In this document: positions 1 through 32,000 of the stretch, one piece after another
Layout of the letters: every line of letters starts with the position of its first letter
How positions within the stretch are numbered: the first letter of the stretch is position 1
DNA from: Candidatus Heimdallarchaeota archaeon B3_Heim
Lineage (GTDB): Archaea; Asgardarchaeota; Heimdallarchaeia; Hodarchaeales; Hodarchaeaceae
Length of the DNA: 32,000 nucleotides
Assembly (NCBI GenBank): GCA_003144275.1
Contig: NJBF01000004.1
Location: 30,001 to 62,000, forward strand
Direction: 5' to 3'
Translations under genes and position numbers: made by a program
The notes under the pieces: model-generated
Seen by the model: only the letters and a program-made list of their open reading frames with translations
Told to the model about the DNA's origin: nothing
The model's database searches: none

Positions 1-1680
1 AATGTACCATTTTCCACATTATCAGTGGTATTTAGGATGTAGGTAGCAAAATTAGAAATATCTGCGTAGCTTTCTCCTAGATAGGATCCTCCAATCATTA
101 ATTTGTAACCACTTTCATTCGCAGGTTCATTATAATCAACAACTACGGTAAATGTATGGTCTACGGTAGATTTATTGCTGAGATATAATGTTAAAGTCCC
201 TGTATCATTATAAAGGTAAATGAAATTCGATCCATAGTCATTTATAAGACTAATTTTTACATCACGAGGACCAGAGTTATCAATTCGCGTAACTAAATCA
301 ACGCTATCCGAATTACCACACATATCAAAGATAGTAATTGTTACTAGATTATCAGAAGCATTTTCCGATTGTAAAATGTCATATGATAATTCAAAGTACC
401 CTGAATACGCACTTGTACCTATTCCAGTTTCCTCGAATTCATCCTCACCTGTAGCATTCTTTAAACCCGCACCAAAGTCTGTAGCATTTACACGTATTGT
501 GAAAGATTCAGCCATTACTTGATCATTACTATAGAAGAGAATCTCTTTTGGTGAATCATAATAAAGAAAATCACTCAACTCATCGCCAATAATATCTAAT
601 ATAACAAGACTCACTGGGGCATTATTATCTAGAAACGTGGGTAAAGAGGTTGAATTAATATTACCACAGTTATCATAGAAGAATATAGCTATTTGATCCC
701 CTGTTACAGGGTCACCAGAATTCACTGTATAATTTAATTCATAAAATCCTGCATAGGTGGTATCAAACACATTTGTTTCACCAAGATCATCCTCACCTGT
801 GGCATTTAATATTCCAGAACCACTATCACTTCCAAAAACTCGTATAGTAAATTGCTCATTTAATGCTGGATTAGTATTGGAGAAGTACAGATTTCCACCT
901 GTATAGTGGAGATATTCACTGTTGGCATGACCATTAACAGCTTCAATTGACAATTCTGTTGGACCATCATTATCAATAGTTAGCGTAATATTATCTGTTG
1001 CACTATTCCCGACCATATCATAACCAGAAACTATTAAGTTACCTGTTTCATTTTCATTTTCATTGATGTAATAACCAAGATTATAGTAAGAATCACTTAC
1101 GTAGATTGTCCCTATAGGAGAATCTCCGAAAGCCGTTGCCCCTGTCGCTCTATCACGTCCACTTTGTCCGATACCATCATCAACTGTAACATTCAAAGTG
1201 AATGACGAATTCATACTTTGATCGTTTGAGTAAAACAGCGTTCCACCACTATAGTGAAGAAGCCAAGAATTTTCTGTTAACGTAGTGATGTTAACTATTG
1301 GTGCACTATCATCTCGGTATATTTCAAAGATAGTGCTTCCGTTGTTACCTACAAGATCTGATATTGTTACTGTATACGAACCATTTGCCGTAGCTGTGGG
1401 AGAGAATGAGTACTGATGATCCCAGATTAATTGATGACTATCCCCAGCTCCTGCAGTAGTATTATACCCTCCATCTGTACTGAAAATATCTGGGAAAAAG
1501 CTAACATTTAGACCTGCATCAAGATTTGCATGAGTTTCTTGACCATCTATTTTAACAGTAAACGCACGGGTTCCTGATCCAACATTAGAGTAATAGATTA
1601 AAGTAGTTGATGCATTATACAGATATTCAGGTAATAAATCTTCTGCTAGACTAAGTATTGAGACTTCTGGATCATAATTA
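1..1680 (-). repeat. About 5 divergent intragenic Ig-like units (~110-116 aa)
   Basis: Units such as SEYLHYTGGNLYFSN...NATGEDD...YDNCGN and SDFLYYDSPKEILFYSN...NATGEDE...FDMCGN; CCTCACCTGT recurs at 443 and 791 (348-nt period). Confidence 0.7.
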
Positions 1681-4600
1681 TCTTTTAAAAACGTAACAGT
1701 AGCTGTTATTTGATTTCCGACATTATCCGTTGAAGTAATTACAATATCAGTTTCTGGGCCAGTCTGTTCAGAATCAGTTCCATGAATAAAGTATGAGGCA
1801 CTCCAGATAGTACCAGGAGTATTATTATTTGGAGAATCACCAAAATGAGATGTGAAATTAACAGTAAGTAACCCAGAGGGAAAATCATTTGATGTTCCGC
1901 TGATATTAATCTGGACAGGAACACCGCCCATATTATCACTAAAGAAAAAATAGTCTCCTGCAGGAGTAATGTAAACAAAAAGACTGTCGGAAATATCCTC
2001 AATAAGGGGAGTGCTTATTGTAGGATCAACATTATCCACAATAAAATCAAAAGTATCCGAAAAATAATTTCCTACTAGATCGATAGCTGTAAATGTAATT
2101 GTGAGGTTATTATACGAAGAATCGGTAGCTGTAATATCATAATCGAATGTCCACGCTTCTAACGAGCCCCCACGTGCAGGATTCCCTCCAAAGTTCGTAT
2201 CATCATCAATGGTATCTAATCCAACGTATGCATCACTAGCTGTTCCTCCTATAATAAATGCATCTGGAGTACCACCCATATTATCTGAATAGTAGCCATA
2301 ACTTGAACTTCCATCATAATACAGGAAAACCGACGATTCACTAGTTGAACTTGAACTAAATTCAATAGTGGGATTTGCATTATCCTCCTTGAATTCAAAC
2401 ATAACTGTATCAGTATTACCCACGTTATCGGTAGCGGTATATGTCACATTGAAAGTATCATAAGAGGAATCAGCCGAAGTTATGTTATAACCAAACGACC
2501 ATATAGTACCCCCACCACCATCTAAAGGATTCTCTCCAAAGTTCGTATCATCAGTTACTGAGGCTATGCCTGAACCCGTATCTGTAACAGATCCTGCGAC
2601 AAAAAATGGATTTGCAGTTCCTCCCATATTATCAGAATAATATCCAAAAGCAGAGCTTGAATCATAATAAAGGTAATCTGAGGATTCAAAAGTAAAACCT
2701 GAATTATGTTCTATAGAAGGACTAACAAAGTCATATCGAAATTCAAATGTGGTCGTTCCGTTTAATAAACCAGAGTTGTAACCAATAAAGGTGACAACAA
2801 ATGTCCCGTAAGATGGCCCATCATTTTGATCAATTTTGTATGTAAAACTCCAGGAGTCATTTACACCACTCAATGACTTGTTAGTAGGATCATTTCCAAA
2901 GGAAGTTGAATCGTTTACTGATATCATTCCCGCTGATGAATTGGCATATCCACTTATCGTGAAATTAATTAGACTTGCTCCCATTTTGTTCCCATAATAG
3001 CCATAAGAAGAGCTACCATCATAGTAGACGAATGGTCCATTAGCAACAATCGAAGTTATCACAACTGTGACATCCTCTGGGAATTCTACAACGGTTATGT
3101 TCCATTCTTGATAATTACCATTATTCGATAGTAAGCGAAGTACAAAATTTCCTTTTAGACTATTGAAATAACTAAAGCCATCAGTAGCATTTAATCCACT
3201 TATGGTTTGATTAAAAGTAGGAGTAAATAGGCTATTAATATCCCAGATTATCTTCCAGAAACTTGAACTTCCAATTGTACTCGAACCGTTATTAAATATA
3301 GTTATGTTCAAGTAATCATCTTTGTCAGATCTTATGTAAAGCTTGTTCTCAGTTTCATTAATTAATGCAAAATATCCACTACTAGCTCTATCCCAATCTA
3401 AATCAAATTTTTCTGGAGAGTTGGTGTCTACAATTACCCAGTCTGCATACGTGGTACCATTGTTTCCCACGTTATCCCTAGCAACCATACTTACTGTATG
3501 ATTAATTTCTGACAGGCTGTACGGTTTTATAAGAATACTCTCCCATGTAACTACAGGTCCATCCAACCCAAACCCAGTATGATTAACTGGTAATCCTGAT
3601 CCTGAACCATCTGTTATTGTACCTGTGACATTAAAATCAACGCTTGTATCATCATAGTAATTAGTATTCGGTGTATACCCCCAACTTGTCGCTGTATCGG
3701 GAATTAATAGGAGAGAGTATCCACTAGGGCCTGTGATATCTCGATCGATCGTTAAAGTCACAATATCATAATTACCTAACAAATCGAATACCGTGATTAT
3801 GATATCACTAGTGTTTGTATCTGAGGATGTGATACCTCCTACTTCAACAAAATAAGTTGGATTAATTCCTTCGGTGGTATTTGCAGAATTAGACCCTAAA
3901 TTATCCGAAGCAATAGCAGAACTTAAATTCACTCCTTCATCAGAAGCATTTATTCCAACTAAGAACGACTGTGGGGAGACCATCCTTTCTCCATACCAAA
4001 GGATTGAACCCACTGAATCCCAATATAGGAAATCAGAGGTTTCAATTACATAGTCAGTTAAATGATAGAAGTCTACTGATGGAACAGTATCATCTAACTT
4101 GATTTGATACTCACCAGTGAATGAAGAGTTGATATGACCTGCCTTATCCGTAATTGTTAGGCTAATAGCATAAGTTCCATCTGTTTTCCCACTGATACTA
4201 AGACTGGAATTGAAAGGTGAAGTTTGCCCTTGTCCAGCTCCTGTTGCAGAGATTCCCCCAGTTACTGATACAGAGATTGAAAACACATTAGTCTCAACGA
4301 AATTTATTTGATAGGTTGCACTGGCTGTAGATCCTTGATCAAACCAATTTGGAGAATAACCTTCATTTGTAAAATCAGCTGTAATCGAAGCAGGCGGAGT
4401 TTCATCTACATAACCGATACCAGATCGTACAGTCCCATTATTCCCCACCTTGTCAATAGGTTTTACATAAAATGTGTAACTTGGCCCACTTCCTAAATCA
4501 CCAGGATAAGTAAATCCAGGAGAGGTATATTCGAAGGAATGATACGAATCAGGCGTGCTATCCCCTTCTTCTACAAAAAAACCATTATTTCCTGATCCAC

Positions 4601-7600
4601 TATCTGTAATCGCAGAGGGAGTAATATTAATTCCAATTCCATCTTTATCCCAATCCTCGACATATGCACTGTCTCCCAAAACGGTTATTGAGGCCATGGA
4701 GGGGTTAGTTGTATCGGCAGTTGTAAAAATTGTAATACGATTCCGAATTCCACACCTATTGACAATATCTATCCATAAATCTCCTTCCGAGGTTCCATTT
4801 GTCCAATAGTTAGAGGATTGATACGGGGCAGAGGAATCATTATAATTACTTACAAGTCCCCAACCTGCTTCGAAAATTACAAACCACCCAATATTTCCAT
4901 CTTGCCAATTAGCTGCTCCATCGGCATCAACGTTTATTGTCCAAGTATCAGGGATTTCTGTGTTGAGATAGAGTGTTCCACTAGTAATATCAGAAGCACT
5001 AACAATATAAACATAGTTGTGAGCTCCTGGAGCCCAAGCTGCGGCTCCAATTACATCGATATCAAAACCACTTGGTGCCGTAACTCCATAATAGATGTCG
5101 ACATTCGAGGCTGTTTCATTAACATTACCCACATTGTCTTCAAACCGATACCAAATTGTATTATTTGAATCAGCAGTAAGCGTACAAGGAACATTGGTAC
5201 CAGAGACGATTGAACTACCATATGATCCAGAATCACTTTTGATTTGAACAGAATAGATACCAGATCCTGACTCCGTAAAGGAAATATCTGCTGTAAAGTC
5301 TGATTGATCGTAAAAGGCTTCGGTTGAACTAATAGAAGAACTATAGGGGAAATATCCGTCTCCGTTACTATCAGTTGTATCTGAATCTACAGTAATAGAA
5401 TCAAGGGAGGGAGCAGTAGAATCTTCAGTAATTGTAATAGTTACTGTCTGAGATCTTCCCGCATAATCAATTATCAAGACGTTAATAGATGTCCCACTAT
5501 CAGTGCTATTGATATCATAATCAATCACTCGTCTATATGGAGAGCTAATATCTTCTTCTTGGGATTCTCCAAAAGCAGCAGGAAACCTAATTTTCCAGAA
5601 ATTTAACTCGGTTCCTGTGGATATTTCAACATCAAATTCAAGGTTGTCGAAACCTCCATTGAAATAAAGTAGAGTATTACTGTCATTGTACAAATATTGT
5701 CCATTACTAATCTCATAAAGTGTTGAGGTATAGCCTATTGGGTTTGTTAAGTCGACTGTTACGCTAATAGAATCAAGGTTAGTTGCATTATTCCCTACAT
5801 TATCCCGAACTTGGACATATATCGTTTGAATGCCTTCAGGTACTCCTGTAACAGTGGATCCTCCAGCTACCCAAGAATCATACAACCCTCCATCGTATTT
5901 ATAAGAGTACGGAAGAGAATTAACTCCACTTCCACCATCATTAGCACTCCCTATAACAATTAAATCAGTAGAATTGTCGTCATAATAATCTGTGTTAGGA
6001 TCAATTCCATTTGCGACTGAATCTGTATCAGCAGTCAAAATCAGATTTAATGATCCTAACGTAGGAGCAGTAGAATCTTCAATAACTGTGATAGTGATTG
6101 TTTGAGATCTCCCTGCATAATCAATTATTGAAATATCAATTGTTGTACCACTATCAGTGTTATCAATATCATAATCGGTTGTTCTTCGATATGGGGAAAT
6201 TGTAAGTTCTTCTTGTAATTCACCAAATGCGGCAGGTTGACGAACCTTCCAAAAGTTGCTTTCAGTACCAGCAATTATCTCAATATCAAATTCTAAATTA
6301 TTTTGAGCTCCATTAAAGTAAATTAATTCCCCTGTTGCATTAAACAAATACTCTGGATTATTGGTTTCATGTAATATTGAGGTATAGCCCACTGGATCAG
6401 TTAAATCAACGATTACTCCAATAGAATCAAGTTGAGTGGCATTATTACCTACATTATCTCGAACTTGTACATAAATTGTACGAGGACCTTCTGGGACAGA
6501 ATTAACTGTTGCACCCCCACTTACCCATGAACTATAATTTCCCCCATCATATTTGTAGGAATACAAGGAGGAGGGAAGACCACTATCACTATCCACTGGT
6601 GTTCCGCTAAGTGTAACATCAACTGAGTCGTCATCATAATATCCAGTATCAGGATTAATTCCATTTGCTCCTGAATTTGTATCAGCGGTCAAGATCAGAT
6701 TTAAAGTTCCCAATATAGGAAGAATTGAATCTTCCACAACTGATATCGTGATATTCTGAATCCTTCCTGCCTTATCAATTATTATGATATCAATCGTCGT
6801 ATCAGTATCAGTATTATTAATCTCATAATCAGTCGTTCTTCGATATGGGGAAACTGTAAGTTCCTCTTGGAATTCTCCAAATGCAGTAGGTTGACGAACT
6901 TTCCAAAAATTTATCTCTGTTCCACCAAAAACCCCTATATCAAAATTAAGGTCACTTTGTGCTCCATTAAAGTAAATTAATGTTCCACTGCCATCCTCAT
7001 GAAGGTATTGAACATTAATAGTCTCATAGATCGAAGTAGTAAATCCAGTAGGATCAGTTAAGTCCACAACTACCCATTGAGAGGTAAGGTCAGGAGCAAT
7101 ATTGCCTACATTATCAATCACACGAACATAGATAGTTCTGTTCCCTTCAGGAACAGAATTAAGTGTTGTTCCGTTACTTACCCATGATCCATATATCCCA
7201 CCATCATATTTGTAGGAAAATCGAATGGTTGGTAGACCACTCCCTCCATCATTAGGAACTCCTGTGACATAAACATCAACAGTTTGATCATCATCAAATT
7301 GTGTAACAGGATCTATCCCATCTCCTCCATCGTCTGTATCTACTAGAATGTCGATACTCAGCGTACCTTGATCAGGAGGAGTCGTATCCTCTATAACATT
7401 TACTGTAATAGTTTGGGTACGTCCAGCATGATCAATGACTAATACATCAATTGTAATTCCAATATCAGTGCTATCAATATTATAATCAATTATTCTTTCG
7501 TAAGGAATGGAAGAATCTTCCTCTTCAGATTCCCCGAAAGCAGAAGGAAAACGTACTTTCCAAAAATTGGTATCAGAGCCTCCACTCACCTTAATATCGA

Positions 7601-10600
7601 ATCCAAGATCATTGTTTGCACCATTAAAGTAAATTAATTCCCCTGTTTCATTATACAAATACTCAAGATTATTGGTTTCGTAAATAGCTGATGTAAATCC
7701 TGTCGGATCAGATAAATCCACTTCTACACCCACAGAAGCAATACTGTCGTTGATATTTCCCACATTATCCCTTATTTGCAAATAGATTGTACGAGATCCT
7801 TCAGGGACATCTGTAAGAGTGTAACCACTACTAACCCAAGCGTTGTATACACCACCATCGTATTTATATGAATAACTCAGGGTAGGAAAACCGCTTCCGG
7901 TATCAGTAGGTACTCCCGAGACGGTTACTTCTGTAGAATTGTCATCATAATACCCCGTATCAGGCTCGATACTATTTCCTACCGAATCGGTATCAGCTGT
8001 TAAGTCAAGAGTTAAGGTACCTAGGCTTGGTGCGGTTGAATCCTCCGTCACAGTGATCGTGATCGTTTGCGTCCGACCAGCTTTATCTATAATAAGAATA
8101 TCAATAGAGATTCCACTATCAGTACTATCGATTTCATAATCCACCTCCCGTCTATATGGAGCGGCGGTATCGTTTTCTGCACCATCATTAAATACGTCAG
8201 GGAAATAAACTCTCCAGAAATTTATTTCTGTTCCCGTAGAAATACTTACATCAAAACTAAGATTATCGATTGCACCATTGAAATAAATTAATGTTCCACT
8301 TGCATTGTACAGATGATCAAAATCATTGGTTTCAAGAATTGTTGATGCAAATCCTGAAGGGTTGGTTAAATCTACTGTTACGAGTTTCCAATCCAATTCG
8401 GCAAAATTCCCTACCCTGTCTCGAACACGAATTGTGATATTCTGATCTACACCTTCTGGTACAGTTAACGTGGTTCCACCGCTAACCCATGATCCATATG
8501 ATCCCCCGATATATTTATATGAATAAGGAGTCGGGTTCACTCCGCTATCGTTTACTGCGCCATCAGATGCTGAACCTGTTACCGTTACACTGACTAAATC
8601 ATTATCGTAATAACCTATTTCTGGATCGATTCCATTAAGAACTGTATCAGTATCGGCTATTATTTCTAGATTTAAATCTCCAAGAGTGGGAGCATTAGAA
8701 TCTTCAATCACATCAACTGATTTGTTACGAACATTTCCTGCATAATCAAGTACTAATACATCGATTCTTGTTCCGATATCTGTACTGTTAACCGTATATA
8801 TTCTCTCGTAATCAGAAGTACTATCATTTACCTGGGATTCACCAAAAGCTTCAGGGAAATATACCATCCAGAAATTTGGATCGGCAGTATTTTCATTTAT
8901 TCGGATCCTGAATTCTGTACCATCTTCATTGCCATTGAAATAGACAGTACTTCCTCCGATGAAATATAAGTAATCGAAATTTACCATCCAGGATAATTGA
9001 GATGAATATCCAATGTCACTGGGGGCAGTAGTATCAACTACAACATTTACTGAATCAAGATCTGTGGCATTATTACCGCAATTATCTCGTACCCGTACAT
9101 ATATTGTACGAGAGCCTTCAGTCACGGATGTTAAAGTATTACTTGTGCCCAACCAAGTGGTTCCATATGATCCAAGATCTGTTCGATACAGATACTTCAA
9201 AGTTTGAGTTGCTCCACTTCCACTATCCGAGGGTGTTCCAGATATAATCACATCTACAGAATCATCATCGTAATATCCTAGTTCTGGATTAAAACCATCT
9301 GCTCCGTCATCTGTGTCCTCAATTAACTGTAAATCCAATGATCCAATTGTTGGATTATCATTATCTCTCATGAACTGGAATATAACTGAATTAGTGTTGT
9401 CAACCAGGTCAGTTACAATTAAAGTAATTGTAATTGTAGCTCCGATACTGGAGTCATCAGAATTGATTTCAAATTCAAACAACCATGAGTTATTAGTACC
9501 GGAATTATCTGGATTTTCTCCAAAGGCAGGAATATCATGAGTAATGGATTTTAAACCTACTCCATCACTTGAATCATTAGCTGTGCCAGTTACATTAAAC
9601 GGGGTTAGCGTAGAACCCATATTATCGGAAAAATAACCAAAAGCATTGATTCCATCATAATATAAGTAATCAGAGTCTTCATTGGTTGCACTCGGATTAT
9701 GTGTTATATAAGGAGCCTCATTATCCCACCCAATATCAGGAAGGGAGGCGGAAATACTCACTTCTGTTCCATATTCATTATTTGCTCCAATAATTGCTGA
9801 ACCAACAGTGATGTTATCACGTAATTGAACTGTCCCTAAAGCGGGATTTTCCTCCACATCATTTCGAATCAAAACTGATGTTGGTCCATAAATCTCAGAA
9901 TTTCCTATATATCCAACATTGACTTCACCAGTGTAGGGATTTCCTGTATAATCCCATTCAGCAGTAATAGTAATAGTAAAGGCATCACCGGAAGCATCAT
10001 TATCCTCCCAATAACGTGTACCATTATAAGCATAGGCGGATATGGTGATTGCTGTAATTTCTACTCGATCGACAGCTACACTAGTATTAGTGTTTGTGAA
10101 TGATTGGATTAACCCATCTCCCGCTAAATCAACTCTCGGATAGTACGTATAATTACTAATCGAAACTTCTGAATTTGCAGATACATTGAATGAAGAAACA
10201 CTATCTACTAAACTAGTGACATTTTGTGGACCTGACTCGACCCGATAAATTGAAACTTGATCGATCTGGGAATCTGGTACAGGAATAATAGTTCCATTAT
10301 AGTAAATATTCCCAGTAAAATAGAGATCAGTTGAATAATTCGGATTAATAAAATGATCATCAACCGTGAAAGAAGAGACTTGTATCTCGTGATTGAAGTT
10401 GTATGTTGTCGCTCCTGAGTCTCCCAAATTATTTGTTCCTGAAGTATCATTGGTAAATGCTCCTAATTGAATATTTACTCCATTCGGAAAATCCCAATCT
10501 GTTAAAATGCGAAAGTTGACCGTTAATGACTTCCCTGTACGTGTGGGGGATGGATTTGCTGGATCAATTATGAAGTGATCACCGTTGTCAGTGATTTCTG

Positions 10601-12788
10601 AAAAACTGTCAGTCTGATTATCATACCCAAATGTATATTCAAACGAATTTACAGTAAAGTTCATAATAACCCAATCAGTAGGGGCAATACTCTCAGTTAT
10701 TTTGACCTGGAAGTTATAATATTGCCTCTGTGCATGAATAACTCCCGTATCAGCATTTGTTACTAAGACATCAGTTATTTCTGGTGATTCTTCTTCTTCT
10801 AAATCATGAATAACTGCAGGAGCGTTAGTTACTGTCTCCATTAATGCCCACATGCCTATACGCATACCTGTACCACTTGCAGAGAAAAATAAATGACCAC
10901 TAGAGGGAAGTCCCCATTCAGTGCTTGAAACATCAGGCGTTCCTGGTTCTAAATTCTCAGCTAACCAAGTTTTCCCTTTTAAGATATTTCCTGTTATCTC
11001 ATATCTGTACATATACCATTTTGTTGTACTAAAGCCACCTGGATCATTGTCGAAAGGATAATCTGTCCCATTCCATCTTCGAAGATTCAGATTTGTGGTT
11101 GTATGTTCCAAAAAGATATAGTCATTTCCACTATCAGATCTTAGAGCAATTGCTGATTGAGTCCCTGAATTCGTTGTTTTCCCTAGAACAAGAATCTGAC
11201 TATTGGCAGTTATTGTACCTGTTCGATTTAGATCAACCCAACTACCTGAATTTAATAAGGCAATATCATCATTAGTCCACCATCCAAATTCTGTAGGTTT
11301 ACTTGTATCAGGGGTCGCAATCCATCCAGTGTTTGGATTATATCCACTCAATGATTGGCTACTGAAATCATCATAATCTAAGAATACTTCCGAGGCGTTT
11401 GATGGAGGATTTCCAGGATTTCCTGTTTTTACCCCATAGTATACCGCATAGTTAGAATCGGATCCAGAAGTGGAAATTGCACTTTGCAACCTAAAGTAAA
11501 TTTGTGTTCCTACTGAATTATTATATAAGACCGTACGGTTCAGCTCTATCCATTGTGTTCCAGTATAATAAGCCACACGAAGATCCTTGGCATCAGCACG
11601 CATCTTAGAGGCGGAAACGAGAGTTTCTGTTATTAAATCTAGCTGTACCGTATAATCGGTGCTGAGTGCTGAATCAGCAGTAATGGTTACCTGTTTCATG
11701 TACTTATAACTCGTATTCCACCAGGAGGGAGTACCAGAAATATCCTTAAAGAGATAGTTAATTTTAGGGACAGAATAATCCGATATTACATCGATTGGTG
11801 GGGGAGAATCTCCATCATCAGAAACTGAAGAAAAATCTTCCACTTCCGTGAAAATCAAAGGCTCATCAGGTATCGTAGGGTAAATTACTCGATTCCCAGT
11901 TCCTGAAGAAGCAACTAATTCGAATGCAGCAGAGAGATCCTTTACTTTTCTGAGGGAGTAATAGCCATTCCCATAATCTTTTCGCTCATATACAATATTA
12001 AAAAATGTGAAACGTGTAACAGTACTATCCGTTTCAGGGAGGGATTTAAGAAGCGACTGTACACGACTAATAACTGTTATAGGTACAAATGCTAGCACGA
12101 AGATAAGTACTAGTATAAGAAAACCATTAAATCGACGAGGTAAGAAAAAGGAAATCCCGCATAATAACGAAAAAATCGATCCAATTACTAAATTCGTCTG
12201 AGATGAAATTGGTGGGGCAGATTGCTGGAACTTTATTTGTTCAAATCCAAGACTTTGGATAACAGATGATCCGTTCCACGCAGAAAATGACACCTCGAAA
12301 TATTCAAGATCATTGATTGCAGTACCGTTCAATTGAAATGTAATGGTGGTTCCAAAGTACAATTCTACGGCATTAATCACCTGAACTGAGCCATTCTCAG
12401 CATCAAGGATAGCTAGATCAAAGGGATAGATACTTACGGTAATATTTCTAAGAAATCCCCACAATATCCGAGTAGTATAATCAGGGGAAAAAGTCATTCG
12501 CATCCGTATTGATAAAGAATCAAAGGGGTCATTTGGTGACGGAAAAATCAATCGTAACTTGTAAGCAGGTTGCTCACTAATGATTGAATGAGCACGGAGA
12601 CCAGAGTCTAGAAGGGAACTAGTATTACTGAGTCCCTGAGTGATTTCACCATCATCATTAAACGCAAAATAATTGGTTAAAGGATAAATAGTATTATCAG
12701 GTCGGGCTACTGTCAATGTAGAGGACAGCAGTAGAAATAACAGGGCTAGAAGCCCGTAAGAGAGATGTTTACTCACTTTTCTTTTCAT
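1..12788 (-). CDS. Giant secreted/membrane-anchored multi-Ig-repeat surface protein (>4262 aa, 3' end outside window); DUF2341 + ConA-like domain + tandem Ig-like repeats
   Basis: Manual translation from ATG 12788 (MKRKVSKHLSYGLLALLFLLLSSTLTVA-RPDN..., preceded by SD-like GAGGGT) gives a stop-free frame down to codon 5-3 (...NTTDNVENGT). Frame checked at 11720-11723 (WW) and at the left edge. Its absence from the ORF track fits an ORF with no stop in the window. Recurrent D-x-x-G-N strand ends, D/T/S/G-rich, many N-x-S/T sequons. Confidence 0.93.
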   Translation of the reverse strand, partial: MKRKVSKHLSYGLLALLFLLLSSTLTVARPDNTIYPLTNYFAFNDDGEITQGLSNTSSLLDSGLRAHSIISEQPAYKLRLIFPSPNDPFDSLSIRMRMTFSPDYTTRILWGFLRNITVSIYPFDLAILDAENGSVQVINAVELYFGTTITFQLNGTAINDLEYFEVSFSAWNGSSVIQSLGFEQIKFQQSAPPISSQTNLVIGSIFSLLCGISFFLPRRFNGFLILVLIFVLAFVPITVISRVQSLLKSLPETDSTVTRFTFFNIVYERKDYGNGYYSLRKVKDLSAAFELVASSGTGNRVIYPTIPDEPLIFTEVEDFSSVSDDGDSPPPIDVISDYSVPKINYLFKDISGTPSWWNTSYKYMKQVTITADSALSTDYTVQLDLITETLVSASKMRADAKDLRVAYYTGTQWIELNRTVLYNNSVGTQIYFRLQSAISTSGSDSNYAVYYGVKTGNPGNPPSNASEVFLDYDDFSSQSLSGYNPNTGWIATPDTSKPTEFGWWTNDDIALLNSGSWVDLNRTGTITANSQILVLGKTTNSGTQSAIALRSDSGNDYIFLEHTTTNLNLRRWNGTDYPFDNDPGGFSTTKWYMYRYEITGNILKGKTWLAENLEPGTPDVSSTEWGLPSSGHLFFSASGTGMRIGMWALMETVTNAPAVIHDLEEEESPEITDVLVTNADTGVIHAQRQYYNFQVKITESIAPTDWVIMNFTVNSFEYTFGYDNQTDSFSEITDNGDHFIIDPANPSPTRTGKSLTVNFRILTDWDFPNGVNIQLGAFTNDTSGTNNLGDSGATTYNFNHEIQVSSFTVDDHFINPNYSTDLYFTGNIYYNGTIIPVPDSQIDQVSIYRVESGPQNVTSLVDSVSSFNVSANSEVSISNYTYYPRVDLAGDGLIQSFTNTNTSVAVDRVEITAITISAYAYNGTRYWEDNDASGDAFTITITAEWDYTGNPYTGEVNVGYIGNSEIYGPTSVLIRNDVEENPALGTVQLRDNITVGSAIIGANNEYGTEVSISASLPDIGWDNEAPYITHNPSATNEDSDYLYYDGINAFGYFSDNMGSTLTPFNVTGTANDSSDGVGLKSITHDIPAFGENPDNSGTNNSWLFEFEINSDDSSIGATITITLIVTDLVDNTNSVIFQFMRDNDNPTIGSLDLQLIEDTDDGADGFNPELGYYDDDSVDVIISGTPSDSGSGATQTLKYLYRTDLGSYGTTWLGTSNTLTSVTEGSRTIYVRVRDNCGNNATDLDSVNVVVDTTAPSDIGYSSQLSWMVNFDYLYFIGGSTVYFNGNEDGTEFRIRINENTADPNFWMVYFPEAFGESQVNDSTSDYERIYTVNSTDIGTRIDVLVLDYAGNVRNKSVDVIEDSNAPTLGDLNLEIIADTDTVLNGIDPEIGYYDNDLVSVTVTGSASDGAVNDSGVNPTPYSYKYIGGSYGSWVSGGTTLTVPEGVDQNITIRVRDRVGNFAELDWKLVTVDLTNPSGFASTILETNDFDHLYNASGTLIYFNGAIDNLSFDVSISTGTEINFWRVYFPDVFNDGAENDTAAPYRREVDYEIDSTDSGISIDILIIDKAGRTQTITITVTEDSTAPSLGTLTLDLTADTDSVGNSIEPDTGYYDDNSTEVTVSGVPTDTGSGFPTLSYSYKYDGGVYNAWVSSGYTLTDVPEGSRTIYLQIRDNVGNINDSIASVGVEVDLSDPTGFTSAIYETNNLEYLYNETGELIYFNGANNDLGFDIKVSGGSDTNFWKVRFPSAFGESEEEDSSIPYERIIDYNIDSTDIGITIDVLVIDHAGRTQTITVNVIEDTTPPDQGTLSIDILVDTDDGGDGIDPVTQFDDDQTVDVYVTGVPNDGGSGLPTIRFSYKYDGGIYGSWVSNGTTLNSVPEGNRTIYVRVIDNVGNIAPDLTSQWVVVDLTDPTGFTTSIYETINVQYLHEDGSGTLIYFNGAQSDLNFDIGVFGGTEINFWKVRQPTAFGEFQEELTVSPYRRTTDYEINNTDTDTTIDIIIIDKAGRIQNITISVVEDSILPILGTLNLILTADTNSGANGINPDTGYYDDDSVDVTLSGTPVDSDSGLPSSLYSYKYDGGNYSSWVSGGATVNSVPEGPRTIYVQVRDNVGNNATQLDSIGVIVDLTDPVGYTSILHETNNPEYLFNATGELIYFNGAQNNLEFDIEIIAGTESNFWKVRQPAAFGELQEELTISPYRRTTDYDIDNTDSGTTIDISIIDYAGRSQTITITVIEDSTAPTLGSLNLILTADTDSVANGIDPNTDYYDDNSTDLIVIGSANDGGSGVNSLPYSYKYDGGLYDSWVAGGSTVTGVPEGIQTIYVQVRDNVGNNATNLDSISVTVDLTNPIGYTSTLYEISNGQYLYNDSNTLLYFNGGFDNLEFDVEISTGTELNFWKIRFPAAFGESQEEDISSPYRRVIDYDINSTDSGTSINVLIIDYAGRSQTVTITITEDSTAPSLDSITVDSDTTDSNGDGYFPYSSSISSTEAFYDQSDFTADISFTESGSGIYSVQIKSDSGSYGSSIVSGTNVPCTLTADSNNTIWYRFEDNVGNVNETASNVDIYYGVTAPSGFDIDVIGAAAWAPGAHNYVYIVSASDITSGTLYLNTEIPDTWTINVDADGAANWQDGNIGWFVIFEAGWGLVSNYNDSSAPYQSSNYWTNGTSEGDLWIDIVNRCGIRNRITIFTTADTTNPSMASITVLGDSAYVEDWDKDGIGINITPSAITDSGSGNNGFFVEEGDSTPDSYHSFEYTSPGFTYPGDLGSGPSYTFYVKPIDKVGNNGTVRSGIGYVDETPPASITADFTNEGYSPNWFDQGSTASATYQINFVETNVFSISVSVTGGISATGAGQGQTSPFNSSLSISGKTDGTYAISLTITDKAGHINSSFTGEYQIKLDDTVPSVDFYHLTDYVIETSDFLYWDSVGSILWYGERMVSPQSFLVGINASDEGVNLSSAIASDNLGSNSANTTEGINPTYFVEVGGITSSDTNTSDIIITVFDLLGNYDIVTLTIDRDITGPSGYSLLLIPDTATSWGYTPNTNYYDDTSVDFNVTGTITDGSGSGLPVNHTGFGLDGPVVTWESILIKPYSLSEINHTVSMVARDNVGNNGTTYADWVIVDTNSPEKFDLDWDRASSGYFALINETENKLYIRSDKDDYLNITIFNNGSSTIGSSSFWKIIWDINSLFTPTFNQTISGLNATDGFSYFNSLKGNFVLRLLSNNGNYQEWNITVVEFPEDVTVVITSIVANGPFVYYDGSSSYGYYGNKMGASLINFTISGYANSSAGMISVNDSTSFGNDPTNKSLSGVNDSWSFTYKIDQNDGPSYGTFVVTFIGYNSGLLNGTTTFEFRYDFVSPSIEHNSGFTFESSDYLYYDSSSAFGYYSDNMGGTANPFFVAGSVTDTGSGIASVTDDTNFGENPLDGGGGTIWSFGYNITSADSSYDTFNVTYTATDNVGNTDTVMFEFKEDNANPTIEFSSSSTSESSVFLYYDGSSSYGYYSDNMGGTPDAFIIGGTASDAYVGLDTIDDDTNFGGNPARGGSLEAWTFDYDITATDSSYNNLTITFTAIDLVGNYFSDTFDFIVDNVDPTISTPLIEDISDSLFVYITPAGDYFFFSDNMGGVPVQINISGTSNDFPSGLLTVNFTSHFGDSPNNNTPGTIWSASYFIHGTDSEQTGPETDIVITSTDNVGNQITATVTFLKDNYDPEVSILSLAEDLLPEYLYNASTTLIYYSNVGSGTRAFTVKIDGQETHANLDAGLNVSFFPDIFSTDGGYNTTAGAGDSHQLIWDHQYSFSPTATANGSYTVTISDLVGNNGSTIFEIYRDDSAPIVNITTLTENSWLLHYSGGTLFYSNDQSMNSSFTLNVTVDDGIGQSGRDRATGATAFGDSPIGTIYVSDSYYNLGYYINENENETGNLIVSGYDMVGNSATDNITLTIDNDGPTELSIEAVNGHANSEYLHYTGGNLYFSNTNPALNEQFTIRVFGSDSGSGILNATGEDDLGETNVFDTTYAGFYELNYTVNSGDPVTGDQIAIFFYDNCGNINSTSLPTFLDNNAPVSLVILDIIGDELSDFLYYDSPKEILFYSNDQVMAESFTIRVNATDFGAGLKNATGEDEFEETGIGTSAYSGYFELSYDILQSENASDNLVTITIFDMCGNSDSVDLVTRIDNSGPRDVKISLINDYGSNFIYLYNDTGTLTLYLSNKSTVDHTFTVVVDYNEPANESGYKLMIGGSYLGESYADISNFATYILNTTDNVENGT
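1690..3040 (-). repeat. Four tandem ~116-aa 'YYSDNMGG' Ig-like units (a further copy at ~9365-9720)
   Basis: Motif xLYYDGSSxYGYYSDNMGG...FGxNP...WSFxYxI...TDxVGN recurs with a ~348-357 nt period (CCCATATTATC near 1927, 2275, 2624). Confidence 0.85.
5428..9370 (-). repeat. Six tandem ~654-660 nt (~219 aa) two-domain intragenic repeats
   Basis: Unit boundaries (RDNDNP/EDSxAP) near 9365, 8700, 8040, 7384, 6727, 6073, 5419. Domain A: EDSTAPTLG..ADTD..GYYDD..YSYKYDGGxYxSWV..PEGxRTIYVQVRDNVGN. Domain B: DLTDPxG..ETNNxEYL..LIYFNG..NFWKVRxPxAFGE..PYRR..IIDxAGR. Confidence 0.92.
11430..11730 (-). other. DUF2341-like domain within the giant ORF
   Basis: SWWNTSYKYMKQVTI...DYTVQL...KMRADAKDLRV...IEL...IYFRL...YAVYYG followed by SNASEVFLDYDDFS matches the WWN..Y...ITI / D..DLRF / IYYG / FDDF pattern of DUF2341 as I recall it; not HMM-verified. 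Confidence 0.75.
12070..12192 (-). other. Two-helix transmembrane hairpin (aa ~200-240) of the giant ORF
   Basis: LVIGSIFSLLCGISFFL - PRRFNG - FLILVLIFVLAFVPITVI: two hydrophobic runs with a short basic loop (positive-inside rule). Confidence 0.8.
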
Positions 12789-12962
12789 AGATATTACCCT
12801 CAATCAGATACCAATTCCTCAGTTGGAGGAACGAATGATGATAGGTGATTTCATCAAGATCGTAACGGCATATTGCCTAGTCATGTTTGAAATTTATCTG
12901 GGATTTTGATTTTGGTGATATTCTAGAATTACTGAAAGCAGAACAGCTCTCAATAAACCGAC

Positions 12963-12970
12963 ATTATAAA
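12963..12970 (-). promoter_or_regulatory. Candidate archaeal TATA box (TTTATAAT) for the giant gene
   Basis: TTTATAAT on the minus strand, preceded by an A-rich tract, ~175 nt upstream of ATG 12788; motif match only. Confidence 0.3.
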
Positions 12971-13083
12971 GCACTATTGGGTTTTTTAGTTTTTAACGAT
13001 TACTGTATTTAATTAGAGTTTTTGTCACTCTAAAGAAAGAGAATATCGTCTTACGTGTAAGAAAAATTAGTTCTAGGGAAATT

Positions 13084-13115
13084 GAATTTTTCTGCTGGAT
13101 CAGTAGGAAAAATTC
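13084..13115 (-). terminator. Terminator-like hairpin just after the 3049-aa gene
   Basis: GAATTTTTC (13084-13092) and GAAAAATTC (13107-13115) form a perfect 9-bp inverted repeat with additional inner pairing TGCTG/CAGTA, 9-40 nt downstream of the TAG at 13124. Confidence 0.5.
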
Positions 13116-13123
13116 TCCTTACC

Positions 13124-13198
13124 CTAGTGTCGTCGTCGTAGGAAGACTACCATCCCTATTAGTCCAATTAAAAGGAAGGGAAGTTCAAATCCAGGGGT
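13124..13198 (-). other. PGF-CTERM-type archaeosortase sorting signal
   Basis: T-P-G-F-E, hydrophobic helix, then RRRH and stop: the tripartite architecture of PGF-CTERM. Confidence 0.88.
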
Positions 13199-16100
13199 AT
13201 TAGTAGGAATTACATCTGGAATAGTATCTGGTATATCGATATTGATAGTGACTTTTCGGTTTGCTACAGTGAAATAGTTATCAGATATATCTTCACTGGT
13301 CAAGATTTGACTATCATACACCGTTATCGCTTCAATTTTAATTTCATAGACAAAAGAGGTCACTAAAAAGGTGGTATCCCAGAGGTAGCTGGTATCATTA
13401 AGATTCTGAGCCACAAGTACCCAGGTATCGCTTTGATTGATACTATAGTAGAGATTGAAGGTCGTATTTAATTTCCAGGGATTGTCAAGGGCCCACGAAA
13501 TTGTCCAATAATCGGAGGCAATGACTTCACCACCATTCGGACTAACTAATGTCACTTTGATATCCACAGGCACATCATACACCTCAAACATGGTTAAAGC
13601 AATTCCTACATTATTAGATGCATCAATGACCGTGATATTTAACAGGTGGAATCCAACGTCTAATGGAGGAATTAAACCATTGTATGGATCAATAGCCAAT
13701 ACGCTCCCATTCAGATATACCGTTACTGTATAATTTGCTAATTCTAAGATCTGTGTATTAAGTGCAATAGAATCAGTTTCTGGATATCGAATATCAGATA
13801 CTGGGGAGGATATAAAGATAATCGGTGCTGTTGTATCTCGTACGAAGAGAGTAATTTCCGCGAGTCCCACATTATTTGAGGAATCAGTCACTTTCACCTG
13901 TAACAAATGAGTACCCACAGGGACATTAGAGAGAATGCCACTATTGGAGATTATATTCCCATCCAGAAGAACTTCAACTGTAGCGCTACTTAAATCGGTA
14001 TACTGATAAGTATAGAGGATATTAGCACCAAATTCAAACGTAGTTTCATTTTCAGGGGTATTGATAGTAACCACAGGTTGAATGGTATCTTCTACCACTA
14101 GAATAATCTCATCGAACCCAAGATTGCTAAATTCATCAGTAGCTTCGACTGTAAGAATGTAAATACCGACTTCAAGATTTGCGAGTACTTTTAGATCACT
14201 GATTACAACACCATCTAATTTTACCTCTATAGACATAGGACTAAGATCGGTGGCTGTATACCCGTAGAAGACAAGATCGCCAAATTCAAAGAATGAATTA
14301 TTAGAGGGATCTGTGATTGAAACAACAGGTAATATCGTATCTTGCACAAAGAATGTAATTGTATCTGAACCAAGGTTGTTGTAAATGTCCGTACCTTCAA
14401 TATATAAGACATATGTACCAACGGCTAGCCCAGAAAGCAGACCTGTATCAGGTATTGGCGCACCATTTAATTGAACGATAACTGATGTTGGACTCAGATC
14501 AGATACTGTGAAAGTATAGCTGACATCGGTCCCAAACTCAAAGAAGGTAGAAGTTCCAGGGTTCGTGATTTCGACAACAGGTGCAGTTGTATCCACAAGG
14601 AAGAAGAAAGTCGTTTCTGCTGAACCAACATTCCCAAAGGCATCGGTAACTTCGATGTTGAGAGTATAGGTTCCAACAGCAAGTCCAATTAACAGTCCTG
14701 TATCTGGTATAGGAGCACTATTGAGGCTCACTACTACTGAGGTGCCACTTAAATCGAAAAATGTATATGTATAGCCGACATCAGAACCAAATTCAAAGAT
14801 AGATGCATTCACGGGGGAAGTGATGGTAACTACAGGACTTGTAGTATCCACTACATACAATATAATCTCCATAAGTCCAACATTGCTGTAAATGTCAGTA
14901 GCTTCAACAGACAGAGTATAAGTACCCACTGCAAGTCCAGAAAGCAAACCACTATCAGGAATAACGGCACTGTTGAGTTCTACTACAACTGAGGTGCCAC
15001 TTAAATCGAATACAGAATAAGTATACGAGACATCGGTTCCAAATTCGAATATAGAGGCATTAGTAGGGGATATAATTGTAACCAAAGGATTAGTTGTATC
15101 AACCACGAAGAGTGTGATTTCAGCAACTCCTACATTGTTGGATGTATCAGTGGCTTCAACGTTCAATATGTATGTACCTACTGACAGACCACTAAGAATG
15201 CCACTGTCGGGGATAGGAGCCCCATTAAGGCGTATAATTATCGTTGTACCACTTAGATCATCGACTGTGTAAGTATAGGCGACATCATCTCCGAACTCAA
15301 AGTATGAAGCATTCACTGGATCGACAATAATTACGACAGGTGCAGTTGTATCCACCACGAAGAAAGTTATTTCGTCTGAACCAACATTATTGTGTGCATC
15401 AGTCGCTTCAATATTCAATATGTAAGTACCCACTGCTAAACTTGCCAGCACTCCACTATCGGGAAGAGGAGCACCATTTAGTCTTACGACAACTGTAGTA
15501 CCACTTAAATCAGTTATAGTGTAAGCGTATGAAACATCGGATCCAAACTCGAAAATTGAGGCATTATTTGGAGAGGAGAGGGTAACAACTGGATTAATTG
15601 TATCTTGAATATAGAAGATTATTTCATCAGTTCCAACATTGCCATAAGTATCAGTTGCTTCAATAGTGAGGGTGTAAGTACCAACTGCAAGTCCAATTAA
15701 GAGGCCTGTATCAGGGAGAGGTGCACTATTGAGGCTAACAACTATTGAAATACCACTCAAATCGAAAACAGTGTAGCTATAAGAGACATCATTACCAAAT
15801 TCAAATGTAGTGCCATTTACAGGTGCAGATATAGATACAACGGGAGATGTAGTGTCAACCAAGAAAAAGAAAGTAGTTTCTGCCATGCCTACATTTCCAT
15901 ACGCATCTGTTGCTTCGATGTTGAGAGTATAGGTTCCCACTGCAAGACCACTTAACAAACCTGAATCAGGAATGGGGGCACTATTGAGGCTTACCACGAC
16001 TGTAGTGCCACTCAAATCATTAACAGTATACGTATAGCTGACATCTGAACCAAATTCAAAAATTGAGGCATTTACGGGGGAAGTTATTGTGACCACTGGA

Positions 16101-19100
16101 CTAGTAGTATCAGTTACAAAGAATGTTACCGAGTCAGATCCAACATTACTATATGTATCAGTAGCTTGAATATAAAGGGTATAGGTTCCTACTGATAATC
16201 CAGTTAATAATCCATTATCAGGAATGGGGGCGCCATTAAGCTCCAACTCTGCTGTTGTACCACTTAAGTCACTAATTGTATAAGTAAATGGTACATTTAA
16301 GCCAAATTCGTAAATTGAACTATTTGCTGGGGAAGTAATACTTACTACTGGTGCTGTTGTATCAGCAATAAAGAAAGTGATTTCATCAGAATTAAAGTTG
16401 CTGTACACATCAGTGGCTTCAACTGTCATAACATAAGTCCCTACAACGAGACTGGATAGAATTCCTGTATCTGGAACAGGAGCGCCATTTATTCTGACTA
16501 CAACTGAGGTGCCACTCAAATCCGTTACAGTATAAGTATAGGGAACGCCAGAACCAAATTCAAATGTAGAACTATTACTTGGCGAGTCAATCGTGACAAC
16601 AGGAGCTGTTGTATCCACTACAAAGAGATTAATCTCAGTAAAACCATTATTTCCATAATCGTCAACCGCTTCAACTCGTAAGACATAAGAACCCACTGCA
16701 AGACCTGAGAGCACTCCACTATCAGGGATAGGAGCTCCATTCAACTTAACCCCGATATTTGTGCCACTTAAATCAAATACTGCATAAGTATAGGGTATCT
16801 CTGAGCCAAATTCGAATATAGACGCGTTTGAAGGATCAGTAATCGTCAATGTAGGTGCAGTTGTATCCTGAATGATAATTGTTACTTCATCGCTTCCTGG
16901 ATTGCCGTAAGTATCAATAGCTTCAACTGAAAGAACGTATACACCAACGGGTAACCCTGAAAGGACTCCACTGTCAGGAATAGGGGCGCTATTCAATCTT
17001 ATTGTTACCGTCGTACCACTCAAATCATCCACAGTATAAGTATAAACGATATTTGAGCCAAATTCAACGGTTGAGGGTTCGTTTGGAGATGTAATTACAA
17101 CTACTGGTGATGTTGTATCTTGAATAAAGAACGTTATCTCATCTGATCCAAGATTACTGTATGTATCAGTGGCTTCAACTGTAAGGGTATATGTACCCAC
17201 AGCAAGACTTGAAAGTAAACCACTATCAGGAATAGGCGCTCCATTGAGTTTGACAACGATAGTAGTGCTGCTCAAATCACTTACAGTATAGGTGTAAGAC
17301 ACATCCAAACCAAATTCAAATACTGAACCATTTGCAGGCGTAGTAATTGCTACACTAGGAAAAGTCGTATCAACCATGAAGAAGGTAACTTCATCGTCTC
17401 CCACATTACTATATGTATCCGTAGCTTCTACTGTTAGAACGTATGTACCAACAGCAAGTCCAGATAATAACCCACTATCAGGAATGGGGGCGCCATTGAG
17501 CTTCACTACAACTGTCATTCCGCTCAAATCACTTACAGTATAGGTGTAAGAAACATCAGACCCGAATTCAAAGGTTGAGGCGTTTGCAGGAGAGGTGATT
17601 GTTACAACAGGGGATATTGTATCATCTAAATAAAAGAAAACAGTTTCTGCAACGCCTACATTACCATAAGAATCAGTAGCTTCAACATTAAGAGTATATG
17701 TTCCTACTGAAAGGCCTGTAAGAAGACCAGTATCTGGAATGAGGGCACCATTCAATCTTACTTCAACAGATGTGCCACTTAAATCGAATACCGTATAGGA
17801 ATAGCTAACATCATTCCCAAATTCGAACGTAGTGGCATTAACAGGAGAAGTTATCGTGACAAATGGAATTGTGGTATCCTCGACATAAAATATTATTTCA
17901 TCAGATCCCACATTGGTATAGGTATCGGTAGCCTCGACGTTTAGAATATAGGTACCTACAGCTAAACCAGAAAGCGAGCCACTATCAGGTATGGGAGCGC
18001 CGTTAAGTCTCACCACAATTGTGGTTCCACTCAAATCATCTACAGTATAGGTATAGCCAACATCCGATCCAAATTCAAATACAGTAGCATTAATAGGGGA
18101 CGTAATCACAATAACTGGGTCTGTAGTATCTTGAATGAAGAATATTATCTCATCAAAGCCCACATTACTATAGCTATCTGTTGCTTCAACATTTAGAATA
18201 TAGGTACCGACTGCAAGACTAGAAAGTAATCCTGAGTCGGGAATGGGGGCACCATTGAGTTTTACCACAACACTAGTACTACTTAAATCGTCAACAGTAT
18301 GTGTATAGCTGACATCAGAACCAAATTCGAAAGTAGTTGCATTAATGGGTGAGGAGATCGTGACAACTGGAGAAGTAGTATCAGTTATAAAGAAGACTAT
18401 TTCTTTCGACCCAATGTTGTTAAATAAATCCGTAGCTTCAACAGTTAGGGTATAAGTACCGACTGCTAGGCTAGATAGTAAACCGCTATCAGGAACTGAA
18501 GCACCATTGAGTTTGACAACGATTATAGTGCTGCTCAGATCTGTTACTGTGTAGGTATAACTGACATCATTTCCTAACTCAAATGTAGAACTATTTGATG
18601 GGGTGGTGATTATTACTAATGGCGATGTAGTATCGTGGACAGTGAATATTATCTCGTCAGATCCAACATTACTGTAGGTATCAGTAGCTTCGACATTTAA
18701 TGTATAGGTACCGACTGCTAGGCTAGACAATACTCCACTATCAGGGATCGGAGATCCATTGAGCCGAACCACAATTGTTGTTCCACTTAAATCATCAACT
18801 GTATATGTATAACTTACATCGGTTCCATATTCGTGGAATGAAGCATTTAATGGTAATGATATTGCTACAACTGGTGCAGTGCTATCCTGAACGTAGAACA
18901 CAATTTCCTCGGATCCTATATTACTATAGGAATCAGTAGCTTCAACATTTAGAAAATACGTACCAACAGCGAGTCCTGAAAGAGTACCACTATCTGGTAT
19001 TGGGGCACCATTTAATCTGATAACAACGGTGATCCCACTCAAATCAGTGACAGTATAAGTGTAAGTGAGGTCAGTTCCAAACTCAAATTGTGAAGCATTA

Positions 19101-22100
19101 GTAGGAGAAGTGATTACTACAACAGGTGAAGTTGTATCCTGGACAAAGAAAGTGATTTCATCAGAGCCAAAATTACTGTAGATATCTGTAGATTCAATTG
19201 TTAACGTATACGTTCCGACTGAAAGACCACTTAAAAGACCTGTATCAGGTATGGGAGCACTATTGAGCTTCACTACGACCGTTATACTACTTAAGTCAGA
19301 TACGGTATAGGTATAAGACACATCAGTTCCAAATTCAAAAGTAGAGGAATCGGTAGGAGTCGTGATCGTTACAACGGGTGAGGTTGTGTCTTGGACAAAG
19401 AAAGTAATTTCTTCAAAACCAACATTACTGTAGGTATCGGTTGCTTCAATTGTTAGCGTATACGTTCCGACAGCAAGCCCTGTTAATAACCCTGTATCAG
19501 GTACGGGTGTTCCATCAAGTTTAACTATAACTGAGATTCCGCTAAGATCACTAACTGTATATGTATAACTAACATCAGCACCAAATTCGAAGAATGAAGC
19601 ATTGGCAGGAGAAGTGATAGATACAACAGGGGGAATTGTATCGACTAAATAAAAGAAAACGGTTTCTGCCACTCCAACATTCCCATAAGCATCGGTAGCT
19701 TCAACAATAAGCGTGTATGTACCAACTGAAAGCCCTGAGATAATCCCTGTGTCAGCTATTGGGGCACCGTTCAGTCTTACAACAACACTAGTGCTACTTA
19801 AATCAGTGACAGTGTACGTATAATCCACATCAGTCCCAAATTCAAAGGTAGAAGCATTTACGGGTGAAGTGATTACTACCAAGGGTAAAGTTGTATCTTG
19901 GATGAAAAAGGTAATTTCGTCAGAACCAACATTACTATAACTATCAGTAGCTTCAACTGTGAGGGTGTAAGTCCCTACTGTTAACCCAACGATTAATCCA
20001 GAATCGGTAATGGGAGCTCCATTCAGTTTGACTACTAGTGTTGTACCACTCAAGTCGGATACAGTGTATGTATAAGTAACATCTGCATCAAATTCGAAAA
20101 CTGAACTATTTGTTGGGGAAGTAATAGAAACAACAGGTGTGGTCGTATCCTGGATAAAGAGGGTGAGTTCATCTGAACCAAGATTGTTAGAAGTATCAGT
20201 GGCTTCGATTGTTAAGGTATAGGTTCCAACAGTAAGGCCTGTAAGTAAGCCACTATCAGGGATAGGGGCTCCATTGAGTTTTACTACAACAGAAGTTCCA
20301 CTCAAATCACTTACAGTATATGTGTAAGACACATCAGATCCAAATTCAAAAATGGAGGCATTTGCAGGGGAAGTGATTGTTACGATTGGAGGAATGGAGT
20401 CAACAACATCGAAGACTATCTCATCAAGGCCAATATTACTGAAACTATCTGTAGCTTCAATTGTGAGGGTATACGTTCCGACTGTAAGTCCAGTTATTGA
20501 CCCACTGTCAGCAATAGGCGCTCCATTGAGTTTAACTACGATTGTTGTCCCACTCAAATCAGATACAGTATAGGTATAGGAAACAGCTATACCAAATTCA
20601 AAAATGGAGGCATTTGCAGGGGAAGTGATTGATACAACGGGTGAGATTGTATCTTGGATATAGAATACGATTTCATCAAAGCCAATATTACTGAAAGTGT
20701 CAGTTGCTTCTATAGTAAGAGTATACATTCCAACAGTAAGGCCTGTTATCAACCCACTGTCAGTAATAGGGGCACCATCAAGTTTAACCACCACTGTAGT
20801 GCCACTCAAGTCAGTAACAGTATATGAATATGAGACATCTGACCCATATTCGAATGATGAAGCATTCAGAGGAGAATCGACGGTTACAACAGGGGATACA
20901 GAGTCTTCAATAAAGAATATAACTTCATCAAAACCAACATTACTGTGAGCATCTGTAGCTTCGACTGTAAGAGTGTAGGTACCTACTGCCAGTCCAGCTA
21001 TTGACCCACTATCGGTAATAGGTGCGCCATTGAGTTTTACTATCACCGTAAGGCCACTCAAATCGGTTGTTGTGTATGTATATGCAACAGTACTTCCTAG
21101 TTCGAAATAAGTGTTATTACTGGGTGAGGTTATAGACACTATAGGTGCTGTTGAATCTACTACAGAAAAGACTATTTCATCAAACCCGAGCAGATTAAAG
21201 CCATCGTCTGCTTCTACTCGGAGTGTATATGTCCCCACAGACAAGCTGGTAAGCAGGCCTGTATCGGAAATTGGTACACCATCTAATTTTACAACAACGG
21301 ATGTAGCACTCTGATCATCAATCGAATATGTGTACGCAACATCTGTTCCCAACTCGTAATTCGAATTATTTGTGGGTGAGATTATGGTAACGACTGGGGA
21401 AACCGTATCTTGTACAAAAAATGTAATTTGATCACTATCTACATTATTGTAATCATCTATGACCTCTATGGTTAAATTATGAGTTCCTACTCCTGGGGTA
21501 CTTAATGAACCTGTATCTGCCACCGCTCCTCCATCCAATATTATGGTGGCTGTTACCCCACTCAATTCTGTCACACTATATGTATATGCGACATTGCCAC
21601 CATATTCAAATGTTGAAGCATTAACGGGTGCTGTTATTGTCACCACTGGTGCAGTCGTATCTTGGACAAAGAATACTATCTCATCTGAGCCAACATTGCT
21701 ATGTGCATCGGTAGCTTCGATATTAAGAGTATAAGTACCAACTGAAAGCCCTATGAATAAGCCTGTATCTGATACGATTATTCCATTTCGTCTTACCACG
21801 ACTGATGTACTACTTAGATCATTAACTGAGTAGGTGTATTCAACATCCGTCCCTAACTCAAATATTGATGCATTAACTGGCGTAATAATCGTGACTACAG
21901 GTGCAACTGTATCTGACACATAGAATATAATTTGATCCCACCCCACATTGCTTGAATTATCTGTGGAAACAACCGTTAGGTTATATGTTCCTGTTCCCAG
22001 GCCACTAATTATTCCTGTATCAGGAATGGGATTGCTATTTAACAGAACCTCTTCCGTTGTAGGATTTATTTCTACTACGGAATAAGTATATGTTATATCT

Positions 22101-22273
22101 ACCCCTAGCTCAAAAATTGAGCTGTCTCCAGGAGTGTTTATTGTCACCACTGGTGGGGTTGTGTCCGCTGCTTGTACCATTGGTATTGTGAGCGGAAAAT
22201 TTGCGACTACTAGTGTTACTAATAAAACTGCTAGTAAGCCTTGTTTTGATAAATATTTCATTTTTTCTAACAT
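13124..22273 (-). CDS. 3049-aa cell-surface protein: signal peptide, 34 Ig-like repeats, SPNGGE Ig-like domain, PGF-CTERM anchor
   Basis: ORF track; ATG preceded by GGGTGA; hydrophobic signal ending VQAA; DTTxPVVTITSP...TYTLxVEATDxYxNVG repeats; C-terminus TPGFELPFLLIGLIGMVVFLRRRH. Confidence 0.97.
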   Translation of the reverse strand: MLEKMKYLSKQGLLAVLLVTLVVANFPLTIPMVQAADTTPPVVTINTPGDSSIFELGVDITYTYSVVEINPTTEEVLLNSNPIPDTGIISGLGTGTYNLTVVSTDNSSNVGWDQIIFYVSDTVAPVVTIITPVNASIFELGTDVEYTYSVNDLSSTSVVVRRNGIIVSDTGLFIGLSVGTYTLNIEATDAHSNVGSDEIVFFVQDTTAPVVTITAPVNASTFEYGGNVAYTYSVTELSGVTATIILDGGAVADTGSLSTPGVGTHNLTIEVIDDYNNVDSDQITFFVQDTVSPVVTIISPTNNSNYELGTDVAYTYSIDDQSATSVVVKLDGVPISDTGLLTSLSVGTYTLRVEADDGFNLLGFDEIVFSVVDSTAPIVSITSPSNNTYFELGSTVAYTYTTTDLSGLTVIVKLNGAPITDSGSIAGLAVGTYTLTVEATDAHSNVGFDEVIFFIEDSVSPVVTVDSPLNASSFEYGSDVSYSYTVTDLSGTTVVVKLDGAPITDSGLITGLTVGMYTLTIEATDTFSNIGFDEIVFYIQDTISPVVSITSPANASIFEFGIAVSYTYTVSDLSGTTIVVKLNGAPIADSGSITGLTVGTYTLTIEATDSFSNIGLDEIVFDVVDSIPPIVTITSPANASIFEFGSDVSYTYTVSDLSGTSVVVKLNGAPIPDSGLLTGLTVGTYTLTIEATDTSNNLGSDELTLFIQDTTTPVVSITSPTNSSVFEFDADVTYTYTVSDLSGTTLVVKLNGAPITDSGLIVGLTVGTYTLTVEATDSYSNVGSDEITFFIQDTTLPLVVITSPVNASTFEFGTDVDYTYTVTDLSSTSVVVRLNGAPIADTGIISGLSVGTYTLIVEATDAYGNVGVAETVFFYLVDTIPPVVSITSPANASFFEFGADVSYTYTVSDLSGISVIVKLDGTPVPDTGLLTGLAVGTYTLTIEATDTYSNVGFEEITFFVQDTTSPVVTITTPTDSSTFEFGTDVSYTYTVSDLSSITVVVKLNSAPIPDTGLLSGLSVGTYTLTIESTDIYSNFGSDEITFFVQDTTSPVVVITSPTNASQFEFGTDLTYTYTVTDLSGITVVIRLNGAPIPDSGTLSGLAVGTYFLNVEATDSYSNIGSEEIVFYVQDSTAPVVAISLPLNASFHEYGTDVSYTYTVDDLSGTTIVVRLNGSPIPDSGVLSSLAVGTYTLNVEATDTYSNVGSDEIIFTVHDTTSPLVIITTPSNSSTFELGNDVSYTYTVTDLSSTIIVVKLNGASVPDSGLLSSLAVGTYTLTVEATDLFNNIGSKEIVFFITDTTSPVVTISSPINATTFEFGSDVSYTHTVDDLSSTSVVVKLNGAPIPDSGLLSSLAVGTYILNVEATDSYSNVGFDEIIFFIQDTTDPVIVITSPINATVFEFGSDVGYTYTVDDLSGTTIVVRLNGAPIPDSGSLSGLAVGTYILNVEATDTYTNVGSDEIIFYVEDTTIPFVTITSPVNATTFEFGNDVSYSYTVFDLSGTSVEVRLNGALIPDTGLLTGLSVGTYTLNVEATDSYGNVGVAETVFFYLDDTISPVVTITSPANASTFEFGSDVSYTYTVSDLSGMTVVVKLNGAPIPDSGLLSGLAVGTYVLTVEATDTYSNVGDDEVTFFMVDTTFPSVAITTPANGSVFEFGLDVSYTYTVSDLSSTTIVVKLNGAPIPDSGLLSSLAVGTYTLTVEATDTYSNLGSDEITFFIQDTTSPVVVITSPNEPSTVEFGSNIVYTYTVDDLSGTTVTIRLNSAPIPDSGVLSGLPVGVYVLSVEAIDTYGNPGSDEVTIIIQDTTAPTLTITDPSNASIFEFGSEIPYTYAVFDLSGTNIGVKLNGAPIPDSGVLSGLAVGSYVLRVEAVDDYGNNGFTEINLFVVDTTAPVVTIDSPSNSSTFEFGSGVPYTYTVTDLSGTSVVVRINGAPVPDTGILSSLVVGTYVMTVEATDVYSNFNSDEITFFIADTTAPVVSITSPANSSIYEFGLNVPFTYTISDLSGTTAELELNGAPIPDNGLLTGLSVGTYTLYIQATDTYSNVGSDSVTFFVTDTTSPVVTITSPVNASIFEFGSDVSYTYTVNDLSGTTVVVSLNSAPIPDSGLLSGLAVGTYTLNIEATDAYGNVGMAETTFFFLVDTTSPVVSISAPVNGTTFEFGNDVSYSYTVFDLSGISIVVSLNSAPLPDTGLLIGLAVGTYTLTIEATDTYGNVGTDEIIFYIQDTINPVVTLSSPNNASIFEFGSDVSYAYTITDLSGTTVVVRLNGAPLPDSGVLASLAVGTYILNIEATDAHNNVGSDEITFFVVDTTAPVVIIVDPVNASYFEFGDDVAYTYTVDDLSGTTIIIRLNGAPIPDSGILSGLSVGTYILNVEATDTSNNVGVAEITLFVVDTTNPLVTIISPTNASIFEFGTDVSYTYSVFDLSGTSVVVELNSAVIPDSGLLSGLAVGTYTLSVEATDIYSNVGLMEIILYVVDTTSPVVTITSPVNASIFEFGSDVGYTYTFFDLSGTSVVVSLNSAPIPDTGLLIGLAVGTYTLNIEVTDAFGNVGSAETTFFFLVDTTAPVVEITNPGTSTFFEFGTDVSYTFTVSDLSPTSVIVQLNGAPIPDTGLLSGLAVGTYVLYIEGTDIYNNLGSDTITFFVQDTILPVVSITDPSNNSFFEFGDLVFYGYTATDLSPMSIEVKLDGVVISDLKVLANLEVGIYILTVEATDEFSNLGFDEIILVVEDTIQPVVTINTPENETTFEFGANILYTYQYTDLSSATVEVLLDGNIISNSGILSNVPVGTHLLQVKVTDSSNNVGLAEITLFVRDTTAPIIFISSPVSDIRYPETDSIALNTQILELANYTVTVYLNGSVLAIDPYNGLIPPLDVGFHLLNITVIDASNNVGIALTMFEVYDVPVDIKVTLVSPNGGEVIASDYWTISWALDNPWKLNTTFNLYYSINQSDTWVLVAQNLNDTSYLWDTTFLVTSFVYEIKIEAITVYDSQILTSEDISDNYFTVANRKVTINIDIPDTIPDVIPTNTPGFELPFLLIGLIGMVVFLRRRH
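13575..22165 (-). repeat. 34 tandem ~252-nt (84-85 aa) intragenic Ig-like repeats
   Basis: Counted 34 D-[TS]-x-x-P starts from aa 37; 8590 nt / 34 = ~252.6 nt. Copies differ at synonymous sites, so they are not identical. Confidence 0.95.
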
Positions 22274-22277
22274 AATC

Positions 22278-22283
22278 TCACCC
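22278..22283 (-). promoter_or_regulatory. Shine-Dalgarno GGGTGA of the 3049-aa gene
   Basis: GGGTGAGATT-ATG on the minus strand. Confidence 0.65.
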
Positions 22284-22617
22284 TATATTAAGATTAGAAC
22301 AAATAGAACTAATTTGTTAACGATTTTTACCTACGTAACGTTGTTGTTGTGATTTCACTCATATGTAGTTGAAGTTTTCAGCTACGGAGTTTCCATTAGT
22401 CAGTTTCTCTACGATTTCGTAATTTTTCATATAAAGTGTCTAGCGCCTCTGCCCAGTATTCACAATATAAGAGAAATTACACCCCTAGTTGCAACGTCGT
22501 AAAATCATCAATAGCTAGATAAACTATCAGAATGTTATAAGAGGGTATCTAGTGAAAACCTCCGAATAATTGTGGCGTGACCTTTAAATACTCTTCTAGA
22601 GAATCTATCCGACTATT

Positions 22618-22694
22618 TCCGACAAAAATCTTAGAAGCCTAGAGTTCTTCGTTTCACACACCGATCGGTCACTTCTCTGATGTGTTTTGTCGGA
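22618..22694. repeat. 10-bp perfect inverted repeat (TCCGACAAAA / TTTTGTCGGA) enclosing palindrome ACCGATCGGT
   Basis: Arms at 22618-22627 and 22685-22694; inner palindrome at 22660-22669; begins 3 nt past the thiR stop codon. Confidence 0.6.
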
Positions 22695-22697
22695 TTC

Positions 22698-23606
22698 TTA
22701 AAATTTCGTTAGGAGAAACTCGACAATATCGTTAGGTGTTTTCCCAAATATATAGATGAGTGGTTCAAGCCCAACGCCTCCTGCGTCGGCAATAATTTCA
22801 ATTTCCTGAATTTCGTGTGAGGAATAGGCCTGCAAGGTTTGAATCCAGTCTTTATCTGCCTCAACAGTTAATAATACTTCCTTTTTAGGGGATATGATGT
22901 CGAGAATTATTTCAGTTCGTCGTATAGAGATCAATGAATTAAACTTAGATGATTGCTTCTTAAAATAGAGGAGGATCTGAGTTAAAGTTGCACCCTGCCC
23001 AAATTCGGGATAAGAAACGATTTGTCCCATGTCCCTCACCTTAATTATTCTTCCAGGAAAACCTGCTATATCTTTGATTTCTTGAGACCCTTCAGTTGTA
23101 CTTACAAATTGACATCCAACTTCAGGTATAACCTGAGCAAATCGCTCCCCTGAATTCACTAGTTTTACTGCTGCATCATACAACTCTCTGGTAACAGTTA
23201 ATTTATCATCAAAGATTTTTCGAGAAGTTTCAGATGGAAAGCATATCGAACAGTTTGGTAAGAAATCTATTGCTGCTGTTCGTCTATGTACTTCACATAG
23301 AGGTCCTGCCGTTCGAAAAGATTGGCAAACGCTACAGATTTCCTCCATTAATTTAACGTTTGTAATATTATCTCCAGTTACTTTCGTTATTATTTGTGAT
23401 ACGAGTTCTTTGAATGTGGGATTGCTGGTAATTGAGGTAGGGGTGCTTGAAGAAGAGCTTAGATATGAGGATATGACTGGTTGGGAAACGCCTAGAAGCG
23501 TACCGATATCTGCTTGTTTCCAACCTTTATTTGATAATTTTTGAGCTATAAGTTTTCTCAGAGGAGTTAAAAAGGTTGAAGGAACTACTTCACAAATAAA
23601 ATTCAT
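22698..23606 (-). CDS. thiR: ThiR thiamine-responsive transcriptional repressor (HTH + Cys/His motif + ThiN-like domain)
   Basis: N-terminal CEV...LRKLIAQKL..KGWKQADIGTLLGVSQPVISSYL HTH; CxxC..LCEVH..CxxC linker; ThiN-like IPEVG..DIAGFPGRI..PEFG; adjacent to thiBPQ. Confidence 0.88.
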   Translation of the reverse strand: MNFICEVVPSTFLTPLRKLIAQKLSNKGWKQADIGTLLGVSQPVISSYLSSSSSTPTSITSNPTFKELVSQIITKVTGDNITNVKLMEEICSVCQSFRTAGPLCEVHRRTAAIDFLPNCSICFPSETSRKIFDDKLTVTRELYDAAVKLVNSGERFAQVIPEVGCQFVSTTEGSQEIKDIAGFPGRIIKVRDMGQIVSYPEFGQGATLTQILLYFKKQSSKFNSLISIRRTEIILDIISPKKEVLLTVEADKDWIQTLQAYSSHEIQEIEIIADAGGVGLEPLIYIFGKTPNDIVEFLLTKF

Positions 23607-23690
23607 TTGATTTCACAAGAGGTAATGCTATTCGAGACTGGACTCATGAGATATTAAAGATTTACCTGATTTCCCTTTAATCAATACTAT

Positions 23691-23710
23691 CTCGCTATAA
23701 TTGTAGTGAG
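23691..23710 (+). promoter_or_regulatory. 20-nt imperfect palindrome/hairpin CTCGCTATAATTGTAGTGAG between thiR and the kinase gene
   Basis: 16/20 symmetric as DNA; as + strand RNA, an 8-bp stem whose two irregular pairs are both G-U. Confidence 0.45.
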
Positions 23711-24650
23711 ACAAATATCCAAGGATTCTTCATTTATGACTCTTGATTTAAACTCTATACAAGGTATTCCAAAGGACATTCTCCCTGATAAAGTTGATTC
23801 AATTCAAATTATAAAAGGAGGAATGAACAATCAGAATATTTTGCTAAATGGGTCTTATTTACTCAAAGCTTACATACAACGTGATGAGAAAAATGATCCT
23901 GTCCAATTGAGATACCTACGTGAAAAAACTGCTTTTGTGAAGTTAACGAATTTGAAGTTTATGCCCAATTTCCTTAATTCATATGAAAAGGAGAACGAAT
24001 TATACATTGCTCGAATGTGGGCTGAGGGAAGAATACTAAGTCTAACTGATTTAGACAATTATACTGATACCCTAGTAACAACTCTATCTTCTCTTCATAG
24101 GCAGCATTATACCTGTGAAGCTGATTATAACTATTTTGATGTCATTACACGATATTTACAAGAATACAGGCATCGTTTTAGGAACCAAAAATGGAATTTA
24201 CCAGACGTAATGGCGGTTTCCTCTTTCTATGATCAAAATAAAGATAAATTAGTCGAACTTGAGAAATCTCGACTCTTAACACGTATACATGGAGATTTAG
24301 TATTTTCAAATATAATTTGTTCTCATCAAAAGTGTATCTTCATTGATTGGGAGTACACTACATATGGTGATCCCCTTATAGATCTTGCTTATCTTATTAC
24401 TCAGAATTCTATTGCTAAAAAATCCGAGAGAAAATTAATCCGTCTTTATGCACATCATAACTTTTTAGAAATTGATCCTCGACGGTTATCTATATATAAA
24501 AATTTGATGAATTTAATGTCTGCACTCTGGTACTCGCTTCAAGTAATGCGTTTCAGTAACAATAAACTTACACATTCTGAATTGAACCTTTCAGGAACTC
24601 AATTTGAAGAGCTTGCGAAACAGGGGTTTTCTCAATTGAAAATTCATTAA
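23706..24650 (+). CDS. APH/choline-kinase-family phosphotransferase, probable thiamine kinase (ThiK-like); true start may be ATG 23736
   Basis: GGMNNQN P-loop-like motif, YLLK, Brenner motif HGDLVFSNI, metal motif FIDWEY..GDPLIDLA; sits between thiR and thiB; AAGGA lies 10 nt before ATG 23736. Confidence 0.8.
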   Translation: MRQISKDSSFMTLDLNSIQGIPKDILPDKVDSIQIIKGGMNNQNILLNGSYLLKAYIQRDEKNDPVQLRYLREKTAFVKLTNLKFMPNFLNSYEKENELYIARMWAEGRILSLTDLDNYTDTLVTTLSSLHRQHYTCEADYNYFDVITRYLQEYRHRFRNQKWNLPDVMAVSSFYDQNKDKLVELEKSRLLTRIHGDLVFSNIICSHQKCIFIDWEYTTYGDPLIDLAYLITQNSIAKKSERKLIRLYAHHNFLEIDPRRLSIYKNLMNLMSALWYSLQVMRFSNNKLTHSELNLSGTQFEELAKQGFSQLKIH

Positions 24651-24690
24651 TTATTGTTAGATACGAAGTCTTGGTTTTGCAAAATGCTTC

Positions 24691-24722
24691 ATAGGTCAGC
24701 TATAACAGAGACCTATATTTTT
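24691..24722 (+). terminator. Inverted repeat ATAGGTC-N12-GACCTAT followed by ATTTTT (terminator or operator)
   Basis: Perfect 7-bp arms at 24691-24697 and 24710-24716; T-tract at 24718-24722; lies between the kinase gene and thiB. Confidence 0.4.
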
Positions 24723-24743
24723 AAGAGATTAAGCAATCGGTAC

Positions 24744-24750
24744 TTTTAAA
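24744..24750 (+). promoter_or_regulatory. Candidate TATA box TTTTAAA for thiB
   Basis: Ends 28 nt before ATG 24779, a spacing that fits a near-leaderless archaeal transcript; motif match only. Confidence 0.35.
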
Positions 24751-24778
24751 GACACAGAATATATATTTAGGCGATTTT

Positions 24779-26026
24779 ATGAAAAGAAATTTGAATTCAT
24801 GTCTTTTTATTACAGCTCTAATTTTGATTTATGGTTTAAATAGAATTCCTTTCTCATCTGCGTACTCTGAGGTCGAATCACTTCAAGACACACAACTAGT
24901 AATTTATACGTACGATAGTTTACTAAATGACCCTTATTTTAACATCGAGGGGAATTTTTCCCAGGTTTCTGAACTCCCTGAGAATAATATTCAAATTACT
25001 CGATTTAGTGATGCTAATGAACTTATAGTGAGATTAGAAGCAGAGAAGAGTAATCCTATAGCAGATGTTGTAATTGGAATCGATAATACGCTAATACATT
25101 TAATAGAGGACAAAACTACTGTTTTAGAACCATATTCCCCAATTTCGATTTCTCAGATAGAAACAAATCTAATCCAAAATCTCGATCCTGAACAGTTTCT
25201 TATTCCTTACGATTATGGGATTATCAGCCTTTATTATCAAAATCAGATTATTAATTCATCTACTAATCCAGAATTAGAAAACTTGACTTTAAATAGTCTT
25301 CTCACTTCAGATCTGCTTCCAATGCTCATTGTGGAGAATCCAAAATACAGTAGTCCAGGCCTGGGATTTTTATTATGGATAATAGCTGTTTATGGGGATC
25401 CAGAAATTAACTTTGATGGACTACTTGAGAGCAATTGGCGATACTGGTGGAATGCCTCACGGAATAAAATAACAATAACAAAATCATGGGGTGACGCATT
25501 TAATATATTCTTTACCCCAGAGGAAGGGAAACCAATTATGGTATCCTATGGAACATCTCCAGCTTATAGTTATTGTCAGTGGGCTGATAACAGTACATCT
25601 GCAGTTGTTACTCAAGAAGATGATCAACAAAACGCTTGGCTTCAAATTGAGGGAATAGGCCTTGTTAAAGATGCACCTCATAAGGAAAATGCTAAGCAAT
25701 TCATTGATTGGTTTTTGAGTCCTGCCTTACAGAGTGAAATTCCAGAACATCAATGGATGTATCCAGCAAATACTGAAGTTACTCTTTCAACATGCTTTGA
25801 AGAATCAGTAATTCATCCAGATGAAGTTTATAGACTGAATGATCTTCTTTCTCCTGATCTATTAGCAAAAAATTTAGCAGACTGGATAGACCAATGGGAA
25901 CAAGTCATTGTACTGGGCTACATTGATTCTGAAGCTGATATACCCAGCTTTGAATTCTACCCAACTCTACTTGGATTGATTATCCTAGGTATTCCTGTAT
26001 TAATAAAGAAGAAAAAACGCGAATAA
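24779..26026 (+). CDS. thiB: Thiamine ABC transporter substrate-binding protein with C-terminal sorting signal
   Basis: LVIYTYDS, ADVVIGIDN, PYDYG, SSPGLGFLLW, VSYGTSPAY, LQIEG, Q..IP..QWMYPA match ThiB/TbpA motifs; C-terminus IPSFEFYPTLLGLIILGIPVLIKKKKRE. Confidence 0.92.
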   Translation: MKRNLNSCLFITALILIYGLNRIPFSSAYSEVESLQDTQLVIYTYDSLLNDPYFNIEGNFSQVSELPENNIQITRFSDANELIVRLEAEKSNPIADVVIGIDNTLIHLIEDKTTVLEPYSPISISQIETNLIQNLDPEQFLIPYDYGIISLYYQNQIINSSTNPELENLTLNSLLTSDLLPMLIVENPKYSSPGLGFLLWIIAVYGDPEINFDGLLESNWRYWWNASRNKITITKSWGDAFNIFFTPEEGKPIMVSYGTSPAYSYCQWADNSTSAVVTQEDDQQNAWLQIEGIGLVKDAPHKENAKQFIDWFLSPALQSEIPEHQWMYPANTEVTLSTCFEESVIHPDEVYRLNDLLSPDLLAKNLADWIDQWEQVIVLGYIDSEADIPSFEFYPTLLGLIILGIPVLIKKKKRE

Positions 26027-26069
26027 TCGTCAGTTCTTATCTTTTGAATGGTATCCGGTTTGATTCCTA

Positions 26070-27779
26070 ATGCGTATAAAACAGAATTCTCTCAAAACTT
26101 TGATTGTGCTTGTTATTCCTATTTCTTTTCTATTTTTCTTCTTTTTTATTCCCTTAATTAACATTTTCGCACTTGCTTTTGGAATATTGGATGAGGGGAC
26201 AATATTTACATTATCACCTTTATTAGATGTTTTAACTCATCCATTAAACAGATATTTCCTAATCTGGGATATACAACAGGCACTCCTTACCACTTTTCTT
26301 TGTTTATTGATTGGAATTCCTGGATCATATATTTTAGCTCACTATAAGTTTCCCTTTAGGAATACAATTCGAAATCTTTTAACAATTCCATTCATCCTTC
26401 CTCCAATTGTAGTTTTAATGGGATTTATTTCTGTTTTTGGTCATGGGAGTCTAATTAATAATTTCTGGAAAGATTTAACAGGATTTCGACTAATAGACAT
26501 TTACAATACCAATGAAGGTATTATTCTAGCTCACATATTCTATAATATTCCAGTAATTATCCGGATTACTGAGATAGGATGGAGGAATGTAAACCCAGAG
26601 CTAATTGCAGTTGCTAAGAGTCTAAAAGCTTCAAATTGGAGGATATTCAGAAAAATTCAATTTCCTCAATTATTTCCGATTTTAGCTGCTGCTTCTTTAC
26701 TTGTGTTCATCTATTCATTCAATAGTTTTGCAATTGTGCTTGTATTGGGAGGAGTAAAGTTTCAAACGTTAGAAGTAAGGATTTTCGACTATTTTTGGGC
26801 TCGTTTTGATTATAATGCTGCTGCAGCACTCACAATGATCCAACTATTCATTAATACCCTTGTTATTTTCCTTTATCTTTATTTTTCGAATAAATATGAA
26901 ATCCCTACTGAAAGACTTGCTTGGAAAATCGAAAATTCATTGTTTCATCGACCAATTAATCTTAAATCTGTGCTTAGAACGATTTTTGTTGGATTATATT
27001 TTGCATTTGTGGGAATTATATGTGTACTTCCAATCGTTGGGGTCTTTTTTGCTTCATTTACTTCTTCTGATAATGCATTTACACTACTCAACTATTCTAA
27101 ATTGCTTGATCGCGATATTAGTACCTTTATAGGATTACCTCCACATTCTATGATAGCTAATAGTTTGTTATTTGGTTTAGGAGTTATTCTCATCGCCCCT
27201 ATTCTTGCACTCTTACTTAATTATGGATTAAATTATGAAACGACAAATAAAGGAAGACCAAAGATAACTTTATTTCGATCTTTTAGTGGAATTATAGTAA
27301 TTTTACCATTAACTGTCTCTTCTATCACACTTGCTTTTTCTCTATTTAGTATATATCGAGATACACCAGTTTATGAGAATATTGCCATAGTTATAATCAT
27401 TGCTCAAACATTGATTGCTTTTCCATTTGCAAATCGTATTATTGCAGCAACCCGATCAAATATTGATCAAACCATTATAAACGTTGCTCGAAGTCTTGGG
27501 GTATCACGATTAGGAGCATTTTTTAAAATAGAGCTTCCTTTATTACTACCTGGAATTGTTATCGCAGGATTATTTAGCTTTGCAATCTCAATTGGAGAAT
27601 TTGGAGCGACTTACTTTCTATCAAAGACGAATTTTGCCACGATCCCCGTAGGAATTTACAGATTAGTCGCTACTAGAAATATCGGACCCGCAGCAGCTTT
27701 TGCATCCCTCCTCGTAATAATCACGGTTGGAAGCTTCATGATTATTGAAAGAGTAGGAAAGGTTGATTTCAGGATATAA
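26070..27779 (+). CDS. thiP: Thiamine ABC transporter permease (duplicated permease domains)
   Basis: About 12 hydrophobic segments; two EAA-like loops (AVAKSLKAS..F..I.FP and NVARSLGVS..F..IELP); LAHIFYNIP; follows thiB. Confidence 0.9.
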   Translation: MRIKQNSLKTLIVLVIPISFLFFFFFIPLINIFALAFGILDEGTIFTLSPLLDVLTHPLNRYFLIWDIQQALLTTFLCLLIGIPGSYILAHYKFPFRNTIRNLLTIPFILPPIVVLMGFISVFGHGSLINNFWKDLTGFRLIDIYNTNEGIILAHIFYNIPVIIRITEIGWRNVNPELIAVAKSLKASNWRIFRKIQFPQLFPILAAASLLVFIYSFNSFAIVLVLGGVKFQTLEVRIFDYFWARFDYNAAAALTMIQLFINTLVIFLYLYFSNKYEIPTERLAWKIENSLFHRPINLKSVLRTIFVGLYFAFVGIICVLPIVGVFFASFTSSDNAFTLLNYSKLLDRDISTFIGLPPHSMIANSLLFGLGVILIAPILALLLNYGLNYETTNKGRPKITLFRSFSGIIVILPLTVSSITLAFSLFSIYRDTPVYENIAIVIIIAQTLIAFPFANRIIAATRSNIDQTIINVARSLGVSRLGAFFKIELPLLLPGIVIAGLFSFAISIGEFGATYFLSKTNFATIPVGIYRLVATRNIGPAAAFASLLVIITVGSFMIIERVGKVDFRI

Positions 27780-27807
27780 GTGGTTAAATGATAAATGGTG
27801 ATTAAGG

Positions 27808-28914
27808 ATGCCTTATTTTGAAGTAAACAACCTCTATTATAGATATGAAGAACAATGGGTTCTTGAAGACATTTCGTTTAAAGGAGAAGAAGGAGAATTA
27901 ATCGCAATAGTAGGGCCATCTGGTTGTGGCAAAACAACGATACTTAAAACCATTGTAGGTATCTTATCTCCTCAACAAGGCTCCATCATCATTAACTCTA
28001 ATGATATTACAGATAAACCGATTGAAACGAGAAATATTGGTTATGTTCCTCAGAATCAGGGCCTTTTTCCACATCTAACTGTGTTTGAGAATATTGCTTT
28101 TGGACTTAAGGCTCAAAAGTGGAAAAAGGATGATATTGAAAAGCATATACAAGAATTGGCAAAACTAAGTGGATTAGAAGACATCTTGGCTCGAAAACCT
28201 CATGAGATAAGTGGTGGCCAACAACAAAGAGTCGCATTATTACGAGCTCTGGCTCCATTTCCTAAATTACTTCTACTAGATGAACCGCTAAGTAATATCG
28301 ATACTAATTTACGAGAACAATTAGCGATTTATATCCGAAGAATTCAAGAAGAGTCGCAAATAACAACATTATTTGTTACACATGATTTAGAAGAAGCGAA
28401 AATGCTCGCTGATAAACTGGTAGTAGTAAATCAGGGAAAAGTACTACAAATAGGTTCACCAATAGAAGTAAATCTCAATCCAATATCTATTGAAGTAGCA
28501 ACAACACTAGGTTTGAAGAATTTATATAAAACTATTTCTATTGTTAAAAATATTGAAAAACGGTCAATTCGTTTAATAAGTGAAGTTGGAAATATTGAAA
28601 TTTCGAATCAAGACCTTTATGATTCCAATAGAGAAGTAAAAGGTGTTTATATTAGCCCTACAATGATAACTATATCCCGTGAGCCTTTTAGTACTGAGAA
28701 TTCATTTAAAGGAAAAGTATTTGCAGTTATACCTGAACCAATGGTAAGGCAAGTGACGTTATTAGTATCAATACCATTAAATTCTGATAAATTAAATAAA
28801 AATGATTATAAAGTTTTAAGAGTCCAAATACCTAGTTCTAAATGTGATTATCAGATCTCGGAAATTGTCTATGTTAATATTCTACAGGAAGGAATTAAAC
28901 TTTATGAATCATAA
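27808..28914 (+). CDS. thiQ: ABC transporter ATPase of the thiamine uptake system
   Basis: Walker A GPSGCGKTT, signature ISGGQQQR, Walker B LLLLDEP, H-loop VTHD; C-terminal TOBE-like extension; operon context. Confidence 0.88.
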   Translation: MPYFEVNNLYYRYEEQWVLEDISFKGEEGELIAIVGPSGCGKTTILKTIVGILSPQQGSIIINSNDITDKPIETRNIGYVPQNQGLFPHLTVFENIAFGLKAQKWKKDDIEKHIQELAKLSGLEDILARKPHEISGGQQQRVALLRALAPFPKLLLLDEPLSNIDTNLREQLAIYIRRIQEESQITTLFVTHDLEEAKMLADKLVVVNQGKVLQIGSPIEVNLNPISIEVATTLGLKNLYKTISIVKNIEKRSIRLISEVGNIEISNQDLYDSNREVKGVYISPTMITISREPFSTENSFKGKVFAVIPEPMVRQVTLLVSIPLNSDKLNKNDYKVLRVQIPSSKCDYQISEIVYVNILQEGIKLYES

Positions 28915-28961
28915 CTATTTCTTATTTATACTATTGAATAATGAGAAATGAGCCGGAAAAC

Positions 28962-29210
28962 TTAAGAATTATCCTCTAACGATTCACTAATTATTAGTGT
29001 TATTGATTTGGTTACACCAGGTACTTTACGAATTTCTTTCGTGACAAAACTCCCTAGTGATTTGACATTTTTTGCTTTGACCTCAATAAACAAATCATAT
29101 TCACCGAAAGTTATTTTACAGTTCTTAATTTCATCTAACTCAAGAACTTGCTTTTTAACAGTCTGTTCAGTTCCAGGCATAACACATAATAATATGATAG
29201 CATCTACCAT
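28962..29210 (-). CDS. Stand-alone Lrp/AsnC ligand-binding (RAM) domain protein
   Basis: 82 aa, AIILL.V.PG...V...L..I..C..TFGEYDL..V...L..FV...IR.VPGV..S.TLI; no HTH; AAGGAG upstream. Confidence 0.88.
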   Translation of the reverse strand: MVDAIILLCVMPGTEQTVKKQVLELDEIKNCKITFGEYDLFIEVKAKNVKSLGSFVTKEIRKVPGVTKSITLIISESLEDNS

Positions 29211-29550
29211 CCGTCTTAGCTCCTTTTGATTACCAATTTAGCTCATTCGATTTATAGCAAGATAGACAGATTTAATTTGGACTCAATTGAAAGAAAATTC
29301 ATGAATTGTTTAAATTGTTTGGCAAATTAATTTAAGATTTAAAATAAATATAAGAAATATTATTAGTGAATTACTCATTAGGTCATTTAGGATCAATAAA
29401 TCCGATAAGAAACTAATAATTTTTAATTATTTGGTATTTCAAGATAATTAATTGAACATATGTGACTCTCTTAGCACTTCATCTTATTAAAAAATGCTTA
29501 GTAAACTTTATTCGGACTATTGTTAGAAATCAGCTTAAAATGGAATCAAA

Positions 29551-30240
29551 ATGTCCCAATTTCAAGAATTACAACAACAACAATCGAACTTAGCCTTGAT
29601 CTTTGATCGTCTTGGCATCACTCAAGAAATTCATTCAGTTAATTTTCAAAATGAACTTAATTCAAAGGAGCTAGATGACTTATCCCACATTATTGAGAAA
29701 TTTAGTTTATTGCTCAATGAAATACCATCTGAGGAATTAGCTAGTAAAGTTATTCTGGATCAAAGACTCCTTATTCGCCTTGGTAATTATTTTACTATGT
29801 TAAACGACTTTGATCAAGCACTAGAGCTTTACGAATTGAGCAACAAAATGGAAGAAAATGAATGGGCTTATTATAATACGGGTAAAATTCTTTTCCAACA
29901 AGAGCACATGGAAGCTGCTTATTTGAAGTACGAACAGGCAATAAAAATGAAGCCTGATTTTTTACAAGCCATTAGAGCTCAAGCAGAGATTCTTTTGGAA
30001 CAAGGACAACATAAGAAAGCAATCGTAAAATTACAACAGAGTCAGAAAATTAATCCTAATGATCAAGTCACAAACAGACTTTTAGCTGACATATATTTAC
30101 AGAATGGAGAGAAAGACGAGGCTCTTACTCATTTAAAGGCGATTCACCATAAAGATGAACAGATTTTCGAACAAATTGATGAATTGGAAAAATCAAAGAG
30201 TAAAACGGCTCGTTTTCGTAAATTTTTTCGTCGAAATTAA
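29551..30240 (+). CDS. Tetratricopeptide repeat protein
   Basis: About four TPR-like motifs (FDQALELYELS..AYYNTG..AAYLKYEQAIKMKPD..A..LQQSQKINPND..LADIYLQNG..EAL). Confidence 0.85.
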   Translation: MSQFQELQQQQSNLALIFDRLGITQEIHSVNFQNELNSKELDDLSHIIEKFSLLLNEIPSEELASKVILDQRLLIRLGNYFTMLNDFDQALELYELSNKMEENEWAYYNTGKILFQQEHMEAAYLKYEQAIKMKPDFLQAIRAQAEILLEQGQHKKAIVKLQQSQKINPNDQVTNRLLADIYLQNGEKDEALTHLKAIHHKDEQIFEQIDELEKSKSKTARFRKFFRRN

Positions 30241-30369
30241 TGGGGAGTTTTTCTTCTGTATTCTAGAAAAACAAACTGAAAGATTGATCATTGTTACGTT
30301 TATTTCTTATAACCCCAAGCAAGAAAGTTTTGAATACTTACTAGAATATAGTTTCTACGGAGAATACCG

Positions 30370-32000
30370 TTGAATTCTGTCATTTCTGACCTGATTATTC
30401 ACCCCTCAGTAAGACCTCAACAGCAGAGAACATATATTCAAATTCAAGAGAATTGGTCAAGATACTCTTCCTTCTTTTGCTCTTTACCCACGGGTTCAGG
30501 AAAAACAGATATTGCGGCATGTTTGTTATCCAATTATCTTCTCACAAATTCCAATGGGAAGATTGATATTCTTGTCCCGTATAAAATGCATCAAGACTTT
30601 TGGTATTCTGTATTACAAAAGTATGGACGGAAACATGGGTTTTCTGTTGCTCTCTTAAAGGGAAGAGCAGCTTATTATTGTCCTATCATTAAATCTGGTG
30701 CTAACATTTCACCATGTGCTTTTGATCCACCGTACGCAAGAACTTGTCGATCTCGACAACGTTGTCCTCTCCTCATCGCTCGTCGGCAGATTAGAAAAAG
30801 TCAGGTTAGGATTCTTAATTGGTGGGTATTTAAATATGTAGATTTGGGAGAAGAAAAAGCCACTTTTCGAATATTCGATGAGGCACATAATCTATTAAAT
30901 TTAGAAACCTTAGTGCGAGTTGAAATAAGCTTTTCATTGCTAAGATCGCTTACAGAAGACGAAAAATCATTAGCAGTATTCCGTAACTGGGAAAAAACTC
31001 TATTAAAAGAAAAACAATTCGCAGAAATCGATTTACAAGAAGGATTAGATTTTCTTCATATGTTAAAGGGAGTATTAGCGAAAAAAGAGCTATTTATTGC
31101 AAAGCAGATGAATACACGTCCTGATTCTATCAGCCTTGATAGCCTGAGGGAGTTAAAGCGAGTAACTGAACTAATTACCGCGATATCAGATCTTATTGAG
31201 AATCCTAATTCAGCTGACTTGGCTTTTTTTCTTCAGAGAGATCGATCTAAAGGTACACTAAAGCTTACTGTTCAGCCATTTGACATTGCTTACATATTTT
31301 CCAAATTATTTCGAGGAGGAAAAAACCTTTTTATGTCTGCTACCATCGGAGATGGTGAATATCTCGCAAAATTACTTGGAATGGATCCAAAACACTGTTT
31401 GTATATAAAAGAATCTTCTGCGTTTGATAAAAATAATCATCCCTTTGTATTACTTAAAGAGGCGAAAAATCTTTCTACTGCAAATTCTAATAAGAAAAAG
31501 GACACCTTTGAATTCATCCAAAAGTACGCTCAGCCATTTATGAATTTGTTGTATAAAAATAAACAACGTGGACTTATTTTAGCATCAAGTTTTGAACTTG
31601 CACGGTTAATGGAGGGTTTAGCACGTGCAAATGGATTAGTAGTTATAACTCATACAGCAGGAAAATCTGATACCGCTGTCAAATCATTCATTGATGCAAA
31701 AAAGGGTGATATTTTAATTACACCGTCAGCCTGGGAGGGAATTTCACTAGATGATGATTTAGCACGTCTCTGTTTGATCCCCAAAGTTCCTTTCCCAATG
31801 ATGTTTGACCCAATTGTTCAAAGAAAAGTAAAAAAGTATCCTAATTTCCTTGAAAATGATGTACTAATCACTATTCAACAAGCCCATGGACGAATCCAGC
31901 GTAATCCTGAAGATTGGGGAATGACTATATTCTTTGATGGAAACTTTCGTTGGTTAAAAAATAAACGGAAAAGTAGTTTGGAACCTTGGTTTCTTGATCG
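30370..32000 (+). CDS. DinG/XPD(Rad3)-family SF2 Fe-S DNA helicase, 3' end truncated by the window (>=543 aa)
   Basis: Manual translation from TTG 30370 (GGAGA upstream; in-frame TAG at 30349): RPQQ Q-motif, PTGSGKT, KGRAAYYC...C...C...CP, DEAH, MSAT, WEGI, QQAHGRIQR..EDWG; open to the edge and therefore absent from the track. Confidence 0.92.
   Translation, partial: MNSVISDLIIHPSVRPQQQRTYIQIQENWSRYSSFFCSLPTGSGKTDIAACLLSNYLLTNSNGKIDILVPYKMHQDFWYSVLQKYGRKHGFSVALLKGRAAYYCPIIKSGANISPCAFDPPYARTCRSRQRCPLLIARRQIRKSQVRILNWWVFKYVDLGEEKATFRIFDEAHNLLNLETLVRVEISFSLLRSLTEDEKSLAVFRNWEKTLLKEKQFAEIDLQEGLDFLHMLKGVLAKKELFIAKQMNTRPDSISLDSLRELKRVTELITAISDLIENPNSADLAFFLQRDRSKGTLKLTVQPFDIAYIFSKLFRGGKNLFMSATIGDGEYLAKLLGMDPKHCLYIKESSAFDKNNHPFVLLKEAKNLSTANSNKKKDTFEFIQKYAQPFMNLLYKNKQRGLILASSFELARLMEGLARANGLVVITHTAGKSDTAVKSFIDAKKGDILITPSAWEGISLDDDLARLCLIPKVPFPMMFDPIVQRKVKKYPNFLENDVLITIQQAHGRIQRNPEDWGMTIFFDGNFRWLKNKRKSSLEPWFLD

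Follow-up and report, generated by a model that had tools for sequence, protein, structure and literature searches.

What kind of gene runs through the first 12.8 kb of the window (the whole 32,000-nucleotide stretch of DNA analysed here) and leaves it without meeting a stop codon? A sequence-only reading had described a minus-strand frame that extends from an ATG at 12788 to the window edge, and had attributed to it a secreted, acidic and sequon-rich product. The question therefore has two parts: whether the frame is a real gene, and what its product may do.

The open frame and its extent

An ORF listing that admits open ends gave a minus-strand ORF at 3..12803 of the window, with 4,267 codons and an open 3' end. 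Translation of the minus strand contained no in-frame stop, as had been claimed, whereas each of the other five frames across these 12.8 kb is broken by 221-545 stops, and a chance origin of the giant frame is therefore excluded. The ORF track had been said to hold only short shadow ORFs in this region and to have missed the frame. A closed-end listing of the region reproduced the former with 11 ORFs of 60-116 aa. The giant frame is indeed absent from the listing, but only because it runs off the window and such ORFs are not listed, so the omission reflects a window-edge rule and no biological oddity.

In the whole contig (C87), the stop of the frame was found at position 16338, with no N inside. 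The ORF opens at a TTG and comprises 8,821 codons; its sixth codon, at 12788, is the first ATG, which leaves 8,816 codons from there. The expectation that the true size could be far larger was thus borne out, with 8,816 aa on contig extension. The giant gene covers 26.5 kb (C87:16338-42803; minus in the window), and its 5' 12.8 kb (codons 1-4262) lies at 1..12788 of the window. The intergenic region upstream of it (12789..13123, minus strand) contains an SD-like GAGGG at 12797-12801 ahead of the ATG, a TATA-like TTTATAAT at 12963-12970 and, past the end of the upstream gene, oligo-T runs, all of them putative signals predicted from sequence.

The upstream neighbour (13124..22273, minus strand) encodes a protein of 3,049 aa with 34 Ig-like repeats of 84 aa. 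It matches NF045529 Heimdall-CTERM with 26.9 bits against a cut-off of 24, and PGF-CTERM was dropped for this protein in favour of Heimdall-CTERM. The neighbour was rejected as a member of the conserved operon described below because it is missing at the syntenic place in two other species. ThiN, a kinase and an ABC transporter are among the upstream genes.

The source genome, assembled from a metagenome, is a draft in 103 contigs, and the giant gene is repetitive at the protein level, both of which would favour a repeat-driven misassembly or chimera; the frame might also be a pseudogene in decay, or be carried by a mobile element of the 'aloposon' type instead of belonging to the host, since Heimdallarchaeia do have mobile elements with tandem giant genes (PMC8813620). 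We consider an artefact of any of these kinds hardly credible. The longest exact DNA repeat within the 26.5-kb gene is 27 nt, and tandem DNA copies inside it are only 63-81% identical. Complete orthologues of 8,857 and 10,431 aa were found in two further species of the genus; both are colinear and come from independent assemblies, the former with 41-49% identity. Three species thus hold colinear intact frames of 8.8-10.4 thousand codons with the same flanking genes. ThiN lies upstream of the gene trio in all three, and lysyl-tRNA synthetase lies downstream in both genomes read that far, while the third contig ends inside the third gene. Pieces of the trio occur in 13 genomes of the genus: all three tail matches are on one contig in 8 listed genomes, and 5 more have two matches or are cut by contig ends. 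Full-length orthologues in two further species, together with these pieces, make misassembly very unlikely. Against a mobile element, no tRNA gene was found in the 62 kb around the locus and no ParA-like gene among the seven upstream ORFs scanned.

Searches of sequencing runs were less informative. A 9.9-kb query of the locus matched no run, and a 1.95-kb query listed six runs, each with at most 0.10 of the sampled words. Read-derived contigs on the locus were short and mostly relatives' sequence, and none spans the giant gene. One contig of 233 nt from a metatranscriptome library aligned to window positions 12503-12734 with 8 differences; it comes from a relative and, although the library is of RNA, is no proof of transcription.

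The giant frame is confirmed as a real gene: in this Hodarchaeales (Asgard) archaeon it opens a conserved operon of three genes. All database copies that were looked up bear the label 'hypothetical protein', and contig ends truncate many of them, which makes the family invisible to routine annotation.

Predicted topology and module array of the giant protein

The term 'secreted' had to be corrected. By hydropathy, a signal peptide is followed by a transmembrane (TM) hairpin (residues 203-250) and, far along the chain, by a C-terminal TM helix (residues 8611-8632) and a cytoplasmic domain, which suggests a membrane protein anchored near both ends. The giant is accordingly described here as a predicted membrane-anchored surface protein, not a free secreted product. 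The signal peptide or signal anchor (MKRKVSKH, then a hydrophobic stretch to TLTVA) is encoded on the minus strand at 12705..12788, was assigned by hydropathy and is conserved in orthologues. A small N-terminal ectodomain follows (residues 34-202; 12198..12704, minus strand) with five N-X-S/T sequons, and then the predicted hairpin (12048..12197, minus strand), with two helices and a short basic loop, PRRFNG. The two-helix pattern was likewise seen in five orthologues, and such a hairpin would send the chain back outside.

Beyond the hairpin, the membrane-near 'head' contains a DUF2341-like segment (11346..11594, minus strand) that is below the Pfam threshold (E 0.0057); three of five orthologues have a DUF2341 match, the best with E 2.9e-4. 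An AF2 model of head residues 350-700, made with a five-sequence alignment, had a mean pLDDT of 48, too low for use; a ConA/LamG-like domain is a candidate for what follows the DUF2341-like segment. No BLASTP match was found between the giant's head and the Laminin_G_3-bearing paralogue P0043.

The main ectodomain of ~8,350 residues is acidic and sequon-rich, in agreement with the sequence-only reading. The D+E content of the ectodomain is 13.7% compared with 3.4% K+R, and sequons number 208 compared with 133 ± 10 in shuffles (z = 7.5). The remaining parts lie outside the window: the rest of the module array, a unique membrane-proximal region of 1,700 aa, the TM helix (C87:16908-16973, by hydropathy) and a cytoplasmic longin tail of ~190 aa (C87:16341-16907). 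The tail is charge-balanced (K+R = D+E = 13.8%), in contrast to the 3.4% K+R of the ectodomain. A C-terminal tripartite sorting signal (Heimdall-CTERM or PGF-CTERM) is absent from the giant, which ends in the TM helix and a folded 190-aa domain. NCBIfam gave no match on the tail, on either paralogue encoded downstream or on the giant's first 1,000 residues.

Roughly 30 or more modules had been estimated for the window part. Repeated modules of ~100 aa do make up most of the protein, but the count was changed to 25 detectable in the window and 46 overall. By iterated HMM, the 46 related modules, each of ~113 aa, span residues 1023-6895; those in the window cover residues 1023-4267 (3..9737, minus strand; iterated HMM and module alignment). 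Two further sets comprise 48 and 56 internal copies. Across the modules the motifs run in one order, from a DNxxP linker through YLYY and YYSNDQxM to DxVGN. Repeat comparison and HMM further resolved seven tandem double modules (A+B) of ~218 aa at residues 1141-2538 (5190..9383, minus strand), with a Y_Y_Y-type motif in the B modules. The Pfam family Y_Y_Y gave a single match on the window half, just above threshold (28.1 bits, cut-off 26.6), and among 32 individual modules Y_Y_Y and DUF7743 matched three each. Precomputed matches on orthologous fragments are to Big_13, Big_3_3, Y_Y_Y and Filamin, and the language-model look-alikes of the modules are Ig families. We infer a putative beta-sandwich fold from these similarities. 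The module profile found no secure family among PDB sequences and Pfam, and could not be related to the upstream neighbour's 34 Ig repeats (hhalign probability 0.4%).

The operon and its longin tails

The functionally most telling part of the giant is its folliculin-type longin tail, together with two paralogues that bear such tails, all of them outside the window and not anticipated by the sequence-only reading. The two downstream genes, encoding 1,537 and 993 aa, are translationally coupled to the giant gene with start/stop overlaps of 4 nt and 1 nt, and the trio is spaced as tightly in relatives. Judged from their sequences, the operon is predicted to encode three paralogous cell-surface membrane proteins of 8,816, 1,537 and 993 aa. 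Each carries a signal sequence at its N-terminus and a sequon-rich ectodomain, and near its C-terminus one TM helix leads into a cytoplasmic longin of ~190 aa. The tails comprise residues 8633-8821 of the giant and the last ~195 and ~215 residues of the 1,537-aa and 993-aa proteins, and their pairwise identity is 22-39%. The giant and the 1,537-aa protein have in common a membrane-proximal stalk of ~700 aa (residues 7923-8815 of the former aligned with 595-1524 of the latter, E 4e-53), and the last ~370 aa of the stalk are common to the 1,537-aa and 993-aa proteins (residues 1138-1514 and 591-958, respectively, E 3e-15). Specific to the giant are the small N-terminal ectodomain with the TM hairpin and an extension of ~7,600 aa with the 46 modules.

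The AF2 model of the giant's tail had a pLDDT of 93 and the topology bb-a-bbb-aa, with strands at E34-43, E47-54, E85-94, E97-109 and E117-126 and helices at H56-76, H133-155 and H160-190. Longin structures occupied the top of the VIA-align list for this model. The best match was the Lokiarchaeota longin 8yqg (Z 14.4, rmsd 3.0, 140 aligned residues), and 6nzd_H from the FLCN-FNIP2-Rag-Ragulator complex was found with Z 12.0 (rmsd 2.6, 134 aligned). Further matches were 7o2w_A of C9orf72-SMCR8 (Z 11.2), Lst4 (Z 10.5), DENND1A (Z 10.1), 8adl_S of the SEA complex (Z 9.3) and 8fw5_B of GATOR1 (Z 8.9). The longins of Mon1-Ccz1, BLOC-3 and TRAPP also matched, and those of TRAPP, VAMP7, Sec22 and AP sigma had Z values of at most 8.5. 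The ranking is suggestive of a tail nearer to the chains of GAP-type complexes than to SNARE, adaptor or TRAPP longins, the gaps being a few Z units. Foldseek matched a chain of 8dhb (active FLCN GAP complex) and GATOR1/SEAC chains with probability 1.00. An atlas shape search returned Heimdallarchaeota clusters with PF11704 Folliculin, as well as SMCR8, uDENN FLCN/SMCR8-type, C9orf72 and NPR2 clusters.

The catalytic arginine finger of this class is R164 in FLCN, R147 in SMCR8 and R78 in NPRL2. In an alignment of 68 tails, G47 was invariant and P48 and R114 were each conserved in at least 90%. In the model, strand 2 begins with this GP motif, at residue 47, and R114 ('PEARGG') is in the beta4-beta5 loop, where it is a candidate counterpart of the three arginine fingers. 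The GP motif and the Arg are kept in the tails of the giant and the 1,537-aa protein (type A), and the tail of the 993-aa protein (type B) has neither, which it has in common with the non-catalytic partners FNIP2 and NPRL3; the type B subfamily likewise has no GP motif. Across 181 family representatives and throughout a whole archaeal class, the GP motif and the Arg are near-invariant. The GP motif has been described as specific to the GAP-type longins FLCN, NPRL2, SMCR8 and C9orf72 and absent from FNIP2 and NPRL3, and its combination with the Arg has been reported in Heimdallarchaeial longins (PMC12290439).

Pfam PF11704 (Folliculin) scored 13.8 bits on the tail, below its gathering score of 23.3 (E 0.051), and tail profiles against PDB sequences gave helical-bundle noise only, with no FLCN match. 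The class assignment is therefore structural and motif-based, and on this basis the tail is predicted to be a longin of the FLCN/SMCR8/NPRL2 class. No DENN domain follows the longin core, as the protein ends after two helices, 190 aa past the TM helix.

A possible GTPase switch and known systems

No GTPase gene was found within ~38 kb of the operon, so a link to Rag GTPases rests on paralogues. Downstream of a paralogous receptor on contig C49 are two Gtr1/RagA-family genes, and a pair of such genes also flanks each of two further type A receptors, which come from other assemblies. The genome itself encodes at least six strong Rag-family genes, with Rag-family loci at C49:20924-22434 and C87:80702-88754. 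With its tail, the giant may serve at the cell surface as a receptor that is linked to a GTPase switch of eukaryotic type. We propose that the three proteins would be made together and that their tails would pair at the inner membrane face as a longin dimer of the FLCN-FNIP type. Such a dimer would bind a Rag/Arf-family GTPase of the cell, probably acting as a GAP. The very long ectodomain could contact a partner cell, a surface or a glycan, and contact outside would thereby be coupled to the GTPase switch inside. Taken as a whole, a conserved operon of longin-tailed surface receptors that work by this mechanism is the explanation we lean towards, with restrained confidence.

A structural role of the tail, in clustering or anchoring, would account for the data almost as well. 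In its pure form, the giant would be an envelope or adhesion protein serving as a coat, spacer or tether, with tails that only oligomerise or anchor it, for example to the cytoskeleton, and control no GTPase. Giant Ig-like surface proteins are known in archaea including Asgard (PMC8813620, PMC11573180, PMC4378361), longins are general dimerisation modules, the best structural match of the tail is a dimeric Lokiarchaeota longin, and the operon has no GTPase gene in it or beside it. However, the near-invariance of the GP motif and Arg throughout a class is hard to square with a role as simple anchor, it is these motifs that set GAP-type longins apart (PMC12290439), and type A receptors adjoin Rag-type GTPase pairs at three independent loci. 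We judge the purely structural account rather unlikely. The tails might also act on GTPases otherwise than as a GAP, as a docking platform, effector or exchange factor like DENN, Mon1-Ccz1 and TRAPP. This would fit the matches to DENND1A, Mon1-Ccz1, BLOC-3 and TRAPP longins and the fact that the majority of longin complexes are GEFs (PMC12290439), but the top eukaryotic matches are Lst4 and chains of GAP-type complexes (FLCN-FNIP2, C9orf72-SMCR8, SEA/GATOR1), and the GP motif is reported absent from non-GAP longins in the same paper. We therefore regard a non-GAP action as distinctly improbable.

In eukaryotes, longins of the FLCN/SMCR8/NPRL2 type form the catalytic centre of the GAPs through which Rag and Arf GTPases are regulated, and switched off, on lysosomes. 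In Hodarchaeales, a predicted GAP-type longin with GP motif and Arg forms the tail of surface receptors, and the operon also encodes a candidate partner tail that has no such motifs, giving a concrete and testable picture of the role of such longins before endomembranes. It is possible, though we hold it doubtful, that the trio is a membrane-embedded prokaryotic forerunner of the longin-heterodimer GAPs (FLCN-FNIP, NPRL2-NPRL3, SMCR8-C9orf72), signalling outside-in through type A/type B tail pairs. If so, the archaea most closely related to eukaryotes would possess a receptor for outside-in GTPase signalling that is older than lysosomes, and whatever its ectodomain, hundreds of nanometres in length, came into contact with would switch Rag/Arf GTPases. 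Should the tails be inert anchors, the family would simply be one of very large archaeal adhesins with an unusual double membrane anchor.

Among known systems, the aloposons Otus and Ephialtes of Heimdallarchaeum share with the trio the tandem very large genes in Heimdall-group Asgard archaea. Their hallmarks are a downstream tRNA integration site and four upstream genes including a MinD/ParA-like ATPase (PMC8813620); the trio has no tRNA integration site and no ParA-like gene upstream, and its chromosomal neighbours are conserved in three species. The distinction is drawn from genomic context. In size, archaeal proteins of at least 5,000 aa are rare (PMC11573180). With 8.8-10.4 thousand residues, the family ranks in size with halomucin (9,159 aa), which the 10,431-aa orthologue exceeds, and with SiiE/Bap/LapA-type Ig-repeat adhesins and the archaeal 'huge proteins' with N-terminal Laminin_G_3. 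The giant resembles these in its signal peptide and in thousands of residues of tandem ~100-aa modules that are acidic and sequon-rich (archaeal N-glycosylation). However, such proteins are released, sortase-linked or retained by type 1 secretion, whereas the giant is predicted to be TM-anchored near both ends and to carry a folded cytoplasmic domain of signalling type, and its modules match no Pfam family securely.

For the tail, the closest structure is that of the Lokiarchaeota Roadblock-Longin protein (PDB 8yqg). The Heimdallarchaeial FLCN/SMCR8-type longins have GP motif and Arg arranged as in the giant's tail (PMC12290439, Traffic 2025); that paper holds no mention of 'transmembrane', giant ectodomains, a three-gene operon or a motif-less partner tail, and its 15 sequences may include members of the present family. 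SMCR8-C9orf72 (CSW) and NPRL2-NPRL3 (GATOR1/SEACIT) belong to the same longin class by structure and pair one catalytic with one non-catalytic longin, a logic that the type A and type B tails of the trio may parallel. They are large soluble lysosomal assemblies with DENN and other domains, in contrast to the minimal 190-aa domain on a membrane anchor proposed here. Folliculin-FNIP2 (yeast Lst7-Lst4), a GAP for RagC/D, shares with the tail the longin fold, the GP motif where strand 2 begins and, putatively, the conserved Arg. A second longin that, like FNIP2, has neither GP nor Arg is encoded in the operon, and paralogues of the giant adjoin Rag-type GTPase pairs. The giant's tail differs in having no DENN domain and a PF11704 score below threshold. 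Whereas Folliculin-FNIP2 is soluble and recruited to the lysosome, the predicted longin described here is the cytoplasmic tail of a giant surface protein.

Full extent and conservation of the giant gene

With open ends allowed, the ORF listing gave a minus-strand frame of 4,267 codons (3..12803) that leaves the window edge. Its first ATG, at 12788, is the sixth codon and has an SD-like GAGGG 9 nt upstream. The sequence-only reading had claimed that this frame runs from the ATG to the window edge without a stop, and the translation was indeed stop-free. Over the same window DNA the frame contained 0 stops versus 221-545 in the five remaining frames, and therefore an open frame by chance is excluded. 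That reading's ORF track held only short shadow ORFs, which we reproduced with a closed-end listing over 1..12788 (11 ORFs of 60-116 aa). Since such a listing omits frames leaving the window, the absence of the giant gene from the track reflects the window-edge rule and is no biological oddity. The suggestion that its true size lies beyond the window also held: on the contig (C87, one of the 103 contigs of the 3.95-Mb draft source genome, with the window at C87:30001-62000) the frame extends to a stop at C87:16338. Counted from the TTG it has 8,821 codons, and 8,816 when counted from the ATG, and it contains no N.

Exact DNA repeats within the 26.5-kb gene reach at most 27 nt, and its tandem copies are 63-81% identical; therefore, repeat collapse is not expected. 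An independent assembly, GCA_048938105.1, contains a colinear orthologue of 8,856/8,857 aa (41-49% identity). Downstream of this orthologue lie genes of 1,533 and 1,025 aa and, beyond them, the lysyl-tRNA synthetase and NTP-transferase genes also seen in the source genome. In a third species the order is ThiN, a 10,431-aa orthologue, a 1,536-aa gene and a third gene truncated where the contig stops. In GCA_048881705.1, genes of 1,546 and 986 aa come after a contig-truncated giant copy. A tail-profile search found the C-terminal domain in 20 of the 21 genomes of the genus, and pieces of the three-gene unit were visible in 13 of them. Its nearest copies in databases come from MAGs of Candidatus Hodarchaeales, Hodarchaeota, Kariarchaeaceae and Heimdallarchaeota and are annotated "hypothetical protein". 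The analysis as a whole shows the giant to be a real, conserved and very large membrane protein. In another archaeal genome, the orthologue has an open frame of 10,069 aa with one in-frame TGA in its tail match (G062:C10:124852-125427), which may reflect a sequencing error, pseudogene status or recoding.

The three-gene unit and its surroundings

The stop of the giant gene overlaps the start of a 1,537-aa gene by 4 nt, which in turn overlaps a 993-aa gene by 1 nt, and this tight spacing is kept in relatives. The 1,537-aa protein aligned over its residues 595-1524 with giant residues 7923-8815 (E 4e-53), and over its residues 1138-1514 with the 993-aa protein (residues 591-958, E 3e-15). As judged from these alignments, the three proteins are paralogues, and the giant is thus a "short" receptor that gained an N-terminal extension of ~7,600 aa.

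The upstream neighbour, a 3,049-aa gene on the minus strand (window 13124-22273), encodes 34 near-perfectly spaced Ig-like repeats of 84 aa matching Y_Y_Y, Big_3_3 and Big_7. Its C-terminus, for which PGF-CTERM had been considered, was reassigned to Heimdall-CTERM (NF045529; 26.9 bits, cut-off 24). We ruled this gene out as a member of the unit, as a 320-bp spacer separates it from the giant and it is missing from the syntenic site in two other species, in which the giant comes directly after ThiN. Because of this absence, it looks like a lineage-specific insertion. On the upstream side of the giant, ThiN is conserved in three species. In the window, a compact module beside the surface-protein genes (22698-28914) comprises a ThiN-domain protein, a kinase of the APH/choline-kinase fold and an ABC importer (solute-binding protein, permease and ATPase). 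No tRNA gene was found in 62 kb around the locus, no ParA-like gene was found among the seven upstream ORFs scanned, and conserved host genes flank the operon. Together these findings make an aloposon-type mobile element unlikely.

Predicted topology and modules of the ectodomain

A domain map was established for the giant (residues numbered from the TTG). Hydropathy placed a basic n-region and hydrophobic signal at residues 6-33. Next come a small domain with five sequons (34-202), two hydrophobic helices joined by PRRFNG (203-250; the pattern recurs in five orthologues), the ectodomain (~253-8610), a transmembrane helix followed by basic residues (8611-8632, by hydropathy) and the tail (8633-8821). 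The product had been described as acidic and sequon-rich, in agreement with an ectodomain of 13.7% D+E versus 3.4% K+R and with 208 N-X-S/T sites versus 133 ± 10 in shuffled sequences. Charges in the tail are balanced (13.8% acidic, 13.8% basic), as expected for a cytoplasmic domain. Together, the hydropathy map and the charge contrast between ectodomain and tail predict a very long extracellular chain anchored in the membrane near both ends.

An iterated HMM linked 46 modules of ~113 aa across residues 1023-6895, 25 of them within the window. The modules fall into three sub-types aligned on a DNxxP linker and a DxVGN end, and seven A+B double units of ~218 aa each fill residues 1141-2538. The giant orthologues have 48 and 56 modules, and therefore size varies with module number. 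Pfam Y_Y_Y matched the window half of the giant (28.1 bits against a cut-off of 26.6), and Pfam gave no match on the distal half. Single modules gave scattered matches to Y_Y_Y and DUF7743, orthologous fragments had precomputed matches to Big_13, Big_3_3, Y_Y_Y and Filamin, and the language-model look-alikes, taken as a lead only, were Ig-like families. These matches make a beta-sandwich fold likely for the modules. A DUF2341-like segment at residues 404-486 was below the Pfam threshold, and the predicted structure of residues 350-700 was unusable (pLDDT 48).

The cytoplasmic tail and its proposed function

Four proteins of the source genome end in this ~190-aa domain: the giant, the products of the two downstream genes and a 3,075-aa protein on another contig (C49). 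A profile of the four tails found just 181 representatives among 1.84 billion proteins, with the domain almost always at the extreme C-terminus of proteins of 280-5,809 aa. In other Heimdallarchaeia families it occurs on ~1,600-aa proteins, a smaller and different architecture, sometimes three in tandem (1,612-1,632 aa; G014:C160:4735-15273 and similar places).

The model of the giant's tail, built on a 68-sequence alignment, has longin topology (pLDDT 93). VIA-align gave Z 14.4 to the Lokiarchaeota longin 8yqg, 12.0 to 6nzd_H (FLCN-FNIP2-Rag-Ragulator complex), 11.2 to 7o2w_A (C9orf72-SMCR8 complex), 10.5 to Lst4, 9.3 and 8.9 to SEA and GATOR1 complex chains, and at most 8.5 to TRAPP, VAMP7 and adaptor longins; Foldseek and an ESM-Atlas shape search agreed in direction. 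The Pfam Folliculin model was below threshold on the tail sequence, so the tail is called folliculin-type here for its fold and motifs and is not counted as a Pfam member. Among the near-invariant residues, in the tail's own numbering, are G47-P48, where strand 2 begins, and R114 ("PEARGG") in the loop joining strands 4 and 5; R114 is a putative counterpart of FLCN R164. Fold and motifs together show a folliculin-class longin with GP and Arg. The GP motif is reported to be specific to the GAP-type longins FLCN, NPRL2, SMCR8 and C9orf72 and to be lacking in FNIP2, NPRL3 and the remaining longins, to adjoin the arginine finger and to be common to Heimdallarchaeial longins (PMC12290439). That paper nowhere mentions the word "transmembrane".

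Type A tails, with both GP and Arg, belong to the giant, to the 1,537-aa protein and to the paralogue on C49. Type B, found in the 993-aa protein and each of its orthologues, lacks GP as well as a conserved Arg and has an insert of 13 residues. Gene order and overlaps show a co-translated trio that includes a motif-less tail. We propose that the tails of the trio pair and that they would target a GTPase of the Rag/Arf family, for which they probably serve as a GAP, and that the ectodomain would sense contact. In the main rival reading the trio forms a structural coat or tether, and the tails do no more than cluster; the finding of no GTPase gene within about 38 kb of the operon speaks for this rival. 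Rag genes do adjoin paralogues of the trio: two Gtr1/RagA-family genes (735 and 311 aa) lie downstream of the C49 paralogue, and two further type A receptors, encoded in unrelated assemblies, each have a long and a short Rag-type gene as flanking neighbours. On the giant's own contig, a Rag-family cluster lies about 38-46 kb from the giant's start (C87:80702-88754; L015:4702-12754 in the numbering of that stretch), with a 303-aa gene on the minus strand and then co-directional genes of 334, 314, 271 and 310 aa, three of which match Gtr1_RagA.

The long Rag-type GTPase on C49 (L004:14295-16502) has ~540 residues after the G domain with no Pfam match, and similar long forms of 738 and 703 aa lie beside other receptors. 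The split of the tails into type A and type B mirrors the catalytic and non-catalytic pairing of eukaryotic longin complexes.

Follow-up and report, generated by a model that had tools for sequence, protein, structure and literature searches.

In E. coli and Salmonella, thiamine kinase (ThiK, YcfN; EC 2.7.1.89) is a protein of APH/choline-kinase-like fold that acts upstream of ThiL on thiamine imported by a ThiBPQ-type system. TPK (thiamine pyrophosphokinase), in B. subtilis and eukaryotes, is another means of activating imported thiamine (PMC3020362). It reaches ThDP in one step and has a fold unrelated to that of the kinase described below. Bacterial ThiBPQ carries thiamine and also thiamine pyrophosphate (PMC3020362). 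The best solved relative, by profile, of the kinase described below is the LicA choline kinase of Streptococcus pneumoniae (PDB 4r77, 4r7b; PMC4364537; E 9e-15). No thiamine kinase of archaea, Asgard lineages included, was described in the literature searched, and the first enzyme of the route from thiamine through ThMP to ThDP is thus unassigned in these organisms.

The locus analysed here lies in a window of 32,000 nucleotides, the whole stretch of DNA under study, from Candidatus Heimdallarchaeota archaeon B3_Heim (contig NJBF01000004.1, positions 30,001 to 62,000). It probably serves a Hodarchaeales archaeon auxotrophic for B1 as a module for taking up and activating thiamine, in which the kinase would supply the step from thiamine to ThMP.

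Gene content and conservation of the locus

The original prediction had proposed a five-gene cluster of thiR, a kinase and a thiBPQ-type importer; all five open reading frames were found and their domain profiles agreed with it. The computational checks suggested with that prediction all favoured it, with the limits given below. A thiR-type regulator of 302 aa, with an N-terminal HTH, a Cys/His-rich linker and a C-terminal ThiN-like domain, is encoded on the reverse strand (22698..23606) and is separated by a divergent spacer (23607..23735) from the candidate thiamine kinase (23736..24650, 304 aa) on the forward strand. The ATG at 23736 is a likelier start for the kinase than the alternative GTG at 23706, homologues all beginning at ATG. 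Beyond the thiB promoter (24690..24725, forward strand) there follow, on the same strand, a thiB-type thiamine substrate-binding protein whose C-terminal tail resembles a membrane anchor (24779..26026), a thiP-type fused double permease of 569 aa with two BPD_transp_1 stretches (26070..27779) and an ABC ATPase of 368 aa in the thiQ position (27808..28914). Of the window, marine-sediment and cold-seep sequencing runs contained a share of at most 0.18, and no RNA run covered it well.

The assignment of a thiBPQ importer held at the level of subfamily and architecture, but the ThiB and ThiQ equivalog cut-offs were missed. The binding protein scored 175.5 bits against the TIGR01254 thiamine-SBP subfamily (cut-off 93.4) and its best solved relative was E. 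coli TbpA (2qry, E 3e-31; next 5e-8), but it stayed under the thiB equivalog cut-off (114 vs 317); its Heimdall-CTERM score was 19.1 vs 24. The permease, whose double architecture matches that of ThiP, aligned end to end with ThiP models at up to 154 bits, the cut-offs of 395-984 not being reached. The ATPase (ABC_tran, 134 bits) is longer than ThiQ, with an extra C-terminal part, and scored 175 bits against the ThiQ equivalog cut-off of 245; its best models were of the PhnT2, WtpC and PotA types.

Conservation of the neighbourhood, which had been put forward as a check, extended over deep divergence and rearrangements. The divergent thiR-kinase pair and the ABC genes were present in 7/7 homologue contigs fetched, down to 37% identity. 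In the GTDB family of the window, 16 of 17 genomes have the kinase beside thiR (the ThiN gene), and 17 of 19 have it no more than about 4 kb from thiB; as these genomes are relatives, the counts overstate independence. The linkage was kept where the flanks differ (L004), where TnpB is inserted (L005) and where the ABC operon is inverted (L009 and five genomes), the kinase in the inverted arrangement still being linked to both thiR and thiB. Recurrence in all seven homologue contigs and across the GTDB family rules out chance as the origin of the arrangement. One genome, G059, was considered as a case of thiB without the kinase and rejected, as its contig stops inside thiP and has the inverted-operon arrangement. 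The original prediction would have been refuted by orthologues unlinked to thiamine genes; the family proved to be linked. Its closest relatives outside the family, P0059 and P0066, adjoin a Hef-type helicase and no thiamine genes. In at least one sister genome (G046, family f6) thiR diverges from thiBPQ and a ThiL-like gene is present, and no kinase gene lies alongside thiR and thiBPQ.

The candidate kinase and its described relatives

The kinase scored above the cut-offs of both APH (PF01636, 53.9 bits) and Choline_kinase (PF01633, 31.3 bits), the latter marginally (gathering score 29 bits). Its AF2 model (pLDDT 90.9) has a choline kinase/APH fold, and the best Foldseek matches were the choline-kinase family structure 3dxq and LicA 4r7b. 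In the family alignment of 27 sequences K44, H185-x-D187-x4-N192 and D204-W-E206-Y207 were invariant, so that the ATP-lysine, the Brenner motif and the DxE metal-binding motif are all kept; an aromatic pocket residue is invariant together with the choline-kinase-type DWEY motif. With this intact catalytic apparatus and a confidently modelled kinase fold, the protein is predicted to be catalytically competent. A search of 1.84 bn representatives showed the family to be sharply isolated. It was found only in the GTDB family of the window, Hodarchaeaceae, where it occurs in 19 of 22 genomes. A role in aminoglycoside resistance was considered and rejected, the kinase falling far under all APH resistance models (APH_3p 21.9 vs 205; APH_6 15.4 vs 325).

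The kinase had been called ThiK-like, which is apt at the level of the superfamily but not below it. The HxDxxxxN and IDWEY motifs are common to both proteins, the C-terminal helix motif of E. coli ThiK resembles that of the kinase, and the predicted role is alike. However, neither ThiK equivalog model was reached (TIGR02721, 54.4 bits vs a cut-off of 299.45; NF007620, 29.1 vs 206), and GntI, an unrelated kinase model, scored 59 bits, as well as the ThiK model. On the kinase-family HMM, E. coli ThiK scored 16.4 bits, last of the 190 proteins tested and remoter than more than 130 anonymous APH proteins. By hhalign it matched the family over the C-lobe only (E 3e-5), whereas anonymous relatives matched at 1e-14 to 1e-24. 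By HMM and hhalign the family was no closer to ThiK than to other APH proteins. These sequence comparisons exclude orthology, and the kinase would correspond to E. coli ThiK in function, having been recruited separately within the same superfamily. The settings differ as well: thiK of E. coli adjoins neither thiBPQ nor a regulator, whereas the Hodarchaeales kinase gene sits between thiR and thiB, in an archaeal rather than a bacterial host and with a protein regulator in place of a TPP riboswitch. The automated labels carried by these proteins ("aminoglycoside phosphotransferase", "thiamine kinase-like") express superfamily similarity only, and the functional case for the kinase rests on genome context.

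LicA was among the top structural matches to the model (TM about 0.72). Equivalents of its catalytic Asp, Asn, Asp and Glu and of Tyr197, Trp254 and Val178 are kept in the kinase family, whereas the choline site is changed at Trp251 (Ser262), Glu213 (Gln223) and Thr29 (Asn31). The full LicA choline-site set of Tyr197, Trp251, Trp254, Tyr268, Val178, Glu213 and Thr29 is therefore not found in the kinase, Tyr268 being outside the alignment. The Trp251 equivalent is missing from E. coli ThiK too. The pocket differs from that of choline kinase, which we count toward a thiamine substrate. The genomic contexts also differ, phosphocholine for LicA and thiamine here, with no lic genes nearby.

ThiR and a putative operator

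The thiR product matched ThiN (PF10120) at 98.8 bits (cut-off 25) over residues 145-298, and an HTH at about residues 16-56 matched HTH_3 at 17 bits, under the cut-off. It thus has the domain architecture of ThiR, an N-terminal DNA-binding region (below cut-off) and a C-terminal ThiN-like domain. The latter aligns with the ThiN domain of P. furiosus ThiDN (2pb9), an Asp being aligned to the His of the "YHLGD" stretch. No ThiD or ThiM is encoded in the genome to feed a synthase. The Cys/His residues of the linker are invariant across the class.

In the thiB promoter, a palindrome CATAG-N5-CTATA (24690-24704) is followed by a third CTATA (24713-24717) and a TATA-like T-rich box (24714-24725). 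Thirteen related loci keep the corresponding TATAG-N5-CTATA box upstream of thiB, and it travels with thiB upon operon inversion. A PWM scan found it to be unique in the genome (thiB promoter 44.3, next 17.8), with no further copy genome-wide, for example at thiL, and exact-pattern scans gave a few unrelated matches. In other families of the class, the promoters of thiB and thiR show the same architecture. The thiR of the window adjoins the kinase gene and thiBPQ, and the palindromic box, a putative operator, is conserved at thiB promoters across the class.

The spacer between thiR and the kinase carries no copy of this box in the window, and a search of that spacer in 19 genomes for TATAG-N5-CTATA with up to one mismatch gave none. 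No 7-mer common to the thiB promoter and this spacer recurred across genomes. The original prediction had envisaged a closed loop of import, phosphorylation and sensing by ThiR. Since the box lies on the thiB promoter only, we infer, rather than observe, a loop that also takes in the kinase promoter, and ThiR may or may not control the kinase. The ThiR reportedly characterised by Rodionov in 2017 is the basis of the analogy for thiamine-phosphate sensing.

Thiamine pathway, parallel kinases and alternative explanations

Dependence on external vitamin B1 had been predicted, and a census of the window genome (94% complete) by family cut-offs bore this out, indicating full B1 auxotrophy. None of ThiC, Thi4, ThiG, ThiD, ThiM, ThiE or TPK was found above its family cut-off, matches to Thi4 being Rossmann fragments only. 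Catalytic ThiN was absent from the genome, thiR being its sole ThiN-domain gene. ThiL is encoded elsewhere in the genome (197 bits vs a cut-off of 184), and there are 11 TPP_enzyme_C matches, which indicates that the organism needs ThDP. With ThiL present and the synthesis genes and TPK absent, thiamine to ThMP is the one missing step. The suggested check of thiC, thi4 and thiL thus came out with the first two absent, ThiL present and no pyrophosphokinase. Among 83 genomes of the class Heimdallarchaeia, ThiC was not found and TPK gave no match above cut-off; sub-threshold TPK_catalytic matches (20-27 bits) fell on ORFs of about 250 aa in other families, with none at all in the family of the window.

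In the proposed mechanism, a surface-anchored ThiB-type protein would take up thiamine, which, by homology, the ThiP-type permease and the ABC ATPase would import. Given its context, the pathway gap and the intact catalytic apparatus, the 304-aa kinase would then use ATP to phosphorylate the hydroxyethyl group of thiamine, yielding ThMP. ThiL, judged from its gene, would turn ThMP into the cofactor ThDP. When thiamine phosphates are abundant, ThiR probably binds the TATAG-N5-CTATA box over the thiB promoter and switches import off, by analogy.

Two other Heimdallarchaeial families lend independent support, each with another APH-fold kinase gene joined to thiBPQ in another position. In 26 of 31 genomes of family f4, but in none of family f1, the stop of thiQ is overlapped by a choline-kinase-like gene of 271 aa that differs from the window kinase. 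The example at L048:5286-6101 shares with the window kinase the APH/choline-kinase fold and an HGDL..N and IDWE core, is likewise embedded among thiR and thiBPQ where the genome lacks ThiC, and may have the same role. It is, however, placed after thiQ with a 4-nt overlap, not between thiR and thiB, and belongs to a different family, with no match to the A1 HMM and 23% identity by hhalign (E 3e-9). A third APH gene, of 349 aa, lies directly upstream of thiB in 10 of 12 genomes of family f7. The three kinases are not mutually closest (hhalign 3e-9 and 7e-4; anonymous APH proteins reach 1e-14 to 1e-24). In family f5 a 331-aa ORF is coupled to thiQ; it has three homologues and its structure (pLDDT 35.6) was unusable. 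We give even weight, for and against, to the view that Heimdallarchaeia are as a class unable to synthesise the pyrimidine half of vitamin B1 and recruited unrelated APH/choline-kinase branches into thiBPQ operons as thiamine kinases at least three times, the Hodarchaeaceae-specific family of the window being one of them. The ThMP they form would then serve ThiL as substrate and ThiR as signal, an archaeal protein-based counterpart of the bacterial ThiK/TPP-riboswitch logic.

Other explanations of the kinase were weighed. It could act on another small alcohol (choline, ethanolamine, hydroxyethylthiazole or a thiamine antimetabolite), imported by the ABC system or unrelated to it, its position beside thiR and thiB then answering another need. 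Such a role would fit the passing of the Choline_kinase Pfam (31.3 vs 29), LicA as best solved relative (E 9e-15) and a family equally far from ThiK and other APH proteins. We nevertheless consider it unlikely. Three residues of the LicA choline site have changed, and a phosphorylated thiazole or pyrimidine would find no ThiD, ThiM, ThiE or catalytic ThiN to use it. The binding protein, moreover, resembles TbpA, and three lineages each link a kinase of a different kind to thiBPQ.

More doubtful still is a regulatory role, in which a protein kinase or ATPase would act on ThiR or the transporter while thiamine phosphates were imported ready-made and completed by ThiL. Import of ThMP or ThDP together with ThiL could make a thiamine kinase dispensable, and bacterial ThiBPQ can carry phosphorylated thiamine (PMC3020362). 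The APH fold is also the protein-kinase fold, RIO1 and Bud32 profiles match the kinase weakly, and G046 has thiR and thiBPQ with no kinase adjacent. Small-molecule kinases were nonetheless the best matches throughout, and neither the DWEY motif of choline-kinase type nor the aromatic residue of the pocket varies. We know of no precedent for regulation of ThiR by such a kinase. The adjacency could also be inherited synteny without functional meaning in one close group of genomes, all carriers being in one GTDB family and the flanking giant surface protein, AsnC-domain gene and helicase being syntenic at many loci too. This is very improbable, as the link to thiR and thiB outlasts changed flanks, a transposon and inversion of the ABC operon, and analogous kinase-thiBPQ links occur in other families.

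With thiamine phosphorylation as the preferred role, the family described here and the two parallel families are concrete, easily testable candidates for the first enzyme of thiamine salvage in these archaea. The archaea nearest to eukaryotes would then depend obligately on vitamin B1 from outside, which bears on their syntrophic lifestyle and on attempts to cultivate them.

Organisation of the thiR-kinase-thiBPQ locus

The interval 22698-28914, from a genome of 3.95 Mb in 103 contigs whose close protein homologues carry the labels Hodarchaeales or Heimdallarchaeota, holds five ORFs. The first (22698-23606, minus strand) encodes a 302-aa protein in which a ThiN domain scored 98.8 bits and an N-terminal HTH only weakly; with these domains it has the predicted architecture of ThiR (HTH + ThiN). 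Divergently transcribed from it is the gene for a 304-aa APH/choline-kinase-fold protein, the start of which was placed at the ATG at 23736 because every homologue begins there. After a spacer of 128 bp follow three ABC genes on the plus strand. These encode a binding protein, which scored 175 bits with TIGR01254 (thiamine-binding subfamily; cut-off 93) and has E. coli TbpA as its best solved relative (E 3e-31), a fused double permease aligning end-to-end with ThiP models, and a 368-aa ABC ATPase; the ATPase and the binding protein score below the ThiQ and ThiB equivalog thresholds. The five-gene arrangement of the original prediction was thus recovered in both ORFs and domain matches.

Several further features of the locus were observed. 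The C-terminal tail of the binding protein (25943-26026, plus strand) is hydrophobic and matches Heimdall-CTERM below threshold (19.1 bits, threshold 24), which suggests anchoring via a lineage-specific sorting system and not a lipobox. A 3049-aa ORF (13124-22273, minus strand) comes directly after thiR, a position held in most related loci by giant Ig-repeat-type proteins of 1322 to more than 8800 aa. At 28962-29210 (minus strand) lies a gene for a stand-alone ligand-binding (RAM) domain of AsnC/Lrp type (82 aa, no HTH), which borders on the ABC operon in 6 of the 7 related contigs; as it stays with thiB upon operon inversion, its product may be a small-molecule-binding partner. Class-wide alignment of ThiR proteins (window 22698-23606, minus strand) revealed invariant Cys5, C91-x2-C94, C104-x2-H107 and C119-x2-C122, a set situated in the stretch that links HTH and ThiN domain and probably forming a metal site, either zinc or iron-sulfur; such a site is not known to have been reported in ThiR.

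The thiamine pathway and the missing kinase step

The original prediction proposed searching the genome for thiC, thi4 and thiL, and supposed a dependence on external vitamin B1. In this 94%-complete genome, no protein reached the family cut-off for ThiC, ThiG, ThiD, ThiM, ThiE or thiamine pyrophosphokinase, and none that for Thi4, where only N-terminal Rossmann fragments were matched, all of which agrees with the supposed dependence. ThiL was found over its equivalog cut-off, and the sole ThiN domain is that of the regulator. The genome encodes 11 ThDP-enzyme domains and therefore requires the cofactor; with ThiL as the only canonical enzyme, conversion of free thiamine to ThDP needs a kinase that turns thiamine into ThMP. 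The sole candidate gene for this step is flanked by those of the thiamine regulator and the thiamine importer. Among 83 Heimdallarchaeia genomes, ThiC was matched in none (it was detected in 13 of 14 control genomes), ThiL in 76 and ThiB-type binding proteins in 75, and judging from these gene counts, a need for thiamine or its pyrimidine from outside seems to be uniform throughout the class.

A lineage-specific kinase family

The ATP-lysine K44, the Brenner motif H185-G-D187-x4-N192 and the metal-binding D204-W-E206-Y207 are invariant in 27 family members. The AlphaFold2 model is confident (pLDDT 90.9), with a choline/ethanolamine-kinase family protein, choline kinase LicA and APH(2'') enzymes as best structural matches (TM ~0.7). 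Motifs and model together argue for a catalytically competent small-molecule kinase of protein-kinase-like fold, as predicted. The boundary of the family is sharp: when 1.84 billion representatives were searched exhaustively, full-length members scored at least 164 bits and the next proteins at most 59 bits. A word-index search across 5.8 billion proteins returned only ~43 members, all named ones being Hodarchaeales or Heimdall. Four further APH-fold paralogues are present in the window's genome (G000:C50:15257-15859, C50:17205-17615, C76:9777-10418 and C23:86571-86933), the two on contig C50 being separated by 2 kb.

By sequence comparison, the kinase is not an orthologue of E. coli ThiK. With the two ThiK equivalog models it reached 54 bits (cut-off 299) and 29 bits (cut-off 206), and E. 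coli ThiK (K-12 record) obtained 16 bits with the family HMM, less than all 189 other proteins tested. The hhalign alignment of ThiK with the family spans the C-lobe only (E 3e-5), whereas anonymous APH proteins lie nearer (1e-14 to 1e-24). The designation "ThiK-like" would therefore fit the predicted role, which the genomic context supports, and the shared superfamily, but not orthology, the kinase forming a lineage-specific family of its own that fails both ThiK models. When the choline site of LicA (PMC4364537) was mapped onto the kinase via profile alignment, the catalytic residues and the equivalents of Tyr197, Trp254 and Val178 were retained, whereas Trp251, Glu213 and Thr29 were replaced by Ser, Gln and Asn in the family. 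This pattern suggests a pocket wider than that of choline kinase and not as closely fitted to a small quaternary amine.

Linkage, the thiB promoter and parallel kinases

Conservation of the neighbourhood, a further check proposed originally, was borne out, in related genomes and hence not as independent events: the thiR-kinase pair adjoins ABC genes in 7 of 7 contigs examined for homologues with identities as low as 37%. No more than ~4 kb separates the kinase from thiB in 17 of 19 genomes (12 directly upstream, 5 convergent with an inverted operon), and no more than ~2.3 kb separates it from the ThiN gene in 16 of 17 genomes in which both genes were found. One seeming absence is a contig end. 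Neither a change of flanks (seen in a complete genome) nor a TnpB insertion between thiR and kinase nor inversion of the ABC operon breaks the linkage. Within the GTDB family of the window, 19 of 22 genomes have the kinase family, against none of the 61 others of the class; the nearest outgroup proteins have no thiamine genes nearby and adjoin a Hef-type helicase. The inserted gene at locus L005 of a related contig (6368-7672, minus strand) is an IS605-type TnpB (HTH_OrfB_IS605 + Cas12f1-like TNB); in some relatives such insertion leaves the kinase beside thiB, with gaps of ~2.2 kb in genomes G057, G058 and G065.

Upstream of thiB, at 24690-24725, is a conserved TATAG-N5-CTATA palindrome, followed 7-8 nt on by a third CTATA that runs into a T-rich TATA-like box. 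The element moves with thiB in inverted operons and is thus part of the thiB promoter; a role as kinase terminator was ruled out on the same ground. It is single-copy in the genome, and the same architecture recurs at thiB or thiR promoters of GTDB families f2, f4 and f7. The element is the obvious candidate ThiR operator. That ThiR controls import is plausible, but the element is missing from the thiR-kinase spacer, so that of the predicted ThiR-sensing loop, co-control of the kinase is unsupported.

Sister families carry other kinases. Family f4 has, in the order thiR-thiB-thiP-thiQ-kinase, a choline-kinase-like gene of 271 aa (L048:5286-6101, plus strand) that is distinct from the window's and overlaps the stop of thiQ; it occurs in 26 of 31 f4 genomes and is absent from the other families. 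A third gene, of APH type and 349 aa, is present in 12 of 12 f7 genomes, directly upstream of thiB in 10 (L052:1571-2620, plus strand), and in one f2 genome an ORF with a weak APH match precedes thiB (L051:497-1471, plus strand). In f5, a 328-331-aa ORF is translationally coupled after thiQ in a thiR-thiBPQ cluster (L050:1962-2957, minus strand; L054:6001-6987, plus strand); it has no Pfam match, only three homologues among 5.8 billion proteins and a predicted structure of low confidence (pLDDT 36), and may be a further, unrecognised thiamine-activating enzyme.

Since bacterial ThiBPQ also transports thiamine pyrophosphate (PMC3020362), imported thiamine phosphates together with ThiL could suffice and a kinase would not be required; the f6 genome examined, with divergent thiR and thiBPQ and no comparable kinase gene, may live in this way. 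The nearest relatives of the window's, f4 and f7 kinases lie elsewhere and not in each other, so that thiBPQ seems to have gained a kinase association repeatedly. Together with the pathway census and the linkage, these parallel kinases support the predicted thiamine uptake and salvage module, and we consider it probable that the locus is such a module with a candidate thiamine kinase, ThiK-like in its working and of a distinct lineage-specific family. If the importer had no need of a kinase partner, this repeated association would be difficult to account for.
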